Part shown: positions 1-64,000 of the stretch, piece by piece | How the letters are laid out: every line of letters begins with the position of its first letter | Position numbering within the stretch: position 1 is the stretch's first letter | Source: Escherichia coli | GTDB lineage: Bacteria > Pseudomonadota > Gammaproteobacteria > Enterobacterales > Enterobacteriaceae | DNA length: 64,000 bases | Strand: one strand, 5' to 3' | Assembly (NCBI RefSeq): GCF_044647545.1 | Contig: NZ_CP172818.1 | Notes under the pieces: generated by a model | What the model saw: the letters and a program-made list of their open reading frames with translations, nothing else | The model's database searches: none | What the model was told of the DNA's origin: nothing | Position numbers and translations under genes: made by a program

Positions 1-39
1 GGCTTTAGAGGGCACAGAGAATAGCACGGAAAGAGAGCA

Positions 40-55
40 AGGAAAACGGTTGCGT
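40..55 (-). promoter_or_regulatory. PurR operator-like site (read on minus strand: ACGCAACCGTTTTCCT) in the purE promoter region; purE itself lies beyond the window start
   Basis: Close match to the PurR box consensus ACGCAAACGTTTTCNT; position upstream of where purE is expected from gene order. Confidence 0.45.
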
Positions 56-85
56 GGCTGTGAAATCAGCAAAGTTGCGGGTTTT

Positions 86-808
86 TTAAAAAGGAAAATG
101 AATCAGCTCAACGTCATCCGCCGTGACTTTTACCATTGAACCTTCAGTATGCCAGGCACCCAGCACGACGCGGAAAGCAGGTTGCTGATTGGCGATAAGT
201 TCATGTACTGCCGGGCGATGGGTATGCCCGTGAATCAGCCATTGCACCTGATGTTTTTCCATCGCACTGACCACCGCGTTTTGGTTAACGTCCATGATCG
301 CCAGCGATTTACTGCTGTTGGCTTCTTTGCTGTTCGCTCGCATTCGCGCGGCAATGCGTTTGCGCACAAACAACGGCAGGGCGAGGAATAGCGTTTGCAG
401 CCAGGGTTTGTGGACTTTGGCGCGAAAAGCCTGATAACCGGCGTCATCGGTGCACAGCGTGTCGCCATGCATAATCAATACCCGGCGACCATACAGTTCG
501 AGCACCTTTTCTTCCGGCAATAACGTCATGCCGCTTTCACGGGCAAAGCGTTTGCCGAGCAGAAAATCACGGTTGCCATGAATGAAATAACAGGGAACAC
601 CGGAATCGGACACCGCTTTGATCGCTGCCGCCATCTGGCGATGGAGTGGGTTGGGATCGTCGTCGCCAATCCACGCTTCAAACAGATCGCCAAGAATATA
701 CAGCGCGTCGGCCTTGCGGGCTTCCCCCGCTAAAAAACGCAGAAAACCGGCGGTGATCGCCGGTTCTTCCGCGCAGAGATGAAGATCTGCAATAAAGAGT
801 GTCGCCAC
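86..808 (-). CDS. lpxH: UDP-2,3-diacylglucosamine hydrolase LpxH
   Basis: 240-aa ORF with calcineurin-like phosphoesterase motifs (DLHL, GDLFE, GNRD, GHTH); recognised sequence. Confidence 0.92.
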
Positions 809-810
809 GA

Positions 811-1305
811 TTACTCGCTAACGGTCACGCTTTCAATGATAACGTCTTCTTTTGGCACGTCCTGGTGCATACCGCTACGACCGGTTGCCACACCTTTGAT
901 TTTGTCTACCACGTCCATGCCTTCAACCACTTCAGCAAACACGCAGTAACCCCAACCTTGCAGGCTTTCGCCAGAGAAGTTCAGGAAGTCGTTATCAACC
1001 ACGTTGATGAAGAACTGTGCAGTTGCAGAGTGCGGTGCCTGAGTACGGGCCATTGCCAGTGTACCACGGGTATTTTTCAGACCGTTGTTGGCTTCGTTTT
1101 TGATCGGTTCTTTGGTGGCTTTTTGTTTCATGCCCGGTTCAAAACCGCCGCCCTGAATCATAAAGCCGTTGATAACACGGTGGAAAATGGTGTTGTTGTA
1201 AAAACCTTCGCGGCAGTAGTCCAGGAAGTTTTTAACTGTTTCAGGTGCTTTATCGTCAAAAGTTTTGATGACAATATCGCCGTGATTGGTGTGGAAAGTA
1301 ACCAT
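811..1305 (-). CDS. ppiB: peptidyl-prolyl cis-trans isomerase B (cyclophilin)
   Basis: 164-aa ORF, cyclophilin family signature; recognised sequence. Confidence 0.93.
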
Positions 1306-1478
1306 TTTTGCATCCTGTTCCGTTTGATTGGTGCTTCAACCCGGTTCGGGTCATATATAGGGTGGTGTTATAGCATAACCGCACGATCGGATCATCACGC
1401 AATGTATGCTGATTCGCGCGGGAAATATGGGTATTATACGCAACTCAATTACCCACACATGTCTAAACGGAATCTTCG

Positions 1479-2864
1479 ATGCTAAAAATCTTCAATACTC
1501 TGACACGCCAAAAAGAGGAATTTAAGCCTATTCACGCCGGGGAAGTCGGCATGTACGTGTGTGGAATCACCGTTTACGATCTCTGTCATATCGGTCACGG
1601 GCGTACCTTTGTTGCTTTTGACGTGGTTGCGCGCTATCTGCGTTTCCTCGGCTATAAGCTGAAGTATGTGCGCAACATTACCGATATCGACGACAAAATC
1701 ATCAAACGCGCCAATGAAAATGGCGAAAGCTTTGTAGCGCTGGTGGATCGCATGATCGCCGAAATGCACAAAGATTTTGATGCTTTGAATATTCTGCGCC
1801 CGGATATGGAGCCGCGCGCGACGCACCATATCGCAGAAATTATTGAACTCACTGAACAACTGATCGCCAAAGGTCACGCGTATGTGGCGGACAACGGCGA
1901 CGTGATGTTCGACGTCCCGACCGATCCGACCTATGGCGTGCTGTCGCGTCAGGATCTCGACCAGCTGCAGGCAGGCGCGCGCGTTGACGTGGTCGACGAC
2001 AAACGCAACCCGATGGACTTCGTTCTGTGGAAGATGTCGAAAGAGGGCGAACCGAGCTGGCCGTCTCCGTGGGGCGCGGGCCGTCCTGGCTGGCACATTG
2101 AGTGTTCGGCAATGAACTGCAAACAGTTGGGTAACCACTTTGATATCCACGGCGGCGGTTCTGACCTGATGTTCCCGCACCACGAAAACGAAATCGCGCA
2201 GTCCACCTGTGCCCATGATGGCCAGTATGTGAACTACTGGATGCACTCCGGAATGGTGATGGTTGACCGCGAGAAGATGTCCAAATCGCTGGGTAACTTC
2301 TTTACCGTGCGCGATGTGCTGAAATACTACGACGCGGAAACCGTGCGTTACTTCCTGATGTCGGGCCACTATCGCAGCCAGCTGAACTACAGCGAAGAGA
2401 ACCTGAAGCAGGCGCGTGCGGCGCTGGAGCGTCTCTACACTGCGCTGCGCGGCACAGATAAAACTGTTGCGCCTGCCGGTGGCGAAGCGTTTGAAGCGCG
2501 CTTTATTGAAGCGATGGACGACGATTTCAACACCCCGGAAGCCTATTCCGTGCTGTTTGATATGGCCCGTGAAGTGAACCGTCTGAAAGCAGAAGATATG
2601 GCAGCGGCGAATGCAATGGCATCTCACCTGCGTAAACTTTCCGCCGTATTGGGCCTGCTGGAGCAAGAACCAGAAGCGTTCCTGCAAAGCGGCGCGCAGG
2701 CAGACGACAGCGAAGTGGCTGAGATTGAAGCGTTAATTCAACAGCGTCTGGATGCCCGTAAAGCGAAAGACTGGGCGGCGGCAGATGCGGCGCGTGATCG
2801 TCTTAACGAGATGGGGATCGTGCTGGAAGATGGCCCGCAAGGGACCACCTGGCGTCGTAAGTAA
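1479..2864 (+). CDS. cysS: cysteine--tRNA ligase
   Basis: 461-aa ORF with class I aaRS HIGH and KMSKS motifs. Confidence 0.95.
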
Positions 2865-2875
2865 TTGCGCTATTG

Positions 2876-2899
2876 CCGGATGCGAGTTTTCGCATCCGG
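2876..2899. terminator. 9-bp stem hairpin (CCGGATGCG / CGCATCCGG) between convergent cysS and ybcI; possible bidirectional terminator or REP-like element
   Basis: Perfect inverted repeat seen in sequence; no strong T-run, so terminator role is tentative. Confidence 0.4.
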
Positions 2900-3421
2900 T
2901 TATCGCCTGCGCCACCACAACATTCCCATCAGTAGCATCCCCGGCAACCACACCCACATTAATTCAGAAATAATCACCTGATGCCCGTACGGCGTGGTGT
3001 AACGAGACAATGCAAACGGCGCGACTTTAATCACCTGCCAGGGAGCGAAAAAGCGTTCATCTGACCACGGCCACAGCCAGCCAACCCCTTTACCGCCAGT
3101 GGTTACCGAATCCAGCAAGCTGTGCGATAGCAACGAGACGGTTAAAAACAGCCAGCAGCGAATCAGCCCAGCCCTGAACCATCGACGTCCAATCAGCACA
3201 CATAACAGCGGGACAACAAACGCAAACACCAACGAATGGGTAAACCCGCGATGACCAAAAACATTGCCGTAAGCAACGCCAAATTTAAATGACAATACGT
3301 CGGCATCGGGCAGCATCGCCAGGACGATTCCGGCAAATAACAGGCGCGGAGGGATGACTTTTGAACCCAACCCTAAACCAATGCAAAGGGGAACGGCGGC
3401 GTGCGTAATAACGGTTGGCAT
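2900..3421 (-). CDS. ybcI: inner-membrane metal-dependent hydrolase family protein YbcI
   Basis: 173-aa hydrophobic ORF; recognised sequence and gene order. Confidence 0.8.
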   Translation of the reverse strand: MPTVITHAAVPLCIGLGLGSKVIPPRLLFAGIVLAMLPDADVLSFKFGVAYGNVFGHRGFTHSLVFAFVVPLLCVLIGRRWFRAGLIRCWLFLTVSLLSHSLLDSVTTGGKGVGWLWPWSDERFFAPWQVIKVAPFALSRYTTPYGHQVIISELMWVWLPGMLLMGMLWWRRR

Positions 3422-3489
3422 GATGATCGCTTCGGCAAAATATCGATGCTATCAGCATGGATGAACGAGGCGTAGGGGGCAACAGTCTG

Positions 3490-3520
3490 AAAAGAGAACC
3501 GGCCTGTTGATACAGGCCGG
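3490..3520 (-). terminator. rho-independent terminator downstream of ybcJ-folD (minus strand)
   Basis: 8-bp GC-rich stem (CCGGCCTG / CAGGCCGG) followed on the minus strand by TTCTCTTTT. Confidence 0.5.
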
Positions 3521-3528
3521 GAAAGGGA

Positions 3529-3741
3529 TCAGGCAACAACCTGTACGCTGTGACCTGCAAAACTTACTGTCTGCCCGGCGACAATTTTGCAGCGTTTGCG
3601 CGTTTCAACCGCACCGTCGACTTTCACCTGGCCTTCGGCAATCGCGATTTTCGCCTGCGCGCCGCTTTCGCTCCAGCCTTCCAGTTTCAGCAAGTCGCAC
3701 AGCTCAACGTGCGGATGTTTACCTAAAGAAAATGTCGCCAT
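3529..3741 (-). CDS. ybcJ: S4-like RNA-binding protein YbcJ
   Basis: 70-aa ORF starting MATFSLGKHPHVEL; the ORF track extends it 18 codons upstream into folD, which is unlikely to be real. Confidence 0.8.
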   Translation of the reverse strand: MATFSLGKHPHVELCDLLKLEGWSESGAQAKIAIAEGQVKVDGAVETRKRCKIVAGQTVSFAGHSVQVVA

Positions 3742-3742
3742 G

Positions 3743-4609
3743 TTACTCACCCTGTGGATCATGATATTCAACGCACGCCTGTAGCGTGTTTTCAATCAGC
3801 GTGGCAACCGTCATCGGGCCAACGCCGCCGGGAACAGGCGTAATGTATGAGGCGCGTTTAGCCGCGTCTTCAAACACGACGTCGCCCACAACTTTGCCAT
3901 TTTCCAGACGGTTGATGCCGACATCAATCACAATTGCGCCTTCTTTGATCCAGTCACCAGGAATAAAGCCCGGCTTGCCGACGGCAACGATCAGTAGATC
4001 GGCATTTTCTACGTGGTGACGCAGATTTTTAGTGAAACGGTGAGTCACGGTGGTGGTGCAACCTGCCAGTAGCAGTTCCATGCTCATCGGGCGGCCAACG
4101 ATATTCGATGCGCCAATCACCACGGCGTTGAGGCCGAAGGTATCAATATTGTAACGCTCAAGCAGCGTGACAATACCGCGCGGGGTGCAGGGACGCAGAC
4201 GCGGCGCGCGCTGGCACAGGCGACCGACGTTATAAGGATGGAAACCGTCTACGTCTTTGTCCGGATGAATACGTTCCAGCACTTTGACGTTATCAATACC
4301 CGCCGGTAACGGCAGTTGAACCAGAATGCCATCGATGGTGTTGTCGGCATTCAGCGCATCGATAAGCTCCAACAGCTCCGCTTCGCTGGTGGTTTCCGGG
4401 AGGTCATAAGAGCGGGAGACGAACCCGACTTCTTCACAAGCCTTGCGTTTGCTTGCGACATAAATTTGCGATGCAGGGTTACTACCCACCAGCACAACGG
4501 CCAGTCCTGGTGCCCGCAGTCCGGCTGCAATACGCGCCTGAACTTTTTGAGCAACTTCAGAGCGCACCTGCTGCGCAATCGTTTTACCGTCAATAATCTT
4601 TGCTGCCAT
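3743..4609 (-). CDS. folD: bifunctional methylenetetrahydrofolate dehydrogenase / methenyl-THF cyclohydrolase
   Basis: 288-aa ORF; recognised sequence. Confidence 0.94.
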
Positions 4610-5080
4610 CAGAGAGAGGATTCCATCTGTTACGTAGGTCGAAGGGGATGCGCCTATTTTGTCAGAAGCGGGGCGCGCTGTCAGGTTTCGTTTCAGATTT
4701 ATCGCGTGAAGCGACCTCTTGCGAAGGTGAGGCGCACCGTCGCTGAGATTGAAAGCTTCATTTTTCGTCCATGATGACGTTGTAAATCTGGAACTGATTT
4801 ATTTCCTTGTCTAAGGATTAAGATAATTTAAGAAATACCTGACAATATAAAAAGAATTTTCAGCCTGGTAATTTACCGCTTCAGGTCTATATTTGTGTTG
4901 AATATATTTTGCGCGGAAATATTCATCTAACGGGGCTCTCTATTTTTTAGAATAGAGTGCATATTTTCAATTAAGACATTCTTAGAGGATAAAAAGGAAT
5001 TTTACTACTATCAGTGTCTTAAATAAAGTAATCGGTTATATACGGATGTGGAGTCGATAAATGAGATTGAAGGAATATAT

Positions 5081-5623
5081 ATGAAATTAAGATTTATTTC
5101 GTCTGCGCTGGCCGCCGCACTATTCGCCGCTACGGGTAGTTATGCTGCCGTTGTAGATGGCGGTACAATTCACTTTGAAGGCGAACTGGTGAATGCTGCC
5201 TGTTCAGTGAATACTGACTCGGCAGACCAGGTTGTCACACTCGGTCAATATCGTACCGATATTTTCAATGCTGTTGGTAATACCTCTGCATTAATTCCAT
5301 TCACTATACAGTTGAACGACTGCGATCCTGTCGTTGCCGCTAATGCTGCCGTTGCATTTTCTGGTCAGGCGGATGCAATCAATGATAATTTATTGGCCAT
5401 TGCATCCAGTACTAATACAACAACAGCAACGGGTGTCGGTATTGAAATACTTGATAATACATCCGCAATTCTCAAACCTGATGGGAATAGCTTCTCAACC
5501 AACCAGAACTTGATCCCCGGGACCAACGTTCTTCATTTTTCTGCACGTTATAAAGGTACCGGTACAAGTGCATCAGCAGGGCAAGCAAATGCTGACGCGA
5601 CTTTTATTATGAGATACGAATAA
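5081..5623 (+). CDS. sfmA: type 1-like fimbrial major subunit SfmA
   Basis: 180 aa from MKLRFISS with signal peptide and fimbrial subunit C-terminus; ORF track begins 11 codons upstream. Confidence 0.85.
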
Positions 5624-5842
5624 TCAAAACCACGTTGTTTTGAATTATATATCACGTCTTATAACAAAGTAATGTACCGGTTGTCTGAAGCGGTATGGTG
5701 GCAATGTAAATCGAAATCACGCTCACTTTGTATCATGCCGCTTTATTAAATGAAAAGGGAATGATGTGTTGTAAGAAACCAAAGCAATCATTTCTTTATA
5801 CTCCTTATTTTTGCCGTCAGGAATACACAAGGCGTATTAACT

Positions 5843-6535
5843 ATGATGACTAAAATAAAGTTATTGATGCTCATTATATTTTATTTAATCATTTCGGTCA
5901 GCGCCCATGCTGCCGGAGGGATCGCATTAGGTGCCACGCGTATTATTTATCCCGCTGATGCTAAACAGACTGCGGTATGGATTAGAAATAGCCATACCAA
6001 TGAGCGCTTTCTGGTCAATTCGTGGATTGAAAACAGCAGCGGTGTAAAAGAAAAGTCATTCATCATTACACCGCCACTGTTTGTTAGTGAACCCAAAAGC
6101 GAAAATACTTTGCGTATTATTTACACCGGTCCACCGCTGGCGGCAGATCGTGAGTCTCTGTTCTGGATGAATGTTAAGACGATCCCTTCGGTAGATAAAA
6201 ATGCATTGAACGGCAGGAATGTTTTGCAACTGGCGATTTTATCACGCATGAAATTATTTCTCCGTCCAATTCAATTACAAGAATTACCCGCAGAAGCGCC
6301 GGACACACTCAAGTTTTCGCGATCCGGTAACTATATCAATGTTCATAATCCATCACCTTTTTATGTCACCCTGGTTAACTTGCAAGTGGGCAGCCAAAAA
6401 CTGGGGAATGCTATGGCTGCACCCAGAGTTAATTCACAAATTCCCTTACCCTCAGGAGTGCAGGGAAAGCTGAAATTTCAGACCGTTAATGATTATGGTT
6501 CAGTAACCCCGGTCAGAGAAGTGAACTTAAACTAA
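5843..6535 (+). CDS. sfmC: periplasmic fimbrial chaperone SfmC (PapD-like)
   Basis: 230-aa ORF with signal peptide; chaperone-usher operon context. Confidence 0.88.
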
Positions 6536-6565
6536 CCGAATCATCTGACAATATCAGAGCTAATT

Positions 6566-9175
6566 ATGAAAATACCCACTACTACGGATATTCCGCAGAG
6601 GTATACCTGGTGTCTGGCCGGAATTTGTTATTCATCTCTTGCCATTTTACCCTCCTTTTTAAGCTATGCGGAAAGTTATTTCAACCCGGCATTTTTATTA
6701 GAGAATGGCACATCCGTTGCTGATTTATCGCACTTTGAGAGAGGTAATCATCAACCTGCGGGCGTGTATCGGGTGGATCTCTGGCGTAATGATGAGTTCA
6801 TTGGTTCACAGGATATCGTATTTGAATCGACGACAGTAAATACAGGTGATAAATCAGGTGGGTTAATGCCTTGTTTTAACCAGGCACTCCTTGAACGAAT
6901 TGGCCTTAATAGCAGTGCATTCCCCGAGTTAGCCCAGCAGCAAAATAATAAATGCATCAATTTACTGAAAGCTGTACCTGATGCCACAATTAACTTTGAT
7001 TTTGCAGCGATGCGCCTGAACATCACTATTCCTCAGATAGCGTTGTTGAGTAGCGCTCACGGTTATATTCCGCCTGAAGAGTGGGATGAAGGTATTCCTG
7101 CTTTACTCCTGAATTATAATTTCACCGGTAACAGAGGTAATGGTAACGATAGCTATTTTTTTAGTGAACTCAGCGGGATTAATATTGGCCCGTGGCGTTT
7201 ACGCAACAATGGTTCCTGGAATTATTTTCGCGGAAATGGATATCATTCAGAACAGTGGAATAATATTGGCACCTGGGTACAGCGCGCCATTATTCCGCTG
7301 AAAAGTGAACTGGTAATGGGAGACGGTAATACAGGGAGTGATATTTTCGATGGCGTTGGATTTCGAGGTGTACGGCTTTATTCTTCCGATAATATGTATC
7401 CTGATAGCCAGCAGGGATTTGCTCCAACGGTACGTGGGATTGCCCGTACGGCGGCCCAGCTAACGATTCGGCAAAATGGTTTTATTATCTATCAAAGCTA
7501 TGTTTCCCCCGGCGCTTTTGAAATTACAGATTTGCACCCGACATCTTCAAATGGCGATCTGGACGTCACCATCGACGAGCGTGATGGTAATCAGCAGAAT
7601 TACACGATTCCGTATTCAACAGTGCCAATTTTACAACGCGAAGGGCGTTTCAAATTTGACCTGACGGCGGGCGATTTTCGTAGCGGTAATAGTCAGCAAT
7701 CGTCGCCTTTCTTTTTTCAGGGCACGGCACTCGGCGGTTTACCACAGGAATTTACTGCCTACGGCGGGACGCAATTATCTGCAAATTACACCGCCTTTTT
7801 GTTAGGGCTGGGGCGCAACCTCGGGAACTGGGGCGCAGTGTCGCTGGATGTAACGCATGCGCGCAGTCAGTTAGCCGACGACAGTCGTCATGAGGGGGAT
7901 TCCATTCGCTTCCTCTATGCGAAATCAATGAACACTTTCGGCACCAATTTTCAGTTAATGGGTTACCGCTATTCGACACAAGGTTTTTATACTCTTGATG
8001 ATGTTGCGTATCGTCGAATGGAGGGGTACGAATATGATTACGATTATGACGGTGAGCATCGCGATGAACCGATAATCGTGAATTACCACAATTTACGCTT
8101 TAGTCGTAAAGACCGTTTGCAGTTAAATATTTCACAATCACTTAATGACTTTGGCTCGCTTTATATTTCTGGTACCCATCAAAAATACTGGAATACTTCG
8201 GATTCAGATACCTGGTATCAGGTGGGGTATACCAGCAGCTGGGTTGGCATCAGTTATTCACTCTCATTTTCGTGGAATGAATCTGTAGGGATCCCCGATA
8301 ACGAACGTATTGTCGGACTTAATGTTTCAGTGCCTTTCAATGTTCTGACCAAACGTCGCTACACCCGGGAAAATGCGCTCGACCGCGCTTATGCCTCCTT
8401 TAACGCCAACCGTAACAGCAACGGGCAAAATAGCTGGCTGGCAGGCGTTGGTGGGACCTTACTGGAAGGCCACAACCTGAGTTATCACGTAAGCCAGGGC
8501 GATACCTCGAATAATGGGTATACGGGCAGCGCCACGGCAAACTGGCAGGCCGCTTACGGTACGCTGGGGGTCGGGTATAACTACGACCGCGATCAACATG
8601 ACGTTAACTGGCAGCTGTCTGGCGGTGTGGTCGGGCATGAAAATGGTATAACGCTGAGCCAGCCTTTAGGGGATACCAATGTTTTGATTAAAGCGCCAGG
8701 CGCAGGCGGTGTACGCATTGAAAATCAAACTGGAATTTTAACCGACTGGCGCGGCTATGCGGTGATGCCGTATGCCACGGTTTATCGGTATAACCGTATC
8801 GCGCTTGATACCAATACGATGGGGAATTCCATCGATGTTGAAAAAAATATTAGCAGCGTTGTGCCGACGCAAGGCGCGTTGGTTCGTGCCAATTTTGATA
8901 CCCGCATAGGCGTGCGGGCGCTCATTACCGTTACCCAGGGCGGAAAACCGGTGCCGTTTGGATCACTGGTACGGGAAAACAGTACCGGAATAACCAGTAT
9001 GGTGGGTGATGACGGGCAAGTTTATTTAAGCGGTGCGCCATTGTCTGGTGAATTACTGGTTCAGTGGGGAGACGGCGCGAACTCACGCTGCATAGCGCAC
9101 TATGTATTGCCGAAGCAAAGCTTACAGCAAGCCGTCACTGTTATTTCGGCAGTTTGCACACATCCTGGCTCATAA
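6566..9175 (+). CDS. sfmD: outer-membrane fimbrial usher SfmD
   Basis: 869-aa ORF; usher family size and operon position. Confidence 0.9.
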
Positions 9176-9187
9176 AGGAAATTATCA

Positions 9188-10195
9188 ATGAAGATAATCT
9201 GCAGATTATTATTGGCGATGGCATGTTTGTGGTTAACAAACATATCCTGGGCTACTGTTTGTGCAAATAGTACTGGCGTAGCAGAAGATGAACACTATGA
9301 TCTCTCAAATGTCTTTAATAGCACCAATAACCAGCCAGGGCAGATTGTTGTTTTACCGGAAAAATCCGGCTGGGTAGGTGTATCAGCAATTTGTCCACCC
9401 GGCACGCTGGTGAATTATACATACCGTAGTTATGTCACCAACTTTATTGTTCAGGAAACTATCGATAATTATAAATATATGCAATTAAATGATTATCTAT
9501 TAGGTGCGATGAGTCTGGTTGATAGCGTGATGGATATTCAATTCCCTCCGCAAAATTATATTCGTATGGGAACAGATCCTAACGTTTCGCAAAACCTTCC
9601 GTTCGGGGTGATGGATTCTCGTTTGATATTTCGTTTAAAGGTTATTCGTCCCTTTATTAACATGGTGGAGATCCCCAGACAGGTGATGTTTACCGTGTAT
9701 GTGACATCAACGCCTAACGATCCGTTGGTTACACCTGTTTATACCATTAGTTTTGGTGGCCGGGTTGAAGTACCGCAAAACTGCGAATTAAATGCCGGGC
9801 AAATTGTTGAATTTGATTTTGGTGATATCGGCGCATCGTTATTTAGTGCGGCAGGGCCGGGGAATCGACCAGCTGGTGTCATGCCGCAAACCAAGAGCAT
9901 TGCGATCAAATGTACGAATGTTGCTGCGCAGGCTTATTTAACAATGCGTCTGGAAGCCAGTGCCGTTTCTGGTCAGGCGATGGTGTCGGACAATCAGGAT
10001 TTAGGTTTTATTGTGGCCGATCAGAACGATACGCCGATCACGCCTAACGATCTCAATAGCGTTATTCCTTTCCGTCTGGATGCAGCTGCGGCAGCCAATG
10101 TCACACTTCGCGCCTGGCCTATCAGTATTACCGGTCAAAAACCGACCGAAGGGCCGTTTAGCGCGCTGGGGTATTTACGCGTCGATTATCAATGA
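9188..10195 (+). CDS. sfmH: fimbrial adhesin-like protein SfmH
   Basis: 335-aa ORF with signal peptide; exact start codon uncertain. Confidence 0.8.
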   Translation: MKIICRLLLAMACLWLTNISWATVCANSTGVAEDEHYDLSNVFNSTNNQPGQIVVLPEKSGWVGVSAICPPGTLVNYTYRSYVTNFIVQETIDNYKYMQLNDYLLGAMSLVDSVMDIQFPPQNYIRMGTDPNVSQNLPFGVMDSRLIFRLKVIRPFINMVEIPRQVMFTVYVTSTPNDPLVTPVYTISFGGRVEVPQNCELNAGQIVEFDFGDIGASLFSAAGPGNRPAGVMPQTKSIAIKCTNVAAQAYLTMRLEASAVSGQAMVSDNQDLGFIVADQNDTPITPNDLNSVIPFRLDAAAAANVTLRAWPISITGQKPTEGPFSALGYLRVDYQ

Positions 10196-10205
10196 GGTAC
10201 GGAGA

Positions 10206-10721
10206 ATGAGAAGAGTACTCTTTAGCTGTTTCTGCGGGCTACTGTGGAGTTCCAGTGGATGGGCAGTTGACCCTTTAGGAACGATTAATATCAATTTGCA
10301 CGGTAACGTTGTTGATTTCTCCTGTACCGTAAACACAGCGGATAAGGATAAGACGGTAGATTTAGGCAGATGGCCTACGACACAATTACTGAGCGCTGGC
10401 GATACCACGGCACTCGTCCCTTTTAGCCTGCGGCTGGAGGGATGTCCTCCGGGTTCAGTTGCGATTTTATTTACGGGAACGCCGGCATCTGATGCCAACC
10501 TGCTGGCTCTGGATGATCCCGCAATGGCACAAACCGTCGCCATCGAATTACGTAATAGCGATCGCTCCCGGCTCGCACTGGGGGAGGCGAGCTCGACTGA
10601 GGAAGTTGATGCAAATGGCAATGTCACACTAAACTTTTTTGCCAATTATCGAGCGTTAGCCAGCGGTGTTCAGCCTGGTGTGGCGAAAGCGGATGCGATA
10701 TTTATGATCAATTATAATTAA
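10206..10721 (+). CDS. sfmF: fimbrial minor subunit SfmF
   Basis: 171 aa from MRRVLFSCF; the longer ORF-track N-terminus overlaps sfmH and is rejected. Confidence 0.8.
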   Translation: MRRVLFSCFCGLLWSSSGWAVDPLGTININLHGNVVDFSCTVNTADKDKTVDLGRWPTTQLLSAGDTTALVPFSLRLEGCPPGSVAILFTGTPASDANLLALDDPAMAQTVAIELRNSDRSRLALGEASSTEEVDANGNVTLNFFANYRALASGVQPGVAKADAIFMINYN

Positions 10722-10723
10722 TA

Positions 10724-11356
10724 TTATATTAATTCATATAATTTGGCGTAGTCGATAAGCTCTACAATTGAATGCAAACCTAGCTTGCCATAAATATTAG
10801 ATTTATGTGCACTAACTGTTTTATTGCTAAGTAATAACTTATCGGCAATTTCTTTATTAGATAATCCGCTAACCAGATAACGTAATATGGTTACTTCACG
10901 ATTAGATAGCACAGTGACCGTTGAACTATTCGTACTACATTTATTGCTTTTTATATAGTTGAGCGTTTCGCTGGGAAAAAAAGTGTATCCGGAGAGAATC
11001 ATCTGAACGGCATGAAAAATATCATTCTGATCATTGCATTTACTGACAAAACCGTTAGCACCAGCTTGTATCGCTCTGCCAGCATAAAAGCATTCTGATT
11101 TCGATGATAAAAATAATACTTTCACTGTACTCTGAATTTGTTTGATCCTTTTTAGGAAGGTAAAACCGTCTGTACCGGGCAAGTCTATATCCATAATGAT
11201 TAAATCAACAGGACGGGTTCGGAGATAATCGATGGTTATGCGGTAATCATCCGTTTTCAGGACAATCTGCAATTCACTGTTTTTTTGCAACAGAACTTCA
11301 ATAGACATTCTGATGATAGGATGAGTATCCATAATGATCACCGACGTTGGTTTCAT
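10724..11356 (-). CDS. fimZ: LuxR/FixJ-type response regulator FimZ
   Basis: 210 aa from MKPTSVIIMD; receiver domain plus C-terminal helix-turn-helix. Confidence 0.88.
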   Translation of the reverse strand: MKPTSVIIMDTHPIIRMSIEVLLQKNSELQIVLKTDDYRITIDYLRTRPVDLIIMDIDLPGTDGFTFLKRIKQIQSTVKVLFLSSKSECFYAGRAIQAGANGFVSKCNDQNDIFHAVQMILSGYTFFPSETLNYIKSNKCSTNSSTVTVLSNREVTILRYLVSGLSNKEIADKLLLSNKTVSAHKSNIYGKLGLHSIVELIDYAKLYELI

Positions 11357-11538
11357 AGTTACCAGTCTCATTGGATCGGACAATTTTCCGTTAGGGCGGT
11401 AAATTGTACTTGATACATGAAAATACGGGTTTTCCTGATTCAGACGCGCAGCGGTGTGCGTTTGTTTGCCGCTATAACGAAATAAATCAGAAAATCAGAC
11501 GCGGTCGTTCACTTGTTCAGCAACCAGATCAAAAGCCA

Positions 11539-11566
11539 TTGACTCAGCAAGGGTTGACCGTATAAT
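11539..11566 (+). promoter_or_regulatory. candidate sigma-70 promoter of argU (-35 TTGACT, 16-bp spacer, -10 TATAAT)
   Basis: Near-consensus hexamers about 30 bp upstream of the tRNA 5' end. Confidence 0.5.
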
Positions 11567-11597
11567 TCACGCGATTACACCGCATTGCGGTATCAAC

Positions 11598-11674
11598 GCG
11601 CCCTTAGCTCAGTTGGATAGAGCAACGACCTTCTAAGTCGTGGGCCGCAGGTTCGAATCCTGCAGGGCGCGCCA
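11598..11674 (+). tRNA. argU: tRNA-Arg (anticodon UCU), ending in CCA
   Basis: 77-nt sequence GCGCCCTTAGCTCAGTTGGATAGAGCAACGACCTTCTAAGTCGTGGGCCGCAGGTTCGAATCCTGCAGGGCGCGCCA; cloverleaf-compatible; recognised argU. Confidence 0.95.
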
Positions 11675-11689
11675 TTACAATTCAATCAG

Positions 11690-12853
11690 TTACGCCTTCT
11701 TTATATCCTCCATAATTCCAGAGTGGGACATATTTGGGACATTATCACCAAAAATGTCGTCTATTTTCCTCGCATGCTCTGTCAAATGATTAGGCGCAAG
11801 GTGAGCATACCTACGAACCATTTCTATGGACTCCCATCCGCCCATTTCCTGAAGCACTGATAATGGGACGCCTGACTGAATCAGCCAGCTTGCCCAGGTG
11901 TGTCTGAGGTCATGGAAACGGAAATCTTCAATTCCTGCACGACGACAAGCTGATAGCCATGATGTCTTGCTGTCGATGCGCATCTTCCTGACCGCAGGCG
12001 TTGATGTTCCATCTGCTCGCTTAGCCGCCTTGGTATGTACAAACACCCATTTGTGATGCTTGCCTATTTGATCACGCAACACTTTACAGGCGGTATCGTT
12101 CAGCGCCACACCAATGGCGCGGTTTGATTTGCTCTCTTCTGGATTCACCCAGGCAACTCGTCGCTGCATGTCGATTTGTTGCCATTCCAGATTTATGATG
12201 TTCGACTTTCTCAGACCAGTTGCCAGCGCAAACTTGACGACAGATTTCAGTGGTTCGGGGCACTCATCAATAAGGCGTTTTGCTTCCTCCTTTTCCAGCC
12301 ATCTGACTCGCTTGTTTCTGACCGCTGGTATCTTGATGACAGGCGCTTTTTCCAGCCACTTCCAGTCGCGTTCTGCAGCACGGAGAATGGCCTTTATCAT
12401 GGCAAGATGCTTTGCCTTTGTCTGAGTTGATACTGGCTTTGGTTCATAAACAGGCAGTTCTTTACCTTTCCTGATGGCGGCCTGAACTTTCTGTTTCCAT
12501 ATTTCTTTCGTCTTTCTGTTATGCATTCTGCTTACAGCAGAGTAAATCTTTGCCTCCGAGATATCTTTAAGCCTTATACCCTCAAAATGTTCAAGCCAGA
12601 ACTCAATCCGGCTTTTATCTGAATCGAGAGATTTTTTATCAGCTTTTTCCTCAAGCCATCTTAGGCAGGCCTCTTCAAAAGTGACATCAGGTAAATCCCC
12701 TAGCTTTTCTACTCGCCAGAGTTCTGCTTTTCGCTTGTCGTGCAACTCCTGAGCTTGCCGCTTGTCCTTTGTGCCAAGAGATTCCTTAATTCGTTTCCCG
12801 CCCGGGAGCGAATACGAGGCATACCATATTTCATTTCTGCGGAAGAGTGACAT
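11690..12853 (-). CDS. intD: prophage tyrosine integrase
   Basis: 387-aa ORF 15 bp downstream of the tRNA; C-terminal R..HxxR..Y catalytic region ([13 protein letters not shown]). Confidence 0.9.
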
Positions 12854-12972
12854 TTTCTTTCCTCTGTTATGCCATCACCCGCGCTCACCTGGACAGTATG
12901 CAGCGGAGACTGAAGCGCCGCAATGCAGGCTTGCCGTGTTGTGAGGTACCCGGATATTATCGTGAGGATGCG

Positions 12973-13311
12973 TCATCGCCATTGCTCCCCAAATACAAAA
13001 CCAATTTCAGCCAGTGCCTCGTCCATTTTTTCGATGAACTCCGGCACCATCTCGTCAAAACTCGCCATGTACTTTTCATCCCGCTCAACCACGACATAAT
13101 GCAGTCCTTCACGCTTCATACGCGGGTCATAGTTGGCAAAGTACCAGGCATCTTTTCGTGTCACCCACATGCTGTACTGCACCTGGGCCATGTAAGCCGA
13201 CTTTATGGCCTCGAAACCACCGAGCCGGAACTTCATGAAATCCCGGGAGGTACGAGTATTGCCGGAAGCGCGGGCTGTATCCGGATGCAGAGTCTTATCC
13301 GTGGAAATCAA
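12973..13311 (-). pseudogene. exoD: lambda exonuclease (Exo) C-terminal fragment
   Basis: 112-aa ORF whose sequence ([50 protein letters not shown]...GFVFGEQWR) corresponds to the C-terminal part of lambda Exo only. Confidence 0.7.
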
Positions 13312-13349
13312 ACGCGCACTACTGGCTGGTTACCAACCTGTATCAGAAC

Positions 13350-13562
13350 ATGCGGGCCAATGCGTTGACTGACGCGGAATTACGGCGCAAGGCTGCCGAT
13401 GAACTGTCCTGTATGACCGCACGAATTAACCGTGGTGAGGCTATACCTGAACCAGTAAAACAACTTCCTGTCATGGGCGGTAGACCTCTAAATCGTGCAC
13501 AGGCTCTGGCGAAGATCGCAGAAATCAAAGCTAAGTTTGGGCTGAAAGGAGCAAGGGTATGA
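13350..13562 (+). pseudogene. peaD: lambda replication protein P C-terminal fragment
   Basis: 70-aa ORF ending ...AEIKAKFGLKGARV, matching the end of lambda P; no N-terminal part present. Confidence 0.6.
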
Positions 13563-13716
13563 CGGGCAAAGAGGCAATTATTCATTACCTGGGGACTCAT
13601 AAGAAATTCTGTGCGCAGGACGTTGCCGCGGTAACAGGCGCAACGGTAATCTGATCTTACCCAGCAATAGTGGACACGCGGCTAAGTGAGTAAACTCTCA
13701 GTCAGAGGTGACTCAC

Positions 13717-14016
13717 ATGACAAAAACAGTATCAACCAGTAAAAAACCCCGTAAACAGCATTCGCCTGAATTTCGCAGTGAAGCCCTGAAGCTTGCTGAA
13801 CGCATCGGTGTTACTGCCGCAGCCCGTGAACTCAGCCTGTATGAATCACAACTCTACAACTGGCGCAGTAAACAGCAAAATCAGCAGACGTCTTCTGAAC
13901 GTGAACTGGAGATGTCTACCGAGATTGCACGTCTCAAACGCCAGCTGGCAGAACGGGATGAAGAGCTGGCTATCCTCCAAAAGGCCGCGACATACTTCGC
14001 GAAGCGCCTGAAATGA
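13717..14016 (+). CDS. insE: IS3 OrfA (transposase N-terminal, helix-turn-helix)
   Basis: 99 aa from [15 protein letters not shown]; recognised IS3 OrfA. Confidence 0.88.
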
Positions 14017-14879
14017 AGTATGTCTTTATTGAAAAACATCAGGCTGAGTTCAGCATCAAAGCAATGTGCCGCGTGCTCCGGGTGGCCCGCAGCGGCTGGT
14101 ATACGTGGTGTCAGCGGCGGACAAGGATAAGCACGCGTCAGCAGTTCCGCCAACACTGCGACAGCGTTGTCCTCGCGGCTTTTACCCGGTCAAAACAGCG
14201 TTACGGTGCCCCACGCCTGACGGATGAACTGCGTGCTCAGGGTTACCCCTTTAACGTAAAAACCGTGGCGGCAAGCCTGCGCCGTCAGGGACTGAGGGCA
14301 AAGGCCTCCCGGAAGTTCAGCCCGGTCAGCTACCGCGCACACGGCCTGCCTGTGTCAGAAAATCTGTTGGAGCAGGATTTTTACGCCAGTGGCCCGAACC
14401 AGAAGTGGGCAGGAGACATCACGTACTTACGTACAGATGAAGGCTGGCTGTATCTGGCAGTGGTCATTGACCTGTGGTCACGTGCCGTTATTGGCTGGTC
14501 AATGTCGCCACGCATGACGGCGCAACTGGCCTGCGATGCCCTGCAGATGGCGCTGTGGCGGCGTAAGAGGCCCCGGAACGTTATCGTTCACACGGACCGT
14601 GGAGGCCAGTACTGTTCAGCAGATTATCAGGCGCAACTGAAGCGGCATAATCTGCGTGGAAGTATGAGCGCAAAAGGTTGCTGCTACGATAATGCCTGCG
14701 TGGAAAGCTTCTTTCATTCGCTGAAAGTGGAATGTATCCATGGAGAACACTTTATCAGCCGGGAAATAATGCGGGCAACGGTGTTTAATTATATCGAATG
14801 TGATTACAATCGGTGGCGGCGGCACAGTTGGTGTGGCGGCCTCAGTCCGGAACAATTTGAAAACAAGAACCTCGCTTAG
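14013..14879 (+). CDS. insF: IS3 OrfB transposase (DDE catalytic domain; normally made as an OrfAB fusion by -1 frameshift)
   Basis: 288-aa ORF overlapping insE; recognised IS3 OrfB. Confidence 0.88.
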
Positions 14880-15189
14880 GCCTGTGTCCATATTACGTGG
14901 GTAGGATCAACCAGCATAAATCAGGCTGCGGCTAAAATGGCACGGGCAGGTCTTCTGGCTATCGAAGGTAAGGTCTGGCGAACGGTGTATTACCGGTTTG
15001 CTACCAGAGAAGAACGGGAAGGAAAGGTGAGCACGAATCTGATTTTTAAGGAGTGTCGCCAGAGTGCCGCGATGAAACGGGTATTGAGGGTATATAAAAG
15101 AACATCAATGGGTACACAATGATGAAACAGGTGAGTTGAGTTCAAACTGTAGTACAATTCTCTCCAGTTTGAACAGGAAAGAATATTCT

Positions 15190-15522
15190 ATGAACCCTTA
15201 TATTTATCTTGGTGGTGCAATACTTGCAGAGGTCATTGGTACAACCTTAATGAAGTTTTCAGAAGGTTTTACACGGTTATGGCCATCTGTTGGTACAATT
15301 ATTTGTTATTGTGCATCATTCTGGTTATTAGCTCAGACGCTGGCTTATATTCCTACAGGGATTGCTTATGCTATCTGGTCAGGAGTCGGTATTGTCCTGA
15401 TTAGCTTACTGTCATGGGGACTTTTCGGCCAACGGCTGGACCTGCCAGCCATTATAGGCATGATGTTGATTTGTGCCGGTGTGTTGGTTATTAATTTATT
15501 GTCACGAAGCACACCACATTAA
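15190..15522 (+). CDS. emrE: small multidrug resistance efflux transporter EmrE
   Basis: 110 aa from MNPYIYLGGAILAEVIGTTLMK, four transmembrane helices, conserved Glu in the first helix. Confidence 0.9.
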   Translation: MNPYIYLGGAILAEVIGTTLMKFSEGFTRLWPSVGTIICYCASFWLLAQTLAYIPTGIAYAIWSGVGIVLISLLSWGLFGQRLDLPAIIGMMLICAGVLVINLLSRSTPH

Positions 15523-15553
15523 AAATAATTTGTTTCTAAACGACTAAAATATG

Positions 15554-15586
15554 GAGGCTCTTATATTTATATGAGCCTCGTTTTAT
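15554..15586 (+). terminator. candidate rho-independent terminator after emrE
   Basis: GAGGCTC / GAGCCTC stem with AT-rich loop followed by GTTTTATGCTTTTT. Confidence 0.45.
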
Positions 15587-15778
15587 GCTTTTTGTTAATG
15601 TCTTTATTTTTTTATGTATTCTTTTGTGCTTTCAAGATTATGGCGTAAGAAAATTGCAATACGATTATTGTTGTATATTCAAGATAATGTGACCTTAATT
15701 GTCTTTTTAAATAAAAATTAAACAAAAATTATATCCCACCACTAAGGTTTATAAAAGCATACGTTAGCAGGTGTCACC

Positions 15779-17305
15779 ATGAAAAAAGCCATAGCATATA
15801 TGCGATTTTCATCACCAGGTCAGATGTCTGGCGACTCATTAAACCGACAGAGAAGACTTATTGCTGAATGGTTAAAGGTAAATAGTGATTATTATCTTGA
15901 TACCATAACATATGAAGATTTAGGATTAAGTGCATTCAAAGGAAAGCATGCACAATCAGGAGCTTTTTCGGAATTTTTAGATGCTATAGAGCATGGTTAT
16001 ATATTGCCAGGAACTACATTGTTAGTTGAAAGTCTGGACAGACTTTCAAGAGAAAAAGTCGGTGAAGCGATTGAACGTCTGAAATTGATTTTGAATCACG
16101 GTATTGATGTTATAACTCTTTGCGACAATACAGTCTATAATATTGACTCTTTGAATGAGCCATATTCATTAATAAAAGCCATACTTATAGCACAAAGGGC
16201 AAATGAAGAAAGCGAGATAAAGTCAAGTCGGGTTAAATTATCATGGAAGAAAAAACGGCAGGATGCACTGGAATCAGGTACGATTATGACGGCGTCTTGT
16301 CCGAGATGGCTCTCCTTAGATGACAAAAGAACGGCTTTTGTTCCAGACCCCGACAGGGTGAAAACTATTGAGCTAATTTTTAAACTCAGGATGGAAAGGC
16401 GCTCATTGAATGCAATAGCCAAGTATTTAAATGATCATGCTGTAAAGAATTTCTCAGGAAAAGAAAGTGCATGGGGACCTTCTGTAATTGAAAAATTATT
16501 AGCGAATAAAGCTCTGATAGGTATATGCGTACCTTCATATCGTGCAAGAGGTAAAGGAATAAGTGAAATCGCTGGCTATTATCCCAGAGTCATATCAGAT
16601 GATTTGTTTTACGCTGTACAGGAAATTCGGTTGGCACCTTTTGGTATTAGCAATAGTAGCAAAAATCCTATGTTGATAAATCTACTTCGAACAGTTATGA
16701 AGTGCGAGGCTTGTGGTAATACCATGATTGTTCATGCGGTATCTGGAAGTTTGCATGGCTATTATGTTTGTCCGATGAGAAGACTGCATCGATGTGACAG
16801 GCCATCAATAAAGAGAGATTTGGTTGATTATAATATCATTAATGAGTTGCTTTTTAATTGTAGTAAAATCCAACCAGTTGAAAACAAGAAAGATGCTAAT
16901 GAAACTTTAGAGTTGAAAATTATTGAGCTCCAGATGAAAATTAATAATTTAATTGCTGCATTATCTGTTGCGCCTGAAGTTACCGCTATAGCAGAAAAAA
17001 TCAGAGTATTAGATAAGGAATTACGAAGGGCTTCTGTATCATTAAAAACTTTGAAGAGTAAAGCGGTGAGTTCACTTGGTGATTTTCATGCTATTGACTT
17101 AACCAGTAAAAATGGGCGAGAGCTATGTCGTACACTTGCCTATAAAACATTCGAAAAAATCATAATCAATACAGATAATAAAACCTGTGATATCTATTTT
17201 ATGAATGGCATTGTTTTTAAACACTATCCTTTAATGAAAACAATATCCGCCCAGCAGGCGATAAGTACTCTCAAATATATGGTTGATGGTGAGGTTTATT
17301 TTTGA
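15779..17305 (+). CDS. ybcK: large serine recombinase family protein
   Basis: 508-aa ORF; N-terminal resolvase-like catalytic motif (AYMRFSSPGQ), central recombinase domain, Cys-rich zinc ribbon (CEACGN...CPMRRLHRCD), C-terminal coiled-coil-like region. Confidence 0.85.
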   Translation: MKKAIAYMRFSSPGQMSGDSLNRQRRLIAEWLKVNSDYYLDTITYEDLGLSAFKGKHAQSGAFSEFLDAIEHGYILPGTTLLVESLDRLSREKVGEAIERLKLILNHGIDVITLCDNTVYNIDSLNEPYSLIKAILIAQRANEESEIKSSRVKLSWKKKRQDALESGTIMTASCPRWLSLDDKRTAFVPDPDRVKTIELIFKLRMERRSLNAIAKYLNDHAVKNFSGKESAWGPSVIEKLLANKALIGICVPSYRARGKGISEIAGYYPRVISDDLFYAVQEIRLAPFGISNSSKNPMLINLLRTVMKCEACGNTMIVHAVSGSLHGYYVCPMRRLHRCDRPSIKRDLVDYNIINELLFNCSKIQPVENKKDANETLELKIIELQMKINNLIAALSVAPEVTAIAEKIRVLDKELRRASVSLKTLKSKAVSSLGDFHAIDLTSKNGRELCRTLAYKTFEKIIINTDNKTCDIYFMNGIVFKHYPLMKTISAQQAISTLKYMVDGEVYF

Positions 17306-17499
17306 GTAATAATCTTTTTTACGTCGTGCTATAGTAAGAAAGTGCAAGACAGAATTAATTATCTTTGACGAAACTTAATGGGTAATTACTTTGTTTGCTC
17401 CCACAAGCGAGTTTTGTACGGCTGTATTGGGGTAGTAAATGAGCTATACAATCTTAATCATTTGTTAGGTGAGAACTCTTGGTCGCAGATTCAAATACT

Positions 17500-17549
17500 G
17501 AAAATACGTGACAAATTATTATGAGCAAAATGGTGTATGTCACGTATTT
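17500..17549. repeat. 13-bp perfect inverted repeat pair (AAAATACGTGACA ... TGTCACGTATTTT) separated by 24 bp
   Basis: Seen directly in the ybcK-ybcL intergenic region. Confidence 0.6.
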
Positions 17550-17762
17550 TGAATGGTAGGTTAAAAAATAACACCGACTTTCGTAGGTATTACTAATAAT
17601 AAAGCAGAGTTTTTAGATAGTATCAATGTGCTTTGTGTATATTGTGGCAAATAATTGGGTTGCTGAGGGGTAGAATGTGATTGCTTTTGCATGAACACTT
17701 TATGCATAATGAGATAAAGGAATATCAAATAAAGAACGATAGGTCATAACAAAGAGGTTTTT

Positions 17763-18312
17763 ATGAAAACACTTATCGTTTCAACTGTATTGGCATTCAT
17801 AACATTTTCTGCGCAGGCTGCAGCATTTCAGGTCACTAGTAATGAAATAAAAACAGGAGAGCAACTTACAACGTCTCATGTCTTTCTCGATTTGGGTGTG
17901 AAGGTGGTAATACATCGCCCTCATTAACCTGGTCTGGTGTTCCTGAAGGTACCAAAAGCTTTGCCGTAACTGTATATGATCCAGATGCACCTACAGGCAG
18001 TGGTTGGTGGCATTGGACTGTTGTTAATATTCCAGCAACAGTAACATATTTTCCGTTGATGCAGGGAGACGTGATGGAACAAAACTGCCGACTGGTGCTG
18101 TTCAAGGCCGAAATGATTTTGGCTATGCTGGGTTTGGTGGCGCATGTCCTCCTAAAGGAGATAAACCACATCATTACCAGTTTAAAGTATGGGCTCTAAA
18201 AACTGAAAAGATTCCTGTAGATTCTAACTCCAGCGGAGCGTTAGTTGGTTATATGCTTAATGCTAATAAAATCGCAACCGCTGAGATAACACCAGTTTAT
18301 GAGATAAAGTAG
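17763..18312 (+). pseudogene. ybcL: periplasmic PEBP/UPF0098 family protein with two frame breaks in this assembly
   Basis: Signal peptide MKTLIVSTVLAFITFSAQA; the protein is recovered across three frames with shifts near 17884 (T-run) and 18054 (C-run); corrected length would be 183 aa. Confidence 0.7.
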
Positions 18313-18321
18313 GGTGAGAGT

Positions 18322-19119
18322 ATGCTGGCAAGAGGTAAGACTAACTTAAAGATCGAAGAAATACGGATGCATAAACATCATGAGATTCATAGGGTTAAGC
18401 CTCTTATGCCAGCTTTGTGTCGTATCCGTCAGGGAAAGAAAGTTATCAATTGGGAGACGCATACTTTAACTGTTGATAATAATCAAATAATATTATTTCC
18501 TTGTGGTTATGAATTTTATATTGAGAATTATCCTGAAGCAGGGCTTTATCTTGCAGAAATGCTTTACTTACCCATTGATTTAATTGAGAGTTTCCAAAAA
18601 CTTTATACGGTAACTGATCAAATACGTAACAAAACAAGTTTCTTTTTACCTCAGAATCCTGAGTTAATATATTGTTGGGAGCAACTAAAAACATCTGTTT
18701 CCCGAGGCTTCTCAACTAAAATTCAGGAGCACTTAGCAATGGGCGTTCTACTTTCGTTAGGAGTGAATCATGTTAATCATTTACTTTTATCATATAGTAA
18801 ACAATCATTGATAAGTCGTTGTTATAACCTGCTGCTATCCGAACCCGGCACAAAATGGACAGCAAACAAGGTTGCTCGATATCTCTACATTTCTGTTTCT
18901 ACATTACATCGCCGTCTAGCAAGCGAGGGGGTAAGTTTCCAAAGTATACTGGACGATGTGAGGTTAAATAATGCGTTGTCTGCTATACAAACGACGGTAA
19001 AACCTATAAGCGAGATTGCCAGAGAAAATGGTTATAAGTGTCCTTCTCGTTTTACTGAAAGATTTCATAATCGTTTTAATATAACACCAAGAGAGATAAG
19101 AAAAGCTTCCAGAGAGTAA
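18322..19119 (+). CDS. ybcM: AraC-family transcriptional regulator
   Basis: 265-aa ORF with C-terminal AraC-type helix-turn-helix. Confidence 0.85.
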
Positions 19120-19235
19120 AAGTGTTTTAAGAAGGAGCAATTCTATCGATTTTGATTTGCGATAATCAACTCGCCATAATCATGTCATCGGAGCCTGAAC
19201 AACTCCGGTGACTTCTGCGCTAAACGGGGACGTTT

Positions 19236-19337
19236 ATGCGCACACACAATCCAAACTCTCTTCTCCCTCCACAGATGCAGAAATGCACCTGCGATATATT
19301 GTATCCAGCGTTTGACCTCTGCGGAGGTGAAGCGTGA
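19236..19337 (+). CDS. ylcH: small prophage ORF (33 aa)
   Basis: Short [36 protein letters not shown] ending 4 bp into ybcN; small size, low certainty. Confidence 0.35.
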
Positions 19338-19789
19338 ATCTCCCACAAGATGGCATCAAATTACATCGCGGTAACTTCACCGCTATCGGTCGGCAGATCC
19401 AGCCTTATCTGGAGGAGGGCAAATGCTTTCGCATGGTGCTTAAACCGTGGCGTGAGAAACGCAGTCTTTCCCAGAATGCACTCAGCCACATGTGGTACAG
19501 CGAAATCAGTGAATACCTCATCAGCAGGGGTAAAACGTTCGCTACTCCAGCTTGGGTAAAAGATGCTCTCAAACACACATATCTCGGTTATGAAACCAAA
19601 GACCTGGTTGATGTCGTAACCGGTGATATCACCACTATCCAGTCGTTACGCCATACCTCCGATCTTGATACCGGAGAGATGTATGTCTTCCTGTGTAAGG
19701 TTGAAGCCTGGGCGGTGAATATTGGCTGCCACCTGACTATTCCGCAGAGCTGCGAGTTCCAGCTGCTCCGCGACAAGCAGGAGGCGTAA
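19334..19789 (+). CDS. ybcN: NinB-like prophage protein
   Basis: 151-aa ORF with apparent GTG start; position ahead of ninE/rusA in a lambda nin-like region. Confidence 0.8.
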
Positions 19790-19959
19790 TGGCTACACCG
19801 CTTATTCGTGTCATGAACGGACACATCTACAGAGTACCAGATCGTCGTAAGCGTAAACCGGAGCTGAAGCCTTCCGAAATACCAACACTGCTCGGATATA
19901 CCGCCAGCCTGGTTGATAAAAAATGGTTGCGACTGGCAGCAAGGAGGAATCATGGCTGA
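19789..19959 (+). CDS. ninE: NinE-family prophage protein (56 aa)
   Basis: [26 protein letters not shown]... overlapping ybcN stop; below ORF-track size cutoff. Confidence 0.6.
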   Translation: MATPLIRVMNGHIYRVPDRRKRKPELKPSEIPTLLGYTASLVDKKWLRLAARRNHG

Positions 19960-20242
19960 TTTGAGAAAAGCAGCGCGTAGTCGGGAATGCCAGGTAAGAA
20001 TCCCTGGCGTATGTAATGGCAACCCTGAAACGTCTGTACTGGCACATATCCGGCTGACTGGATTGTGCGGCACCGGTACCAAACCGCCAGACCTGATTGC
20101 CACCATTGCATGTTCTGCCTGCCACGACGAAATCGACCGCCGCACACATTTTGTCGATGCTGCATATGCAAAAGAATGCGCGCTGGAAGGTATGGCGAGA
20201 ACACAGGTTATCTGGCTGAAAGAGGGGGTTATTAAGGCGTGA
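19952..20242 (+). CDS. ybcO: prophage protein YbcO (Cys-rich, 96 aa)
   Basis: 96 aa from [10 protein letters not shown]; conserved nin-region position. Confidence 0.75.
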
Positions 20243-20601
20243 ATACCTACAGCATCACATTACCCTGGCCTCCGAGCAATAATCGCTATTACCGCCATAA
20301 TCGCGGGCGCACGCACGTCAGCGCAGAGGGGCAGGCATACCGCGATAACGTCGCCCGAATCATTAAAAACGCAATGCTGGATATCGGCCTGGCTATGCCT
20401 GTGAAAATCCGCATTGAGTGCCACATGCCGGATCGCCGTCGCCGTGACCTGGATAATCTGCAAAAAGCCGCTTTTGACGCACTCACTAAAGCAGGTTTCT
20501 GGCTGGATGATGCTCAGGTCGTTGATTACCGCGTTGTGAAGATGCCTGTTACCAAAGGTGGGAGGCTGGAACTGACCATCACCGAAATGGGGAATGAATG
20601 A
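20239..20601 (+). CDS. rusA: Holliday junction resolvase RusA
   Basis: 120-aa [21 protein letters not shown]...; recognised RusA. Confidence 0.9.
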
Positions 20602-20738
20602 TGTTTGAGTTTTATATGGCAGAACGTCTTCGCCACCGCTGGGGGCGTCTGCGCTTATATCGTTTCCCCGGTTCTGTTTTGACCGATTACCGAATACTGA
20701 AGAATTACGCCAAAACCCTGACAGGAGCAGGAGTATGA
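20598..20738 (+). CDS. ylcG: small prophage ORF (46 aa)
   Basis: [26 protein letters not shown]... overlapping rusA stop; verified codon by codon. Confidence 0.45.
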
Positions 20739-20823
20739 AGTCAGAGATAACAATCAACTAATACTGTTTCGTTGATTTTTGCTTGTAATTGGCGTTCTGG
20801 TCTGATTTTTGTGGAGTAAGTTG

Positions 20824-21207
20824 ATGCGTGATATTCAGATGGTTCTTGAGCGTTGGGGAGCGTGGGCGGCTAATAATCATGAAGATGTGACCTGGTCGTC
20901 CATTGCCGCCGGTTTTAAGGGATTAATTACTTCAAAAGTAAAATCTCGCCCACAATGTTGTGACGATGACGCGATGATCATTTGCGGGTGCATGGCCCGT
21001 CTGAAAAAGAACAACAGCGATTTGCATGATTTATTGGTGGACTATTATGTCGGCGGCATGACTTTTATGGCGCTTGCACGTAAGCATGGGCGATCTGATT
21101 GTTGGGTTGGCAGGATGCTTCAGAAAGCTGAGGGCGTAGTGGAGGGTATGCTGATGGTGTTGGATCTCCGATTGGAGATGGATGTCGTTGTTAATAACTC
21201 TAATTAA
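20824..21207 (+). CDS. quuD: Q-family late-gene antiterminator
   Basis: 127 aa from [18 protein letters not shown]; immediately upstream of a hairpin-rich regulatory region. Confidence 0.8.
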
Positions 21208-21229
21208 TATGCCAATTGTTTACTAAAAA

Positions 21230-21390
21230 TTATTAAAAATGGGGCGTTGAGACGCCCCCAAAAATAAAGGGTAATATATAACAGAAGGTTTATATAGTTA
21301 GAAGCAAGGTTGTGCTTCTAAAGGAAGTGGCTTGAGGGAGCCACTTATATGTTGGGGAGGCAACGCCTCCCGCAACATATCTTTTTCGTA
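21230..21390 (+). promoter_or_regulatory. late regulatory region downstream of Q (candidate pR'/qut and short-transcript terminator)
   Basis: Several GC hairpins (GGGGCG..CGCCCC; AAGTGGC..GCCACTT; GGGAGGC AAC GCCTCCC followed by ...CTTTTT). Confidence 0.3.
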
Positions 21391-21458
21391 ATCAGATTAG
21401 AACTGGTAAACCAGACCTACAGCAACGATGTCATCAGTGCTTACACCGAGTGCTTTAG

Positions 21459-22653
<1,195 letters not shown>

Positions 22654-23683
22654 TTAGTGAAGTCATTTTTGTCAAGCAGGTTGATTTTGTAATCAACGAA
22701 AGTAGACATATTTTTGTTGAAGTAATAGGTTGCACCTACATCAACATATTTGACTAAGTCCTGATCGCCCCATACTCCAAGATCCTTACCTTTAGATTGC
22801 AGGTAAGCAACGGACGGACGCAGACCGAAATCGAACTGATATTGTGCAACAGCTTCGAAGTTTTGGGCTTTATTAGCAACGAAGTGATCAGCAAATACAG
22901 TCATATTCTGGGTTTCAGAATAGGTAGTGGCCAGGTAAATGTTGTTAGCGTCATATTTCAGACCTGCGGCCCAAACTTCTGCATTTTTACCGGAAGCAAA
23001 TACTTCAGGAAGAACTTTCCCTGCATTAACTTGAGTGTCGGTACGATCAGATTTCGCATAAGTTGCACCGATACCGAATCCTTCGTATTCATAGGTAGCA
23101 GAGAAACCGAAGCCATCACCGTTACCTTCAGTGTAGTTATCGAAATCGCTACGATCGTTTTTGCCTTGGTACTGAATCGCAAAATCAAGACCATCAACCA
23201 GGCCAAGAAATCATAGTTACGGTAGGTTGCAACACCGTTGGTACGACCATTCATGAAGTTGTCAGCGGAAGCCCAGGAATCGCCACCCCATTCAACTAAC
23301 ATATCGGTATAAGCTGCGGCATCATAAGCAACACCGTAGTTACGGCCATAGTCAAATGACCACTCGTTATATTTCAAACCGGCGAAGGTTAAACGGGTTT
23401 TTTCCTGGTTTTCACCTTCGGGCTTGCTGGCGTCGAGGTTGTATTCAAACTGACCAAAACCAGTCAGTTCGCTGGTGATTTGGGTTTCACCTTTGAAGCC
23501 AAGACGGGCATAAGTAGTATCACCATCATCTGCATCATTAGAGGAGAAGTAGTGCTTAGCATTAACTTTCCCGTACAGATCCAGCTTGTTACTGTCTTTA
23601 TTATAAATTTCAGCTGCCTGAGCAGACATCGCCATTAGTACTGATGCAGCTACAGCAGAAATTGCCACTGTTAATTTTTTCAT
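22654..23683 (-). pseudogene. nmpC: OmpC-family outer-membrane porin, truncated at the 3' end by IS5 and carrying an internal single-base frame break near 23205
   Basis: Signal peptide [23 protein letters not shown]; porin sequence reads YRNYDF then shifts frame, then continues in frame to the IS5 junction (last residues EGANKSLI come from IS5). Confidence 0.8.
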
Positions 23684-24258
23684 CGTGAGCCCTTTTTTTG
23701 AACTATTATTAAAAAATGATGTCACTGCGCGATAAATATTCATCTAATCAATGTGATTATTTCAAGATGTAAGTTTTGGTTTCTCGTTTGATTTGTGAAG
23801 TAGATCTCTATTTTTATCTGAACTTTTTTCTATCGAATCCTATTCATGGCTCTTGGCTGAATAAAAATAAATCTATTAGCCAATTTATATTAACGGCTGT
23901 TATTTATAAGTGCTCTATAATTTGAAGGTTCAATTTAAACCGGCTAAAAATAACACTGGAAATTATTTTTTGGTTATTTGTTGAGATTTGCTTATGTATT
24001 TGTAGTGGTGTTTTCAATACTCGGTAGCATTCTCTCAAATATCATTTAGTGGTTTACGTACGTAAAAAATTGGTTATGCTGTTAAGAGTGGTTACTTCGT
24101 CACACAGCTTAAACCCGCCGTCGAGCGGGTTTTTCCATTTTTTGAGTCTCGATATTAGCTGATAACCCAATACCTGAGTTATTCACTGACTCCGAGTCTG
24201 TTACGTTTCGTAGTATTCCCTCAATTTACACCCATCCGTTATTTGCGGAGGTGAGGCT

Positions 24259-24474
24259 ATGAAATCCATGGATAAGTTAACAACGGGCATTGCCTACGGC
24301 ACCTCCGCAGGCAGTGCTGGCTACTGGTTTTTACAGCTGCTCGATAAAGTCACGCCCTCACAGTGGGCAGCAATAGGTGTGCTGGGTAGCTTGGTATTTG
24401 GCCTGCTGACGTACCTGACAAACCTTTATTTCAAGATTAAAGAAGATAAGCGCAAGGCTGCGAGAGGTGAATAA
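24259..24474 (+). CDS. essD: phage holin (71 aa)
   Basis: Two hydrophobic segments and charged C-terminus; first gene of the lysis cassette. Confidence 0.85.
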
Positions 24475-24971
24475 TGCCTCCATCATTACGAAAAGCCGTT
24501 GCTGCTGCTATTGGTGGCGGAGCAATTGCTATAGCATCAGTGTTAATCACTGGCCCAAGTGGTAACGATGGTCTGGAAGGTGTCAGCTACATACCATACA
24601 AAGATATCGTTGGCGTATGGACTGTATGTCACGGGCATACAGGAAAAGACATCATTCCCGGTAAAACGTATACCGAAGCAGAATGCAAAGCCCTCCTGAA
24701 TAAAGACCTTGCCACGGTAGCCAGACAAATTAACCCGTACATCAAAGTCGATATACCGGAAACAACGCGCGGCGCTCTTTACTCGTTCGTCTATAACGTG
24801 GGCGCAGGCAATTTCAGAACATCTACTCTTCTTCGCAAAATAAACCAGGGCGATATCAAGGGCGCATGTGACCAGCTACGTCGCTGGGCATACGCTGGCG
24901 GTAAGCAATGGAAAGGCCTGATGACTCGTCGTGAGATTGAGCGTGAGGTCTGTTTGTGGGGGCAACAATGA
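24474..24971 (+). CDS. rrrD: phage endolysin (lysozyme family)
   Basis: 165-aa ORF overlapping holin stop; N-terminal signal-anchor-like segment. Confidence 0.85.
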
Positions 24972-25342
24972 GCAGAGTCACCGCGATTATCTCCGCTCTG
25001 GTTATCTGCATCATCGTCTGCCTGTCATGGGCTGTTAATCATTACCGTGATAACGCCATCGCCTACAAAGAACAGCGCGATAAAAAAGTCAGTGAGCTGA
25101 AGCAGGCGACCGCCACCATTACTGACATGCAGCAGCGCCAGCGTGATGCTGATGCACTCGATGCTAAATACACGAAGGAGTTAGCTGATGCGAAAGCTGA
25201 AAATGATGCTCTTCGGCGCAAGCTTGATAATGGTGGTCGGGTGCTCGTCAAAGGAAAATGCCCTGTGCCATCCTCAGCCGAAACCTCCAGCGCCTCCGGC
25301 ATGGGCAATGATGCCACCGTCGAACTCAAAGACCGAGAATAA
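24968..25342 (+). CDS. rzpD: Rz-like inner-membrane spanin subunit (reading frame as it stands in this sequence)
   Basis: N-terminal transmembrane segment [21 protein letters not shown], coiled-coil-like region; frame terminates at 25342 while the following Rz-like C-terminal peptide lies in the +1 frame. Confidence 0.6.
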
Positions 25343-25445
25343 AAACTATCCAGTTAGCGACGAATATCTGGACCCAATTATCGCGACCAAAACAGCACTG
25401 AGAACGCTTCAGGAATTCATCAGGACGCAATGTCCTTCGAGATAG
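25188..25445 (+). CDS. rzoD: Rz1-like outer-membrane lipoprotein spanin subunit, +1 frame inside and extending beyond the Rz frame
   Basis: [12 protein letters not shown] lipobox, proline-rich PKPPAPPAW; true C-terminus uncertain. Confidence 0.45.
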
Positions 25446-25602
25446 CGATTATTTTACTCATCATTCCCTTCACATCTGGCTCTGTAGACAGTTCACTTCT
25501 GAAATCCAATAAACATCTCATTCTGATGCTTGATATTGAGCATTTTGCGCGCGGTAAGGGGCTGCGTTGAGATAAGAACCAGTAAAAATAAACCAGGATT
25601 TA

Positions 25603-25625
25603 GCCTCGCATTCGCGGGGCTTTTT
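25603..25625 (+). terminator. candidate rho-independent terminator of the lysis operon
   Basis: GCCTCGC ATTC GCGGGGC hairpin (7-bp stem with one G-U pair) followed by TTTTT. Confidence 0.5.
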
Positions 25626-25709
25626 ATTGCCATTACAAAAGCCACTTCCTACAGAGTGGCTTTGATAATGGTTTATACCCTACACGGGATAACTTAACTG
25701 ATATCCCTT

Positions 25710-25874
25710 TTAAAGGATAAAGGTATTCAAGCCTGACACATCATGCGCTGTATCGTCGCCGTATTCCCGTATTAACAGAGACCGTAGCCCGACGGGGAAC
25801 TCCTTCTGCGCGAGTGTGCGGGAATAATCAAAAACGATGCACACCGGGGTTACCGGGTACACATATTTCATCAT
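25710..25874 (-). CDS. hypothetical small ORF (54 aa)
   Basis: ORF MMKYVYPVTPVCIVFDYSRTLAQKEFPVGL...; no recognisable family; below ORF-track cutoff. Confidence 0.2.
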   Translation of the reverse strand: MMKYVYPVTPVCIVFDYSRTLAQKEFPVGLRSLLIREYGDDTAHDVSGLNTFIL

Positions 25875-25919
25875 GCCAGCGAGTCCGGTTCTGGCACGGA
25901 AGAAACCGGACGTTATGAT

Positions 25920-26330
25920 TTAGTGCGGAAATATTTGTGTAGTGTTCTGAATGTTCTCAGTAAAGAGTAATGAATTATCAAAGGTATAGTAATACCTTTT
26001 GTTTTCGTGGATATTTGTAATCCATCTGAAAACCCCTGCTGTAGCAAGATTTTTCCTGTATTCGTAAAATGATAACTCTCCTGATTTGAATCCTTTTAAG
26101 GTGGCTTCTATAAGGCATTTATTTTTTGAAAATCTTACATTTACAACCTTACCCTGTCCTTTTATTAAAACCGTATTATCGTTTTCAAGAACAAGATGAA
26201 TATTCTCTGTAGCTAAATAGTAAATGTAATGTGAGACATTGTGACGTTTTAGTTCAGAATAAAACCAGTGATAGTTTAAATTATTTCGCACTTTATCGAA
26301 TATTTGTTTAAAAATGGCAACCTGAGCCAT
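25920..26330 (-). CDS. ybcV: prophage protein YbcV (DUF1398-like)
   Basis: 136 aa from [31 protein letters not shown]. Confidence 0.75.
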
Positions 26331-26662
26331 TGTGGTACCTTCCATGTGATATGAGGGGCGTAGTCTGCACGATTATCTAAATTGCTTCAATCTGGTCTGA
26401 TTTTTGAGAATTTAAATAAGCAGATTAGAAGGGAAACGCTGAAATTCATGTTGTTTTCAATAAACAAAGAATGGACGAAAAATCATAAAGACAATACTGC
26501 CAGGACAGGTTAAAAACTATCTTAATACACATTCGATGGTTAGATGTTTAATCATGTATAGAACATCATACCTAAAATACTAAAAGCAAAAGAAACGAAG
26601 GAATCCTCTATAATTAATCTATCAAAGAAGAGAATACGTATCTGACTAAGAGACTAATCAAC

Positions 26663-26896
26663 TCAGCAATCCTCGTATTTAGGGAATACAATACGTCCAG
26701 TGTCACTCTTTTCTTTGTTTGCTTCAGGAGAAACTCTTTTTTCTGAGCACAGTCTCCGGCGGCAGGCTTCAATGACCCAGGCTGAGAAATTCCCGGACCC
26801 TTTTTGATCAAGAGCGATGTTAATTTGTTCAATCATTTGGTTAGGAAAGCGGATGTTGCGGATTGTTGTTCTGCGGGTTCTGTTCTTCGTTGACAT
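26663..26896 (-). CDS. ylcI: small DNA-binding-like prophage protein (YlcI/DUF3950-like)
   Basis: 77-aa ORF MSTKNRTRRTTIRNIRFPNQMIEQINIALDQKGSGNFSAWVIEACRRRL; start codon uncertain. Confidence 0.5.
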   Translation of the reverse strand: MSTKNRTRRTTIRNIRFPNQMIEQINIALDQKGSGNFSAWVIEACRRRLCSEKRVSPEANKEKSDTGRIVFPKYEDC

Positions 26897-27095
26897 GAGG
26901 TTGTCCCGTATTTAGTGTCGCTGATTTGTATTGTCTGAAGTTGTTTTTACGTTAAGTTGATGCAGATCAATTAATATGATACCTGCGTCATAATTGATTA
27001 TTTGACGTGGTTTGATGGCGTAGATGCACGTTGTGACATGCAGATGATAATTATTATCATTTTGCGGGTCCTTTCCGGCGATCCGACAGGTTACG

Positions 27096-27107
27096 GGGCG
27101 GCGACCT
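27096..27107 (+). other. lambda-type cosN cohesive-end sequence GGGCGGCGACCT
   Basis: Exact lambda cohesive-end 12-mer preceded by GATCCGACAGGTTACG; CGTTTCC/GGAAACG repeats (terminase small-subunit binding elements) lie between it and nohD. Confidence 0.8.
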
Positions 27108-27284
27108 CGCGGGTTTTCGCTATTTATGAAAAATTTCCGGTTTAAGGCGTTTCCGTTCTTCTTCGTCATAACTTAATGTTTTTATTTAAAATACCCTCTG
27201 AAAAGAAAGGAAACGACAGGTGCTGAAAGCGAGCTTTTTGGCCTCTGTCGTTTCCTTTCTCTGTTTTTGTCCGTGGAATGAACA

Positions 27285-27830
27285 ATGGAAGTCAACAAAA
27301 AGCAGCTGGCTGACATTTTCGGTGCGAGTATCCGTACCATTCAGAACTGGCAGGAACAGGGAATGCCCGTTCTGCGAGGCGGTGGCAAGGGTAATGAGGT
27401 GCTTTATGACTCTGCCGCCGTCATAAAATGGTATGCCGAAAGGGATGCTGAAATTGAGAACGAAAAGCTGCGCCGGGAGGTTGAAGAACTGCGGCAGGCC
27501 AGCGAGGCAGATCTCCAGCCAGGAACTATTGAGTACGAACGCCATCGACTTACGCGTGCGCAGGCCGACGCACAGGAACTGAAGAATGCCAGAGACTCCG
27601 CTGAAGTGGTGGAAACCGCATTCTGTACTTTCGTGTTGTCGCGGATCGCAGGTGAAATTGCCAGTATTCTCGACGGGCTCCCCCTGTCGGTGCAGCGGCG
27701 TTTTCCGGAACTGGAAAACCGACATGTTGATTTCCTGAAACGGGATATTATCAAAGCCATGAACAAAGCAGCCGCGCTGGATGAACTGATACCGGGGTTG
27801 CTGAGTGAATATATCGAACAGTCAGGTTAA
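27285..27830 (+). CDS. nohD: terminase small subunit (lambda Nu1 homologue)
   Basis: 181-aa [49 protein letters not shown]...; recognised Nu1 sequence. Confidence 0.9.
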
Positions 27831-28548
27831 CAGGCTGCGGCATTTTGTCCGCGCCGGGCTTCGCTCACTGTTCAGGCCGGAGCCACAGACCGCCGTTGAA
27901 TGGGCGGATGCTAATTACTATCTCCCGAAAGAATCCGCATACCAGGAAGGGCGCTGGGAAACACTGCCCTTTCAGCGGGCCATCATGAATGCGATGGGCA
28001 GCGACTACATCCGTGAGGTGAATGTGGTGAAGTCTGCCCGTGTCGGTTATTCCAAAATGCTGCTGGGTGTTTATGCCTACTTTATAGAGCATAAGCAGCG
28101 CAACACCCTTATTCCAGCTGGCTTCGTGGCTGTTTTCAACAGTGATGAGTCATCGTGGCATCTCGTTGAAGATCATCGGGGTAAAACGGTTTATGACGTA
28201 GCGTCAGGGGACGCGTTATTTATTTCTGAACTCGGTCCGTTACCGGAAAATGTTACCTGGTTATCGCCGGAAGGGGAGTTTCAGAAGTGGAACGGTACAG
28301 CCTGGGTGAAAGATGCAGAAGCAGAAAAACTGTTCCGGATTCGGGAGGCGGAAGAAACAAAAAACAGCCTGATGCAGGTAGCCAGTGAGCATATTGCGCC
28401 ACTTCAGGATGCTGTAGATCTGGAAATCGCAACGGAGGAAGAAACCTCATTGCTGGAAGCCTGGAAAAAATATCGGGTGTTGCTGAACCGTGTTGATACA
28501 TCAACTGCACCTGATATTGAGTGGCCTACGAACCCTGTCAGGGAGTAA
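27805..28548 (+). pseudogene. tfaD: fusion of terminase large-subunit N-terminal fragment to a tail-fibre assembly C-terminal fragment
   Basis: N-terminal ~100 aa match lambda gpA start ([28 protein letters not shown]...), C-terminal part matches Tfa (...[28 protein letters not shown]...). Confidence 0.75.
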
Positions 28549-28602
28549 TCATTGGGATTATGCCGCAGCACGTCTTAAGCAAGAACATGCTGCGGTTGGA
28601 TG

Positions 28603-29187
28603 CTATTTTTTTCCTGAAGCGGAAAACATTACTACAGTACCTTGAACCTTGGTTTTAACATTCTCGAAATGCTCTGAGAGTATATGTGTTAAGCCTTCTT
28701 CGGAATCTTTTGTGTTTGAAAAGATGCCTTTCTGATTGTAAATGCGCATCAGTTTTTGACCGAAGCTATTGTGCACAACTCCATCGCCAAGAATTGTGGC
28801 TCCGTATAGAGTTCCATCGTCAGTTAAGGCCTGCGCCGCATTGCGTATTACACAGCTTTTTGTAGATATATTTCCAGGCAGGCAGTGAAGAAGGTAAGAC
28901 ATGGAAATGGAATCAAATTGACCATGTAACGCCGCGGGATAAGGTTCAAAAACATCATGGCTAATTTTATGTTTAATTTTTGATTCCCCAGCCCTTGTAG
29001 ATGCCGCGTTCAGGCTAGCTTCGTTCAAATCCATTAAAGATATCAGACTACTCTCAGGTACGTGAGTAAGGTAAAACCCAGTTCCAACACCAATATCCAG
29101 ATGGTTGTTACCTAAATGTTCCAGAAAGTGTGGAAGAAGGTGTTCCTTTGTAGGACATCCCCATGCAAGCCGATTTGATACTCCCAA
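28603..29187 (-). CDS. ybcY: SAM-dependent methyltransferase-like protein
   Basis: 194-aa ORF with glycine-rich nucleotide-binding motif (LDIGVGTG); may be a truncated gene. Confidence 0.6.
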   Translation of the reverse strand: MGVSNRLAWGCPTKEHLLPHFLEHLGNNHLDIGVGTGFYLTHVPESSLISLMDLNEASLNAASTRAGESKIKHKISHDVFEPYPAALHGQFDSISMSYLLHCLPGNISTKSCVIRNAAQALTDDGTLYGATILGDGVVHNSFGQKLMRIYNQKGIFSNTKDSEEGLTHILSEHFENVKTKVQGTVVMFSASGKK

Positions 29188-29325
29188 AACCCACCAGTCA
29201 TAAAGCTTTAGGGTAAGTGGTGTGTAAATTCTAGCCCCATCATCTGTGTTTTTTTATTAATTTCACCATGTTATAGTTTTATTTGTGAATTAAATCAATT
29301 ATGGCAATGAATTACAAGGGGTTAA

Positions 29326-29586
29326 ATGCTGCCGCAGCATAGCGATATTGAAATAGCCTGGTATGCTTCAATACAGCAGGAGCCGAATGGCTGGAAGACC
29401 GTCACCACACAGTTCTACATCCAGGAATTCAGTGAGTATATTGCGCCACTGCAGGATGCTGTAGATCTGGAAATCGCAACGGAGGAAGAAAACTCGTTGC
29501 TGGAAGCCTGGAAAAAGTATCGGGTGCTGCTAAACCGTGTGGACACTTCCGTAGCACCAGATATCGAGTGGCTTATTCAACCATAA
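29326..29586 (+). pseudogene. tfaX: tail-fibre assembly protein C-terminal fragment
   Basis: 86-aa ORF whose C-terminal 50 aa closely match the C-terminus of the tfaD fusion. Confidence 0.6.
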
Positions 29587-30131
29587 TAAACAGTATGTAT
29601 ATCATAGGTTATTAATTGTGAGTTTTTTCGGTGTGTTATTTGTTTGTTTGATGTTATGCTTTTGCGCCCCAAAAGGTTGTTTAGATGTATTTTATCAATT
29701 GATTTTCAATGTCGTTTAATAAAGAAAAATTAAGCAAGCTGGATGTTGGTTTTTTGTTAATTGAATGGTTCTAATAATGTTTTTTTACTGTTGTTGAATG
29801 TGACTTGATAAGAAATGCAAGTAAAAATGATACTCTTTTTATTTTAAATTCAAACGGTTGACATATATATAGCAAGAGGTTTCAGGTGCGTTGTAGTGAG
29901 TTTATGTTAATAAAAAGTATAGTAAGCGTTGAAAAATGTAACTTTGAAATACGTTAGAATAAAAAACAATATACATATAATAATTTAATCTTAAATGAAA
30001 TTTATTAAAATTTGCAAACTATAATTTTGTGTATAAAAATATAAATGCACATCATCCTGATTATGATTGTGTATTTAATTGGTTGTTATTTGACTGCTAT
30101 CAACTTGTTTTAATTTTATGATAGGTGCAAG

Positions 30132-30881
30132 ATGGATTATGTTTGCTCCGTAGTTTTCATCTGTCAATCATTTGATTTAATTATAAACAGGAGAGTTATC
30201 TCGTTCAAAAAAAATTCATTGTTTATTGTAAGCGACAAAATTAGAAGGGAGTTACCAGTATGCCCCTCTAAACTAAGAATTGTTGATATAGATAAGAAAA
30301 CATGTTTATCCTTTTTTATCGACGTGAATAATGAGCTGCCTGGCAAATTTACTCTTGATAAGAATGGCTATATTGCTGAAGAGGAACCTCCATTATCGCT
30401 TGTTTTTTCTCTGTTTGAAGGGATTAAAATAGCAGACTCACACTCCCTTTGGTTAAAAGAAAGACTATGTATATCCTTACTTGCCATGTTCAAAAAACGC
30501 GAAAGTGTAAATTCATTTATACTAACAAATATAAATACATTTACCTGTAAAATTACTGGAATAATCAGTTTTAATATTGAGCGGCAATGGCATTTAAAAG
30601 ATATTGCGGAATTGATTTATACGAGTGAAAGTTTAATAAAAAAAAGATTAAGGGATGAAGGAACGTCATTTACTGAAATATTGAGAGATACTAGGATGAG
30701 GTATGCAAAAAAACTCATAACTTCAAACTCTTATTCTATCAATGTCGTAGCCCAGAAATGTGGCTATAACAGTACTTCATATTTCATATGTGCATTTAAA
30801 GATTATTATGGTGTCACGCCATCTCATTATTTTGAGAAAATAATCGGCGTCACAGATGGAATAAACAAAACAATTGACTGA
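30132..30881 (+). CDS. appY: AraC-family transcriptional activator AppY
   Basis: 249-aa ORF with C-terminal AraC helix-turn-helix; AT-rich flanks. Confidence 0.9.
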
Positions 30882-31129
30882 TAATGTTTATTACAAGTTG
30901 CCTACATGTTAATTATAATATTATACAGCGTTTTTTTGATGTGATATTCTGGAACCATTAATTTGTAATTGGGTTGCTGTCGCCTATTTTATACATGCTA
31001 TAATTGATGGTTTTCTATGTGATTTAGTTAATAACCTTCTGGGTTTATTTTAAGGGTTAATTGTTACATTGAAATGGCTAGTTATTCCCCGGGGCGATTG
31101 TCACCTCGGGGAAATTTTAGTTGGCGTTC

Positions 31130-32083
31130 TTAAAATGTGTACTTAAGACCAGCAGTAGTGATGAAGTTATAGTTTTCTATGCCTGCACCATTTTTGCTGT
31201 AGTCTGAAGTGTTATCATTGTGATCATAAAGTGAAGTATTACCTTTTTTATTCGTAACCCGATTCCATGCGCCTTCAACATAAACTTTTGCGTTAGGTGT
31301 TACGTAATAACCTGCATTGACTGCAACAGAATAGTAATTTTGGTCTTTGACTTTACTGCGATAAGTGATTCTTTTTCCTGGGTCATAGTGCTCATCGTTA
31401 TCAGATGCTTCCACCCAGCCGCTGTATTTAAATGTGCCACCTAGCTCAAAATCTTCATAACGATAACTTCCAGTCAAGCCAATGTAGGGCATTTTAAAAC
31501 GTTGTTTGTAGCCGATTGCTCTTTCTCCATTCGGGAAGGAGCCGATATCATCTCTGAATCCCTCCTCAGAACTGTAGATATAGGAACCACCTCTGGCTGT
31601 AAAGCTATAACGGCTTTCCTGATATCCGGCCATGAGTCCCAGGCGGTAATTGGGTTCGTTGAGGAGCCAGCCTTTGATATTCAGATCAAATTCGTTGGCA
31701 TAATTGAGTTGTGTATCAGGGTGCCTACTTTCATCTGTCCAGGTTCCGGGGTTACTGGAATCCATCCAGTCCTGATCGACCATATTGCCACCTCGGCTGC
31801 CGAGAGTAGTCCAGCCCGCAGCCCCAATAGATATCTGGGGCATCAAATCCCAATTAATTGCACCTTTAATAATTGCAGCGTTATTGAATTTCCAGTCGAG
31901 TTGACTGACTTTTCGGCCTCCTTCTTCGGCTAGATAAACACGCTCTTTTGTTTTTCCGCTCAGAGTTCCAAGACTAATGTCCGCATTTATGTTGTCAGGA
32001 GTAAACGATAAAGTCTCGGTAGAAGCAAAAGAGCTGATCGCAATAGGGGTTGTCAGGACTATTCCCAGAAGTTTCGCCCGCAT
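31130..32083 (-). CDS. ompT: outer-membrane aspartyl protease OmpT (omptin)
   Basis: 317-aa ORF; recognised omptin sequence. Confidence 0.93.
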   Translation of the reverse strand: MRAKLLGIVLTTPIAISSFASTETLSFTPDNINADISLGTLSGKTKERVYLAEEGGRKVSQLDWKFNNAAIIKGAINWDLMPQISIGAAGWTTLGSRGGNMVDQDWMDSSNPGTWTDESRHPDTQLNYANEFDLNIKGWLLNEPNYRLGLMAGYQESRYSFTARGGSYIYSSEEGFRDDIGSFPNGERAIGYKQRFKMPYIGLTGSYRYEDFELGGTFKYSGWVEASDNDEHYDPGKRITYRSKVKDQNYYSVAVNAGYYVTPNAKVYVEGAWNRVTNKKGNTSLYDHNDNTSDYSKNGAGIENYNFITTAGLKYTF

Positions 32084-32506
32084 AAAAGTTCTCCATTCAA
32101 TCGTTTTAATGATTGAATATGTATTTTTTATATCTAACTTAATGAGTCAATTACATATTGCTCCACTGTTTATATTTTGTTTAGTATTGAATGATTATCA
32201 CAATGCGCTATCTGTTTTTGGTTTAATTATCTGTTATTGTTTCATATTGCGGTTTTACTGTGTGGTTTTTTTATGCTTTTGTGGTGCTTTTATCTATTTA
32301 AGTGCCATGCCTTTAGAGGCATATAAGCGAAAATAGCATGAGGTTTATCCTCAATTACTATGTTTTTTAGTACAAAAAAGAGGGACAAAACTGAGACACA
32401 TAAGGCCTCACAATGGCTTGCAAGGCTTTACATGTTTTGAGGTAGTGGGACGTGTGAGCGCAGAGATGGCGCGGTAAGTTGTTGACTTAAAATGTCGTTC
32501 TAGGAA

Positions 32507-32551
32507 CTTCTAAGTCGTGGGCCGCAGGTTCGAATCCTGCAGGGCGCGCCA
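32507..32551 (+). repeat. 45-bp direct repeat of the argU 3' end marking the prophage right attachment site
   Basis: Identical to 11630..11674 (CTTCTAAGTCGTGGGCCGCAGGTTCGAATCCTGCAGGGCGCGCCA). Confidence 0.9.
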
Positions 32552-32595
32552 TTTCTTCTTCATTTAATCCCGTCTTATCCGTTCCGCTTTGCTCT

Positions 32596-33357
32596 TCACC
32601 ACATCACTTTTTGTCGCTGTTTGGCGAGATAATTCAACGGTGTCAGGCCGTAAAACGCCTTAAAAACAGAGATAAAGTACGACGTGCTGCTATAGCCACA
32701 TAATTGCGCCACCTGAGTGATATTTTTGTTATCCATCAATAACATCTGTACGGCGTAACGCATACGACACTCTGTGACAATCTGGCTATAGCTGGTATTT
32801 TCGTTTTTTAATTTCTTTTTGAGCAGGCTGGGGCTTAAACATAGCGAACTGGCGACAATTCGCAGATTCCAGTAATGCTGAATATCGCTTTGAATAATGC
32901 GGCAGACGCTGTCGCGGACGCTGCTGCGTAAGATATACATCAGTAGGGCAATAAACCGCGATTGCTCAAGAAAGTTAGACAATACGGTAAAAAGCAATGC
33001 GCGCGTCAACTCCGCTTCGCAGGGTTTGCTGGGTTGCTGCTTGCTGTGGTTGGCGGCTAGCCGGAACACTTCCGGTGTACGGCTATGACAAGCGATAACC
33101 GGGGTTGCCAGCCGCGACCAGGGCTTTATACAGGTTAAGTTCTTATTTAAAAACAACAGATAATCGTTGATGATGTTACGGTTGATGTGGGTGATTAATA
33201 CGTGATTTAACGTTGAGAGTTCAATGACGTTATTGTTGCACGCGAAGGCGGCCAGGTAGTTTTTCGGAAGGGTAAACGTAGCATGGTTATTGACGCTTAC
33301 CTCTACCTCTTTTTCGGTCAGGATCACCACGCAAGGTTCACTGCTGCTCAATTGCAT
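32596..33357 (-). CDS. envY: AraC-family porin thermoregulator EnvY
   Basis: 253-aa ORF with C-terminal AraC helix-turn-helix. Confidence 0.88.
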   Translation of the reverse strand: MQLSSSEPCVVILTEKEVEVSVNNHATFTLPKNYLAAFACNNNVIELSTLNHVLITHINRNIINDYLLFLNKNLTCIKPWSRLATPVIACHSRTPEVFRLAANHSKQQPSKPCEAELTRALLFTVLSNFLEQSRFIALLMYILRSSVRDSVCRIIQSDIQHYWNLRIVASSLCLSPSLLKKKLKNENTSYSQIVTECRMRYAVQMLLMDNKNITQVAQLCGYSSTSYFISVFKAFYGLTPLNYLAKQRQKVMW

Positions 33358-33539
33358 TTCGCACTCCTCAGATATCAGAAACTCCGCTCAAAGGATCTAT
33401 GCTTCCTGCATGAGTGATCGGCCCGTTCGCCGATAACGATCTTCTTTCTTTAGCACGCTTTTTAGCAATTAATCTTGATGGAATTCTGACGAGAGCGAAA
33501 GAGGTAAGCCAGGTCGTACCCGACTTACCTGGAGGAGAT

Positions 33540-34430
33540 TTAATACTCGAGAATGCCGTGCGCGACGGGCAAATAGCGCAGAGAGAAATAGAGCGTGTCT
33601 TTACCGCAAGAGGAACGTTTCGCTAACAGCGAGGCAATTTCTGCGTCCGGTTTCGGTTTCGCTGTAAAGGTTTTGCCTTTGCCGGCGACAAACAGTTCAT
33701 AAACAATGCCGCTTGCTGGGGCGGAGCTTTGGCAATCGGCGCTGGCCTGTAGATAACGTTCACGCTGTTCAGCGGTCAGTTTATCCACGCCGCTGCCATC
33801 CTGTACCCAGACATTAACGCCGGTTGCTTTAACGTGTTCCAGCAGTTGGCGATAGCCATCGGGCGACATGTTTCCGGCGAAAAAACTACTGATATAAACC
33901 GGTTTTGCTGAAACATCGCTAATCAACCGCTGCGCGTTGTTTAACCATGTTAGCAAAGGCTGACGGGCGGCTTCGCTGCGCCAGTTCAGGTCGTCAATTT
34001 CCGCGCTGATGTACCAGCCATCCGGCGTTACGCCAGGTACGGCGCTCCATAATCTGGCTTGCTGGAGATCGGCAGCCAGCAGGCGGTTAAGATAGCTTTC
34101 CAGCGCTGCAGACGACTGTTTCTGGTGCATAAAAAATTCCGGATCGGCATTCAGCCCGACAATCAGCTTCAGGCCAGCCTGTTGCGCAGCTGCGGCACGC
34201 TTAAACAATAACGCGTGCTGTTCTGGCTGGGTGAATGCATCGCCGTAACGAGTCCATTGCAAAACCAGGGTATCGAAGCCTTGCAAACGTAACTGACTCA
34301 TCAGCCCCTGCCACTGGGTATCGGTAACCTGACTATCACGGTTTTGTGGTTGCCAGATAATACCTTTCATCGCAAAGGAAAAAGGGCTGACCAAAAGCAG
34401 TGTCAGCAATACGAAAATGAACTTACGCAT
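33540..34430 (-). CDS. ybcH: secreted DUF4434-family protein YbcH
   Basis: 296-aa ORF with signal peptide; abuts nfrA stop. Confidence 0.8.
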   Translation of the reverse strand: MRKFIFVLLTLLLVSPFSFAMKGIIWQPQNRDSQVTDTQWQGLMSQLRLQGFDTLVLQWTRYGDAFTQPEQHALLFKRAAAAQQAGLKLIVGLNADPEFFMHQKQSSAALESYLNRLLAADLQQARLWSAVPGVTPDGWYISAEIDDLNWRSEAARQPLLTWLNNAQRLISDVSAKPVYISSFFAGNMSPDGYRQLLEHVKATGVNVWVQDGSGVDKLTAEQRERYLQASADCQSSAPASGIVYELFVAGKGKTFTAKPKPDAEIASLLAKRSSCGKDTLYFSLRYLPVAHGILEY

Positions 34431-37403
34431 TTACCAGTGCACTCCAATGGTGAGAAACGCATTGTTGCGCTCTCCGTTACGTTGATTAATCGCCTTAAAG
34501 GTATGTTGATACTCGACGCCGAGACTGACTTTGTGCGGCCAGGCGTCGTAGTGCGTCTCGCCGGTCCAGATATTCCAGCGGACCCCGACACCGCCAAGCT
34601 GCGCGCCCTGAGTGCCTTTATCACGATAGCCGTTGTCCTGAACGTGAGCGTAAGGCTCAATAGTCTGTCCGTTAGCTACCTTCTGATGCCAGCTGACGCG
34701 ATAATCTGCCGTCCACGCCTGAATATCCTGGCGGATATATTGCGCTGCATCGAGGTACAGGTTTTGGGCAAACCAGCCTGAACCGTTCGGGTGCCATTCG
34801 TCGCTGTATTTGCCGCCATTAAAGAATGAGGCGCTGGCGCGCAGCATGGTATCGGATGCGCCATTTTGCCCGTTCAGCGGCAACTGCTGTTCGACGGCGA
34901 GGAAAAAGATCTGATCGCGCAGCGGCTTCCAGCGCAGACCGGTGCCGGACATCGGATTTTTCACCGGCATCATCACCCCGTTTTCTCCAGTATCGGCAAA
35001 TACACGGCTGTAAACCGAGAGCAGGTCGCCTTCCAGCAGCATATTGCGTCCGATGCGATACTCGGCTTCCAGTTGCCCGTAGCTACGATAGCTTTTCCCT
35101 GGCGCTGCGCCGCCGACATTATTGTTAGCGGTACTTATTGCGCCGGAACGCAAGCCGATAGAAGAATCGAAACTGAACGTCCAGCGGCGACCGACCTCCT
35201 CATGCAGACGGCGGAAATTGAAGCGTTGCTGATTTTGCTCTGGGGTCAGTGGGGTTATCAGCGCCTGATTATCAATGTCATCAATCACCAGCCGGGCGTA
35301 GTGCTGCGTCGCAGGCATGTCATCCAGACGCTGGTTCACGTAGGCCAGTTGTCGGATAAGTGCCGGATCGTCCGGTAGCCCTTTATGCGCCTGTTCGAGC
35401 ATTTCCCGCGACTGTGCGATATCACCGCTATCCCACAAGGCGTAACCGAGCGCTGCCTGGGTGTTGCTATTATTCGGTTCCAGTTCCAGCGCGGCGCGCA
35501 AATCACTCACCGCCGCCGGGACATTATGACGTTGGCGATAAATTGTCGCCCGCGCAACGTAAGCGTTGGCAGAAGGCGCAATATTGATTGAGCGCGTGAG
35601 ATCGTTCAGTGCGAGTTCCGGCTGACCAGGAATGTAACGTTGCGCATGCAGCCACCAGTAGAGGGCATTGTTTCCCAGCCCACGTTGTTCTGCCTGCTGA
35701 AGCCAGCGATCGCGAGCCGCACCATTTCCTGCCGCCTGGGCGGTATTGGCAGCAGCAAGCAGATCCTCATTGCTCATGTCGTGAAGACTGATTTTCTGCC
35801 AGGCCGCCAGTGCGGTGGCGTAGTCCTCAACCTGATACGCCTGATAGGCTACCGCACGATGTTGCCAGGCGTTCGGTTGTCGTTGTTCGGCCTGAAGCCA
35901 TGCATACAACGCCACACCGGGTAGCGTGTCCCGATAACACTTTGCCAGACGGTTCCAGGCGGCGGCATCGTAGGAAGGCGACATATCGCCCAGCAAGCGA
36001 ACTATTGCCGGGCAATTATCTGCAATACCCGGCAACTGACTTTGCCACTGACGTTGCTCCGCCAGCGGTAAAGGTTTCGATAAAATCGCCACCTTCGCCG
36101 GCGTTGCCAGGTAAGGATGACTTTCCAGCAGAGACGCCAGTCGCGCCATTAACGTCTGGCTGACACGCGCATCGCCCTGGAAAGGATAGCGTTGCAGCAA
36201 TAAATCGGCAGCTTCGCGTGACTGCTCGTTCTGCATCAGTTGCCAGGTCAGTTGATCCAGGCGGGTAAGATTTGCCGGTTCTTGCTGATACAGCAATCGT
36301 GCCAGACGCAGAGCTTCAGCCTTGTTATGGGTCGCTACGCTAACGGTATAACGCTCCTCAAGCATTTCATTGGCGGGGAGGGTGGCGAGCAGTTTTTGCG
36401 CTGCGTCGTACTGACCTTCTTTTAACAGCACCGGTAGCGTCGCGCCAACAACATACTGGCGGTTATCGGCAAACTGTACCGTATAATTCGCCAACGCCTG
36501 AACGGGGTTGACGCTGTATTTAGATAACAGATAGAGCCAACTTTTCTCTTGTGCGTCCGTGGTAAACAGCGGCTTATTTTCAATGAGATAATGCTGGAGG
36601 CGCGCTTTTTCGCCACGATAAGCCAGCGCGGTCGCGTAAGTAATATATGACTGAGGATCGGTGAAGATCCCCTGTGATTGCAGCGCCAGGATCCGATCAT
36701 CCAGCTGCGCGGCAAGAAGCACGTCAAACCACTGACGGCGTTCTGCCGCGCTTAATGTGTTCTGCTGGCGTGCTTCATTATATAGCGTATCTGCCTGGGA
36801 CCATTGTTTCAGGTAGATTGCGCGTTGCAGCAGATCGGTTCGCAACGTTTTTCCTTCCGGCGATGCAGCAAACGTCGCATCGTTTAGTTGCGCTCTGGCG
36901 ACAGGTAATTGTGCCAGCCGCAGGGCATTCTGCCCGACTTCACTGCGACAACGCAGGGTCGGCGCAGCGTCGCACGCTTTTTGCTGGGCAAGCAGTTCTT
37001 CAACAGTCGTAACGCTTTTCACTTCAACTGGAATAGCCGCCAGACTGCGCTCAAGTCGGGCATCTCCTGGGTGACGTTTCAGTTGATCCTCAAGCAACAG
37101 CCGCGCCCGGTCATCATGACCAAAATGGCGATAGGCTTCCGCAAGGTATAAAGTCAGCGGAATATTATCCGGCACCTGCTGGTGTATATATTCAAATTCG
37201 CGGATGGCGGTTGCTTCGTCGTTATTTTTCTGTGCCTTCAGCGCCTTGTCGAGACGGGGATAAATAACGAAATGGCGATAATCGCTCAGCCCCAGCTCTT
37301 CTGCGCTGGTGCCGATATTGTCTGCGAGTGCGCTGGTACTCAATAAAGACGTCAGCAGTAAACCAGACCATCCGATGACGCGATTAAGGTTATTCTCCTT
37401 CAT
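34431..37403 (-). CDS. nfrA: phage N4 adsorption protein A (TPR-repeat outer-membrane protein)
   Basis: 990 aa from MKENNLNRVIGWSGLLLTSLLSTSALA; overlaps nfrB stop. Confidence 0.9.
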   Translation of the reverse strand: MKENNLNRVIGWSGLLLTSLLSTSALADNIGTSAEELGLSDYRHFVIYPRLDKALKAQKNNDEATAIREFEYIHQQVPDNIPLTLYLAEAYRHFGHDDRARLLLEDQLKRHPGDARLERSLAAIPVEVKSVTTVEELLAQQKACDAAPTLRCRSEVGQNALRLAQLPVARAQLNDATFAASPEGKTLRTDLLQRAIYLKQWSQADTLYNEARQQNTLSAAERRQWFDVLLAAQLDDRILALQSQGIFTDPQSYITYATALAYRGEKARLQHYLIENKPLFTTDAQEKSWLYLLSKYSVNPVQALANYTVQFADNRQYVVGATLPVLLKEGQYDAAQKLLATLPANEMLEERYTVSVATHNKAEALRLARLLYQQEPANLTRLDQLTWQLMQNEQSREAADLLLQRYPFQGDARVSQTLMARLASLLESHPYLATPAKVAILSKPLPLAEQRQWQSQLPGIADNCPAIVRLLGDMSPSYDAAAWNRLAKCYRDTLPGVALYAWLQAEQRQPNAWQHRAVAYQAYQVEDYATALAAWQKISLHDMSNEDLLAAANTAQAAGNGAARDRWLQQAEQRGLGNNALYWWLHAQRYIPGQPELALNDLTRSINIAPSANAYVARATIYRQRHNVPAAVSDLRAALELEPNNSNTQAALGYALWDSGDIAQSREMLEQAHKGLPDDPALIRQLAYVNQRLDDMPATQHYARLVIDDIDNQALITPLTPEQNQQRFNFRRLHEEVGRRWTFSFDSSIGLRSGAISTANNNVGGAAPGKSYRSYGQLEAEYRIGRNMLLEGDLLSVYSRVFADTGENGVMMPVKNPMSGTGLRWKPLRDQIFFLAVEQQLPLNGQNGASDTMLRASASFFNGGKYSDEWHPNGSGWFAQNLYLDAAQYIRQDIQAWTADYRVSWHQKVANGQTIEPYAHVQDNGYRDKGTQGAQLGGVGVRWNIWTGETHYDAWPHKVSLGVEYQHTFKAINQRNGERNNAFLTIGVHW

Positions 37404-39627
37404 TTTCGGACTCCAGTTGCGCAACCTTTTCTGTGTTTAAACCTGCTTTGAGTAATAGTGATTGCATCGAAACTTGTAATTCGCGTTGAATTGTCAGAAC
37501 GCGATCCAACGTTTCCTGGCTGATAACGCCTTCGGTGACCAAAAACTTGCCGAGCGGCAGAGAACTGCGTTCATGGTGCAATAACAACACGTTAATTGCT
37601 GAACGATTAATATGACCGAGCGTGGTCAGTATTTCGGCGAACAGGAACTGATGCGGCACATATTGCCGCCAGATTTCACCGGCCTGCTGTTCCGTGAGCC
37701 ACTGATGCTGAACCGCATTGTACAACATTGCCCGCGGATCGTGACCGCGTCGGCGCGCATACCAGTGGCGTAACCCCGTGACAATTTGTCCCCGCAGAAC
37801 AATGACGTAACGCACTTTGCGTCCGACTTTACGCGTCAGGGCCGCCAGCGAAACCGGGTCAATACCATCTTCACTGCCGACAATTAACTCATCATTTTCC
37901 AGACGCAGCGGCAGCACTGCATAATGCAGCGCCACGGAGGCCGGCATCTCGGCAATCAGTGATGAAGGGATCTGCCAGGCGTCGATCGACTCCCACGCCA
38001 CGCCGTTTTGCTCTGCCAGCGCCTGTGCCAGCTGCTCGGCGCTAATCAGCCCCTGCATCAGCATTGAACCGCCAAGGCGTAGACCTTCGACGCGATTACG
38101 CAGTGCTGTATCGAGTTGTTCTTCAGTGATGACCTGATTTTCCAGCAGAATTTGACCTAACGGGCGCAACGAGCGGGTATCGCCAGTCACGCTGGGGAAG
38201 TCATGCGTTGTTTTATCCCACGCCACGCGACGTGGATCGCCGTGTTGAAGTACCTGTTTTAACGCGCGCCAGTTGGCCATGAAGTTAATCAGGTTGCCCC
38301 AGAAAAGACGCAGGACAGATAGTAGCCCCTGCGTCAGGCCGTAGTAGCCAGTGACGAAAATCACCCGCTGCACGATGCGGTTAACCATCAAGCCAAAGTT
38401 TAGCCACAGCAGGGTCATTAACCATGCGCTGCCGCTGAAAATAGAAAGGAAATGCCAGGCATCGGGCCACAAACTTTCATACGCCAGTAACAGCAAAAGC
38501 TGGATCATCACCAGCATCGCGAGGAAGCTGACAAAGTTACTGATTGCCCCTTTGCGGTCGCGCCAGAGAAAGTAGTTCAGCGTCAGGCTGGAGGTCCATT
38601 TGTGGGTTTTAAAGCCCTGGAAAACAATGCCGATGATCCAGCGAGATTTTTGTCGAACCGCCGTCGAAAAGGTATCGGGGAAATATTCGCGCACGCAGAT
38701 CATGTTTGACGTCCGCGCGTGCTGTAAAAATTTACGCTGCTCGCGTTCTTTGGCTTCGTCCACCACCGGAAAACGGACAAAAATTTCCGTCATACCTTTT
38801 TCTTTCAGGCGGAAACCAATGTCGTAATCTTCAGTAAGACTCTGCACGTCGAAAGCAATACCGTCACCGTCAGCTAACAGTGCGGTCACGGCGCGGCGGC
38901 TGAAACAAGTACCGACACCTGCGCTGGGCACCTGTCCGGCGAGGGCTTCACGCACCGGAACATCTTTGCCATGCAGTTCTGAAAACTCATCAATGTAAGT
39001 CATGCTGGTGAAGTGCGTCCATTCGCGTTCGAATGGGTATACCGGGATCTGAATCAGATCTTTACGCTCGACCAGATAGTTGAACAGACGCAATTCCATC
39101 GGTGAAATTACGTCTTCGGCGTCATGCAGAATAAAACCAGCAAAAGCGAAATTGGCGCTACGCTCAAACTGGGTGATGGCGTCCAGCACGTTGTTCAGGC
39201 AGTCGGCTTTGCTGGTGGGGCCAGGACGCGCGCAGACTACCTTATGCACGTTTGGGAAGCGAGCGCACACTTCGTCAACATCACGCTGAGTATCGGGGTC
39301 GTTGGGGTAGGTGCCAACAAAGATATGATAGTTTTCATAGTCGAGCGTGGTCGCCGCCAGCTCGGCCATATTGCCGATGACGCCCGTTTCATTCCACGCC
39401 GGAACCATAATCGCTAACGGTTTTTCATCTGGTTTATACAGTTCGCGGTAACTCATTCGCGGGTAGCGGCGATAAACACTCAACTTGCGTTTAATGCGGC
39501 GTACCCAGTAGACGACATCAATAAAAAAATCGTCCAGCCCGCTGATGAACATGATGACCGCTAACGTTATCGCGATTACTTTTAAGCCATATAGCCAGGT
39601 TGCAAAAACATCAAGAAGCCAGTCCAC
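37390..39627 (-). CDS. nfrB: phage N4 adsorption protein B (inner-membrane glycosyltransferase family 2)
   Basis: 745-aa ORF with N-terminal transmembrane segments and glycosyltransferase domain. Confidence 0.9.
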   Translation of the reverse strand: MDWLLDVFATWLYGLKVIAITLAVIMFISGLDDFFIDVVYWVRRIKRKLSVYRRYPRMSYRELYKPDEKPLAIMVPAWNETGVIGNMAELAATTLDYENYHIFVGTYPNDPDTQRDVDEVCARFPNVHKVVCARPGPTSKADCLNNVLDAITQFERSANFAFAGFILHDAEDVISPMELRLFNYLVERKDLIQIPVYPFEREWTHFTSMTYIDEFSELHGKDVPVREALAGQVPSAGVGTCFSRRAVTALLADGDGIAFDVQSLTEDYDIGFRLKEKGMTEIFVRFPVVDEAKEREQRKFLQHARTSNMICVREYFPDTFSTAVRQKSRWIIGIVFQGFKTHKWTSSLTLNYFLWRDRKGAISNFVSFLAMLVMIQLLLLLAYESLWPDAWHFLSIFSGSAWLMTLLWLNFGLMVNRIVQRVIFVTGYYGLTQGLLSVLRLFWGNLINFMANWRALKQVLQHGDPRRVAWDKTTHDFPSVTGDTRSLRPLGQILLENQVITEEQLDTALRNRVEGLRLGGSMLMQGLISAEQLAQALAEQNGVAWESIDAWQIPSSLIAEMPASVALHYAVLPLRLENDELIVGSEDGIDPVSLAALTRKVGRKVRYVIVLRGQIVTGLRHWYARRRGHDPRAMLYNAVQHQWLTEQQAGEIWRQYVPHQFLFAEILTTLGHINRSAINVLLLHHERSSLPLGKFLVTEGVISQETLDRVLTIQRELQVSMQSLLLKAGLNTEKVAQLESENEGE

Positions 39628-39776
39628 ACAAAAACCTTACATTAACGCTGGTTATGTTTAGGGTGGCGTATATTAAAGTTTTTTATGAATTGTGACAGCT
39701 TTTTATCATTAATAGGTAGGATTATTGCGGCACGTTATTTTTACACTGGTTATAAAAGTTGCCGATTGCTGAAGGA

Positions 39777-41219
39777 TTAAGCGGGTAGTTTGATCATAAA
39801 CCTTGTTCCCCGCGCATCTGACGTTACTGCAACCGTGCCTTTATGCGCGACAACAATTGATTTCACTATCGCCAGCCCAATGCCGCTACCTTCGCCTTTT
39901 CGCTGGCGGGAAGGATCAACGCGGTAGAAACGGTCAAACAATCGCGGTAAGTGTTCGGGCGCAATGGGCGTACCGGGGTTTTCGACGGAAACTTGCACCT
40001 GGTGATCGACCGTCTGGCAGCGCACAACAATTGCCTCTCCGGGTGGCGTATAACGCAGGGCGTTCGAAAGCAGGTTGCTTAACGCCCGACGCAACATCAG
40101 CGGATCGCCCGCAACCTGACACTCGTCACCAACAAACCGCAACTCCACGCCGCGATCTTCCGCTAACGCCTCGAAAAAATCGAACACTTTGCCGACTTCA
40201 TCCGCCAGGTTGAGCATTTTCTTTTCGGGGATTAACTGGTTGTTATCGGCCTGAGCGAGAAACAGCATATCGCTGACCATTTTCGCCATTCGAGTCAGCT
40301 CTTCGAGATTAGAGTAGAGCACATCTTCCAGCTCCTTCTGACTGCGCGACTGGCTGAGGGCGATTTCCGTTTGCGTTATGAGATTCGTAATCGGCGTGCG
40401 AATTTCGTGAGCGATATCCGCTGAGAAATTGGACTGGCGGGTAAAGACATCCTCGATACGCTCGATCATATGGTTGAACGACAGCACCAGTTGTTCGAGT
40501 TCAATGGGCACGGTCTGTGGATCGAGGCGAACGTCGAGATCTTTCGAGGTAATGTTCTGGATTTGACGGCTGACGCTGCGAATTGGCGCGTGGCCTTTAT
40601 GTACCGCCAGCAGCACGATAAAGACGATCAGGATGCTGATGATCGATGCGGTCATAATAAGTTTATTCATCAAATCATTTATGTAATGAAGATGAAAATC
40701 GATCGAAAGCGCGATGTAGAGCGTATAAATCGGTTTGCCGTCCACCAACGGGCCAACCGGCAAGTTAATCATCCGCCAGTTGCTGTGTTCCATATGCCCG
40801 TGACCGTGGCCTGGCATCATAATCGTCGGGCCGGAAAGGAGATACACCTCGCCACCCTGAGCGTCTTTATCGGGTATGGCGTCACGCGTAAACTCGCGGA
40901 TATCCGGCGCACCGGGGGAGTGATACACCGTTTTGCCGTGGCTATCTGCCAGGGAAATCAACACGTTGGAATAACCACTGACGATATCTTCCAGCGTCAT
41001 TAAGCGTCGGGCTTGCGTCTCGTCAGGATGATTAAGTACCCGTTCAAGGGTGGCGCTAATTTCTTTTAAATCATTAATATCCTGCTCGGCAAAATGCACT
41101 TTCACTGAGTGGATCATGATCCATGCAAAGGCGAAAAACGCCGCGATGGTGGCCAGGCTGATAAAAAAGGTCAGACGGGTTGCCAGCGAAAACGGGCGCT
41201 GAAATGGCTTACTGACCAT
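39777..41219 (-). CDS. cusS: copper/silver-sensing histidine kinase CusS
   Basis: 480 aa from [10 protein letters not shown]; HisKA and HATPase motifs; overlaps cusR. Confidence 0.9.
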
Positions 41220-41892
41220 CCGGCACCTCAAGCATATAGCCCACGCCGCGCACGGTCTGAATCAGCTTCGGCTCAAAGTCGTTGTCGATTTTGCCGCGTA
41301 GCCGCTTCACCGCCACATCAATGGCGTTAGTGTCGCTGTCGAAATTCATGTCCCACACCTGCGAGGCGATAAGCGAGCGGGGCAGCACTTCACCCTGATG
41401 GCGGAGGAAAAACTCCAGCAAAGTAAATTCTTTACTGGTCAACGTGATGCGCGTGCCGCTACGGGTGACTTTGCGGCTGACGAGATCGACCATCAGATCG
41501 GCAACCTGAAACTGACTTTCGATAATCACCGCCGCCCCGCGCCGCAGTAGAGTGCGCACCCGCGCCAGCAGTTCAGCAAAAGCGAACGGCTTAACCAGAT
41601 AGTCATCCGCCCCCAACTCCAGCCCCTTGACGCGATGTTCAATGGTGCCAAGCGCGGTAAGCAACAGAATCGGCATCCCCTTATTGGCGGAACGCAACAT
41701 GCGCACGATATCCCAGCCGTTCACGTCCGGCAGCATAATATCGAGGATTATCAGATCATAATCACCGGTCATCGCCAGATGGTAGCCATTCAGCCCGTTG
41801 TCGGCCAAATCGACCACAAAACCGGCTTCGGTTAACCCTTTGGTCAAGTATTCTCCGGTTTTCTTTTCATCTTCGACAATCAACAGTTTCAT
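41209..41892 (-). CDS. cusR: OmpR-family response regulator CusR
   Basis: 227-aa [19 protein letters not shown]...; receiver plus winged-helix domains. Confidence 0.93.
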
Positions 41893-41957
41893 ATTTCCTC
41901 CGCATGTTGCCCGGGCAATTCTAGAGTAGCGGGATCAGATGGCAATCGCTTATTGGC

Positions 41958-41979
41958 AAAATGACAATTTTGTCATTTT
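41958..41979. promoter_or_regulatory. CusR box palindrome AAAATGACAATTTTGTCATTTT in the cusR-cusC divergent promoter
   Basis: Perfect 22-bp palindrome seen in sequence; matches the known CusR operator. Confidence 0.7.
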
Positions 41980-42048
41980 CCTGTCACCGGAAAATCAGAG
42001 CCTGGCGAGTAAAGTTGGCGGCATAAAATCACCAGAAATTATGAGCCT

Positions 42049-43437
42049 ATGTCTCCTTGTAAACTTCTGCCATTTTGTGTGGCCCTTGCGCTAACCGGTT
42101 GTTCACTGGCACCGGATTATCAGCGTCCGGCAATGCCCGTGCCGCAGCAGTTCTCACTCAGCCAGAACGGCCTGGTTAACGCAGCAGATAACTACCAGAA
42201 CGCGGGCTGGCGCACCTTTTTTGTTGATAATCAGGTGAAGACGCTGATTAGCGAGGCGTTGGTGAATAACCGGGATTTACGCATGGCGGCGCTGAAAGTG
42301 CAGGAGGCACGGGCGCAATATCGTCTGACCGATGCCGACCGCTACCCACAGCTCAATGGCGAGGGCAGCGGCAGCTGGAGCGGTAATCTTAAAGGGAATA
42401 CCGCCACGACACGGGAGTTTTCGACCGGCCTTAACGCCAGCTTTGACCTCGATTTTTTCGGGCGCTTAAAGAACATGAGCGAAGCCGAGCGTCAAAATTA
42501 TTTAGCTACTGAGGAAGCTCAGCGCGCGGTGCATATTCTGCTGGTTTCTAATGTCGCGCAAAGCTATTTCAATCAGCAACTGGCGTATGCGCAAGTGCAA
42601 ATAGCCGAAGAAACGCTGCGTAATTATCAGCAGTCATATGCATTTGTCGAAAAACAACTGTTGACCGGTAGCAGCAATGTTCTGGCGCTAGAACAGGCTC
42701 GCGGGGTGATAGAAAGTACCCGCAGCGACATCGCTAAACGTCAGGGGGAACTGGCGCAGGCGAATAATGCATTGCAACTGTTATTGGGAAGCTACGGCAA
42801 GCTGCCGCAAGCGCAGACAGTAAACAGCGACAGCCTGCAAAGCGTTAAATTACCGGCGGGCTTGTCGTCGCAAATCTTATTGCAGCGCCCTGATATTATG
42901 GAAGCTGAACACGCGTTAATGGCGGCTAATGCCAATATTGGCGCTGCACGCGCGGCATTTTTCCCGTCTATCAGCCTGACCAGCGGAATATCGACCGCCA
43001 GTAGCGATCTGTCGTCATTATTTAACGCCAGCAGCGGGATGTGGAATTTTATACCCAAAATTGAGATCCCCATTTTTAATGCCGGACGCAACCAGGCCAA
43101 TCTGGATATCGCCGAAATTCGCCAGCAGCAGTCGGTGGTGAATTATGAACAGAAAATCCAGAATGCCTTTAAAGAAGTGGCAGATGCGCTGGCATTACGT
43201 CAAAGCCTGAACGATCAAATCAGCGCCCAGCAGCGTTATCTGGCATCGCTGAAAATTACTTTGCAACGGGCGCGGGCATTATATCAGCACGGCGCAGTAA
43301 GTTATCTGGAAGTGCTGGATGCCGAGCGTTCTTTATTTGCAACCCGACAAACTTTACTTGACCTGAATTATGCCCGTCAGGTTAACGAAATTTCTTTATA
43401 TACCGCCTTAGGGGGCGGTTGGCAGCAAAATTTTTAA
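42049..43437 (+). CDS. cusC: outer-membrane efflux lipoprotein CusC
   Basis: 462-aa ORF with lipobox LTGC; OMF family. Confidence 0.9.
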   Translation: MSPCKLLPFCVALALTGCSLAPDYQRPAMPVPQQFSLSQNGLVNAADNYQNAGWRTFFVDNQVKTLISEALVNNRDLRMAALKVQEARAQYRLTDADRYPQLNGEGSGSWSGNLKGNTATTREFSTGLNASFDLDFFGRLKNMSEAERQNYLATEEAQRAVHILLVSNVAQSYFNQQLAYAQVQIAEETLRNYQQSYAFVEKQLLTGSSNVLALEQARGVIESTRSDIAKRQGELAQANNALQLLLGSYGKLPQAQTVNSDSLQSVKLPAGLSSQILLQRPDIMEAEHALMAANANIGAARAAFFPSISLTSGISTASSDLSSLFNASSGMWNFIPKIEIPIFNAGRNQANLDIAEIRQQQSVVNYEQKIQNAFKEVADALALRQSLNDQISAQQRYLASLKITLQRARALYQHGAVSYLEVLDAERSLFATRQTLLDLNYARQVNEISLYTALGGGWQQNF

Positions 43438-43453
43438 CTCCAGGAGAGAATAA

Positions 43454-43786
43454 ATGAAAAAAGCACTGCAAGTCGCGATGTTCAGTCTGTTTACCGTTAT
43501 TGGCTTTAATGCCCAGGCTAACGAACATCATCATGAAACCATGAGCGAAGCACAACCACAGGTTATTAGCGCCACTGGCGTGGTAAAAGGTGTTGATCTG
43601 GAAAGCAAAAAAATCACCATCCATCACGATCCGATTGCTGCCGTGAACTGGCCGGAGATGACCATGCGCTTTACCATCACCCCGCAGACGAAAATGAGCG
43701 AAATTAAAACCGGCGACAAAGTGGCGTTTAATTTTGTCCAGCAGGGCAACCTTTCTTTATTACAGGATATTAAAGTCAGCCAGTAA
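43454..43786 (+). CDS. cusF: periplasmic copper/silver chaperone CusF
   Basis: 110-aa ORF with signal peptide and His/Met-rich metal site. Confidence 0.9.
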   Translation: MKKALQVAMFSLFTVIGFNAQANEHHHETMSEAQPQVISATGVVKGVDLESKKITIHHDPIAAVNWPEMTMRFTITPQTKMSEIKTGDKVAFNFVQQGNLSLLQDIKVSQ

Positions 43787-43801
43787 CCCAGGTTTAATGA
43801 G

Positions 43802-45025
43802 ATGAAAAAAATCGCGCTTATTATCGGCAGCATGATTGCGGGCGGTATTATTTCTGCGGCAGGTTTTACCTGGTTTGCAAAGGCTGAACCGCCCGCAGAA
43901 AAAACGCCGACCGCAGAACGTAAAATCTTATTCTGGTACGACCCGATGTATCCCAATACGCGGTTCGATAAACCAGGTAAATCGCCGTTTATGGATATGG
44001 ATCTGGTGCCGAAATATGCCGATGAAGAGAGTTCTGCGTCTGGTGTACGCATTGACCCGACCCAGACGCAGAATCTGGGGGTGAAAACGGCGACCGTCAC
44101 GCGCGGGCCGCTGACTTTTGCCCAGAGTTTCCCGGCGAATGTCAGTTACAACGAGTATCAGTATGCCATTGTGCAGGCTCGCGCTGCCGGGTTTATCGAT
44201 AAGGTGTATCCGCTTACCGTGGGCGATAAAGTACAAAAGGGCACACCGCTTCTCGACCTGACCATTCCCGACTGGGTGGAAGCGCAGAGTGAGTATTTAC
44301 TGCTGCGCGAAACCGGCGGTACGGCGACCCAGACTGAAGGCATTCTTGAGCGGCTGAGACTGGCGGGAATGCCGGAGGCGGATATTCGCCGCCTGATCGC
44401 CACGCAAAAAATCCAGACTCGCTTTACGCTCAAAGCGCCCATTGATGGCGTGATCACCGCGTTTGATCTGCGCGCGGGAATGAATATCGCCAAAGATAAC
44501 GTGGTCGCGAAAATTCAGGGTATGGACCCGGTGTGGGTCACTGCTGCGATCCCGGAGTCCATCGCCTGGCTGGTGAAAGATGCCTCGCAGTTTACGCTCA
44601 CCGTTCCGGCGCGACCTGATAAAACACTCACCATTCGCAAATGGACGCTGCTACCCGGCGTGGATGCCGCGACCCGCACGCTGCAACTGCGTCTGGAAGT
44701 CGACAACGCCGACGAGGCGCTAAAACCGGGCATGAACGCCTGGTTGCAACTCAATACCGCCAGCGAACCGATGCTGCTCATTCCGTCACAGGCGCTGATT
44801 GATACCGGCAACGAACAGCGGGTGATTACCGTTGATGCTGACGGGCGCTTTGTACCGAAACGCGTTGCCGTTTTCCAGGCATCGCAAGGCGTCACCGCGT
44901 TACGCTCTGGTCTGGCGGAAGGTGAAAAGGTGGTTTCCAGCGGCCTGTTCCTGATTGATTCTGAAGCCAATATTTCTGGCGCACTGGAGCGGATGCGCTC
45001 TGAAAGTGCTACCCATGCGTATTGA
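43802..45025 (+). CDS. cusB: membrane fusion protein CusB
   Basis: 407-aa ORF; operon position. Confidence 0.9.
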   Translation: MKKIALIIGSMIAGGIISAAGFTWFAKAEPPAEKTPTAERKILFWYDPMYPNTRFDKPGKSPFMDMDLVPKYADEESSASGVRIDPTQTQNLGVKTATVTRGPLTFAQSFPANVSYNEYQYAIVQARAAGFIDKVYPLTVGDKVQKGTPLLDLTIPDWVEAQSEYLLLRETGGTATQTEGILERLRLAGMPEADIRRLIATQKIQTRFTLKAPIDGVITAFDLRAGMNIAKDNVVAKIQGMDPVWVTAAIPESIAWLVKDASQFTLTVPARPDKTLTIRKWTLLPGVDAATRTLQLRLEVDNADEALKPGMNAWLQLNTASEPMLLIPSQALIDTGNEQRVITVDADGRFVPKRVAVFQASQGVTALRSGLAEGEKVVSSGLFLIDSEANISGALERMRSESATHAY

Positions 45026-45036
45026 GGGAATAACCA

Positions 45037-48000
45037 ATGATTGAATGGATTATTCGTCGCTCGGTGGCGAACCGTTTTCTGGTGCTGATGGGCGCGTTGT
45101 TTCTGAGCATCTGGGGCACCTGGACCATCATTAACACGCCAGTGGATGCGCTGCCGGATCTCTCTGATGTACAGGTGATTATTAAAACCAGCTATCCCGG
45201 TCAGGCACCGCAAATCGTTGAAAATCAGGTGACTTATCCGCTAACCACCACCATGTTGTCGGTACCTGGCGCGAAGACAGTGCGCGGTTTCTCGCAGTTT
45301 GGCGACTCTTATGTGTATGTCATTTTTGAAGATGGCACCGATCCGTACTGGGCGCGCTCGCGGGTGCTGGAGTACCTCAATCAGGTACAGGGGAAGCTGC
45401 CTGCGGGAGTCAGCGCCGAGCTGGGGCCAGACGCCACGGGCGTTGGCTGGATCTATGAATATGCACTGGTAGATCGCAGCGGTAAGCACGATCTGGCCGA
45501 TTTACGCTCATTGCAGGACTGGTTTCTCAAATATGAGCTAAAAACCATCCCTGACGTTGCGGAAGTGGCGTCGGTGGGCGGTGTGGTGAAAGAGTATCAG
45601 GTGGTTATCGATCCTCAGCGCCTGGCGCAGTATGGCATCAGTCTCGCCGAAGTAAAAAGCGCGCTGGATGCTTCAAACCAGGAAGCGGGCGGTTCGTCGA
45701 TCGAACTGGCGGAAGCGGAATATATGGTGCGCGCCAGCGGATATCTGCAAACGCTCGACGACTTTAATCACATCGTTTTAAAAGCCAGTGAAAATGGCGT
45801 GCCCGTTTATCTGCGTGATGTTGCGAAGGTCCAGGTTGGCCCGGAGATGCGCCGGGGCATTACCGAACTGAACGGCGAAGGCGAAGTGGCGGGCGGGGTG
45901 GTGATCCTGCGTTCCGGCAAAAACGCCCGTGAAGTGATCGCTGCCGTGAAGGACAAACTGGAAACGCTGAAAAGCAGTCTGCCGGAAGGCGTGGAGATAG
46001 TTACAACATACGATCGCAGCCAGCTCATTGACCGCGCCATTGACAACCTCAGTGGCAAGTTGCTGGAAGAGTTTATTGTGGTGGCGGTAGTCTGTGCGCT
46101 GTTTCTCTGGCATGTGCGCTCGGCGCTGGTGGCGATTATTTCGTTGCCGCTGGGGTTGTGTATTGCTTTTATTGTCATGCACTTTCAGGGACTGAACGCC
46201 AATATTATGTCGCTGGGCGGTATTGCGATTGCCGTCGGGGCGATGGTCGATGCCGCTATCGTCATGATCGAGAATGCGCATAAACGGCTGGAAGAGTGGC
46301 AGCACCAGCATCCTGACGCCACGCTGGATAATAAAACGCGCTGGCAGGTGATTACCGATGCATCTGTTGAAGTGGGGCCGGCGCTGTTTATCAGTCTGCT
46401 GATTATCACGCTGTCGTTTATCCCGATCTTCACCCTGGAAGGGCAGGAAGGTCGTCTGTTTGGCCCGCTGGCGTTCACCAAAACCTATGCGATGGCGGGC
46501 GCGGCGCTACTGGCGATCGTAGTGATCCCGATCCTGATGGGCTACTGGATCCGTGGCAAAATTCCGCCGGAAAGCAGTAACCCGCTCAATCGCTTTTTGA
46601 TTCGTGTTTATCATCCGCTGTTGCTGAAAGTACTGCACTGGCCGAAAACCACGCTGTTGGTGGCAGCGCTTTCGGTGCTGACGGTACTCTGGCCGCTCAA
46701 TAAAGTTGGCGGGGAATTTTTACCGCAGATCAATGAAGGCGACTTGTTGTATATGCCATCGACGCTGCCGGGGATTTCCGCAGCAGAGGCGGCGAGCATG
46801 CTGCAAAAAACCGACAAGCTGATTATGAGCGTACCGGAAGTGGCGCGGGTATTTGGCAAAACCGGGAAAGCGGAAACCGCCACCGATTCAGCTCCACTGG
46901 AGATGGTAGAAACGACTATCCAGCTTAAGCCACAAGATCAGTGGCGGCCAGGCATGACGATGGACAAAATCATTGAGGAACTGGATAACACCGTGCGTCT
47001 GCCGGGGCTGGCGAATCTGTGGGTGCCGCCAATTCGTAACCGTATCGATATGCTCTCGACTGGCATTAAAAGCCCTATCGGCATTAAAGTTTCCGGCACT
47101 GTGCTGGCGGATATCGACACGATGGCGGAGCAAATTGAAGAAGTGGCGCGAACGGTGCCAGGCGTAGCTTCTGCTCTTGCCGAGCGGCTGGAAGGTGGGC
47201 GCTATATCAACGTTGAGATTAACCGTGAAAAAGCCGCGCGTTACGGTATGACGGTGGCGGATGTGCAATTGTTTGTGAAATCTGCGGTGGGCGGGGCGAT
47301 GGTTGGCGAAACGGTGGAAGGGATTGCCCGTTATCCAATTAATCTGCGTTATCCGCAAAGCTGGCGCGATAGCCCGCAGGCACTGCGCCAGTTGCCGATC
47401 CTCACGCCGATGAAGCAGCAAATCACCCTGGCAGACGTGGCCGACGTTAAAGTCTCTACCGGACCGTCGATGCTGAAAACCGAGAATGCGCGCCCGACGA
47501 GCTGGATTTATATCGATGCCCGCGATCGTGACATGGTGTCGGTGGTTCACGATCTGCAAAAAGCGATAGCTGAAAAAGTGCAGTTAAAACCGGGCACCAG
47601 CGTGGCATTCTCCGGGCAGTTCGAGCTACTGGAGCGCGCCAACCATAAGCTGAAACTGATGGTGCCGATGACGCTGATGATCATCTTCGTGCTGTTGTAC
47701 CTGGCGTTCCGTCGGGTGGGCGAAGCGTTGCTGATTATCAGCAGCGTACCGTTTGCGCTGGTGGGCGGCATCTGGTTGCTGTGGTGGATGGGCTTTCATC
47801 TTTCCGTGGCGACGGGCACCGGTTTTATTGCCCTTGCCGGGGTCGCCGCCGAATTTGGCGTGGTGATGCTGATGTATTTACGTCACGCCATAGAGGCCGA
47901 GCCGTCGTTGAATAATCCGCAAACATTCAGCGAGCAGAAGCTGGATGAGGCGTTGTATCACGGCGCGGTCCTGCGCGTGCGCCCGAAAGCGATGACGGTG

Positions 48001-48180
48001 GCGGTGATTATCGCTGGTCTGCTGCCGATTCTGTGGGGAACGGGAGCAGGTTCAGAGGTGATGAGCCGGATTGCCGCGCCGATGATTGGCGGCATGATCA
48101 CCGCGCCTTTGCTATCGCTGTTTATTATCCCGGCGGCGTATAAGCTGATGTGGCTGCACCGACATCGGGTACGGAAATAA
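45037..48180 (+). CDS. cusA: RND-family copper/silver efflux pump CusA
   Basis: 1047-aa ORF, 12-transmembrane RND architecture. Confidence 0.93.
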
Positions 48181-48281
48181 AAGCAGGATACCCCGTTTAA
48201 CCGTGTGGATTGTGTCTTGCGACGATGGGCACTAAATGTTAAAAGGTGCCCCTCAACAAAAAAGACACACAGGGGAAAGGC

Positions 48282-49658
48282 GTGAAAAACGCGTCAACCG
48301 TATCGGAAGATACTGCGTCGAATCAAGAGCCGACGCTTCATCGCGGATTACATAACCGTCATATTCAACTGATTGCGCTGGGTGGCGCAATTGGTACTGG
48401 TCTGTTTCTTGGCATTGGCCCGGCGATTCAGATGGCGGGTCCGGCTGTATTGCTGGGCTACGGCGTCGCCGGGATCATCGCTTTCCTGATTATGCGCCAG
48501 CTTGGCGAAATGGTGGTTGAGGAGCCGGTATCCGGTTCATTTGCCCACTTTGCCTATAAATACTGGGGACCGTTTGCGGGCTTCCTCTCTGGCTGGAACT
48601 ACTGGGTAATGTTCGTGCTGGTGGGAATGGCAGAGCTGACCGCTGCGGGCATCTATATGCAGTACTGGTTCCCGGATGTTCCAACGTGGATTTGGGCTGC
48701 CGCCTTCTTTATTATCATCAACGCCGTTAACCTGGTGAACGTGCGCTTATATGGCGAAACCGAGTTCTGGTTTGCGCTGATTAAAGTGCTGGCGATCATC
48801 GGTATGATCGGCTTTGGCCTGTGGCTGCTGTTTTCTGGGCACGGCGGCGAGAAAGCCAGTATCGATAACCTCTGGCGCTACGGTGGTTTTTTTGCCACCG
48901 GCTGGAATGGGCTGATTTTGTCGCTGGCGGTGATTATGTTCTCCTTCGGCGGGCTGGAGCTGATTGGGATTACTGCCGCTGAAGCGCGCGCTCCGGAAAA
49001 AAGCATCCCGAAAGCAGTGAATCAGGTGGTGTATCGCATCCTGCTGTTTTATATCGGTTCACTGGTGGTTTTACTGGCACTCTATCCGTGGGTGGAAGTG
49101 AAATCCAACAGTAGCCCGTTTGTGATGATTTTCCATAATCTCGACAGCAACGTGGTAGCCTCTGCGCTGAACTTCGTCATTCTGGTAGCATCATTATCGG
49201 TGTATAACAGCGGGGTTTACTCTAACAGCCGCATGCTGTTTGGCCTTTCTGTGCAGGGTAATGCGCCGAAGTTTTTGACTCGCGTCAGCCGTCGCGGTGT
49301 GCCGATTAACTCGCTGATGCTTTCCGGAGCGATCACTTCGCTGGTGGTGTTAATCAACTATCTGCTGCCGCAAAAAGCGTTTGGTCTGCTGATGGCGCTG
49401 GTGGTAGCAACGCTGCTGTTGAACTGGATTATGATCTGCCTGGCGCATCTTCGTTTTCGTGCTGCGATGCGACGTCAGGGACGTGAAACACAGTTTAAGG
49501 CGCTGCTTTATCCGTTCGGCAACTATCTCTGCATTGCCTTCCTCGGCATGATTTTGCTGCTGATGTGCACGATGGATGATATGCGCTTGTCAGCGATTCT
49601 GCTGCCGGTGTGGATTGTATTCCTGTTTGTAGCATTTAAAACGCTGCGTCGGAAATAA
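48282..49658 (+). CDS. pheP: phenylalanine-specific permease PheP (APC family)
   Basis: 458 aa from an apparent GTG start (VKNASTVSED...); ORF-track N-terminal extension rejected. Confidence 0.85.
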   Translation: MKNASTVSEDTASNQEPTLHRGLHNRHIQLIALGGAIGTGLFLGIGPAIQMAGPAVLLGYGVAGIIAFLIMRQLGEMVVEEPVSGSFAHFAYKYWGPFAGFLSGWNYWVMFVLVGMAELTAAGIYMQYWFPDVPTWIWAAAFFIIINAVNLVNVRLYGETEFWFALIKVLAIIGMIGFGLWLLFSGHGGEKASIDNLWRYGGFFATGWNGLILSLAVIMFSFGGLELIGITAAEARAPEKSIPKAVNQVVYRILLFYIGSLVVLLALYPWVEVKSNSSPFVMIFHNLDSNVVASALNFVILVASLSVYNSGVYSNSRMLFGLSVQGNAPKFLTRVSRRGVPINSLMLSGAITSLVVLINYLLPQKAFGLLMALVVATLLLNWIMICLAHLRFRAAMRRQGRETQFKALLYPFGNYLCIAFLGMILLLMCTMDDMRLSAILLPVWIVFLFVAFKTLRRK

Positions 49659-49689
49659 GGCATTCACGCTACATCCGACAAAACGATGT

Positions 49690-49723
49690 CCGCTCTCATC
49701 CATTCGATGAGAGCGGTTTTTTT
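49690..49723. terminator. bidirectional rho-independent terminator between convergent pheP and ybdG
   Basis: CCGCTCTCATC / GATGAGAGCGG stem followed by TTTTTTT. Confidence 0.7.
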
Positions 49724-49725
49724 AA

Positions 49726-51021
<1,296 letters not shown>

Positions 51022-51080
51022 TTATGCAAATCAGGAGAATCTGAGGGGAAATAGCCGGGCAGATGCCCGGCAAGAGAGAA

Positions 51081-51734
51081 TTACACTTCGGTTAAGGTGA
51101 TGTTTTGCGGCAGACGAGATTTCGGCAGCGTAGCGTTAAAATCTTCAACGCTGTGATGACCCACCGGAACAACTACCAGACTGGTGTAGCCTTTCTCTTT
51201 CAGACCAAATTCTGCATCGAGGATTGCGGCGTCAAAACCTTCGATGGGTACCGCGTCCAGACCCAGCGCCGCCACGCCGAGCAGGAAGTTGCCGACGTTG
51301 AGATAAACCTGTTTTGCCATCCACTCTGCATCATCATGCAGATCTTTACGGTGCATATCGGCGAAGAACTTGCGACCTTTATCGTTCGCGGCTTTCGCTT
51401 CCGGCGTGGCAAAGCGGCCATCGGCATCTTCCTGGTCAACAACCAGCTTCAGCCAGGCATCGTCCATCGCGGTTTTTGCACAGAACACCACGACGTGCGA
51501 GGCATCAAGCATTTTACGCTCGTTGAACACGTAATTACCGGCAGCGGATTTGGCAACACGCGCTTTACCTTCTTCCGTGCTGGCAACAATAAAATGCCAC
51601 GGCTGGGAGTTGGTGCTGGATGGGCTGTATTGCAGTAGCGTTTTTATCTGCTCGGCCTGTTCCGGGGTAAGTTTTTTGCTGGCATCAAATGCCTTAGTGG
51701 AATGACGCTTTAAGGCGACAGAAATGATATCCAT
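51081..51734 (-). CDS. nfsB: oxygen-insensitive NAD(P)H nitroreductase NfsB
   Basis: 217-aa [20 protein letters not shown]... Confidence 0.93.
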
Positions 51735-51812
51735 AAAGACTCCATGTGAAAGTAATTTTGCGTGCCAGCAGATTACAAGGATCGAGATGAAATGGTAAGC
51801 GAGAAAAATGCG

Positions 51813-52196
51813 CTATTGATTTACGGTTGAGTCAGGACGCACTCTTTTTTGATCGCGTTTAGCCAGACCATCAACCACCAGATTCCACGAATCGTTGATC
51901 AGATCGCGAAGTAACGCTTCGGAGATTTCCTCGCCGGGATACACCGAAATCCAGTGCTTTTTATTCATGTGATACCCTGGCTTGATGCTTGGGTATATTT
52001 GCTGATTTAGCAGGGATTTTTGTGGATCGGACTTCAGATTGATAAAGGGGACGCCGCGCAGCTCCGACGACAGCATAAAAATCTTGCCGCCAATTTTAAA
52101 AACATCGAACTCCGGGCCAAAAGGCCAGCAAAGCTCGACAAAGGGTAACTCAAGAGCCAGGCGTTTCGCCGTTTCGTGCAGTGATTGCTTATCCAT
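51813..52196 (-). CDS. ybdF: uncharacterised protein YbdF
   Basis: About 127 aa from [21 protein letters not shown]; start codon uncertain. Confidence 0.7.
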
Positions 52197-52260
52197 AAAC
52201 GTTCCTTTAGGCGAAGGAGAATAAGCAAAGTATGCCGCGAAGTTCGGCGATAATCGACGT

Positions 52261-52509
52261 TTAATCCGCCAGCGAGAACCAGCGTCGCCAGATAAAGCGC
52301 AGAACAAAATACTCAATAGCGCCCAGCACTAAAAACCACAGACAAAACAATAAAGTGTAAAGCTGGCTAAGATCCATCAGATGGAACGTGGTCACCAGTT
52401 TTTGTGCCAGCGTCAGCCCCAATGCGGGGGCGGGAAGCAGCAGGCAAGAGAGGAAAGCCATCAGCAAAATGCCTGCTGCGGTGGTCAAGGTTTCTAAAGG
52501 GTGTTTCAT
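52261..52509 (-). CDS. ybdJ: small membrane protein YbdJ
   Basis: 82-aa ORF with two hydrophobic segments. Confidence 0.7.
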
Positions 52510-52574
52510 AACATTGTTAAATGTAAGTTAAAACACCATTGTCAGGGATATTCTTCTGTAAGGCAATTCCCGGC

Positions 52575-53702
<1,128 letters not shown>

Positions 53703-54044
53703 TTATGTTGGCGTTTTCTATTCAGTATAGAAGTGGGAGCGACTGGGCGAGATGCGGAAGTTCTGGAATATTTCTTTTTTTGGTGATGGTGAACTGATTG
53801 TGAGTGAAGCAATTTAGCTACTTTTTCAATGTGGCAAGTTATGGCACAGCTGGCTGGTGGCGAAGAATTTTGACGATTGAGGCATGCAGAAAAAACGGGC
53901 TCAGCTTCAGTTGATCAAATGGGGAGTGAGAAGTCCGAAACAGGATTCACTGTATAAATAAACAGCTATTTTGCTGAGGAAGCGTAAGATAACGGCGGGT
54001 GCCTGAAGCTTTCCGGTTTCAGGTTAACTCTGAGGTCTGGAAAG

Positions 54045-54233
54045 ATGAAGCCCCAGGACGATATTTCTATCAACCCTGGGGCTGCCACTCCAAACCCGAA
54101 CAATTTGGATGGTAGTCCCTTCTTCGCATGGAGGCAATATAAACATGCTGACGAAATATGCCCTTGTGGCAGTCATAGTGCTGTGTTTAACGGTGCTGGG
54201 ATTTACGCTTCTGGTCGGCGACTCGCTGTGTGA
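54045..54233 (+). CDS. mokE: mok-like overlapping reading frame of the hok locus
   Basis: 62-aa ORF overlapping the hok start in another frame, as in hok/mok/sok loci. Confidence 0.35.
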
Positions 54234-54297
54234 GTTTACGGTGAAGGAACGTAATATTGAGTTTAAGGCTGTTCTCGCTTACGAACCGAAGAAGTAG
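54145..54297 (+). CDS. hokE: Hok-family type I toxin (50 aa)
   Basis: [50 protein letters not shown]; single transmembrane helix; GC hairpin in 3' UTR. Confidence 0.85.
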
Positions 54298-54418
54298 CCG
54301 TTGTGCGGGGAGCAATCCCCGCATATCCGGTTGTCAGGTCAGGATGGTAAGGCACCTGCTTTACACTTTCGCCCGTGGTCAGTGATGGCTGCGGGCGAAT
54401 CGTACCAGATGTTGTCAA

Positions 54419-55048
54419 TTAATCGTGTTGGCACAGCGTTATGACTATTTTTTCTTTTATCTGCCAGTGCACAGCAAACTGCTCATCCTCTAGTCGAATG
54501 ATGATCTGCTGTTTATTCCAGCTAATTATCTGATAATCCAGAAAACCTTGAGCGGCCTGTATCTTGCTTGCCTTAAATGCGCTTTCTTTGGCGGAAAATG
54601 CCAGTGTCAGCGCCAGAGAAAAGGTTAAACCGCATTCTGCGAGTCGCTCGTGTTCTGCTGGTGTAATAATGTTGTCTGTCAATTCTCTTGCGGTTTGTAC
54701 AGAGAAAATCTCTTCGATATCAATGCCAATCGGTTGACGAGATACCACGGCTAATGCCGTAGTCCCACAGTGACTAATGCTGCCGTATACCCCCGCAGGC
54801 CACACAGGTTGGCGTAGCTCGCCGATTGCGGGCACACATTTATAGCCATATTCCCGCAGCGCATAAACTGCAGCGATCCGTCCGGCTAAATGCTCTGTTT
54901 TACGTTTACGTCCAGCGTGTTGCAGTTGCGCGTAGTGTGGCAGCCAGAGTAAATCCTGCTCACAAAAACTCGCCGGATCAAACTCAACAAAATGCAGCGT
55001 ATGTCCTACAAAGGGGAGGGCGGTATGCGTAGTTTTCATGTCGACCAT
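54419..55048 (-). CDS. entD: enterobactin synthase 4'-phosphopantetheinyl transferase EntD
   Basis: 209 aa from MVDMKTTHTALPFVGHTLHF; ORF-track extension across the REP element rejected. Confidence 0.88.
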   Translation of the reverse strand: MVDMKTTHTALPFVGHTLHFVEFDPASFCEQDLLWLPHYAQLQHAGRKRKTEHLAGRIAAVYALREYGYKCVPAIGELRQPVWPAGVYGSISHCGTTALAVVSRQPIGIDIEEIFSVQTARELTDNIITPAEHERLAECGLTFSLALTLAFSAKESAFKASKIQAAQGFLDYQIISWNKQQIIIRLEDEQFAVHWQIKEKIVITLCQHD

Positions 55049-55076
55049 ATTAGAGACTGATGACAAACGCAAAACT

Positions 55077-55174
55077 GCCTGATGCGCTACGCTTATCAGG
55101 CCTACGTGGTCCTGCAATATATTGAATTGGCAAGATTTTTGTAGGCCGGATAAGGCGTTCACGCCGCATCCGGC
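55077..55174. repeat. REP/BIME-type repetitive extragenic palindromes between fepA and entD
   Basis: GCCTGATGCGCTACGCTTATCAGGCCTAC and GTAGGCCGGATAAGGCGTTCACGCCGCATCCGGC in inverted orientation. Confidence 0.8.
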
Positions 55175-55213
55175 ATGAACGACGCGCACTTTGTCAACAA
55201 TCTGACGTTAGCA

Positions 55214-57454
55214 TCAGAAGTGAGTGTTTACGCTCATATACCACGTACGTCCCGGCTCGTTATAGGTATACGCCCCGGCACCTGCGATATAGTTGGCTCC
55301 TGCCAGATCGCCCGTGGTCTGGGCATTACCCGCACGCCACAAACGTTTGTCGAACAGGTTGTCCACGCCGCCGGTCAGACTGACATTCTTCGTCACATCC
55401 CAGGTCGCGCTCAGGCCAACAATGCTGTACGGGCTGATTTCTTTGGTTTCCGGTCCAACCGCTGGCTGACCTTTATAGTTGTACTTCTTCGGCTGCTGCT
55501 TGCCGTACCAGGTGAAGGTTGTTTGCATCGACAAATCTTCCCGTGCCTGCCAGCTCAGCGTTGAGTTCAACGTATACTCCGGGATGATCGACAAACGGTC
55601 GCCCGTGGTTTTGTTTTCACTCTTCAGCATATAAGTGATGTTATTGGTCCACATCACCGTTTCGCTAACCGGTACGTTTAACGATCCTTCCAGACCTTCA
55701 ACCACCGCTTTCGGTACGTTATCCCACTGATAGAGATCGGTGCCGACTGCGTTTTGCCCTACAGCCACATAGCCCGCTTCAATCTTATTGCGATAATCGT
55801 TACGGAACCAGGTGACGCCCGCCAGCCAGCCGTCGCGTTTGAACTCCAGACCAATCTCTTTGTTGATGCTGGTTTCCGCTTTCAGGTCATCATTACCTTG
55901 CAGATAGCAGCCGCCCGCGCTGGCATAGCAACCCTGACCTTTACTGTAGAGAATGTAGTTCGGGTTAGTCTGGTACAGGCTCGGTGCTTTATAGGCGCGG
56001 GCAATGCCCATTTTCAGCGTGAAGTCATCGCCTAAACCTTGCGATATGTTCAGCGCCGGGCTCCAGTTATTGCCAACAATGCTGTGATGATCGAAACGCA
56101 GCCCCGGCGTTACGATGGTGCTGTCAGTCAGCTCCATATTGTTTTCGGCAAATAGCGAGAAAATTTCTGCTTTTGAATACGGGCTACGGTCGGTGGCACT
56201 CACACCATCAATAGCACCGCCAGTATTCGTCCCAGTGAGCGCCTGGGTGTTGGAACTTAAATCCTTCATCCGCTGCTGATTCCACTCCGTACCCAGCGTC
56301 AGCGTCTGGTTAACGAGGAAATCAATCGGCAGGTTAACTTCGCTGTGCAGCATCACGTCATCGAGATCGATATCGACGAAATCCTGTGTCGCTTTTTCGT
56401 TAAATTTCCCTTCGGTACCGCCCGCCAGACCTTCCGGAATACGCGAGTTACGGGTGTGTTCGTACTGCACCCAGTTGCTGGTGGTCACGCCGTTATCCCA
56501 GCCACCGTTCCAGGTCAGCGAGTAGTTCTGGCGATACAGGCGGTTGGTTTCATCGCCATATTTCGAGCGAGTGTAAGCGTCAGAGTTGGTGTTCTGAGTA
56601 TCACCCGCATACAGGTTACCCTGGCGGCTGTAGCCCGCTTCCAGTTCGAGTGATTGCAGAGGCGCGAAGTCCCAGCGCACTACGCCATTAATATCTTTGT
56701 TAATTACCCCTTCGCGCCCGGCTGGTAACGTCGTGGCATACGTTCCGGCACGCGCGGACTGATGGCCCTGGTTGATATCCCACGCGTCAGCCTGGGTTTT
56801 GTCGAGGTTGCCATACAAGCGGAAGCTGAATTCGTCGCCCAGCGGACCGGTCAGGCTGAAGTTGGTGCGTTTGGTGGCACCTTCCTCTTTATGTTCTGGC
56901 GCATTGAAATAAGCATCCCAGGAGCCGTGCCACTCACCGCTGCCTTTTTTGGTAATGATGTTAACCACGCCGCCCGCCGCGCCGTTGCCATAACGCGCAG
57001 CTGCCGGACCACGCAGAACTTCAATACGTTCAATCATTTCAGGTGGCACCCAGGAGGTATCACCACGGGTATCGCGCTCGCCACGCCAGCCCTGACGCAC
57101 TGAGTTACGGCTGCTTACCGGCTTGCCGTCAATCAAAATCAGCGTGTTTTCCGGACCCATGCCGCGAATATCAATCTGGCGGTTATTCCCACGCTGACCA
57201 CTGGTGGAGTTACCGGTCAGGTTAACGCCTGGCATGGTACGGATGATCTCCGACACATCACGGGCAACGGGGTTTTTGCGGATTTCATCTGCGGTGATGG
57301 TCGAAACGCCAGGCGCCTGCAAGTTCTGCTCGGCGGCGGTAACGACAATGGTATCGTCATGTGAAACAGGAGTATCGGTCGGCTCTTGTGCCTGTGCTAC
57401 CCCATAAATCCCCAGATTGACCAACAAGGCCAGGGAATGAATCTTCTTGTTCAT
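55214..57454 (-). CDS. fepA: TonB-dependent ferric enterobactin outer-membrane receptor FepA
   Basis: 746 aa from MNKKIHSLALLVNLGIYGVAQA; TonB box DTIVVTA; C-terminal aromatic residue. Confidence 0.94.
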   Translation of the reverse strand: MNKKIHSLALLVNLGIYGVAQAQEPTDTPVSHDDTIVVTAAEQNLQAPGVSTITADEIRKNPVARDVSEIIRTMPGVNLTGNSTSGQRGNNRQIDIRGMGPENTLILIDGKPVSSRNSVRQGWRGERDTRGDTSWVPPEMIERIEVLRGPAAARYGNGAAGGVVNIITKKGSGEWHGSWDAYFNAPEHKEEGATKRTNFSLTGPLGDEFSFRLYGNLDKTQADAWDINQGHQSARAGTYATTLPAGREGVINKDINGVVRWDFAPLQSLELEAGYSRQGNLYAGDTQNTNSDAYTRSKYGDETNRLYRQNYSLTWNGGWDNGVTTSNWVQYEHTRNSRIPEGLAGGTEGKFNEKATQDFVDIDLDDVMLHSEVNLPIDFLVNQTLTLGTEWNQQRMKDLSSNTQALTGTNTGGAIDGVSATDRSPYSKAEIFSLFAENNMELTDSTIVTPGLRFDHHSIVGNNWSPALNISQGLGDDFTLKMGIARAYKAPSLYQTNPNYILYSKGQGCYASAGGCYLQGNDDLKAETSINKEIGLEFKRDGWLAGVTWFRNDYRNKIEAGYVAVGQNAVGTDLYQWDNVPKAVVEGLEGSLNVPVSETVMWTNNITYMLKSENKTTGDRLSIIPEYTLNSTLSWQAREDLSMQTTFTWYGKQQPKKYNYKGQPAVGPETKEISPYSIVGLSATWDVTKNVSLTGGVDNLFDKRLWRAGNAQTTGDLAGANYIAGAGAYTYNEPGRTWYMSVNTHF

Positions 57455-57609
57455 TGTTTTATTCCTGCATTTTTGCCACGAATTGCAACTGTCGGGCATG
57501 GTCGTCATCAATACGACGCACCCCGCTACCGCGAAAACCTTTGATCCTGAAAGACACGCAGTGCAGTTGGTTAATTAATGTCCGCGCTTCCCACGGCGCG
57601 CCATTACGC

Positions 57610-57650
57610 TATTGCAAATGCAAATAGTTATCAATAATATTATCAATATA
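57610..57650. promoter_or_regulatory. Fur box-like AT-rich repeats in the divergent fepA-fes promoter region
   Basis: AATAGTTATCAATAATATTATCAATAT resembles overlapping GATAAT hexamer Fur sites. Confidence 0.55.
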
Positions 57651-57696
57651 TTTCTGCAATCAATGAAAAATTGCACAGTAAACATGGGGTTATGGT

Positions 57697-58899
57697 GTGA
57701 CGGCGTTAAAAGTAGGAAGTGAGAGCTGGTGGCAGTCGAAACATGGCCCGGAATGGCAGCGTCTGAATGACGAAATGTTTGAGGTCACTTTCTGGTGGCG
57801 TGATCCCCAAGGTTCTGAAGAATACTCGACGATAAAGCGCGTATGGGTCTACATCACTGGTGTGACCGATCACCATCAGAACAGCCAGCCCCAGTCGATG
57901 CAGCGAATTGCAGGCACCAACGTCTGGCAGTGGACGACACAGCTCAATGCCAACTGGCGCGGCAGCTACTGCTTTATTCCCACCGAACGCGATGACATTT
58001 TTTCTGCACCATCCCCCGATCGCCTCGAATTACGTGAAGGCTGGCGAAAACTATTACCCCAGGCGATAGCCGATCCGCTGAATCCACAAAGCTGGAAAGG
58101 CGGGCGAGGGCACGCTGTTTCTGCACTCGAAATGCCGCAAGCGCCTCTGCAACCGGGATGGGATTGTCCGCAAGCGCCAGAAACGCCTGCCAAAGAAATT
58201 ATCTGGAAAAGTGAACGGTTGAAAAATTCACGCCGTGTATGGATTTTTATCACCGGCGATGCAACAGCAGAAGAACGCCCGCTGGCAGTTTTGCTTGATG
58301 GTGAATTTTGGGCGCAGAGTATGCCCGTCTGGCCTGCGCTAACTTCGCTGACCCATCGTCGGCAACTTCCTCCCGCCGTGTATGTGTTGATCGATGCTAT
58401 CGACACCACGCACCGCGCCCACGAACTGCCGTGTAATGCGGATTTCTGGCTGGCAGTACAGCAAGAGTTATTACCCCTGGTGAAAGCTATTGCCTCTTTT
58501 AGCGATCGCGCCGATCGCACCGTGGTCGCCGGGCAGAGTTTTGGTGGGCTTTCCGCGCTGTATGCCGGACTGCACTGGCCTGAACGCTTTGGCTGTGTAT
58601 TAAGCCAGTCAGGATCGTACTGGTGGCCGCATCGGGGCGGGCAGCAAGAAGGTGCTTTACTTGAGCAACTTAAAGCTGGTCAAGTTAGCGCCGAAGGTCT
58701 GCGCATTGTGCTGGAAGCGGGTATTCGCGAGCCGATGATCATGCAGGCCAATCAGGCGCTGTATGCGCAATTACACCCCATAAAAGAATCCATTTTCTGG
58801 CGTCAGGTTGACGGCGGACATGATGCGCTTTGTTGGCGCGGTGGCTTGATGCAGGGGCTAATCGACCTCTGGCAACCACTTTTCCATGACAGGAGTTGA
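57697..58899 (+). CDS. fes: enterobactin esterase Fes
   Basis: 400-aa ORF from an apparent GTG start; a shorter form from an internal start is possible. Confidence 0.85.
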   Translation: MTALKVGSESWWQSKHGPEWQRLNDEMFEVTFWWRDPQGSEEYSTIKRVWVYITGVTDHHQNSQPQSMQRIAGTNVWQWTTQLNANWRGSYCFIPTERDDIFSAPSPDRLELREGWRKLLPQAIADPLNPQSWKGGRGHAVSALEMPQAPLQPGWDCPQAPETPAKEIIWKSERLKNSRRVWIFITGDATAEERPLAVLLDGEFWAQSMPVWPALTSLTHRRQLPPAVYVLIDAIDTTHRAHELPCNADFWLAVQQELLPLVKAIASFSDRADRTVVAGQSFGGLSALYAGLHWPERFGCVLSQSGSYWWPHRGGQQEGALLEQLKAGQVSAEGLRIVLEAGIREPMIMQANQALYAQLHPIKESIFWRQVDGGHDALCWRGGLMQGLIDLWQPLFHDRS

Positions 58900-58901
58900 A
58901 T

Positions 58902-59120
58902 ATGGCATTCAGTAATCCCTTCGATGATCCACAGGGAGCGTTTTACATTTTGCGCAATGCGCAGGGGCAATTCAGTCTGTGGCCGCAACAATGCCTCTTA
59001 CCGGCAGGCTGGGACATTGTGTGTCAGCCGCAGTCACAAGAGTCCTGCCAGCAGTGGCTGGAAGTCCACTGGCGTACTCTGACACCGGCGAATTTCACCC
59101 AGTTGCAGGAGGCACAATGA
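58902..59120 (+). CDS. ybdZ: MbtH-like protein YbdZ
   Basis: 72 aa from MAFSNPFDDPQGAFYILRNAQGQFSLWP; overlaps entF start. Confidence 0.85.
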   Translation: MAFSNPFDDPQGAFYILRNAQGQFSLWPQQCLLPAGWDIVCQPQSQESCQQWLEVHWRTLTPANFTQLQEAQ

Positions 59121-62100
59121 GCCAGCATTTACCTTTGGTCGCCGCACAGCCCGGCATCTGGATGGCAGAAAAACTGTCGGATTTACCCTCCGCCTGGAGC
59201 GTGGCGCATTACGTTGAGTTAACCGGAGAGGTTGATGCGCCATTACTGGCCCGCGCGGTGGTTGCCGGATTAGCGCAAGCAGATACGCTGCGGATGCGTT
59301 TTACGGAAGATAACGGCGAAGTCTGGCAATGGGTCGATGATGCGCTGACGTTCGAACTGCCAGAAATTATCGACCTGCGAACCAACATTGATCCGCACGG
59401 TACTGCGCAGGCATTAATGCAGGCGGATTTGCAACAAGATCTGCGCGTCGATAGCGGTAAACCACTGGTCTTTCATCAGTTGATACAGGTGGCGGATAAC
59501 CGCTGGTACTGGTATCAGCGTTATCACCATTTGCTGGTCGATGGGTTTAGTTTCCCGGCCATTACCCGCCAGATCGCCAACATTTACTGCGCATGGCTGC
59601 GTGGCGAACCTACGCCTGCTTCGCCGTTTACGCCTTTCGCTGATGTAGTGGAAGAGTACCAGCAATACCGCGAAAGCGAAGCCTGGCAGCGTGATGCGGC
59701 ATTCTGGGCGGAACAGCGTCGTCAATTGCCGCCGCCCGCGTCACTTTCTCCGGCACCTTTACCGGGGCGCAGCGCCTCGGCAGATATTCTGCGCCTGAAA
59801 CTGGAATTTACCGACGGGGAATTCCGCCAGTTGGCTACGCAACTTTCAGGTGTGCAGCGTACCGATTTAGCCCTTGCGTTGGCAGCCTTGTGGCTGGGGC
59901 GATTGTGCAACCGCATGGACTACGCTGCCGGATTTATCTTTATGCGTCGACTGGGCTCGGCGGCGCTGACGGCTACCGGACCCGTGCTCAACGTTTTGCC
60001 GTTGGGTATTCATATTGCGGCGCAAGAAACGCTGCCGGAACTGGCAACCCGACTGGCGGCTCAACTGAAAAAAATGCGTCGCCATCAACGTTACGATGCC
60101 GAACAAATTGTCCGTGACAGCGGGCGAGCGGCAGGTGATGAACCGCTGTTTGGTCCGGTACTCAATATCAAGGTATTTGATTACCAACTGGATATTCCTG
60201 ATGTTCAGGCGCAAACCCATACCCTGGCTACCGGTCCGGTTAATGACCTTGAGCTGGCCCTGTTCCCGGATGAACACGGTGATTTGAGTATTGAGATCCT
60301 CGCCAATAAACAGCGTTACGATGAGCCAACGTTAATTCAACACGCTGAACGCCTGAAAATGCTGATTGCCCAGTTCGCCGCGGATCCGGCGCTGTTGTGC
60401 GGCGATGTCGATATTATGCTGCCAGGTGAATATGCGCAGCTGGCGCAGATCAACGCCACTCAGGTTGAGATTCCAGAAACCACGCTGAGCGCGCTGGTGG
60501 CAGAACAAGCGGCAAAAACACCGGATGCTCCGGCGCTGGTTGATGCGCGTTACCAGTTCAGCTATCGGGAAATGCGCGAACAGGTGGTGGCGCTGGCGAA
60601 TCTGCTGCGTGAGCGCGGCGTTAAACCAGGCGACAGCGTGGCGGTGGCATTACCGCGCTCGGTCTTTTTGACCCTGGCGCTACATGCGATTGTTGAAGCT
60701 GGTGCGGCCTGGCTACCTCTGGATACCGGCTATCCGGACGATCGCCTGAAAATGATGCTGGAAGATGCGCGTCCATCGCTGTTAATCACCACCGACGATC
60801 AACTGCCGCGCTTTGCCGATGTTCCAGATTTAACCCGCCTTTGCTATAACGCCCCGCTTATACCACAGGGCAGTGCGCCGCTGCAGCTTTCACAACCGCA
60901 CCACACGGCTTATATCATCTTCACCTCCGGTTCCACCGGCAGGCCGAAAGGGGTAATGGTCGGGCAGACGGCTATCGTTAACCGCCTGCTCTGGATGCAA
61001 AACCACTACCCGCTTACAGGCGAAGATGTCGTTGCCCAAAAAACGCCGTGCAGTTTTGATGTCTCGGTGTGGGAGTTTTTCTGGCCGTTTATTGCCGGGG
61101 CTAAACTGGTGATGGCTGAACCGGAAGCGCACCGCGACCCGCTCGCTATGCAGCAATTCTTTGCCGAATATGGTGTAACAACCACGCACTTTGTGCCGTC
61201 GATGCTGGCGGCATTTGTTGCATCGATGACGCCGCAAACCGCTCGTCAGAGTTGCGCGACGTTGAAACAGGTTTTCTGTAGTGGTGAGGCCTTACCGGCT
61301 GATTTATGCCGCGAATGGCAACAGTTAACCGGCGCGCCGTTGCATAATCTGTATGGCCCGACGGAAGCAGCGGTAGATGTCAGCTGGTATCCGGCCTTTG
61401 GCGAGGAACTGGCACAGGTACGCGGCAGCAGTGTGCCGATTGGTTATCCGGTGTGGAATACGGGCCTGCGCATTCTCGATGCGATGATGCATCCGGTGCC
61501 GCCGGGTGTGGCGGGAGATCTCTATCTCACCGGTATTCAACTGGCGCAGGGGTATCTTGGACGACCCGATCTGACAGCCAGCCGCTTTATTGCCGATCCT
61601 TTTGCGCCAGGTGAACGCATGTACCGTACCGGAGATGTTGCCCGCTGGCTGGATAACGGCGCGGTGGAGTATCTCGGGCGTAGTGATGATCAGCTAAAAA
61701 TTCGCGGGCAGCGTATCGAACTGGGCGAAATTGATCGCGTGATGCAGGCGCTGCCGGATGTCGAACAAGCCGTTACCCACGCCTGTGTGATTAACCAGGC
61801 GGCAGCCACTGGTGGTGATGCGCGTCAGTTGGTGGGCTATCTGGTGTCGCAATCAGGTCTGCCGTTGGATACCAGCGCATTACAGGCGCAGCTTCGTGAA
61901 ACATTGCCACCACATATGGTACCGGTGGTTCTGCTGCAACTTCCACAGTTACCACTTAGCGCCAACGGCAAGCTGGATCGCAAAGCCTTACCGTTGCCTG
62001 AACTGAAGGCACAAGCGCCGGGGCGTGCGCCGAAAGCGGGCAGTGAAACGATTATCGCCGCGGCATTCTCGTCGTTGCTGGGTTGTGACGTGCAGGATGC

Positions 62101-62998
62101 CGATGCTGATTTCTTTGCGCTTGGCGGTCATTCGCTACTGGCAATGAAACTGGCAGCGCAGTTAAGTCGGCAGTTTGCCCGTCAGGTGACGCCGGGTCAG
62201 GTGATGGTCGCGTCAACCGTCGCCAAACTGGCAACGATTATTGATGGTGAAGAAGACAGCACCCAGCGCATGGGATTCGAAACCATTCTGCCGTTGCGTG
62301 AAGGTAATGGTCCGACGCTGTTTTGTTTCCATCCGGCATCCGGTTTTGCCTGGCAGTTTAGCGTGCTCTCGCGTTATCTCGATCCACAATGGTCGATTAT
62401 TGGCATCCAGTCGCCACGCCCTCATGGCCCCATGCAGACGGCGGCAAACCTGGATGAAGTCTGCGAAGCGCATCTGGCAACGTTACTTGAGCATCAACCG
62501 CACGGCCCTTATTACCTGCTGGGTTATTCGCTGGGCGGTACGCTGGCGCAGGGTATTGCGGCGCGGCTGCGTGCCCGTGGCGAACAGGTGGCATTTCTTG
62601 GCTTGCTGGATACCTGGCCGCCAGAAACGCAAAACTGGCAGGAAAAAGAGGCTAATGGCCTGGACCCGGAAGTGCTGGCGGAGATTAACCGCGAGCGCGA
62701 GGCCTTCCTGGCGGCACAGCAGGGAAGTACTTCAACGGAGTTGTTTACCACCATTGAAGGCAACTACGCTGATGCTGTGCGCCTGCTGACGACTGCTCAT
62801 AGCGTACCGTTTGAAGGTAAAGCGACGCTGTTTGTTGCTGAACGCACGCTTCAGGAAGGTATGAATCCCGAACGCGCCTGGTCGCCGTGGATTACGGAGC
62901 TGGATATCTATCGTCAGGATTGTGCGCATGTGGATATTATCTCGCCGATGGCGTTTGAAAAAATAGGGCCGATTATTCGTGCGACGCTAAATAAGTAA
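59117..62998 (+). CDS. entF: enterobactin non-ribosomal peptide synthetase EntF (C-A-PCP-TE)
   Basis: 1293 aa from MSQHLPLVAAQPGIWMAEKLS; adenylation motifs (FTSGSTGRPKG), PCP Ser motif (LGGHSLLAMKL), thioesterase GYSLGG. Confidence 0.93.
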   Translation: MSQHLPLVAAQPGIWMAEKLSDLPSAWSVAHYVELTGEVDAPLLARAVVAGLAQADTLRMRFTEDNGEVWQWVDDALTFELPEIIDLRTNIDPHGTAQALMQADLQQDLRVDSGKPLVFHQLIQVADNRWYWYQRYHHLLVDGFSFPAITRQIANIYCAWLRGEPTPASPFTPFADVVEEYQQYRESEAWQRDAAFWAEQRRQLPPPASLSPAPLPGRSASADILRLKLEFTDGEFRQLATQLSGVQRTDLALALAALWLGRLCNRMDYAAGFIFMRRLGSAALTATGPVLNVLPLGIHIAAQETLPELATRLAAQLKKMRRHQRYDAEQIVRDSGRAAGDEPLFGPVLNIKVFDYQLDIPDVQAQTHTLATGPVNDLELALFPDEHGDLSIEILANKQRYDEPTLIQHAERLKMLIAQFAADPALLCGDVDIMLPGEYAQLAQINATQVEIPETTLSALVAEQAAKTPDAPALVDARYQFSYREMREQVVALANLLRERGVKPGDSVAVALPRSVFLTLALHAIVEAGAAWLPLDTGYPDDRLKMMLEDARPSLLITTDDQLPRFADVPDLTRLCYNAPLIPQGSAPLQLSQPHHTAYIIFTSGSTGRPKGVMVGQTAIVNRLLWMQNHYPLTGEDVVAQKTPCSFDVSVWEFFWPFIAGAKLVMAEPEAHRDPLAMQQFFAEYGVTTTHFVPSMLAAFVASMTPQTARQSCATLKQVFCSGEALPADLCREWQQLTGAPLHNLYGPTEAAVDVSWYPAFGEELAQVRGSSVPIGYPVWNTGLRILDAMMHPVPPGVAGDLYLTGIQLAQGYLGRPDLTASRFIADPFAPGERMYRTGDVARWLDNGAVEYLGRSDDQLKIRGQRIELGEIDRVMQALPDVEQAVTHACVINQAAATGGDARQLVGYLVSQSGLPLDTSALQAQLRETLPPHMVPVVLLQLPQLPLSANGKLDRKALPLPELKAQAPGRAPKAGSETIIAAAFSSLLGCDVQDADADFFALGGHSLLAMKLAAQLSRQFARQVTPGQVMVASTVAKLATIIDGEEDSTQRMGFETILPLREGNGPTLFCFHPASGFAWQFSVLSRYLDPQWSIIGIQSPRPHGPMQTAANLDEVCEAHLATLLEHQPHGPYYLLGYSLGGTLAQGIAARLRARGEQVAFLGLLDTWPPETQNWQEKEANGLDPEVLAEINREREAFLAAQQGSTSTELFTTIEGNYADAVRLLTTAHSVPFEGKATLFVAERTLQEGMNPERAWSPWITELDIYRQDCAHVDIISPMAFEKIGPIIRATLNK

Positions 62999-63212
62999 AT
63001 TTATATTATCTATAAACCCATAATTACAATAAATGATTATGGGTTTATTATTTATTTAATTTATCAATTTAACGGATATTTCTCTGAAATAGAGTGAATG
63101 TTGCATTCAGTGGGAGGAATTTACAAACTTCAGCTTCGGATAAATCTCACCAACTGGTAAAGTGGGGGCCGTGGAGATTTACTCTTATTGGACCCATTTC
63201 AGGTTATACCGC

Positions 63213-64000
63213 ATGTCATCACTGAATATTAAACAGGGAAGTGACGCTCATTTTCCCGAGTATCCTCTGGCGTCGCCCAGTAATAATGAAATTGATTTAC
63301 TTAATCTAATCGACGTTTTATGGCGGGCAAAAAAAACGGTCATGGCGGTCGTTTTTGCGTTTGCCTGCACAGGATTGCTGATCTCTTTCATCCTGCCGCA
63401 AAAATGGACCAGCGCGGCGGTTGTCACGCCTCCAGAACCTGTTCAGTGGCAAGAACTGGAGAAAACATTCACTAAGCTTCGTGTGCTGGATCTGGATATC
63501 AAAATTGATCGTACAGAAGTATTTAACCTGTTTATCAAGAAGTTTCAGTCTGTTAGCTTACTAGAAGAGTACCTGCGCTCATCACCTTATGTGATGGACC
63601 AATTAAAAGAGGCGAAAATCGACGAACTGGATTTGCATCGAGCTATCGTCGCATTGAGCGAAAAAATGAAAGCGGTTGATGACAATGCCAGTAAGAAAAA
63701 AGATGAACCGTCACTGTATACCTCCTGGACGCTAAGTTTTACCGCGCCAACCAGTGAAGAGGCGCAGACCGTTTTGAGCGGGTATATCGATTATATCTCT
63801 GCGTTGGTGGTGAAAGAGTCGATAGAAAACGTCCGTAATAAACTGGAGATCAAAACCCAGTTTGAAAAAGAAAAACTGGCTCAGGATCGCATTAAAACGA
63901 AAAATCAACTTGATGCAAACATTCAGCGCCTCAATTATTCACTCGACATTGCCAACGCGGCAGGAATTAAAAAGCCCGTTTACAGTAATGGTCAGGCCGT
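63213..64000 (+). CDS. fepE: ferric enterobactin transport / LPS O-antigen chain-length regulator FepE, 5' part only (continues beyond window)
   Basis: ORF from MSSLNIKQGSDAHFPEYPLASP... runs to the window edge. Confidence 0.75.
   Translation, partial: MSSLNIKQGSDAHFPEYPLASPSNNEIDLLNLIDVLWRAKKTVMAVVFAFACTGLLISFILPQKWTSAAVVTPPEPVQWQELEKTFTKLRVLDLDIKIDRTEVFNLFIKKFQSVSLLEEYLRSSPYVMDQLKEAKIDELDLHRAIVALSEKMKAVDDNASKKKDEPSLYTSWTLSFTAPTSEEAQTVLSGYIDYISALVVKESIENVRNKLEIKTQFEKEKLAQDRIKTKNQLDANIQRLNYSLDIANAAGIKKPVYSNGQA

Follow-up and report, generated by a model that had tools for sequence, protein, structure and literature searches.

A probable frame break in an embedded lambda-family spanin pair mimics an overlapped architecture in a defective DLP12-type prophage of Escherichia coli

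Spanins disrupt the outer membrane during lysis. In the embedded arrangement of spanin genes, Rz1 lies wholly inside Rz in the +1 frame. In a stretch of 64,000 nucleotides of the Escherichia coli contig NZ_CP172818.1 (assembly GCF_044647545.1), referred to here as the window, the Rz frame stops early and an Rz1-like frame that starts inside it runs on past its end. Does this locus hold a genuine overlapped spanin pair, or has a frame break fused the tail of Rz onto the Rz1 frame? An earlier note, made from the sequence alone, had put forward both readings. Our analyses support the frame break, whereas the overlapped architecture did not hold up, and most probably the locus as written is a pseudogene pair derived from an embedded lambda-Rz-family / HK620-family pair.

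The lysis cassette of the window comprises four successive + strand ORFs, namely those of the holin, the lysozyme, the Rz frame and the +1-frame lipoprotein. The features of the locus are as follows:

24259..24474, + strand: essD, class II holin gene, 71 aa, intact (ORF; named EssD or holin; annotated essD in syntenic loci)
24474..24971, + strand: rrrD, endolysin (lysozyme) gene, 165 aa, intact (ORF; named lysozyme RrrD)
24968..25342, + strand: Rz (i-spanin) frame, cut to 124 aa (ORF, PHROG 13, and alignment with the 155-aa Rz and the 153-aa RzpD)
24976..25164, + strand: mosaic segment within Rz that differs by SNPs only (14 substitutions and no indels relative to strain FDAARGOS_497)
25175..25180, + strand: Shine-Dalgarno sequence AAGGAG for the Rz1 start (read directly from the sequence)
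25188..25445, + strand: chimeric +1-frame ORF, 85 aa (ORF, profile and pairwise matches)
25312..25401, + strand: open stretch in frame +2 with the displaced Rz1 tail and the native Rz1 stop, TGA 25399-25401 (three-frame translation)
25327..25345, + strand: 19-nt insertion absent from the canonical allele, at which the frame breaks and which holds the new Rz stop TAA 25340-25342 (base-by-base comparison and repair test)
25327..25591, + strand: indel-rich divergent tract with 16 indels and 10 substitutions relative to FDAARGOS_497, between near-identical flanks
25371..25445, + strand: displaced remnant of the Rz C-terminus, now in the Rz1 frame (three-frame translation and pairwise match to Rz)
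25430..25570, + strand: ORF of 46 aa, with a 50-aa homologue in canonical loci, a hypothetical protein overlapping the Rz end (ORF comparison)
25602..25631, + strand: terminator-like hairpin with a T-run, 3' of the lysis cassette (consensus match only)

Both genes upstream of the spanins encode widespread proteins, the exact holin and endolysin sequences each being found on at least 1000 contigs. The Rz frame begins with an ATG at 24968 that overlaps the rrrD stop as ATGA, and it is closed after 124 codons by the TAA at 25340-25342, just where the earlier note had placed its end. The truncated product matched PHROG 13 (Rz-like spanin) with E=2e-58 over residues 1-122 (profile positions 1-121 of 154), its residues 1-120 are 90-96% identical to Rz proteins of 155 aa in an alignment with HK620, 4/1-1 and FDAARGOS_497, and its close homologues bear PF03245. 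By its anchor, its periplasmic coiled coil and its homology (PF03245, PHROG 13), the protein belongs to the lambda Rz i-spanin family. It retains the N-terminal membrane anchor, the first coiled coil and the linker, while the last ~31-34 residues are missing; with profile positions 122-154, the complete distal coiled coil and the C-terminal end with its penultimate Cys are absent. The alignment with Rz homologues and K-12 RzpD and the comparison of lengths that the earlier note had called for gave 155 and 153 aa for the intact proteins, against 124 aa here.

The +1-frame ORF starts with an ATG at 25188, 7 nt after AAGGAG, and ends with TAG at 25443-25445, so that it overlaps the Rz ORF by 155 nt and continues for another 103 nt past the Rz stop. 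Its N-terminus, as read from the sequence, carries a lipoprotein signal with the lipobox VVGC (Cys19), followed by the Pro-rich segment PKPPAPPAW, the attributes of an Rz1 o-spanin of the HK620 family; an ORF of this description reaching 25445 had likewise been noticed before. Three parts can be told apart in its 85 residues: amino acids 1-47 are the Rz1 signal, lipobox and Pro-rich region, 48-61 are new, and 62-85 are an Rz C-terminus. Matches to Rz1 profiles are confined to the first ~50 residues, both for PHROG 3198 (positions 1-51 of 68, E=1.4e-17) and for Pfam PF06085 (model positions 1-29 of 41, E=2e-12), and in place of the native o-spanin C-terminal tail (profile positions ~50-68; canonical tail …LQLLDETFSVSGTELSATKQH) there is other sequence. 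The suspicion that this distal part resembles Rz was confirmed, as residues 62-82 are identical to HK620 Rz residues 133-153 at 16 of 21 positions (pairwise E=1e-9) and tblastn with the tail over 50,697 phage records returned Rz C-termini only. The true end of Rz1 persists in frame +2 as a diverged remnant, …QLSRPKQH*, the canonical end being …ELSATKQH*. No other PHROG spanin family gave a stronger match for either ORF, and NCBIfam, in which no version of any of the proteins had a spanin match, was uninformative. Since each frame carries homology of its own, the pattern formed by Rz and the +1 ORF is no chance ORF.

Intact forms of this pair are common. In HK620, Ayreon, 4/1-1 and FDAARGOS_497, Rz has 155 aa in a single frame, with an Rz1 of 68 aa (MRKLKMML…PPSNSLQLLDETFSVSGTELSATKQH) wholly embedded in its +1 frame. 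The 541-bp locus has full-length matches of ~88-92% identity in ~1,650 complete E. coli genomes (those covering at least 80% of the locus) and in HK620, Ayreon, mEp460, Kapi1 and other phages. Strain FDAARGOS_497 served as the reference for a base-by-base comparison of the lysis locus. A single SNP separates the two sequences in 24232-24975, 14 SNPs and no indels in 24976-25164, and 16 small indels with 10 substitutions in 25327-25591, whereas 25592-26401 shows no differences. In other E. coli, full-length matches to segment 24900-25326 reach at best 97.9% identity.

The tract opens with the 19-nt insertion, CAAAGACCGAGAATAAAAA, which amounts to 18+1 nt; no other indel group departs from a multiple of three. 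The first of the later groups (+1, -2, -10, -1) sums to -12, the second and the third (-1, +1 and +1, -1) to 0 each, and the last (+2, -7, -4, -2, -1) again to -12. Because these sums are all multiples of three, only the 19-nt insertion shifts the frame. Rz, until then in frame 0, continues in +1, and the Rz1 tail (…KQH*), which belongs in +1, continues in +2; 3' of the insertion, one frame stays similar to the Rz C-terminus (YPV…D-II…) and the next stays similar to the Rz1 end (…QLS--KQH*). As written, Rz1 does not lie wholly inside Rz. That arrangement comes back when one base, at any position of 25322-25340 but 25327, is deleted: Rz then has 158 aa, and embedded in its +1 frame is an Rz1 of 70 aa that ends in KQH. 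The Rz repaired by one base matched PHROG 13 over positions 1-152 of 154, gaining 17.5 bits over the truncated form. The window offers no evident template for the 19 inserted nucleotides, with no further copy at up to 3 mismatches and k-mer matches at chance level only.

The embedded 155/68-aa form of the intact homologues, the net +1 shift within 25327-25345, the Rz1 stop stranded in the third frame and the one-base repair argue for a frame break, and neither result that the earlier note had named as refuting was obtained, as the sequence contains no uninterrupted Rz and none of the homologues found has the overlapped layout. We consider it likely that the locus as written is a pseudogene pair. 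The 3' third of the spanin pair lies within the divergent indel-rich tract (25327-25591), and the insertion at the 5' edge of this tract, one base over whole codons, throws everything downstream into +1. The Rz frame then meets the TAA at 25340 and ends at 124 aa, so that its distal coiled coil is lost together with the Cys near the C-terminus, and the Rz1 frame reads the former Rz C-terminal codons and extends to 85 aa, with the true Rz1 tail and its stop left in the third frame. The apparent overlapped architecture would thus be a by-product of the frame break.

The tract extends beyond the spanins into the ORF at 25430-25570, whose N- and C-termini are in frame despite five indels, which sum to -12. 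This 46-aa protein forms a cluster of one member from a single contig; its N-terminus is hydrophobic (IAIILLII), and its canonical homologue of 50 aa overlaps the Rz end in ~1,600 genomes. Such conservation of a tiny ORF suggests that it may be a real but uncharacterised gene of the lysis cassette.

The locus lies in a defective, decaying lambdoid prophage of the DLP12 type. The left end of this prophage is given by a tRNA-Arg(TCT) gene at 11598-11674 (argU), adjoining intD, and the segments 8800-25215 and 26734-32000 are collinear with K-12-type DLP12 at 97-98.5% identity, 8800-25215 reaching 97.2% against K-12 DLP12 with the IS3 and IS5 insertions included. Together with the argU site, intD and the K-12-like gene order, the loss of structural genes identifies the element, and the window and K-12 DLP12 have in common IS3, IS5, a truncated terminase and tail-fibre fragments. 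Further pseudogenes of the same prophage are ybcL, with two separate 1-nt deletions at 17885 and 18054 relative to K-12-type DLP12, and an nmpC-like porin gene (23204-23425), interrupted by IS5 (21605-22621) and carrying further indels of -1, -3, +1 and -7. A segment of ~300 bp in the ybcV/ylcI interval (26402-26700) is absent in FDAARGOS_497 and in E. coli BS-01 and gave no alignment to the K-12-type locus, while its right flank is 100% identical to both strains. Among Rfam matches above the gathering score, an IS009 RNA (28307-28505) falls inside the prophage remnant, and a sok antitoxin RNA (53997-54153, adjoining hokE) and the ES036 sRNA (55098-55139) lie further along the window.

The chromosomal backbone is nearly that of FDAARGOS_497, with no mismatches and one gap over the 32.3 kb from envY to entF (window 31693-64000). 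This sole difference is a 1-nt deletion at 43428, at the end of cusC (42049-43437), which abolishes the stop (CAATAA to CAAAAT) and lengthens the ORF by 2 aa. FDAARGOS_497 also has a ~10.4-kb ISAs1/RHS/VgrG island between nfrB and cusS that is missing from the window (39769-39784), where the flanks are identical.

The divergent tract 25327-25591 was found in one assembly only. Neither megablast nor blastn gave a match to 25327-25365 in 5,426 E. coli genomes, the tract occurred in none of 50,697 phage records, and 26-mers and 22-mers from the patch had no matches in IMG/VR viral, GTDB-genome and metagenome collections. The 38-aa peptide of the patch, searched by tblastn against phages, found a match to its last 21 aa only. 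At the protein level, the best match of the repaired 158-aa Rz among 5.8 billion proteins was 86% identical, and the best 12 all had the canonical C-terminus; a search with the C-terminal 43-mer yielded no candidates, from an index apparently incomplete for short queries. Exact look-ups in ~15 billion proteins retrieved none of the 85-aa ORF, the 124-aa Rz, the repaired Rz or the repaired Rz1, and a single contig each for the 128-aa Rz ORF with a GTG start and for the 46-aa ORF. No relative with the 124-aa/85-aa layout was found in the 5,426 E. coli genomes, the 50,697 phage records or the protein collection, nor was an intact or donor allele carrying the tract in any collection searched.

One other genome has a comparable allele. 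At the same DLP12 site, E. coli BS-01 (NZ_CP172816.1) carries an indel-rich tract in the 3' part of Rz/Rz1 (about 559833-560105 of that contig) that starts from the same nucleotide (after GTCGAACT) and has 35 derived alignment columns in common with the window. Its sequence is longer and different, its Rz is a pseudogene in the NCBI pipeline annotation, and its Rz1 ends early (45 aa as annotated), whereas the frame of the window runs on. The BS-01 tract was found in no other complete E. coli genome, and a 23-mer common to both tracts had no matches in viral, GTDB-genome and metagenome collections. In BS-01, cusA, cusB, cusS, ompT, appY and intD are all annotated as frameshifted, so its assembly may be noisy.

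Decay of the tract in situ was rejected, as 32 kb of identity to FDAARGOS_497 stands against ~40 differences within 615 bp. Given this identical backbone, the ~615-bp block 24976-25591 was either imported or is an artefact, and did not decay in place; we infer that the tract came by recombination from an unsampled lambdoid allele. In favour of a natural, formerly coding allele are the compensated indels, the 35 columns common with BS-01, and the motif DEYL, which the repaired Rz has where lambda-type Rz has RDYF. The compensation of indels downstream of the insertion suggests that the allele may have been functional until recently, in which case one wrongly called base would be enough to hide an intact pair.

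The only serious rival to the frame break, itself unlikely, is a sequencing or assembly artefact, consisting of an extra base in 25327-25340 or of the whole 265-bp tract, behind which the real pair would be an intact embedded one of 158/70 aa or 155/68 aa. That the tract and both its ORFs are singletons, that the differences are mostly indels (16 against 10 substitutions in 265 bp) and that one deleted base restores both genes all speak for such an error, as does the state of BS-01, the one other genome with a tract of this kind, in which many housekeeping genes are frameshifted, suggestive of a noisy assembly. The assembly of the window, however, is generally clean, as judged by the 0 mismatches and 1 gap in 32.3 kb of backbone, and 19 nt of new sequence with no template in the window would be atypical of a consensus error. 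Moreover, only one group of coding indels out of five breaks the triplet count, and across the remaining four two ORFs stay in frame, an outcome with a probability of ~0.045 under random error (the grouping being post hoc), and the window and BS-01 have the 35 derived columns in common although their backbones are ~2% apart. Were the artefact nevertheless true, the intact embedded pair would be equally ordinary.

A genuine, functional overlapped pair, in which a 124-aa i-spanin would work with an 85-aa o-spanin that carries the former i-spanin C-terminal helix, is far less probable. On coordinates alone the layout is overlapped, with position 25188 inside 24968-25342 and the ORF end at 25445; each of the two open ORFs has a plausible start (in the ATGA shared with rrrD for Rz, and 7 nt after AAGGAG for Rz1), overlapped architectures occur in other spanin families, and it has been suggested that one architecture may give rise to another through an indel or premature stop in the i-spanin (PMC6139136). 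Conservation of this layout was nonetheless absent in the relatives searched, no homologue having it, and Kongari et al. report no spanin family that mixes embedded with overlapped or separated members (PMC6139136). The i-spanin would also lose a region that lambda Rz needs as far as residue 152, the original end of Rz1 lies unused with its stop in the third frame, as after a recent shift and not in an adapted layout, and further genes are broken in the defective prophage that carries the pair. That a working pair is caught in transition from embedded to overlapped through a single frameshift, its o-spanin capturing the i-spanin C-terminal helix, seems to us more doubtful still; if true, it would be the first family mixing embedded with overlapped members and a direct view of the interconversion of architectures (cf. 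PMC6139136). Programmed ribosomal frameshifting, by which a +1 shift near 25330-25340 would yield a 158-aa Rz from the sequence as written, is the least credible of these explanations. The two halves of Rz do lie in frames 0 and +1, with the shift site directly before a stop codon, but neither a slippery nor a hungry-codon +1 motif could be recognised in CUC AAA GAC CGA GAA UAA, the homologues, more than 1,600 of them, do without recoding, and Rz1 would still be without its native tail. As no motif was seen and the homologues need none, this explanation was rejected.

For the pseudogene pair that we favour, the consequences can be judged by analogy with lambda, whose C-termini differ in sequence from those of the HK620 type. 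In lambda Rz, lysis-defective nonsense mutations occur throughout the periplasmic domain (Cahill et al., PMC5295617), and site-directed stops as late as residues 151 and 152 of 153 still give a defect (PMC5295617); in lambda Rz1, W46X is defective and truncation to residue 55 is tolerated (PMC5295617). By this standard we infer that an Rz without its last ~31 residues would be non-functional, and so, probably, would an Rz1 with native sequence up to residue 47 only. The pair as written should not support disruption of the outer membrane, while the holin and endolysin are intact, and, were the cassette ever expressed, holin and endolysin would be expected to act while the outer membrane stays undisrupted. 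For a prophage devoid of structural genes, such a loss of spanins has no evident cost, and cryptic prophages that lose the spanin and keep the holin and endolysin are frequent among decaying prophages, which gives the case little biological weight. Its interest lies in annotation, as a single-base shift in an embedded pair damages both genes and mimics the overlapped class, so that spanin architecture is not callable from ORF coordinates alone. The assemblies of both the window and BS-01 merit a check against reads.

Compared with known systems, the likeness to the overlapped spanins of the T5, Jersey and DFL12phi1 families (PMC6139136) is one of ORF coordinates alone, in that the o-spanin starts inside the i-spanin and ends beyond it. 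No sequence relationship of these families to the window was found; the layout of the window arises from a frameshift in an embedded-class family, and its o-spanin ORF beyond the i-spanin stop consists of i-spanin sequence and not of an o-spanin tail. With lambda Rz/Rz1 the window has the i-spanin family in common. K-12 RzpD (153 aa) is near-identical to the window Rz over the N-terminal ~83 aa and is lambda-type from residue ~84 (…RDDVAAGRRRLHIKAVC…YINEQCR), with bor following, whereas the window has an HK620-type distal part and no bor. The closest system is that of HK620, whose Rz belongs to the lambda Rz i-spanin family and whose Rz1 heads its own o-spanin family, both in the embedded class (Kongari et al. 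2018, PMC6139136). Pairs of this type, among them those in DLP12-site prophages of the ~1,650 complete E. coli genomes, agree with the window in the cassette order (holin, endolysin, Rz/Rz1, small ORF), in the start of Rz1 with its Shine-Dalgarno sequence and in the C-terminal motif TALRTLQE(Y/F)IRTQC; the first ~120 residues of the window Rz are 90-96% identical to theirs, and the first 47 residues of 4/1-1 Rz1 are identical to those of the window's Rz1. The HK620 type is embedded with 155/68 aa, whereas the window has the 19-nt insertion and 15 small indels in 25327-25591, an Rz of 124 aa and an Rz1 frame of 85 aa. The feature in the window is an already known system, a lambda-family Rz / HK620-family Rz1 spanin, in disrupted form.

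Follow-up and report, generated by a model that had tools for sequence, protein, structure and literature searches.

A right-arm allele without bor in the DLP12 prophage of an Escherichia coli genome, and a conserved hairpin at the edge of its post-lysis slot

The DLP12 locus

The junction described here lies between the lysis genes and ybcV in a stretch of Escherichia coli DNA of 64,000 nucleotides, the whole of which we refer to as the window. The window is collinear with positions 553133..619041 of E. coli K-12 MG1655 at ~97.6% identity, with naturally spread mismatches and near-identical IS elements. The tRNA-Arg(UCU) gene, argU, is found at 11598..11674 and the cryptic prophage DLP12 lies next to it. 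Its membership of DLP12 follows from the argU-adjacent integration and from a gene order that is that of MG1655, nohD, appY and ompT included. An IS3 element in renD and an IS5 element in nmpC are common to the DLP12 of the window and that of K-12.

Within the prophage, positions 25446..25919 (474 bp) form a convergent gap, in which the rightward lysis cassette (essD, rrrD and Rz/Rz1) faces the leftward ybcV-ylcI unit. The holin gene essD (71 aa; 24259..24474, plus strand) is 100% identical over most bins to the loci annotated as essD in FDAARGOS_497, BS-01 and MS6198, and the ORF of the endolysin gene rrrD (165 aa; 24474..24971, plus strand) is collinear with the annotated rrrD of MG1655 and FDAARGOS_497. 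On the far side of the gap, the ybcV allele (141 aa; 25920..26345, minus strand) encodes a DUF1398 protein, with E-values of 3.3e-43 for Pfam DUF1398 and 1e-89 for PHROG 413. Its DNA is 100% identical to that of FDAARGOS_497, BS-01 and Kati, and 75-94% identical to that of MG1655 and lambda.

Defective spanin genes and divergent patches

The i-spanin gene Rz (24956..25342, plus strand) is truncated: from its GTG start it encodes 128 aa, and intact alleles encode 155. Its Pfam Phage_lysis match (3.6e-20) covers profile positions 1-94 of 126, and its PHROG 13 match covers positions 1-121 of 154. The TAA stop codon stands at 25340..25342; between conserved anchors there are 64 nt in the window and 57 in intact alleles, a shift to the +1 frame. 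The o-spanin gene Rz1, embedded in Rz (25188..25445, plus strand; 85 aa), is recognisable by its lipobox, LIMVVGC, and by a Pfam Rz1 match of 1.4e-12 over residues 19-49, and it is abnormally extended into the frame-shifted C-terminus of Rz: residues 63-82 match PHROG 13 Rz positions 133-152, the C-terminal end of that profile. With Rz cut off after 128 of 155 residues and the C-terminal motif of that protein displaced into the Rz1 frame, the window does not encode an intact two-component spanin.

A small ORF has decayed at the same place. In FDAARGOS_497, MS6198, Ayreon and Kati, an intact ORF of 50 aa (WP_001139678.1, PHROG 11822) is annotated that overlaps the end of Rz. The window retains a remnant of it at 25430..25570 (plus strand), in which both ends are kept and the middle is scrambled by indels, and which matches PHROG 11822 over the C-terminal 16 residues only (3.2e-07).

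Both lesions fall in a patch of concentrated divergence at 25329..25600, where identity is 75-94% with indels and the flanks are 100% identical to other genomes. The patch aligns base for base with the Rz end and the 50-aa ORF of intact alleles, and BS-01 has some of the same indels in the region 25450..25530. Among 5,426 complete E. coli genomes, no donor allele exceeds ~87% identity across the patch, and no Rz in the phage collection is more than 54% identical in amino acids over the part concerned. Uniform neutral decay does not account for such divergence beside flanks that are 100% identical. Two more stretches are strongly diverged or unique between flanks identical to other genomes, at 23150..23500 and 26402..26700, and other low-identity bins likewise cluster in the prophage. 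The stretch at 26402..26700 is a 299-bp insert unique to the window; neither the E. coli genomes nor the compared loci contain a match, and a 25-mer from it is likewise missing from the GTDB representative genomes.

Features of the convergent gap

An intrinsic terminator, T1, was located at 25602..25629 on the plus strand by pattern scan and folding. An earlier note on this DNA had placed a terminator at 25603..25625, and it is real: a stem at 25602..25621 is followed by TTTTTATT. The 8-bp stem has six G-C pairs and a 4-nt loop, and with its T-run the element folds at -15.2 kcal/mol (z=-2.7). T1 is invariant in BS-01, FDAARGOS_497, Kati and Ayreon, and a near-identical terminator is found in other phage loci. 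With a G+C-rich hairpin and a U-tract, T1 is like known intrinsic terminators, and termination here is predicted.

A second hairpin, H1, begins one base after T1. It spans 42 nt (25630..25671, plus strand) and has CCATTA/TAATGG as its outer stem; a 2x2 internal loop separates this from the inner stem of 9-10 bp, in which AAAGCCACT (25638..25646) pairs with AGTGGCTTT (25655..25663). H1 folds with z=-4.3, and T1 and H1 together with z=-6.4. The earlier note had reported an isolated 9-bp inverted repeat at 25637..25664; the repeat exists, at most 1 nt from that position, and it is not isolated, being the inner stem of this conserved hairpin.

Two palindromes of the TATCC/GGATA type, found by regular expression, lie beyond H1: IR-A (TATACCC-N4-GGGATA) at 25674..25691 and IR-B (TATCCC-N6-GGATA) at 25702..25719. 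The conserved 3' flank of ybcV then extends over 25725..25919. It contains, 9 nt past the ybcV stop codon, an inverted repeat, TCCGGTT/AACCGGA (25884..25910, minus strand), that was read from the sequence; in MG1655 and lambda one arm base of this repeat differs and the outer five pairs (CCGGT/ACCGG) are kept.

The same flank holds ORF54, a minus-strand ORF of 54 aa at 25710..25874 that had been described as unrelated to Bor. The ORF is present and matches no Bor profile. It is unlikely to be a gene: neither Pfam nor PHROG contains a match, stop codons interrupt the MG1655 version, and many loci have other sequence in place of its first 23 nt, the 5' part being replaced in PhiR70_1 and Ayreon. 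Substitutions among its homologues number 28, 38 and 16 at codon positions 1, 2 and 3, with no third-position enrichment, and nearly all of them change the amino acid. A scan for sigma-70 promoters gave six sites, not above the 7.1 expected by chance.

Absence of bor

The claim that no frame of the gap, on either strand, encodes a Bor-like protein was borne out by every search. Lambda Bor as the query found nothing better than E=1.1 by tblastn over the whole 64-kb window. MG1655 BorD, run with phmmer --max against all six-frame stop-to-stop segments of the window, gave a best E-value of 0.3, for a short segment at 17733..17924, and no hit in the gap. No bor remnant was found with the rzpD'-borD DNA of MG1655 by blastn at word size 7. 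The ORFs of the gap match neither Pfam PF06291 (Lambda_Bor) nor PHROG 260, profiles that detect MG1655 BorD as a positive control at 1.4e-30 and 4e-58, respectively. No minus-strand lipoprotein ORF of ~97 aa with a signal peptide and a lipobox follows Rz/Rz1; the minus-strand ORFs in 25446..25919, of 33, 50 and 54 aa, all lack a lipobox-type N-terminus.

The reference prophage does carry bor here, in line with the earlier note: in the DLP12 of MG1655, borD (b0557, 97 aa, minus strand) lies between rzpD and ybcV. Bor has been linked to serum resistance in lambda lysogens and is listed among moron-encoded proteins, morons bringing their own promoter and terminator (PMC3594210). Lambda, 21 and 434 differ in their morons (PMC9119081).

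How unusual the absence is was another matter. A Bor homologue was found in 195 of 50,697 phage records, mostly lambda and Stx phages, and an Rz of the window's family in 736 of them. Across the complete E. coli genomes, the bor-less arm occurs in 611 of 5,426, counting genomes with one place that covers at least 80% of window positions 25000..26400, and the K-12-type segment with bor occurs in 915. With counts of 195 vs 736 and 611 vs 915, it is too strong to say that bor 'usually' follows Rz/Rz1 in lambdoid phages. The earlier note was right that bor is missing; that its absence is notable was only partly supported, because this is common mosaic variation. The bor-less state is of an already understood kind, in which modules are exchanged and morons are optional.

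Two right arms of DLP12

The window and K-12 share the overall plan of this region. In both, as in lambda, the site follows the spanin genes and precedes the DUF1398 gene and cos/Nu1 (rzpD-rzoD-borD-ybcV in K-12), the lysis cassette upstream and nohD downstream are the same, and Rz is 87-91% identical over its first ~250 bp. The window differs from lambda and K-12 DLP12 in lacking bor and ybcW, in having another allele of the Rz/Rz1 3' part, in a ybcV that is only 83% identical, and in possessing T1, H1 and the palindromes, which are absent from lambda and MG1655 DLP12.

Blastn breakpoints and a profile of identity per 100 bp delimit a whole-allele difference from MG1655 DLP12 at 25213..26733. 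Homology to MG1655 runs up to 25212, in the middle of Rz, and resumes at 96-99% identity from 26734, at the 3' end of ylcI; in between, only 25744..26400 (ybcV and its 3' flank) aligns, at 83%. The MG1655 counterpart of this interval comprises the rzpD 3' half, the rzoD end, borD, ybcV, ybcW and the ylcI 3' end. The K-12 arm is closely related to lambda: from the Rz start to cos (Rz, Rz1, bor, ybcV, ybcW and cos), it is 98% identical to lambda 45967..48502 over 2,537 bp.

The arm of the window has relatives elsewhere. At 25600..26400 and 26700..28100 it is 100% identical to FDAARGOS_497, BS-01 and MS6198, and 96-100% identical per bin to Kati, which over 25600..26400 is also 100% identical; to MG1655 and lambda, identity is 75-94%, and only where the sequences can be aligned. 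The order Rz, small ORF, terminator, DUF1398 and YlcI is annotated in FDAARGOS_497, MS6198, Kati and Ayreon. BS-01 is annotated as Rz, DUF1398 and YlcI, likewise without bor and with no annotation within the gap. In BS-01 and MS6198, the bor-less arm sits at the DLP12 site itself. Ayreon and mEp460 diverge from this arm ahead of the DUF1398 gene, and mEp460 shares most of the arm length. Kati, Ayreon, mEp460, FDAARGOS_497, MS6198 and BS-01 have the same order of a 155-aa-type Rz, the 50-aa ORF, T1, H1 and the palindromes. Compared with these bor-less relatives, the window has a truncated Rz, an out-of-frame Rz1 fusion, a scrambled 50-aa ORF and the unique 299-bp insert.

By sequence comparison, then, the absence of bor is a difference between alleles of a whole module, from mid-Rz to the 3' end of ylcI, and not a local deletion, because the neighbours of bor differ as alleles too and the same arm occurs in other prophages and phages. 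A simple internal deletion of bor from a K-12-like DLP12 would agree with the K-12-like prophage on either side, which has the same IS3 and IS5 elements and in which many 100-bp bins are identical to MG1655. It is nevertheless improbable: the window retains no trace of bor or of the bor flanks, the Rz 3' half and the Rz1 end cannot be aligned to K-12, ybcV is only 83% identical, ybcW is missing, and the same bor-less arm is intact in viable phages.

An error of assembly or sequencing might be suspected from the diverged or unique patches at 23150..23500, 25329..25600 and 26402..26700, which stand between identical flanks and include many indels relative to the comparators. We give this slightly less credence than a deletion, since several phages and 611 independent complete genomes have the bor-less order, some of the indels at 25450..25530 recur in BS-01, and prophage mosaics typically diverge in patches. 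The least credible alternative by some distance is that the gap hides a Bor homologue that is frame-shifted or has diverged strongly: the degenerate stretch at 25329..25600, where pseudogenes are conceivable, aligns with the Rz end and the 50-aa ORF and not with bor, phmmer --max, tblastn and word-7 blastn were all negative, and outside that stretch the gap shows 100% identity to loci where Bor is neither present nor annotated.

The gap is therefore very probably the convergent intergenic region of a right-arm allele whose accessory slot after the lysis genes is empty. K-12 DLP12 has a lambda-type right arm and the window genome an arm of the Kati/Ayreon/mEp460 type, and we suggest that the two were swapped by homologous recombination between lambdoid phages or prophages, with both crossovers in sequence common to the two arms, one close to 25213 within Rz and the other close to 26734 at the ylcI 3' end. 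The exchange may have run in either direction: K-12 may have gained the lambda-type arm, or the lineage of the window may have lost it. Recombination of the DLP12 late region with lambdoid phages has been described, for example with 434B (PMC9119081).

The anatomy of the junction also suggests how it may work. Most likely, T1 and H1 would terminate or process the rightward transcripts of polymerase without the Q modification, as in a lysogen, and the convergent ybcV-ylcI unit would thereby be insulated; in lytic growth, polymerase carrying the Q modification would read through. Just upstream of the terminator, Rz1, the small ORF and the tail of Rz have degenerated, probably because the prophage is cryptic.

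A variable post-lysis slot

The position between Rz and H1 is occupied differently from phage to phage. PhiR49_1 has a KilA-N gene and an 85-aa ORF there, ev099 a 173-aa ORF, and PhiR70_1 ORFs of 50 aa and 253 aa; in the window, Kati and Ayreon, the slot holds only the 50-aa ORF, decayed in the window copy, and T1. Among the matches listed, the distance from Rz to H1 in viral contigs with the H1 pattern ranges from 39 to 2,993 bp, and none of the 120 contigs has Bor. Unrelated genes are thus present, absent or replaced between conserved neighbours in related phages, and the site behaves as a moron slot that may hold bor, KilA-N, Rha/Ant-like regulators, unknown ORFs or nothing. In the window the slot is empty, and hence there is no moron. 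H1 forms the right edge of this variable post-lysis slot, and where the slot is occupied it comes immediately after the last of the rightward accessory genes.

The conserved hairpin H1

H1 is widespread in phages. The pattern CCATTACAAA-N16-30-TTGATAATGG matches at least 120 IMG/VR contigs, and blastn with H1 found 144 phage records, including HK022, HK620, ES18, ST64T, mEp043 and Stx2 phage 1717. It is absent from the right end of lambda and from MG1655 DLP12. Among the matches listed, the nearest upstream ORF is on the same strand as H1 in 100 of 119 loci, and its stop codon often touches H1. The abutting proteins belong to at least 19 unrelated families, which include spanins, small proteins of unknown function and transcriptional regulators, some of them Rha/Ant-like. 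The genes downstream are heterogeneous among the matches listed; two of them look, by eye, like terminase small subunits.

The inner stem of H1 is maintained as a pairing. Across 25 distinct 38-nt variants among the matches listed, 99.5% of the cells are standard pairs, compared with 25-50% when the partners are slid, and double changes occur at two pairs; because the search pattern prescribed them, neither the two innermost A-U pairs nor the outer stem is informative for covariation. On the plus strand, the variants have 41 G.U cells and one A.C cell, and read on the minus strand the 41 would become mismatches. Covariation in the inner stem and the G.U bias point to a function of the plus strand, as RNA or as single-stranded nucleic acid. 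We accordingly rejected H1 as a minus-strand terminator of ybcV, in which those 41 G.U pairs would turn into C.A mismatches; the minus-strand side of H1 leads into the complement of a stop codon and into coding sequence.

The depositors of Ayreon annotate H1 as a terminator. This assignment is not secure, because no consistent U-tract follows the hairpin: the homologues continue with TTATCCCC, CTTATACC, AAAAACAG, GAAAAGAA or TATGTATT. H1 differs from an intrinsic terminator in its long interrupted stem and in this missing tract; its likeness to hairpins that serve RNA processing or stability is no smaller than its likeness to a terminator. Its interrupted helix of ~20 bp is the right size for RNase III.

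We compared H1 with known RNA families. Rfam returned nothing at the gathering threshold, and no family covers H1, either in the window or in 13 other loci. A match to STnc560 at 25503..25691 is due to chance, reaching 19.6 bits against a threshold of 55 and being driven by the two tandem hairpins; STnc560 proper belongs to the ydeI/ydeE intergenic region of Salmonella and not to a prophage. The anti-sRNAs AgvB and AsxR are not relevant, as the moron site in which they sit follows PR' and the Q antiterminator, not Rz, and neither are the Pas sRNAs, whose preprint makes no mention of lysis, terminase, spanin, DLP12 or ybcV. A full-text literature search with H1 sequence strings matched unrelated primers only.

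The palindromes often accompany H1. In viral loci, 114 of the 153 palindrome motif matches, among the matches listed, lie at most 50 nt downstream of an H1; the pair is also found without H1, after ordinary terminators. IR-A and IR-B share the palindromic core ATCCC...GGGAT with the iterons of the lambda origin (ATCCC-N9-GGGAT, four annotated). Their spacing is ~3 bp shorter, and phage ECP1, which carries the palindrome element, has unrelated TTGTCCAAC repeats as the iterons of its own replication gene. We therefore rejected IR-A and IR-B as lambda-O-type origin iterons, and homology with them is not supported by the sequences. Nor is it supported that the two palindromes form a single 18-bp RNA hairpin as a rule: in 41 variants, central pairing was found in 129 of 246 cells, compared with 118 +/- 5 after permutation. 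Some copies do pair perfectly as a long hairpin, down to -35 kcal/mol, and there is no strand bias across the 41 variants. RNAalifold predicts H1 alone and no IR-A/IR-B hairpin.

We tentatively propose, as a possibility that we ourselves consider rather doubtful, that H1, often with the palindrome pair, is an undescribed cis-acting element of lambdoid and P22-like phages at the junction of the lysis and accessory genes with the packaging genes. Its role could be that of a site of RNA processing or stability, a transcriptional insulator, or a conserved linker that guides the exchange of modules.

Implications

DLP12 is polymorphic for its right arm, and the DLP12 of the window does not provide a prophage-borne Bor lipoprotein. 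For annotation, this means that borD should not be expected in every DLP12, that ORF54 should not be called a gene, that the Rz/Rz1 pair of the window is defective, and that the K-12 arm is essentially that of lambda. H1 and the palindrome pair offer a modest lead, which could help to explain how accessory genes are swapped after the lysis genes and how the boundaries of transcription are set there.

A conserved hairpin downstream of the lysis cassette

The 9-bp inverted repeat reported in the earlier note, which lies in the gap between the lysis cassette and the leftward gene ybcV, makes up the inner stem of H1, a hairpin of 42 nt at window 25630..25671. H1 is conserved: 144 phage records, among them those of HK022, HK620, ES18 and ST64T, contain it, as do at least 120 viral contigs. 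Many rightward genes that are unrelated to one another have H1 immediately 3' of their stop codon. The hairpin shows covariation, with a strong G.U bias to the plus strand; it is without a U-tract and has no entry in Rfam.

Downstream of H1, we find two TATCC/GGATA palindromes (window 25674..25719). Many phages have the same pair, with the consensus TTATCCCC-N4-6-GGGGATAA occurring twice, after H1 or after an ordinary terminator; in some of these phages it forms a perfect 48-nt palindrome. A likeness of these palindromes to the iterons of the lambda origin was considered and is not supported.

Spanin genes

The spanin pair Rz/Rz1 at window 24956..25445 is defective. Following a net change of +7 nt, Rz is cut short to 128 aa (155 aa in intact alleles), and the Rz1 frame now holds the C-terminal motif of Rz, giving an Rz1 ORF of 85 aa. 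Window 25329..25600 has 75-94% identity to every comparator, plus indels, and is flanked on both sides by sequence that is 100% identical to many genomes. Neither the 5,426 E. coli genomes nor the phage collection contains an allele closer to this patch.

The ybcV-ylcI region

An inverted repeat, TCCGGTT/AACCGGA, lies on the minus strand at window 25884..25910, 9 nt 3' of the ybcV stop codon, and may be a 3'-end structure of the ybcV transcript. It is kept in MG1655 and lambda, which differ from the window at one arm base. Between ybcV and ylcI, the window carries a 299-bp insert of 31% G+C (26402..26700), whereas the comparators have about 23 bp at this site; ybcW, which is found near this site in K-12, is missing from the window. 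No match to the insert was found in the complete E. coli genomes or the fetched loci, and a 25-mer from it has none among the GTDB representative genomes.

Comparison with MG1655

Outside these regions, IS186B (MG1655 608007..609351) is missing at window 54308..54319, where its flanks are joined directly, and about 130 bp of the cusC-cusF interval (MG1655 596980..597108) is missing at window 43428..43432.

Within the prophage, a stretch of nmpC on the minus strand (window 23100..23500) has only 66-73% identity to MG1655, strain BS-01 and phage Kati, with 18 gap positions, in contrast to 100% identity in the adjacent bins. In the window, nmpC has no ORF longer than 261 aa, and the IS5 insertion adjoining the stretch is identical to the K-12 copy. 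Further prophage bins of low identity to MG1655 (75-89%) lie at window 17000..17400 and 21000..21200, so the DLP12 of the window is a patchwork relative to that of K-12.

The right arm of K-12 DLP12 (positions 6109..8645 of the fetched locus L002, equivalent to MG1655 578108..580644), which runs from rzpD and rzoD through borD, ybcV and ybcW to cos, is, across 2,537 bp, 98% identical to lambda 45967..48502, and this effectively makes the reference borD the bor module of lambda.

Follow-up and report, generated by a model that had tools for sequence, protein, structure and literature searches.

In phage lambda and in the DLP12 prophage of Escherichia coli K-12, the spanin gene Rz is followed by bor and then by a DUF1398 gene, the latter two on the minus strand. 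Like the other lambdoid morons, bor (borD in K-12) maps between Rz and cos and is read leftward. It has its own promoter and a conserved reading frame, and encodes a lipoprotein of 97 aa that belongs to a Pfam family. In the reference genomes of lambda and K-12, the spacer between bor and the DUF1398 gene is unannotated and non-coding. In lambda, this spacer contains a block, here called module B, that begins 67 bp past the stop codon of lambdap78 (the DUF1398 gene) and ends 115 bp ahead of the bor ATG. In both genomes, ~47 bp separate module B from a PhoP-box-like repeat, beyond which lies bor; the repeat, TGTTTAGGGTTTGTTTA, is located ~53 bp upstream of the bor ATG, between module B and the gene. 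Minagawa and coworkers are said to have reported in 2003 that borD (then named vboR) is activated by PhoP.

A second system that bears on this region is that of the boundary sequences of lambdoid phages, which are short non-coding stretches common to phages with differing flanking genes. Conserved sequences of this kind reportedly mark the junctions between lambdoid modules, as Juhala and colleagues (in 2000) and Clark and colleagues (in 2001) are said to have described. Experiments have shown that lambda recombines efficiently with this very region of DLP12, in a homology-driven manner (PMC3945230).

Here, we analyzed a 64,000-nucleotide stretch of an E. coli genome (the window), which holds a DLP12-like cryptic prophage. 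A first-pass annotation of the window had pointed to a 54-codon ORF on the minus strand, at 25710-25874, as a possible accessory gene in the position where bor would be expected. Our analysis indicates, with a probability of roughly 85%, that this ORF (ORF54) is a chance ORF and not a gene. In the most economical reading, it is a by-product of the joining of short linker pieces after bor was lost or replaced.

A DLP12-like prophage without bor

The ORF exists as described: translation of the minus strand at 25710-25874 gives exactly the 54 residues quoted earlier. To its left lie the lysis genes essD (24259-24474) and rrrD (24474-24971) and the Rz/Rz1 spanin genes (24956-25445, plus strand). 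Rz ends early, at 25342, and its C-terminal coding part goes on in the Rz1 frame (ORF 25188-25445). These genes are followed by a degraded 46-aa copy (25430-25570, plus strand) of a 50-aa "hypothetical protein" (WP_001139678.1; phrog_11822). The 50-aa protein is the product of a putative gene, annotated by PGAP in numerous E. coli prophages, where it overlaps the Rz 3' end. Compared with intact relatives, positions 25326-25600 carry many small indels, because of which both the spanin gene and the small ORF that follows it look degraded.

To the right, a DUF1398 gene of the ybcV/ydfO type (25920-26345, minus strand) was identified by its match to Pfam PF07166 (E 3e-43) and by the PGAP annotation of its relatives. 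This gene, hereafter ybcV, is under purifying selection, with pairwise dN/dS values of 0.2-0.34 against the copies of K-12, lambda, and Qin, and is a real gene located upstream of ORF54 on the same strand. Beyond it are a DUF3950 gene of the ylcI type (26663-26896, minus strand) and nohD (27285-27830). A 247-aa ORF at 27805-28548 (plus strand) resembles a terminase large subunit at its start and a tail fibre assembly protein at its end; it is an aaaD/tfaD-type fusion that results from the large internal deletion typical of DLP12. As in K-12, the nmpC porin gene is interrupted by a copy of IS5 (21605-23743), while the region from the lysis genes to cos differs from that of K-12 in carrying another Rz allele and no bor. 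Over the full length of 24900-26400, the best match among complete RefSeq E. coli genomes is only 95.5% identical.

Neither bor nor the PhoP-box-like repeat is present in the window, so that the absence of bor noted in the first-pass annotation is confirmed for both the gene and its promoter region. The location of ORF54 "where bor would be" was found to be accurate in part. Its last ~11 codons do lie in the segment that replaces bor, but two thirds of it belong to a spacer, found in lambda and K-12 as well, that separates the DUF1398 gene from the bor promoter. The bor-lambdap78 spacer of lambda and the borD-ybcV spacer of K-12 are direct DNA homologues of the ORF core, and the homology runs on through a hairpin into the DUF1398 gene. 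At the other end of module B, where lambda and K-12 have the PhoP-box-like repeat and bor, the window instead has the stump of a Rha gene and a hairpin module. ORF54 does share with bor and the lambdoid morons its leftward orientation and its place in the accessory region between the lysis genes and cos, as had been claimed. Unlike Bor, it has no signal sequence, Shine-Dalgarno sequence, conserved frame, family, or conserved promoter. A comparison with the Bor family and with the general layout of morons revealed no Bor homology and no autonomous unit of promoter, gene, and terminator.

Composite structure of the ORF

BLAST searches of the interval against ~125 related loci revealed homology breakpoints at 25628/9, 25716, 25744/5, 25851, and 25911. 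The breakpoints at 25716, 25744/5, and 25851 lie inside ORF54, and the alignments thereby show the ORF to be of composite origin. The first piece is a hypervariable patch at a mosaic breakpoint (25852-25875), which carries both candidate ATG codons and codons 1-8 (MMKYVYPV). Many loci lose homology at 25851; at the positions of the patch, other loci carry unrelated sequences, which encode N-termini such as MRDKPANHKRGKN or contain no ATG at all. The second piece is module B, a 108-bp non-coding block (25744-25851) that supplies codons 9-44. Codons 45-53 correspond to 25716-25743, antisense to and beside a 21-bp remnant of the 3' end of a Rha-family gene (25716-25736, plus strand; DKGIQA and a stop codon). 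This remnant is identical to the end of WP_000881322.1, which is encoded by an annotated Rha gene in an O157-type prophage (locus L002).

These junctions suggest that the DNA separating the lysis operon from ybcV is made up of short modules that are exchanged by recombination between lambdoid phages. In order, the modules would be a plus-strand terminator, a palindromic hairpin, the Rha stump, module B, the hypervariable patch, and the hairpin that follows ybcV. In this lineage, bor and its promoter would have been replaced, and by accident one frame would have stayed open through the joined pieces, starting at an ATG of the hypervariable patch and closing at a TAA past the Rha stump. The modules themselves may persist as recombination linkers. 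An ORF that arose as an accident across three pieces of non-coding prophage DNA is therefore an ordinary finding, by which one candidate accessory gene can be struck off the list.

Frame conservation and substitution pattern

The principal alternative for the ORF itself is that it represents a real, young, and lineage-restricted small-protein gene, a moron that originated in the window-type lineage of module B, with expression either from a promoter of its own or together with ybcV. Its position is one where lambdoid phages keep accessory genes such as bor, and several small proteins have been validated nearby in Qin. The lambda, K-12, and 933W-type copies carry two 1-nt indels, a deletion and an insertion at a distance of 17 nt, by which the frame is shifted locally. 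In these copies, the window's TCT-CTG-TTA reads ACA-TAG-TTA, which includes an in-frame stop; the lambda copy has one additional 1-nt deletion. Given the in-frame TAG and the 1-nt indels, there is therefore no comparable ORF in lambda or K-12.

A second sample of loci, which was less biased and had been retrieved by a pattern at the edge of module B, contained four independent 1-nt deletions in the ORF frame (L254, L322, L274, and L328), as well as a clade with a 2-nt deletion (L293 and L299) and a 1-nt insertion (L289). Among all 183 loci, an ATG-initiated ORF of at least 40 codons was present in 101, the core was open without such an ORF in 57, and the core was broken in 25; for the loci found by the second pattern only, the core was broken in 20 of 72. 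The 36-codon core is open in 158 of the 183 loci (the window type and its sister types), which counts against a chance ORF and in favor of a young gene. Two in-frame deletions (12 nt in L085 and 9-12 nt in others), which occur alongside the frameshifting ones, likewise count against a chance ORF. On the other side, the predicted homologues of ORF54 have N- and C-termini that are unrelated between loci.

The substitution pattern argues more directly against a protein-coding role. Among the closest relatives, 40 distinct variant alleles were found in 25716-25851, distributed 16:16:8 over the three codon positions, so that the third position is the least variable. Eight of these alleles are synonymous and 32 are non-synonymous, where random mutation of the same sequence would yield 28% synonymous changes. 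In this count, each allele was treated as one event without reference to a tree, and part of the sample had been retrieved by an exact 20-nt pattern inside the ORF. The substitutions fit neutrality (P=0.16), while an omega of 0.5 or less is rejected (P=0.001). The same kind of count for ybcV, used as a control, gave 5:0:8 by codon position, with 9 synonymous to 4 non-synonymous alleles. None of the 40 alleles creates a stop codon in ORF54, where ~2 would be expected; this difference, which would favor a young gene, is not significant.

As judged from these alleles and alignments, the ORF protein is under no purifying selection, and its frame is not conserved in related prophages. The first-pass annotation had proposed a moron gene and had suggested frame conservation and codon substitutions as checks. 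The frame is lost in the lambda, K-12, and 933W types and broken in 25 of the 183 loci, and no third-position or synonymous bias was detected; for these two reasons, the moron gene is not supported. The caveat in the same annotation that the ORF may be non-coding has proven apt, in view of the broken frame in relatives, the neutral substitutions, and a length within reach of chance.

Length, start signals, and annotation

The length of ORF54 is within chance expectation. When the 349-bp gap in which it lies (25571-25919) was subjected to 5000 dinucleotide-preserving shuffles, an ORF of at least 54 codons appeared in 39% of them, and one with an ATG start in 20%. The 64-kb window as a whole contains 246 ORFs of at least 54 codons.

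The sequence 5' of the start reads CCGGACUCGCUGGC-AUG and offers no usable Shine-Dalgarno sequence before the ATG. The sole GGA is 9 nt upstream, beyond the usual spacing, and is paired within the stem at 25883-25911. Upstream of the ORF, the minus strand has no recognizable promoter-like site, and no conserved promoter is evident. An extended -10-like element, TGgCATGAT, can be read from the sequence at ~25872-25880 and would speak for a young gene; however, this putative -10 is not conserved, and transcription from it would begin downstream of the ATG. We infer that ORF54 is untranslated. If the stretch is transcribed, the product would most likely be a 3' UTR of the ylcI-ybcV mRNA that ends at a hairpin at 25630-25671.

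Existing annotation points the same way, with one exception. In the best 40 RefSeq matches, which are 100% identical over 25600-25960, the DUF1398 gene is the only CDS annotated beneath the match. A fully identical copy of 25600-25960 is present in E. coli FDAARGOS_433 (NZ_CP023899, 4572963-4573323). In two further annotated relatives, PGAP shows a gap without a CDS, and in every RefSeq copy inspected it leaves ORF54 unannotated. The protein cluster (90% identity) nearest to the ORF has 24 members from 6 contigs, yet 645 records match the DNA at 99% identity or more. The exception consists of two phage records in which a "hypothetical protein" is placed on the ORF DNA; these annotations, which count against a chance ORF, are probably automatic.

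Searches with the ORF protein agreed with the earlier statement that it belongs to no recognized family. No match was obtained in Pfam, PHROGs, or NCBIfam, and a search of PDB sequences returned two matches only, both with E=0.93. An exhaustive HMMER search of 1.84 billion representative proteins identified as relatives ORFs of 34-126 aa from E. coli and Shigella, which are located over the same DNA. The one further candidate homologue, P0062 (1094 aa, 15 stretches), is a low-complexity repeat protein that matches only "EYGD", and was rejected as spurious. A word-indexed search of 5.8 billion proteins likewise revealed no family, and no signal sequence was found in the ORF protein. In the text-format supplementary files of two catalogues of small ORFs (PMC5597208 and PMC11188072), no peptide string of the ORF occurs, and no record of it was found in the literature, where PMC7067206 is silent on this spacer. 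With a substitution pattern that is at best neutral, the unrelated termini, the broken frames, and the missing start signals and annotation set against the open core and the suggestive position, we consider a young gene at this site very unlikely.

Flanking hairpins and transcript ends

The lysis operon ends at an intrinsic-terminator-like hairpin with a T-run on the plus strand (25602-25631; -14.7 kcal/mol, z -3.3). Back to back with it lies a palindromic hairpin with 17-bp arms, CCATTACAAAAGCCACT and AGTGGCTTTGATAATGG (25630-25671; -21.1 kcal/mol, z -6.1), whose stem is followed on the minus strand by UUUUGUAAUGG. This palindrome is likely the stop for leftward transcription from ylcI and ybcV; because part of the U-run falls within the extended stem, its role as a minus-strand terminator is only probable. 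The linker module to which the palindrome belongs is also found between genes close to the right end of HK97, HK620, Sf101, mEpX1, and a Salmonella phage.

A third hairpin, GTCCGGTT...AACCGGAC (25883-25911), is found just 3' of the ybcV stop codon. In the Qin copy of this hairpin (L250, ~7465-7495), TCCGGTT/AACCGGA is replaced by TCCGGCT/AGCCGGA, with both arms changed. The hairpin persists even at loci that have no DUF1398 gene. Of the three hairpins, that at 25602-25631 and the palindrome are the putative terminators.

The same features could be read as those of a small RNA, either a leftward sRNA or one derived from the 3' UTR of ybcV, ending at the 25630-25671 hairpin. The strong minus-strand hairpin with its UUUUGUAAUGG tail would provide the 3' end, the distance of ~250 nt from the ybcV stop to the hairpin fits such a transcript, and lambdoid prophages are rich in sRNAs (PMC4104026). 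However, the prophage sRNAs of that study lie downstream of PR' and not here, and the Pas sRNAs, described in a 2026 preprint, are prophage sRNAs that are located elsewhere. A search of 23500-27500 against Rfam 15 at E<=1 returned nothing inside 25700-25920; the nearest match, STnc560 at 25503-25691, scored 19.6 bits, below its gathering score of 55. In addition, the hairpin module and module B are joined in some loci only, and a locus with Bor or Rha on the left has no such 3' end. Together with the lack of an evident conserved promoter, this makes an sRNA here extremely improbable, and an untranslated tail of the ylcI-ybcV message, if the DNA is transcribed at all, remains our preferred reading.

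Distribution and possible cis function of module B

Module B is widespread. Its equivalents are found at 46868-46974 in lambda (80.7% identity), at 579009-579116 in K-12 (81.7%), and at 60234-60341 in Stx2 phage I, with an overall identity of 81-83%. Matches to it were obtained from 432 phage records, each with at least 80% identity and 80% coverage; nearly all of these are phages of E. coli or Shigella, and a few records are named Salmonella. Of the 5426 complete E. coli genomes, 3968 match some part of 25600-25960, at up to 7 places per genome. Qin of K-12 is without module B, its homology ending at the hairpin after ydfO. More distant copies were sought with the pattern TTATTCCCG-N40-52-CGGGAATA in 298 Gb of sequence; this loose pattern gave chance matches in unrelated phyla, and both matches from E. 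albertii failed to align to the window.

The block occurs in many gene contexts. When the nearest recognizable gene on each side was recorded for 189 loci, more than 30 left/right combinations were obtained. The left neighbours included the 50-aa hypothetical protein (plus strand), Bor (minus), three types of Rha (plus), and Rz (plus); the right neighbours included DUF1398 (minus), YlcI (minus), a PhiR40-type gene (plus), Nu1 (plus), a 933W-type terminase (plus), and another terminase small subunit (plus). Some copies are chimeric, such as that of L255, the left half of which is of the lambda type and the right half of the POCJ13 type. Non-homologous flanking genes across phages, breakpoints at 25744/5 and 25851, and chimeric copies are the features of a lambdoid boundary or linker sequence, and module B resembles the described boundary sequences in being a short non-coding stretch common to phages with differing flanks. 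While recombination between lambda and DLP12 has been demonstrated experimentally (PMC3945230), the use of module B itself as a crossover site is suggested by its gene contexts. Because this linker occurs in the majority of E. coli genomes and joins many different neighbours, it should serve well as a marker for the exchange of modules at the boundary between lysis and packaging genes, and may also be a substrate of this exchange.

Module B also diverges more slowly than its surroundings. Its divergence from lambda is 19%, gaps included, as compared with a pS of 0.30-0.35 for the adjoining DUF1398 gene (ybcV/lambdap78), which may reflect either mild constraint or homogenization by recombination between prophages. 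The former would fit a reading in which selection acts in cis on module B and the adjoining hairpin (25744-25912, ~170 bp), with ORF54 as a by-product. The element could be a preferred crossover site in the DNA. Alternatively, it could fold within the rightward late transcript, which is antiterminated by Q, and thereby control how the mRNA of the downstream packaging genes is processed, stabilized, or translated. Several observations agree with this. The block sits at the boundary of lysis and packaging genes in many unrelated contexts, and in nearly all phage records listed, it has one orientation, that of the late operon, wherever the record follows the conventional direction. Its divergence is also below the synonymous divergence next door (pS 0.35).

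A further observation concerns an inverted repeat inside module B, TATTCCCG/CGGGAATA (25762-25769 and 25819-25826), the arms of which are also given as TATTCCCGG/CCGGGAATA. On the plus strand, this candidate stem extends to 11 pairs when G-U is included. The stem is kept among the copies, with 98.9% of cells paired. Changes on a single side of the stem yield G-U on the plus strand, where they would yield A-C on the minus strand, and one pair is compensatory: it is U-G in the window, C-G in the sister type, and G-C in lambda (CG 30, UG 14, and GC 6), while the other pairs are essentially invariant.

Against this, the double change is confined to that one pair and to 6 sequences of one clade, and as such represents a single inherited event; 9 of the 19 tested pairs never vary, and the retrieval pattern had itself fixed one of the two arms. 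The folding energies are no better than those of shuffled sequences on either strand (z-scores of -0.7 and +0.5), the alifold energy was -12 kcal/mol (covariation term, -0.5), and no Rfam family matches. By our estimate, a perfect 8-bp repeat arises by chance in about 1 of 8 such segments. With insignificant z-scores and one covarying pair, we therefore claim no RNA structure for module B. Common descent and gene conversion between co-resident prophages, which would in addition slow divergence, explain its conservation equally well, because the identity of the copies never drops below 80% and, apart from a few records named Salmonella, they are confined to phages of the E. coli/Shigella type. 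We thus regard a functional cis element at 25744-25912 as unlikely, though less so than a gene or an sRNA. Were it real, a crossover block of this kind would let phages swap accessory genes (bor, Rha, and small ORFs) and head modules, and the open frames on both of its strands would be side effects.

One such frame on the opposite strand has received a family of its own. The phrog_6954 ORF ("Rz-like spanin", e.g., ORF-84 of Stx2 converting phage I) was, like ORF54, predicted automatically over module B DNA, in 933W-type phages. It differs from ORF54 in being on the plus strand and 81 aa long (2493-2738 in L128, the Stx2 converting phage I locus; corresponding to 25814-25918 in the window), and it has no features of a spanin. 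We rejected it as a true plus-strand gene: both the family and its label look spurious because neither lambda nor POCJ13 nor the window has an uninterrupted frame, and it is probably another accidental ORF with a wrong name. If ORF54 is an accident of the kind proposed here, the automatic labels "hypothetical protein", "Rz-like spanin", and "arginyl-tRNA synthetase" would all be explained as different accidental frames over one conserved linker. The last of these names is carried in the databases by the predicted homologues P0033, P0034, and P0057, as a propagating annotation error.

Follow-up and report, generated by a model that had tools for sequence, protein, structure and literature searches.

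A complete lambda-type cos site and Nu1 gene, alike to those of a free phage, in the cryptic prophage DLP12 of a non-K-12 Escherichia coli

The cryptic prophage DLP12 of a non-K-12 Escherichia coli strain holds a lambda-type cos site that looks intact, followed by a full-length homologue of the small terminase gene Nu1 and by the remains of the large terminase gene A. We found it in a window of 64,000 nucleotides (the whole stretch of DNA that was analysed; NCBI RefSeq assembly GCF_044647545.1, contig NZ_CP172818.1). In our reading, which we hold to be probable, this cos-Nu1-A' remnant would be a competent site for the initiation of packaging, packaging from its one cos would be abortive, and the break made there would stimulate recombination with phages.

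The lambda cohesive-end 12-mer, GGGCGGCGACCT, has one exact occurrence in the window, on the + strand at 27096-27107, and the only other match with at most one mismatch lies inside IS5 on the opposite strand. A chance 12-mer was ruled out: the site sits within 1.4 kb of sequence that is 98-99.5% identical to lambda-like phages, and for window positions 26701-28112 the identity is 99.5% with phage Chlobot and about 98.3% with lambda. The original prediction had taken cos to be apparently intact from the exact 12-mer and its lambda-like flanks, and had named divergence from lambda cosB or cosQ on proper alignment as evidence against it. When the region was aligned to lambda NC_001416 with the ends joined, only three differences were observed from -30 to +190, namely a T to C change at -17 (27079), a T to A change at +38 (27133) and a single missing G at lambda bp 138 (27232), and there was no divergence in cosQ, R3, I1, R2 or R1. 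All three differences from the reference lambda also occur in Chlobot, which is viable. Judged by sequence, all the checkable subsites match lambda, and the prediction of an intact site was upheld.

The complete cos site occupies 27066-27260 on the + strand, and its subsites match those of lambda in sequence and in spacing. At its left end, the cosQ heptamer GGGTCCT (27066-27072, + strand; lambda 48473-48479) is the sole occurrence of this 7-mer in the window and lies at -30 to -24, as in lambda; cosQ is needed for the termination of packaging at the downstream cos (PMC4669245). The partly symmetric nicking site cosN, defined as the 12-bp cohesive end with two flanking base pairs on each side (PMC9026076), covers 27094-27109 on the + strand and matches lambda at 16/16 positions. 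In cosB, R3, the critical TerS binding site, lies at 27145-27160 on the + strand (lambda bp 50-65, with the contact segment, bp 55-63, at 27150-27158); it is identical to lambda and its spacing from cosN, which is a required one, is unchanged (R3 coordinates and required spacing from PMC9026076). No insertions or deletions relative to lambda were found between cosN and R2. The IHF-bend region I1, between R3 and R2 (27161-27203, + strand), is identical to lambda over the whole interval and contains, on the minus strand at 27174-27186, an IHF-consensus-like 13-mer with one mismatch. R2 (27204-27219, minus strand) is inverted with respect to R3 and R1 and is the exact reverse complement of R1, the accessory TerS site (27245-27260, + strand), which is an exact copy of the 16-mer CTGTCGTTTCCTTTCT; both are lambda-identical, and the CGTTTCC/GGAAACG repeats that had been noticed downstream of the 12-mer turned out to be these cosB R sites. 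The cohesive end, cosQ, the order and spacing of cosB and the adjacency of the TerS gene are all those of a lambda-type cos with a complex cosB, a class to which the locus appears to belong, and it is probably cuttable by a lambda-specificity terminase. An Rfam scan gave no match at the cos locus.

The missing G was considered as a possible defect in cosB spacing and was ruled out as such, as it is positioned between R2 and R1 and not between cosN and R3. DE3, Chlobot and all the E. coli copies that we examined lack this G as well, so that its loss is no defect; the extra G at bp 138 of NC_001416 is probably peculiar to the reference sequence or its strain, or else a harmless polymorphism. In the reference record this extra G moves the Nu1 start from 190 to 191, and the nohD start codon, at +190 (27285), agrees with lambda's 191 once the deletion is counted.

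The nohD gene (27285-27830, + strand) encodes a full-length terminase small subunit of 181 aa. Its product is the same protein as lambda gpNu1 (NP_040580), with 181/181 residues identical and two synonymous nucleotide changes, at 27636 and 27749, and it spans the whole Pfam Phage_Nu1 model (PF07471, positions 1-164/164, E=2.8e-100), from the N-terminal winged HTH to the C-terminal TerL-binding region, as expected of the full-length Nu1 homologue that had been predicted. A scan for promoters and terminators around cos-nohD found no enrichment over shuffled sequences, and because of this it is uninformative on the expression of nohD.

The large subunit was predicted to be truncated and fused to a tail-fibre assembly fragment, and this is what we observed: an in-frame fusion ORF of 247 aa (27805-28548, + strand) joins gpA residues 1-103 (27805-28112) to a tail-fibre assembly protein, of which the C-terminal part is retained (28113-28548). 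The ORF is identical to gpA through residue 103 and divergent thereafter; in Pfam, only positions 3-60 of the 247 of the GpA_ATPase model are matched, while Caudo_TAP is matched at 1-130/131. A complete large terminase comprises an ATPase and an endonuclease (641 aa in lambda), and residues 1-103 are what is left of it here. The MG1655 annotation of the fusion is the aaaD pseudogene plus tfaD. The fusion is a deletion scar, in which the rest of A was lost, together with head and tail genes judging by the lambda gene order. Inside the Tfa-derived part there is also a full-length Rfam match to IS009 (RF02111) at 28307-28505 on the + strand; it scores 227.8 bits, where the gathering score is 117.

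These genes belong to a DLP12-type defective lambdoid prophage of about 20.9 kb (11630..32553, + strand), inserted at argU, the tRNA-Arg(UCU) gene, which lies at its left end (11598-11674). A 47-bp direct repeat of the tRNA-Arg 3' end marks both ends of the prophage (attL 11630-11676, attR 32507-32553), and the gene order is collinear with that of DLP12 in MG1655 (intD...quuD-IS5/nmpC-essD-rrrD-rzpD...ylcI-nohD-aaaD/tfaD-ybcY-tfaX-appY-ompT), so that the cryptic prophage of the original prediction can be named as DLP12. That the window is K-12 itself was ruled out by its 97.6-98.1% identity to MG1655; among complete RefSeq E. coli genomes, the best match of this DLP12 variant does not exceed 97.7% over 6.2 kb. 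On the 3' side of the cos region, on the + strand, appY, ompT, envY, nfrAB, cusSRCFBA, pheP, entD, fepA, fes and entF follow, among them the ompT, cus and ent genes that had been named as flanking DNA.

Elsewhere in the prophage, an IS5 copy (21605-22621) lies in nmpC at the position of the K-12 IS5B, and that kilobase has 0 mismatches to K-12. The nmpC kilobase 23001-24000 has 105 mismatches or gaps to K-12, and the nmpC porin frame is split into two ORFs (22626-22904 and 22958-23743). The rzpD-ylcI interval (25200-26700) is non-homologous to the K-12 bor-ybcV-ybcW block, with about 30% mismatch, and within it only 25744-26400 could be aligned to K-12, at 83%. The rzpD ORF has 128 aa against the 153 aa of lambda Rz, a bor ORF is absent from the window's ORF list, and YlcI is the 77-aa form seen in Chlobot, the K-12 form being of 64 aa. 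At the sok/hokE locus (53997-54320; Rfam sok at 53997-54153), the window is without the IS186 copy that is present there in MG1655, and the K-12 alignment skips from K-12 locus-record position 10011 to 11349.

Comparison with lambda-like phages shows how close this cos is to those of free phages. Over the 231-bp core, 27060-27290, the isolated phage Chlobot (PP925838) matches it at 100%, phages Turner, PhiR11_1 and PhiR68_2 with one mismatch each, and lambda at 98.7%; identities to isolated lambda-like phages range from 95.7 to 100%. Over the longer stretch 27042-28112 (1,071 bp), Chlobot and the window do not differ at any base. The window thus resembles lambda and Chlobot in cosQ, cosN, R3, I1, R2 and R1, with lambda's sequence and spacing, and in its Nu1 protein; it is unlike them in that its cos is a single chromosomal copy, in having no full-length TerL, and in having no head or tail genes between A' and tfa. 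Being single-copy in the chromosome, the element therefore has no downstream partner cos.

With DLP12 of K-12 MG1655 (qsr'; NC_000913.3, about 580.6-582.1 kb), the window has in common the argU insertion, the gene order and the A'(codon 103)::tfa junction, and both copies have cosQ and an exact cosN 12-mer; between cos -54 and the A' junction (1,071 bp), however, 17 differences separate them. The K-12 copy has C53T (in R3), A73G, T85A and T102C, where the window has the lambda/Chlobot bases, and the K-12 NohD substitutions R70L, A75T and L132I are absent from the window NohD. MG1655 has a second exact lambda cosN 12-mer in its prophage Qin, upstream of nohA on the reverse strand (about 1,636,550), with a lambda-type left flank from -76 to -17 and G54A inside R3; K-12 therefore has a pair of orphan cos sites of lambda type, which lie about 1 Mb from each other and point in opposite directions. 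Lambda-type cos-Nu1 blocks are close to universal in E. coli: of 5,426 complete genomes, 5,063-5,290 match them, at a median of 3-4 places per genome, and about 400 have the DLP12-specific A'::tfa junction.

Taken on its sequence, the intact cos of the window would be best explained if a phage had recently overwritten it, or if it and a phage cos shared a very recent ancestor; that selection for a host function kept it intact is less likely. The identity to Chlobot could instead reflect slow divergence from a lambda-like ancestor and not recent conversion. An inert relic must also be weighed, in which cos is never used and is intact because too little time or mutation has passed since the prophage-killing deletion ended at A codon 103. 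The patchiness of the prophage agrees with such a relic: the core genome around it is 2-4.6% diverged from K-12, and yet DLP12 has 0-2 differences per kb from K-12 in the bins from 12001 (int), 18001, 22001 (IS5) and 28001 (1 difference in 12001-13000 and 0 in 28001-29000), with 3-10% in the other bins. Because of these near-identical patches in a diverged core genome, parts of DLP12 would be young, and the pattern suggests that they moved between lineages later than the core genomes diverged. It also agrees with a relic that no host phenotype is tied to cos or nohD in the literature found.

The cos-nohD segment itself argues against a relic, and we regard that explanation as improbable. When the window, K-12 MG1655 and strain HS-01 were compared, the sequence to the right of the A' junction (28113-29200, tfaD-ybcY) showed 0 differences in 1,088 bp, whereas in cos-nohD any two of the three differed by 1.5-1.6%, with a separate haplotype for each strain; in essD-rzpD the difference was about 5%. 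Among DLP12 copies, the cos-nohD segment thus varies more than the sequence on its right, and it does so in a star-like, mosaic fashion. Diagnostic sites of the HS-01 DLP12 nohD are held in common with nohA of the MG1655 Qin prophage, and those of the window cos-nohD with Chlobot and strain PI24.

Changes in discrete tracts were observed even among sublines of K-12, which were compared from cos -1554 to +2500. OV2 is the same as MG1655 across the compared block. In CY708, 8 sites within 4 kb depart from MG1655, and all of them fall from +398 to +583; PG20180062 (O16:H48, from mouse gut) differs at 28 sites, all from -1188 to +474 and thus spanning cos, and its alleles from -76 to +53 are lambda-type; AG100 differs in a tract from -1554 to +583 and is identical elsewhere. 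The tracts across cos-nohD are likely, from their sequence, to represent gene conversion by lambdoid phages, although part of the variation could come from assembly or polishing cross-talk between the repeated cos-Nu1 copies, for instance that of Qin. The CY708 alleles match neither Qin nor the MG1655 DLP12, and the Qin cos-nohA was rejected as a donor: the CY708 and PG20180062 alleles differ from it at the diagnostic sites 54, 134, 144, 175 and 541. Because the tracts differ even among K-12 sublines, cos-nohD would be exchanging and not merely sitting in the chromosome.

Exchange of this kind was measured in K-12 by De Paepe and colleagues in 2014 (PMC3945230), and their data also stand against an inert relic. 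The homology block between DLP12 and lambda, of 3,353 bp at 98%, spans cos; lambda x DLP12 recombinants arose at about 2e-4, roughly 100-fold above Rac or Qin; and 10/19 of the sequenced junctions adjoin cos, a cluster that the authors ascribe to breaks made by terminase. Recombinant lambda phages with DLP12 R, Rz or nu1 were viable, which shows that the K-12 DLP12 nu1 works, and no excision of DLP12 upon lambda infection was seen (all PMC3945230). Even the K-12 homologue, which has more substitutions than the copy of the window, thus functions once recombined into lambda; with the identity of the 231-bp core to an isolated phage, this is strong, though indirect, comparative evidence that the cos of the window would work. 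The DLP12 cos and Nu1 and their exchange with lambda are therefore already known for K-12, and the window is another allele.

Taking into consideration the intact subsites and this published work, we propose that exchange with phages, brought about by terminase cutting, is what shaped the locus. During growth of a lambda-specificity phage, TerS (gpNu1) and IHF would assemble on R3-I1-R2, TerL would nick cosN, and the enzyme would remain on the cosB end. DNA would then be threaded into a prohead rightwards, via nohD toward ompT, nfrAB, cus, pheP and entD-fepA-fes-entF; with no second cos, termination of packaging would be impossible. The double-strand break made by terminase would stimulate homologous recombination between phage and DLP12, in a two-way exchange in which phages gain DLP12 alleles and phage alleles overwrite those of DLP12. 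That cos looks pristine is most likely due to such exchange and not to selection for a host function. In this scheme we infer the in vivo cleavage of the window's chromosomal cos, the abortive one-cos packaging and the direction of conversion; we found no published work that shows directly that terminase cuts the DLP12 cos in the chromosome, and nothing in the searchable literature on 'doc' (one-cos) particles or on terminase cutting of a cryptic chromosomal cos.

The first step of this scheme has a precedent. In lambda, cosN and cosB are enough for initiation, and terminase remains on the cosB end and translocates from there; moreover, in the Feiss assay helper terminase, acting in trans, makes efficient use of a repressed cos in the chromosome, with 1-4 virions per cell released from tandem prophages (PMC4669245). 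Initiation at the DLP12 cos by a lambda-specificity terminase would thus be very plausible. The window is like the Feiss dilysogen in having, from sequence, a chromosomal cos of lambda specificity, which could be cut by helper terminase in trans with rightward packaging (PMC4669245); it is unlike it in having one cos, whereas the assay works only with tandem dilysogens, in which the second prophage supplies a terminating cos, one genome length downstream. Cos-type PICIs are a second relative, as chromosomal elements with lambda-like cosN and cosQ that depend on a helper terminase (PMC9026076). These, however, excise, replicate, and carry rpp by an unrelated cosB that redirects TerS (PMC9026076), whereas the gene beside the window cos is Nu1 and not rpp, and its cosB is phage-type, which places the element outside this class.

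At the last step, termination, the original prediction was not supported. It had proposed that a superinfecting lambda-family phage could cut and package the locus in trans, with cosmid-like mobilisation of ompT, cus and ent. The first part is in line with the use of chromosomal lambda-type cos sites by helper terminase (PMC4669245), but a second co-oriented cos (cosQ+cosN) is required to end packaging, and protruding uncut DNA blocks the joining of tails (PMC4669245, PMC6687093). No second cos was found in the window when it was searched, at up to 3 mismatches, for the 12-mer, the 16-mer and cosQ followed by a spacer and cosN. Downstream of cos the window covers 36.9 kb, slightly less than the smallest DNA that can be packaged; lambda packages DNA of about 38-51 kb, and the lower limit is some 78% of 48.5 kb. 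K-12 served as a proxy for this strain further on, and its counterpart of +30 to +55 kb, which holds the core genes ent-fep-cstA, showed no cos-like site either. A cosmid-like unit would take a pair of co-oriented cos sites some 38-51 kb from each other, and there is none in the window or in the K-12 proxy. We do not expect cosmid-like mobilisation, because a cos phage cannot complete packaging without a second cos.

That the single DLP12 cos nevertheless lets a superinfecting lambda-family phage transduce ompT, cus and ent appreciably, in the manner of cosmids or of lateral transduction, has some arguments in its favour: the site is intact and oriented so that packaging would head to ompT-cus-ent, terminase stays on the cosB end and translocates, and helper phages package chromosomal cos-to-cos segments efficiently. 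We consider it very improbable, given that the terminal cut requires a second cos, uncut DNA bars tail attachment, and no cos-like site lies in the 36.9 kb downstream or in the K-12 +30 to +55 kb. The absence of DLP12 excision upon lambda infection (De Paepe et al., PMC3945230) also counts against it, as does a study in which lambda particles were purified from a K-12 lysogen and deep-sequenced: host reads came almost exclusively from beside the lambda attachment site, and no DLP12 signal was evident (PMC7667829). Abortive packaging and no initiation at all fit this absent signal equally well. Thus the original prediction was right about the intact cos, Nu1 and the cryptic prophage; its cosmid-like mobilisation was not supported, and it missed the prior description in K-12 (PMC3945230). 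Under our preferred reading, of initiation followed by abortive one-cos packaging, infectious transducing particles are not expected at a useful rate, because the second cos is absent.

A further possibility is that the module protects the host as an anti-phage decoy, with cos, NohD and gpA(1-103)::Tfa titrating or poisoning terminase, or with the chromosome break triggering abortive infection. The fusion ORF is in frame and retains the gpA N-terminus, which is the gpNu1-binding part of gpA, and terminase overproduction was reportedly found by Murialdo in 1988 to be lethal to rec-deficient E. coli. The sequence from 27750 to 29200 is, in addition, invariant among the three diverged strains; however, because lambda and Chlobot also have the invariant part 27750-28112, this part is uninformative on the fusion. 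K-12 has the same module and yet is the standard permissive host of lambda, lambda x DLP12 recombinants that use the DLP12 nu1 grow, and no expression or phenotype data were found for such a role. Of the explanations weighed here, we give the decoy the least credence, and we retain initiation at cos, abortive packaging and break-stimulated recombination as the reading that best fits the locus.

The finding in itself adds little, in that the DLP12 cos and its Nu1 homologue have stood in annotations for decades and K-12 work has already measured their exchange with lambda. What is new, though minor, is the base-for-base identity to Chlobot over 1,071 bp and the apparent conversion tracts across cos-nohD among DLP12 copies. 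The locus also provides a clean example of why a lone orphan cos should not count as an origin of transduction. A bolder extension, which we offer as speculation and think rather unlikely in its full form, is that the DLP12 cos-nohD is a standing recombination gateway cut by terminase and kept pristine by recurrent conversion from lambda-like phages, through which late-region alleles would be traded both ways on short, even laboratory, timescales, and that pairs of orphan co-oriented cos sites 38-51 kb apart would act as natural chromosomal 'cosmids', open to high-frequency transduction by cos phages. More broadly, a chromosomal copy indistinguishable from that of a free-living phage, together with the tract differences, supports the view that defective prophages are in active exchange with the phages that infect their hosts.

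Follow-up and report, generated by a model that had tools for sequence, protein, structure and literature searches.

The window, by which we mean the whole 64-kb stretch of Escherichia coli DNA that was analyzed, holds a K-12-like remnant of the DLP12 prophage. Its gene order and chromosomal neighbors are those of K-12 (essD ... nohD, tfaD, ybcY, tfaX, appY, ompT, envY, ybcH, nfrA), and positions 26734 to 35696 are collinear with K-12 ER1709 at 98.7-100% DNA identity. The right end of the prophage (nohD, aaaD'::'tfaD, ybcY', tfaX', appY, ompT and envY) carries the same gene fusion and the same 2-bp deletion in ybcY as K-12, and positions 27750-29491 are identical to it. However, the window is not K-12, as its flanks are 83-98.7% identical, and a stop codon lies in K-12 at the position of 29511, whereas tfaX of the window is an open ORF of 86 aa. 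RefSeq annotates the K-12 equivalent as a terminase fragment, a tail fiber assembly fragment, a frameshifted methyltransferase, a second tail fiber assembly fragment and appY; tfaD (ybcX), ybcY and tfaX are annotated pseudogenes in K-12 DLP12. The feature discussed here is already known: K-12 is the best-studied bacterial genome, and a 2004 publication reported that its two tfa fragments are homologous to the final third of lambda tfa and able to recombine.

Genes at the right end of DLP12

A lambda-type cos region, read from the sequence around 27086-27260, lies 5' of nohD (27285-27830, plus strand), a lambda Nu1-like small terminase subunit gene according to the ORF list and the RefSeq annotation of the K-12 equivalent. 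It is followed on the same strand by aaaD' (27805-28109), an N-terminal piece of about 100 codons of a lambda A-like large terminase gene, in frame with tfa. Pfam GpA_ATPase matches residues 47-102 of the aaaD'::'tfaD fusion ORF, and RefSeq labels the K-12 equivalent of aaaD' 'terminase large subunit, missing C-terminus'. The tfa part, 'tfaD (28110-28548, plus strand), is without its first ~49 codons. By tblastn it corresponds to lambda Tfa residues 50-194 at 92% aa identity, the Pfam profile Caudo_TAP (PF02413) matches it at 4.8e-45 over profile positions 1-130, and homology to intact tfa genes begins at 28110 in all relatives. Intact relatives carry stf and then a 194-aa tfa; neither tfaD nor tfaX is a complete Tfa with a fiber-binding N-terminal domain, a C-terminal domain and a cognate stf adjoining. 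Downstream, at 28563-28595, stands the tfa 3' hairpin (CCGCAGCA-17 nt-TGCTGCGG, then a T-run), which is also present after lambda tfa and at which a simple terminator scan gave no call. The region around the left repeat copy, described below, is about 90% identical in DNA to phage lambda tfa (orf-194), through the hairpin to about 28597. In lambda, by contrast, a single complete tfa is followed by the b region, with neither ybcY nor a second tfa piece.

On the minus strand, ybcY (28603-29269) is a class I SAM-dependent methyltransferase gene (PHROG 2132) by the ORF list, RefSeq, Pfam and PHROG. In Pfam it matches class I SAM-methyltransferase families, among them Methyltransf_12 (3e-9). Sequence searches of NCBIfam, PADLOC and PDB returned generic class I methyltransferase similarity only (UbiG and juvenile-hormone acid methyltransferase, E about 1e-3), with no defense-system match of note in PADLOC and the other searches. 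Relative to intact 222-aa alleles, the gene has a 2-bp deletion near 29256, by which it is inactivated in the window. Upstream, on the minus strand at 29325-29298, a sigma-70-like promoter match (TTAACC-16-CATAAT with TG) abuts the tfaX start codon; it is a consensus match only, at 9 of 12 positions, no more than expected by chance. The GC content of ybcY is 40.9% and that of the first part of tfaX 41.0%, compared with 50.8% for tfaD and 49.7% for the tfa-derived part of tfaX. The last gene, tfaX (ORF 29326-29586, plus strand), runs into the AT-rich DNA of the appY-ompT-envY island (29576-30131, 25% GC), delimited by GC and by alignment of the right repeat copy.

The repeated tfa 3' ends and the chimeric tfaX

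The sequence-only reading had proposed that the 3' ends of tfaD and tfaX repeat each other in the same orientation and bracket a reverse-oriented methyltransferase gene, and both statements agree with the results. A repeat search reported, as its sole long direct repeat family, 28372-28528 and 29419-29575, which are 157 nt long, 87% identical and ungapped, at an offset of 1047 nt, with ybcY between them. The intervals first given for the repeat, 28392-28540 and 29436-29580, denote the same feature but are shifted by about 10-20 nt. The nucleotide identity of the two segments is significant (pairwise blastn, 86.6% over 157 nt without gaps, E=3.4e-52), and the best 100-nt window holds 94 matches, whereas none of 30 shuffles exceeded 47. 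Identity sets in abruptly at 28383/29430 (CAGTGAG) and decays after 28524/29571, giving cores of 28383-28524 and 29430-29571. The offset is a multiple of 3 and the tfa frame is read in both copies, both on the plus strand. Tfa proteins combine a variable N-domain with a conserved C-terminal helical domain (PMC9608196); both copies encode this conserved C-terminal module, the right one as the 3' portion of tfaX, which comes from tfa. Over 47 core codons the copies differ by 11 synonymous and 3 non-synonymous changes, and this mostly synonymous divergence of 13% would have accumulated under coding constraint. Homologues of the tfa 3' end occur in 5,284 of 5,426 E. coli genomes, at a median of 4 places per genome.

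The two copies end very different genes. The left copy is the end of the aaaD'::'tfaD deletion fusion, and tfaX is a chimeric ORF rather than a truncated tfa. Its first 35 codons (X', 29326-29430, plus strand, 41% GC) come not from tfa but from a PHROG-3893-type small phage gene, of which they are the N-terminal part, and match by BLASTP (E=3e-12) the full-length 79-aa member of Klebsiella phage Kp4882-3. Only the last ~55 residues of Tfa follow, with a Caudo_TAP match of 2.1e-23 confined to profile positions 75-130; tblastn with lambda Tfa and Mu U agrees with the placing of both pieces in this family. All carriers have the X'::'tfa joint in common. At E<=10, Pfam gave no match to the peptide of either strand over these 35 codons. 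A 'DinI family' annotation by PGAP on their minus strand in relative L002 was ruled out on this Pfam result and on the plus-strand PHROG 3893 homology. Weak tblastn matches adjoining dinI in Eeyore, mEp390, HK225 and HK140 (E 0.5-2) were given no weight. A longer ancestor of tfaX was also rejected, as every long form among 820 homologues is a read-through or frameshift variant. The right copies of L002 and L008 are complete, with the stop codon and hairpin of tfa still in place, while alignment shows the last codons and hairpin replaced by appY-side DNA in the window, L003 and L006.

Could the chimeric ORF be kept as a functional gene, so that selection on a useful right copy preserves the repeat? 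Such a product of the tfaX type (PHROG 2341, 86-89 aa) might be a candidate mini-chaperone or decoy with the Tfa oligomerization module only. In the window, as in many genomes, the ORF is open, and its clusters count 200-500 members; its counterparts in a P2-like prophage and a tailspike phage are 77-84% identical in aa sequence, and it is always the traveling companion of ybcY. We nonetheless regard selection on it as quite unlikely. Between contexts, the N-terminal 35 codons show 5 non-synonymous and 3 synonymous differences, and many independent variants are frameshifted, truncated or stop-bearing, including those of K-12, F467, 2G7b, PhiR68_2 and GZ04-0086. The commonest forms have their 3' end swapped for unrelated DNA, and conservation around the start codon, which abuts the promoter-like site of ybcY, may be regulatory.

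Proposed inversion and deletion at the repeat

The layout had also been read, tentatively, as the fossil of a formerly invertible segment, and this did not hold. In its full form, the proposal makes the tfa pieces the U and U' of a fossil host-range segment of the Mu G, P1 C or e14 P kind, once turned by a Din-family invertase. Duplicated tfa segments are indeed a hallmark of such switches in the annotation of Mu, and phage PhiR68_2 has a PinQ/PinR-type serine recombinase between its tfa and the ybcY cassette. The likeness to Mu G, P1 C and e14 P stops at duplicated tfa-family sequences adjoining tail-fiber genes. Those systems have convergent tfa genes, alternative stf ends, 26-bp inverted sites and an adjacent serine invertase, all of which are absent here. 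U and U' always converge, but the copies here point the same way, and what precedes the right copy is part of an unrelated small gene instead of an alternative stf end. In the 64-kb window, tblastn with Mu Gin and PhiR68_2 Pin found no Din-family invertase at E<=1e-3, and neither stf homology nor any further or inverted tfa was found, both tfa pieces being on the plus strand. A scan for gix/hix-like sites with at most 4 mismatches in 18 specified positions found none in the window or in L002, L003, L004, L006, L008 and L013; its positive control recovered both gix sites of Mu at 2 mismatches, and its consensus is validated only on Mu. Intact relatives show the same direct tfa layout as the window, with no long inverted repeats, only short pairs of 20-30 nt at 74-81% identity, such as chance would give. 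One such short pair, between stf and the start of tfaX, was treated as chance. The array has one orientation at every locus examined, in collinear assemblies. A fossil switch is thus very improbable, and the tfa-ybcY-tfa' arrangement is an ordinary, previously documented trace of gene shuffling among phages rather than the relic of a switch that inverts DNA. More generally, 'duplicated tfa' counts as evidence for an inversion switch only where an invertase, crossover sites and an inverted orientation of the copies come with it.

The expectation that recombination between the direct copies would delete ybcY fared better. The predicted hybrid tfa, without ybcY, is found at the same chromosomal site in nine complete E. 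coli genomes. These alleles are full-length, switch once from the left-copy type to the right-copy type and then pass straight into the appY side. The switch falls in three distinct intervals, 28404-28445, 28485-28494 and 28497-28500. Taking out the 2.65 kb between the repeats of phage PhiR68_2 gives the hybrid of L014, and the flanks of the two are 99.2-99.6% identical. In the experiments of Poteete et al. (2004, PMC545071), lambda tfa DNA underwent recombination with each of the DLP12 copies. The pair corresponds to loci I and II for recombination in that study, where Red-mediated recombinants arose at both, 7 of type I and 2 of type II among 12, and the published primers map beside each repeat copy. 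The pair is therefore a real recombination substrate, for loss of ybcY and capture of lambdoid DNA, and is relevant to recombineering and to prophage assembly and typing.

The same polymorphism can be read in the opposite direction, with the ybcY-less tfa as the ancestral empty state, the array formed by insertion and the repeat as the product of that insertion. The DNA 3' of complete right copies fits this reading, being the native downstream of tfa, as expected from insertion by crossovers within tfa. L008 shows the hairpin followed by dinI, as L021 does, and the window shows the appY side, as L013-15 do. The distribution of the alleles speaks against it, since the array occupies the DLP12 site in at least 454 genomes and the hybrids, with three different single-switch points, in nine. 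In addition, L014 would need a composite pin-ynaE-ybcY block to have been inserted in one step, and homologous exchange within the repeat is required in either direction. An ancestral empty state is rather unlikely. Deletion is the more likely direction of the polymorphism, given the three breakpoints and the ratio of 9 to at least 454 at the site.

Probable origin and spread of the ybcY cassette

The copies are just 1 kb apart and in the same orientation, as a recent in-situ duplication of the tfaD 3' end in this prophage, followed by neutral decay, would leave them. That origin is hardly credible. The array and its joint recur at different integration sites and in phages with unrelated backbones, the divergence of 13% is mostly synonymous, and right copies cluster with the right copies of other genomes and not with their own left copy.

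The best explanation overall, which we consider probable, is that the segments are the 3' thirds of two distinct tfa alleles, brought together by a spreading ybcY cargo cassette, with no recent local duplication. As the C-terminal module is conserved among Tfa chaperones, nearly any two lambda-type tfa genes would be alike over about 150 nt, at 85-95% identity. The left copy would be the end of a tfa that formerly served the side tail fibers of the DLP12-type phage and was later decapitated by a deletion running from terminase gene A into tfa. The right copy would be half of a recombination joint, 35 PHROG 3893 codons on the last ~55 tfa codons, probably made once, by illegitimate recombination. 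Chimeric ORF, divergently oriented ybcY and tfa hairpin would together make up a cargo ('moron') cassette, about 1 kb long and with a GC content of 41%. From the identity gradients, rather than from any observed event, we infer that it spread behind the tail-fiber genes of many phages by homologous recombination, with tfa homology as the arm. The present pair would have no role for the cell or the prophage, other than as a 157-nt substrate for RecA or Red recombination, through which the cassette can be deleted or the repeat can recombine with incoming lambdoid tfa DNA; each of these outcomes is seen, in natural variants and in the published experiments.

In fact, the tfa-ybcY-tfa' array is neither confined to this strain nor local to this prophage, but is part of a widespread cargo cassette. 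The ybcY cassette is present in about 3,400 of 5,426 complete E. coli genomes (about 60%); a figure of 3,790 strict junctions between left copy and ybcY was set aside, as it is confounded by joined right-copy matches. Apart from the DLP12 site, the array is carried by intact prophages at other sites, by the viable lambdoid phages PhiR26_1, 2G7b and PhiR68_2, by a tailspike phage and, at smpB, by P2-like prophages. Across these contexts ybcY is 98.8-99.3% identical, compared with 89-97% for the 5' part of tfa, 92-99% for the left copy and 79-87% for the right copy. A cargo gene conserved at 99% between recombining tfa flanks illustrates the known mosaicism of phages, with no new mechanism, and the importance of the pair beyond housekeeping is little. 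The left end of the minimal cassette is the hairpin at 28563-28595. In PhiR68_2 and L018/L019 the cassette begins there, at 28563, and has no left tfa copy, which indicates that left tfa homology is not always involved.

Lambdoid morons, in the concept of Hendrix and Juhala, are additional cargo genes with transcription of their own, lom and bor for example, that sit between conserved phage genes. The ybcY cassette resembles them in several respects. It is present or absent between conserved neighbors, being missing from lambda and from the empty hybrid alleles L013-15 and about 99% identical across backbones. Its base composition is distinct, 41% GC against about 50% in the neighbors (51% in the comparison with morons). 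Additionally, ybcY lies at the end of the late operon, a region in which cargo tends to collect. A promoter-like match, no more than chance would give, and a hairpin that the terminator scan did not call flank ybcY as putative signals for its own transcription. It differs from such morons in carrying a piece of its neighbor, a tfa tail on a foreign gene start. Because of this tail, insertion behind a tfa would create a direct repeat and provide a built-in homology arm. One may go further and suppose that the tail, ~150-230 nt of the most conserved part of tfa, acts as a portable homology arm by which ybcY is recombined in and out behind lambda-type tfa genes. We hold this extension to be unlikely; if true, it would make ybcY a cargo gene mobile by general recombination alone. 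In a weaker variant, the 86-89-aa chimeric ORF (PHROG 2341) could be a functional mini-Tfa. Within the collection of papers searched, there was no match on methyltransferase cargo at tfa or in morons, or on exchangeable effector loci. The same layout recurs with another cargo, which stands between a tfa and a tfa stub followed by dinI, and for which there is also an empty allele with tfa next to dinI.

Tail-fibre assembly alleles on either side of ybcY

The segments bracketing ybcY form a direct, ungapped repeat of 157 nt (28372-28528 against 29419-29575), which is 87% identical at an offset of 1047 nt and represents the only long direct family found by a repeat search of 27000-31000. In a base-by-base comparison at this offset, identity has a sharp onset at 28383/29430 and fades past 28524/29571. 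Pairwise blastn of left against right copy gave E=3.4e-52, and the best 100-nt window of the two copies holds 94 matches, where shuffled sequence reaches at most 47. The sequence-only reading had described repeated 3' ends of the tail-fibre assembly chaperone gene (tfa) around ybcY; these are real and significantly alike at the nucleotide level, although the segments had been placed 10-20 nt off. The repeat is also already known, since the array (tfa-ybcY-tfa') has been annotated and was described in 2004 (PMC545071).

The left copy is the 3' end of the aaaD'::'tfaD fusion, and the right copy is the 3' part of tfaX. The Caudo_TAP profile matches the tfaD part at 4.8e-45 and tfaX at 2.1e-23, the latter over profile positions 75-130 only, and both copies are aligned by lambda Tfa and Mu U, on the plus strand only (tblastn). 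Both copies have the same reading frame, and their 47 core codons contain 11 synonymous and 3 non-synonymous differences; therefore, the copies diverged while protein-coding. They are two tfa alleles, and a recent duplicate left to decay was rejected on the shared frame and these codon differences. Chaperones of the Tfa type contain a variable fibre-binding N-domain and a conserved C-terminal helical domain (PMC9608196). The repeat is this conserved C-terminal module, which is why matches to it occur in 5,284 of the 5,426 complete E. coli genomes, with four such places in the median genome. The feature is thus this module in two allelic forms of tfa, of which the right-hand one is fixed in a chimeric ORF that accompanies the cargo gene ybcY. 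A 45-aa ORF at 28521-28658, labelled 'nucleocapsid protein' or 'hypothetical protein' by RefSeq, overlaps the tfa stop, a hairpin and the ybcY end, and looks like a spurious call.

The cassette and its chimeric ORF

Lambda homology stops at about 28597, just past the hairpin (28563-28595), and the ybcY stop codon lies at 28603. In phage PhiR68_2 and a tailspike phage (L018/L019), the shared sequence starts exactly at the hairpin, at 28563; therefore, the minimal unit comprises the hairpin, the reverse-oriented ybcY, a spacer of 52 nt containing a promoter-like match, and the tfaX ORF. The gene ybcY (28603-29269) encodes a generic class I SAM methyltransferase (PHROG 2132) of 222 aa if intact, whose relatives are uninformative; it weakly resembles UbiG and juvenile-hormone acid O-methyltransferases. 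Roughly 60% of complete E. coli genomes carry the gene, whose DNA sequence is 99% conserved even between phages with unrelated backbones. Phage Ayreon (2746-3096 of its locus) contains a decayed cassette, with a tfa stub, the hairpin, the last ~36 nt of ybcY, the ybcY upstream region and a PHROG-3893-derived start; the ybcY remnant is joined directly to the upstream region, which equals a deletion of 28639-29295 in the window.

The first 35 codons of tfaX have no Pfam match, match PHROG 3893, and have a GC content of 41%, as ybcY does, against 50% for tfa; by composition and homology, tfaX is therefore a chimeric ORF with a PHROG-3893-type start and a tfa tail. A full-length, 79-aa member of PHROG 3893 from Klebsiella phage Kp4882-3, where a UmuD-like gene lies downstream of it, is 53% identical to tfaX residues 2-37 (E=3e-12). 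The right copy begins at a joint made by illegitimate recombination (X'::'tfa), and as this joint is the same in every carrier examined, we infer that it formed once. A decayed prophage on a Logan contig (SRR31708164, 2729-3040) bears a lambda gpI'::'tfa fusion whose tfa part starts within a few nucleotides of that in tfaX (…A|SEHIAPLQ), which may be a coincidence or a preferred breakpoint. In the tailspike phage (7243-7440), a 40-aa remnant of the N-terminal domain of the side tail fibre (Stf), 45% identical to E. coli Stf, lies 39 nt past the tfaX-type ORF, an unexpected order of tfa tail and then stf head.

An open chimeric ORF is found in many genomes, also in distant contexts, as would be expected of a functional mini-Tfa. 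However, such a role is improbable, given that the PHROG-3893-derived part shows 5 non-synonymous versus 3 synonymous codon changes between contexts, that copies disrupted independently by frameshifts, truncations or stop codons are common, and that the 3' end is often replaced.

Prophage setting, distribution and probable exchange

The window holds the right end of a cryptic lambdoid prophage of the K-12 DLP12 type, in the order nohD, a terminase-A fragment fused in frame to tfa (first ~49 tfa codons absent), ybcY on the opposite strand, tfaX, appY, ompT and envY. Upstream of nohD lies a lambda-type cos region (GGGCGGCGACCTCGCGGGTTTTCGC…) at 27086-27260, with an inverted repeat of 25 nt at 27204-27260; the cos patch upstream of nohD is the chief lambda-DLP12 recombination site (Poteete et al., PMC545071). 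The prophage is nevertheless not that of K-12 itself: the interval 27750-29491 is identical to K-12 and its flanks differ, identity to K-12 ER1709 being 98.7% over 26734-35696, 94% over 22217-25212 and 83% over 25744-26400; none of the complete E. coli genomes matches 27800-29700 above 99.8%. A 2-bp deletion in ybcY near 29256 is common to the window and K-12. The array differs from K-12 only at 29492, 29493 and 29511, all within the right copy. At 29493 and 29511 the window has the left-copy bases, and the G at 29511 abolishes the internal stop codon of K-12, leaving tfaX open over 86 codons. These left-type bases could represent a small gene-conversion patch or mere strain variation.

The array is widespread and older than the decay of the window's prophage. 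A query of ybcY plus tfaX was covered to at least 80% in 3,419 of 5,426 E. coli genomes. Strain F467 has J-lom-stf-tfa(194 aa)-ybcY-tfaX-appY-ompT at the same chromosomal site as the window, and GZ04-0086 has J-lom-stf-tfa-ybcY(intact)-tfa' at the trp/ompW site. The array also occurs in the viable phages PhiR26_1, PhiR29/30, 2G7b, ev243, Kati, Turner and PhiR68_2, and in P2-like prophages at smpB, behind fibre and tfa genes; the tailspike phage, from a host other than E. coli, carries the cassette without the left tfa copy. Complete right copies, in two related loci (L002, L008), are equivalent to 28372-28602, reaching past the tfa stop codon to include the hairpin, which is also found 3' of lambda tfa. 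In the window, the end of the right copy is overwritten at 29576 by DNA of the appY island. This intergenic region upstream of appY, 29576-30131, is extremely AT-rich (25% GC), adjoins the truncated right copy and marks the border of prophage DNA with the appY-ompT-envY island.

Compared with the P2-like context, the window varies in identity along the array: 98.8% for ybcY, 92% for both the PHROG-3893-derived part and the left copy, 89% for the tfa 5' part and 79% for the right copy. Among right copies, the tails fall into the allelic types also seen in full-length tfa genes (PTNPVRE, PAVPVME, PALP, LIQP), and L008 has a block of private variants common to both copies. In a prfC-site prophage of E. 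coli Res13-Lact-ER01-35 (4519-5400), a complete tfa is followed by another AT-rich cargo of ~660 bp, which contains an ORF of 65 aa, and then by a decayed 3' stub of tfa with hairpin and by dinI, while a further locus (L021) is the empty allele, tfa-hairpin-dinI. This pattern is the usual lambdoid mosaicism, in which a rare illegitimate joint would form first and may then spread and be edited through homologous exchange.

Suggested inversion and probable deletion between the copies

The layout had been suggested to be a fossil of a formerly invertible segment. In Mu, S/U and S'/U' are convergent and bounded by inverted gix sites, followed by gin; unlike in Mu, the two tfa pieces of the window share one strand. 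No Gin/Pin homologue, stf or further tfa was found in the 64-kb window (tblastn). A scan for the crossover-site consensus picked up both Mu gix sites, at 2 mismatches, but no site in the window or in any of six related loci with as many as 4 mismatches allowed. Intact stf-tfa relatives again have the direct layout and lack long inverted repeats, which speaks against inversion. In PhiR68_2, tfa and the ybcY cassette are indeed separated by ynaE and a serine recombinase of the PinQ/PinR type (3354-4527), the cassette lying beyond the recombinase in its usual orientation; the 9 kb examined contain no gix-like site or alternative fibre segment. The invertible-segment relic is therefore rejected.

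The companion suggestion, that recombination between the repeats would delete ybcY, fared better. A predicted deletion product (tfa 5' part, crossover in the repeat, tfaX tail, appY side), searched in complete E. coli genomes, gave a single uninterrupted match in nine genomes at 95.8-98.3% identity. All nine hybrids lie at the same site, with J-lom-stf-tfa running straight into appY-ompT-envY-ybcH-nfrA. When diagnostic sites were followed in comparison with array-bearing relatives, every hybrid proved to switch once from left to right type, within 28404-28445, 28485-28494 or 28497-28500. One allele (L014) equals PhiR68_2 without the 2.65 kb of its pin-ynaE-ybcY block, and the flanks of the two match at 99.6% and 99.2% identity. 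Formally, the hybrids might be ancestral empty sites, but three breakpoints, and nine hybrids versus at least 454 arrays at the site, favour repeated deletion as their probable origin. The repeat pair is a recombination substrate, according to these natural variants and published experiments. Poteete et al. (2004, PMC545071) reported that MG1655 matches the final 200 bp of lambda tfa at four places, two of them within DLP12 (ybcX and a linked unnamed pseudogene), and obtained Red-mediated recombinants at both DLP12 matches (7 type I and 2 type II, n=12). Their primers map at 27895-27914 and 29229-29248, each a short way upstream of one of the copies.

Follow-up and report, generated by a model that had tools for sequence, protein, structure and literature searches.

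The analysed window, a 64-kb stretch of Escherichia coli DNA, carries a decayed lambdoid prophage of 20.9 kb, which sits between argU and a second, exact copy of the 3' end of that gene (Table 1). Alignment with the DLP12 prophage of K-12 extended over 96% of 23 kb, with 97% identity. Both elements share the argU site, the 47-bp attachment core, the gene order (intD ... nohD, tfaD, ybcY, tfaX, appY, ompT), the IS3 and IS5 insertions, the gpA'::tfa deletion joint, the ybcY frameshift and an identical appY. The window is nevertheless not K-12, since overall identity is only about 97%; the bor/ybcV region (25212-26734) is diverged or replaced, aligning only partly and at 83%, and the ompT genes of the window and of K-12 share 98.4% identity. 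The junction between argU and the integrase gene (803 bp) was 100% identical to loci annotated as intD. The lambdoid order of cos, Nu1, A ... tfa, accessory DNA and attR was found here, colinear with the annotated K-12 DLP12.

Table 1. Features of the DLP12-type prophage and its borders (window coordinates).
Feature	Position	Strand	Basis
argU, tRNA-Arg(UCU), bacterial integration target	11598..11674	+	ARAGORN; Rfam tRNA; 3' end is the left att core copy
attL core, 47 bp, CTTCTAAG...GCGCCATT	11630..11676	+	Exact 45-mer repeat, extended by att alignment
intD, tyrosine integrase adjoining argU	11690..12853	-	387-aa ORF; same DNA annotated intD in K-12-like and other genomes
Exact match to the lambda cosN 12-mer GGGCGGCGACCT, upstream of the Nu1 gene	27096..27107	+	Pattern search
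nohD, terminase small subunit (Nu1 homologue)	27285..27830	+	Pfam Phage_Nu1 E=2.5e-100; annotated nohD in K-12
gpA' terminase N-terminus fused to tail-fibre-assembly domain (aaaD/tfaD)	27805..28548	+	Single ORF: Pfam GpA_ATPase aa 47-102 and Caudo_TAP aa 125-244
157-nt direct repeat, left copy (tfa 3' end)	28372..28528	+	Repeat search, family D1, 87% identity; pair brackets ybcY
ybcY', class I SAM-dependent methyltransferase pseudogene	28603..29269	-	Pfam; alignment to intact 669-bp allele; phrog_2132
tfaX', tail-fibre-assembly C-terminal fragment	29326..29586	+	Pfam Caudo_TAP E=2e-23, profile positions 75-130 only
157-nt direct repeat, right copy (inside tfaX')	29419..29575		87% identity
appY cassette, 29% GC, found in only some relatives	29556..31083		Breakpoints versus 9 loci; GC
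appY, AraC/XylS-family regulator	30132..30881	+	Pfam HTH_18 E=4e-16, HTH_AraC E=1e-11; DNA 100% identical to K-12 appY
ompT, intact omptin outer-membrane protease	31130..32083	-	Pfam Omptin PF01278 E=2.8e-130; phrog_19858
ompT upstream region, 34% GC, unbroken into phage-side attR arm	32084..32506		Contiguity in phages and 2728 E. coli genomes; arm identical to attP
attR core, right prophage boundary	32507..32553	+	Exact repeat; empty-site alleles join argU to envY flank exactly here
envY, AraC-family regulator, bacterial side of attR, outside prophage	32596..33357	-	Pfam; adjoins argU in empty-site genomes

In the ORF that fuses the terminase to the tail-fibre-assembly domain, homology to intact tfa genes begins at 28110, as determined by breakpoint comparison, and it is at this joint that the head and tail genes have all been deleted. 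Pfam searches identified no phage structural gene to the right of 29586. An Rfam scan of the whole window gave zero matches within the cargo and, near it, only the catalogued 'IS009' element, which lies inside tfaD.

An earlier note on this DNA had placed a methyltransferase-like gene, appY and ompT between the terminase and tail-fibre remnants and the right repeat, a position that the Pfam matches and coordinates confirmed. For the first of these genes, ybcY, the description stands as far as the domain is concerned, but the gene is a pseudogene, with a full extent of 28603-29269. Class I SAM-methyltransferase domains are still recognisable on the minus strand (28603-29187; Pfam Methyltransf_12, E=3e-9); the reading frame is not intact, since an A-run that follows codon 4 has lost 2 bp, which shifts the frame relative to the intact 222-aa allele. 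The same deletion is found in K-12, whose copy is marked as frameshifted by RefSeq. The gene is present in some colinear relatives and absent from others, and strain FDAARGOS_497 lacks ybcY while retaining appY-ompT.

The appY product exhibits the C-terminal double helix-turn-helix of AraC/XylS regulators, according to Pfam. Its gene lies in a cassette with breakpoints (29555/29556 and 31083/31084) that match a step in GC content. This slot has three alleles or more, all bounded by identical breakpoints: appY, an alpha/beta hydrolase gene, or no insert at all. Only 827 E. coli genomes carry appY, which is an exchangeable sub-cassette. In previous work, appY was located in DLP12, its expression was reported to be regulated, with H-NS, ArcA and RpoS as regulators, and AppY was described as rewiring motility, biofilm formation and acid resistance (PMC10057817).

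OmpT covers positions 1-283 of the 283 of the omptin profile (PF01278). The catalytic residues D83, D85, D210 and H212, in the numbering of the OmpT structure, are all present at the expected mature positions. The location of ompT in DLP12 has been described (PMC2588501, PMC5723341), as has its control by sRNA (PMC2588501). Plasmid-borne omptin genes of E. coli belong to the same protein family, and along the gene their DNA is about 90-91% identical (including in H22); unlike the window gene, they are carried by large plasmids without att or phage context, and the similarity ends near the gene ends (query positions 1500-2615).

Base composition differs between the cargo and the neighbouring phage genes, less so for ybcY and the ompT coding sequence. 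GC content is 29% in the appY cassette (25-33% in 300-bp windows), compared to 48.6% in the whole window, 52.5% in the distal flank, 43% in the prophage and 49-55% in the terminase/tfa region. The earlier note had described each of the three genes as embedded in AT-rich DNA; this is true of the appY cassette and of the region upstream of ompT (34%), less so of ybcY (41%), and not of the ompT coding sequence (43.5%). On the basis of published work, H-NS may silence the AT-rich DNA, and the cargo genes may each be transcribed independently. A consensus scan of 28400-32700 returned 12 promoter-like sites, versus 14.7 expected from shuffled sequence, and 4 terminator-like sites, versus 3.1 expected, numbers that do not exceed chance.

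The right boundary was defined by the attachment sites. The 45 bp at 32507-32551 repeat argU 11630-11674 without a mismatch; this 45-mer has two matches in the window, a number reached in 0 of 100 shuffles. Alignment of attL, attR, attP and attB extended the identity by 2 bp, giving a 47-bp core, and an attR of 47 bp has been reported (PMC6379469). In the phages Kati and 2G7b, attP corresponds to the left arm of the window attR (the ompT side), the core, and the right arm of the window attL (the int side), while the attB of strain GF161, for example, has the envY side directly after argU. Together, the four sites have exactly the structure that the Campbell integration model calls for. A second, more distal repeat, which the earlier note had said would displace the boundary, was rejected: no third copy was found in the 64 kb, using either the 45-mer or the 17-mer core, each with 3 mismatches allowed, so that only the two known copies were recovered. 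The repeat at 32507-32553 is the true prophage boundary.

The survey of the integration site covered 5426 complete E. coli genomes. The site was empty, with argU joined directly to envY at the core, in 2538 of the 5426. The argU-intD junction was present in 2721 genomes and the ompT-att junction in 2728; these nearly equal figures are separate totals and not per-genome co-occurrence. Gain or loss of the cargo with the prophage, as first proposed, thus holds at the population level. Linkage to the argU site is not absolute, since in about 350 genomes ompT is present but not joined to the att core; in O157:H7, for instance, the ompT block is found at a different site and the strain's own argU site is empty. 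In B2-like strains, the prophage has been reduced to a remnant of about 3.4 kb, in which attR is mutated and degraded but ompT is kept; ompT can no longer exit there by excision. The B2-type ompT-att region exhibits 91-92% identity, which hints at more than one independent lysogenisation.

The same genes were found in complete lambdoid phage genomes, where the cargo lies between tfa and attP; in the two records that run past attP, those of Kati and 2G7b, int comes next. Kati (PP925833) and PhiR68_2 (PV340576), of 46-50 kb, contain the entire ybcY-tfa'-appY-ompT block at 98-99% identity, adjoining attP; in Kati, int also adjoins attP beside this block, and the integrase next to attP in Kati and 2G7b (NC_049954, genus Nesevirus) is the same as that of the window. 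PhiR68.2 has been employed as a plaque-forming phage (bioRxiv 10.1101/2025.11.03.685801). The ompT-carrying phages (Kati, PhiR68_2, 2G7b, ev243 and PhiR26_1) share with the window the argU-type attP and the order stf, tfa, ybcY, tfa', cassette, ompT, attP, with 97-99% identity over the cargo. They differ from it in being complete genomes of 45-50 kb with head, tail and lysis genes and an intact ybcY; in addition, tfa and ybcY are separated by a DNA invertase in Kati and PhiR68_2. Most hold an alpha/beta hydrolase gene at the position of appY: Kati and PhiR68_2 are of the appY type, and 2G7b, ev243, PhiR26_1, PhiR49_1, PhiR30_1 and Turner of the hydrolase type. Overall, ompT is near-invariant in argU-type lambdoid phages and welded to the phage arm of attP, and the adjacent slot accepts interchangeable cassettes, always at the same breakpoints. 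Our literature search found no relevant paper on 2G7b, ev243 or Nesevirus discussing ompT.

We rejected laboratory contamination, or recombination with the K-12 DLP12, as a trivial source of the phage cargo. K-12 and the blocks of Kati and PhiR68_2 show 18-20 differences (20 in Kati), and the Kati ybcY ORF has the intact length of 669 bp; the Kati block was therefore not simply taken up from a K-12 host. Exchange with hosts other than K-12 is a possible origin.

Together, att structure, empty-site genomes and complete phages carrying the same genes between tfa and attP indicate that the cargo is physically part of the prophage. We regard it as nearly certain that 28603-32553 is the att-proximal, non-essential end of a DLP12-type lambdoid prophage, which entered the argU 3' end by tyrosine-integrase recombination and carries exchangeable cargo. 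Lying between tfa and attP, the segment occupies the position of the lambda b region, and it comprises three independently exchangeable morons, a concept reviewed elsewhere (PMC3594210). These are the ybcY methyltransferase gene, frameshifted here and bracketed by the 157-nt repeat of tfa 3' ends; the AT-rich cassette with appY, whose product acts on host genes as an AraC-type regulator; and an ompT block that directly abuts the phage arm of the att site. As in the lambda b region and classical morons (lom, bor), non-essential DNA lies between the tail-fibre genes and attP, and the cargo has its own composition, an orientation opposite to the late operon, and a presence or absence that varies among otherwise similar phages; the gene content is different, however, and the scan for promoters and terminators gave no more sites than shuffled sequence. 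On this reading, an ancestral phage brought the cargo at lysogenisation, as lysogenic conversion, before loss of the head and tail genes at the gpA'::tfa joint and the IS3 and IS5 insertions produced a defective prophage, in which the cargo now persists as host genes, possibly to the benefit of the host.

It is quite unlikely that some or all of the cargo, especially the appY cassette, entered an already defective prophage and was then picked up by active phages through recombination. Such a history would suit the identical breakpoints of the three or more slot alleles, the 97-99% identity of the cargo blocks between phages and chromosomes, and the homologous flanks that would permit exchange (the tfa repeats and the ompT block); work cited in PMC6379469 also documents that lambdoid phages and defective prophages exchange DNA. 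Because lambdoid phages recombine with resident defective prophages, transfer between a phage and the DLP12 remnant could run either way in a single case. However, both the appY and the hydrolase alleles occur in complete phage genomes. Moreover, ybcY is intact in the phages but frameshifted in K-12 and the window, a pattern that phage-to-chromosome ancestry fits better. Acquisition in situ would also alter only the history, with the cargo still within the prophage and moving with phages.

We consider it extremely improbable that a second argU-targeting element with appY and ompT integrated in tandem beside DLP12, the internal att being lost later. tRNA genes commonly accumulate tandem elements, and att copies can decay, as in the B2-like remnant; yet the searches with the 45-mer and the 17-mer core (3 mismatches) detected no internal att remnant, no second integrase gene is annotated between tfa and attR in K-12 DLP12, and tail genes and cargo occur together in single phage genomes with one attP only. 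Hardly credible either is the view that the cargo forms an island of its own, or belongs to the ordinary chromosome, beside a prophage truly ending at the tail-fibre remnants, with the repeat no boundary or bounding a composite: the sharp composition change at 29556, a cassette that looks foreign even against the prophage, and the lack of phage structural genes beyond 29586 would agree with it, but it is refuted by the attP alignment, in which the DNA upstream of ompT is one arm of attP in complete phages, and by the empty-site genomes, which contain none of the DNA between the two cores and hence no cargo; the cargo inside phage genomes of 46-50 kb also speaks against it.

The reading of ompT and appY as cargo of a DLP12-type prophage is therefore supported, as the earlier note had proposed. 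This status is textbook E. coli biology, established for K-12 DLP12 and already published (PMC2588501, PMC5723341, PMC10057817, PMC6379469). Our analysis adds, modestly, a base-precise boundary in a non-K-12 sequence, counts over 5426 genomes, a description of how the cargo slot is built from modules, and the finding that the same cargo is still present in deposited complete phage genomes. It may be proposed, though we think it unlikely, that ompT is kept for the phage's own benefit (e.g. surface remodelling or exclusion) and that still-active phages, rather than old vertical inheritance, remain the main spreaders of ompT and appY among E. coli lineages. OmpT matters for antimicrobial-peptide resistance and recombinant-protein work, and its absence has been described as pathoadaptive in the virulence of Shigella and EIEC (PMC5723341). 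That ompT and appY ride on a phage explains the patchy distribution of both genes.

The three cargo genes ybcY, appY, and ompT lie physically within the prophage, as the earlier note had held, and this placement was supported by the alignment of attachment sites, by empty sites, and by complete phage genomes carrying the same block. The 45-mer at 32507-32551, taken in the note as the prophage boundary, repeats argU 11630-11674 without a mismatch. We searched the 64-kb window for a further copy, allowing three mismatches, and found none, while a 17-mer core returned the same two sites. In the lambda-like phages Kati and 2G7b, attP consists of the left arm of the window attR, the 47-bp core, and the right arm of the window attL; in the unoccupied site of strain GF161, argU is directly followed by the envY flank. 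The four att sites thus fit the Campbell model base for base and, with the window lacking the more distal repeat that the note named as refuting evidence, the boundary stands where it had been drawn. A 47-bp attR has been described (PMC6379469).

The segment is chromosomal, and its sole tRNA gene is argU (tRNA-Arg UCU, 11598-11674). Of positions 11000-34000 (23 kb), 96% aligned at about 97% identity with the annotated DLP12 prophage region of K-12, where the order is intD to ompT, then envY, ybcH, and nfrA. This makes the window closely related to K-12 DLP12 but distinct from K-12 itself. IS3 and IS5 insertions fall within this colinear alignment. The stretch at 25212-26734 (Rz, bor, ybcV region in K-12) did not align with K-12 except at 25744-26400 (83%), which makes this DLP12 copy a mosaic variant; its ORFs include those for an 85-aa proline-rich lipoprotein-like product (25188-25445) and a 141-aa product (25920-26345). 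Far outside the prophage, Rfam detected a sok antitoxin RNA (53997-54153, + strand, 79.4 bits) and the sRNA ES036 (55098-55139, - strand, 42.2 bits).

Features of the prophage right arm, with the evidence that defines them
Feature	Coordinates	Strand	Basis
Nu1 terminase small subunit	27285-27830		Pfam
gpA terminase N-terminus (aa 47-102) and complete tail-fibre-assembly domain (aa 125-244) in one 247-aa ORF	27805-28548		Pfam
IS009 (RF02111) match within the portion of the fusion ORF that codes for tfaD, 227.8 bits (gathering score 117)	28307-28505	+	Rfam
ybcY module	~28429/28563-29555		breakpoints
Class I SAM-methyltransferase domain (ybcY)	28603-29187	-	Pfam
Tail-fibre-assembly domain, last third only	29326-29586		Pfam
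appY cassette	29556-31083		breakpoints; left edge coincides with the GC step
AraC-type regulator (appY), DNA 100% identical to K-12 appY	30132-30881		Pfam
ompT block, constant, continuing into the att core	31084-32553		breakpoints
Omptin (ompT), full-length, four catalytic residues present	31130-32083	-	Pfam

Pfam confirmed the identity proposed for each cargo gene, with one correction: relative to an intact 669-bp allele, ybcY carries a 2-bp deletion in the A-run after codon 4, a lesion shared with K-12, and is thus a frameshifted pseudogene extending over 28603-29269. AppY and EnvY (32596-33357), both AraC-type regulators, flank attR on its phage and bacterial sides, respectively; they share 44% identity across their C-terminal 96 residues and both match phrog_1450 over their full length, so that the gene adjoining the att site on the bacterial side resembles regulators carried by phages.

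The cargo had also been described as embedded in visibly AT-rich DNA. In the GC profile, this held strongly for the appY cassette (29.1% GC; 25-33% in 300-bp windows) and the ompT upstream region (33.8%), and only mildly for ybcY (40.9%) and the ompT coding sequence (43.5%), with values of 43.4% for the prophage, 48.6% for the whole window, and 52.5% for the distal flank. A second AT-rich stretch (15001-19000, 35-39% GC), in the prophage early region, is probably further accessory cargo, as its K-12 counterpart comprises emrE, ybcK, ybcL, and ybcM; no + strand ORF of at least 90 aa covers the ybcL position (~17770-18320).

The fusion ORF upstream of the cargo is the scar of one deletion, with a joint near 28109/28110, by which all head and tail genes were removed. 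A pattern search found the 12-mer GGGCGGCGACCT (27096-27107), an exact match to lambda cosN, roughly 180 bp upstream of Nu1; on this basis, a packaging site may be retained in the defective prophage. A 25-nt inverted repeat is present at 27204-27260.

Pairwise breakpoints against nine loci defined three modules. On either side of the ybcY module lies one copy of a 157-nt direct repeat derived from tfa 3' ends (28372-28528 and 29419-29575, 87% identity), and strain FDAARGOS_497, which lacks ybcY and keeps appY-ompT, has a single copy; homologous recombination across this repeat could plausibly add or remove the module. JNEC-KY202, 2G7b, and O157:H7 have a 1.5-kb alpha/beta hydrolase gene in place of the appY cassette, and B2-like strains have nothing there. 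We infer that the modules are independent transcription units; in consensus scans of 28400-32700, promoter and terminator sites were no more numerous than in shuffled sequence.

Among deposited phage genomes, those of the Escherichia phages Kati (46 kb) and PhiR68_2 (49.7 kb) contain the whole 4-kb block, with 98-99% identity, and a variant of it was found in 2G7b, ev243, PhiR26_1, PhiR49_1, PhiR30_1, PhiR29_1/2, and Turner. The annotated phage order is lom, stf, tfa, (invertase), ybcY, tfa', cassette, ompT, and attP, followed by int in Kati and 2G7b, whose records run past attP; the cargo thus occupies a position equivalent to the lambda b region. A simple pick-up of the Kati block from a K-12 host was rejected, since it shows 20 differences from K-12 and an intact ybcY. 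PhiR68.2 has been used as a plaque-forming lambda relative (bioRxiv 10.1101/2025.11.03.685801).

Over 5426 complete E. coli genomes, the empty argU|envY junction was present in 2538, the argU-intD junction in 2721, and the ompT 5' end contiguous with its upstream region and the att core in 2728; the near equality of the latter two, compared as totals over the genome set, implies that ompT is nearly always present at the right end of argU prophages of this type. The ompT gene was found in 3078 genomes, appY in 827, and the whole K-12-like 28000-33500 arrangement in 552.

That the cargo would be lost or gained with the prophage held within limits. In SSGNw2 and GN03590, the element has shrunk to argU, int', tfa', an intact ybcY, and ompT (~3.4 kb), envY is absent, and the attR copy has 4-5 substitutions; ompT in these strains has in effect become a fixed gene of the host, and the identity of their ompT-att region to that of the window, no more than 91-92%, suggests that it was acquired long ago or separately. 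O157:H7 has an empty argU site, and in strain 7636 (L009 1666-8520) the block of ybcY, tfa', the alpha/beta hydrolase gene, and ompT adjoins minE, not argU, with an interrupting IS66-family element and an IS1203 truncating the block 113 bp upstream of ompT. Plasmid omptin genes differ in being ~90% identical and without phage context.

Overall, the observation was confirmed with two small corrections and its interpretation is supported; as to mechanism, Campbell-type integration at argU, the location of the cargo within the att-proximal non-essential arm, and the loss of structural genes from the prophage could each be shown. Carriage of ompT and appY by DLP12 is an already known phenomenon: appY, a DLP12 gene under the control of H-NS, ArcA, RpoS, and DpiA/B, regulates genes of the host for acid resistance, biofilm, and motility (PMC10057817); ompT, also a DLP12 gene, is controlled by the OmrA/B sRNAs (PMC2588501), and its absence is pathoadaptive in Shigella and EIEC (PMC5723341).
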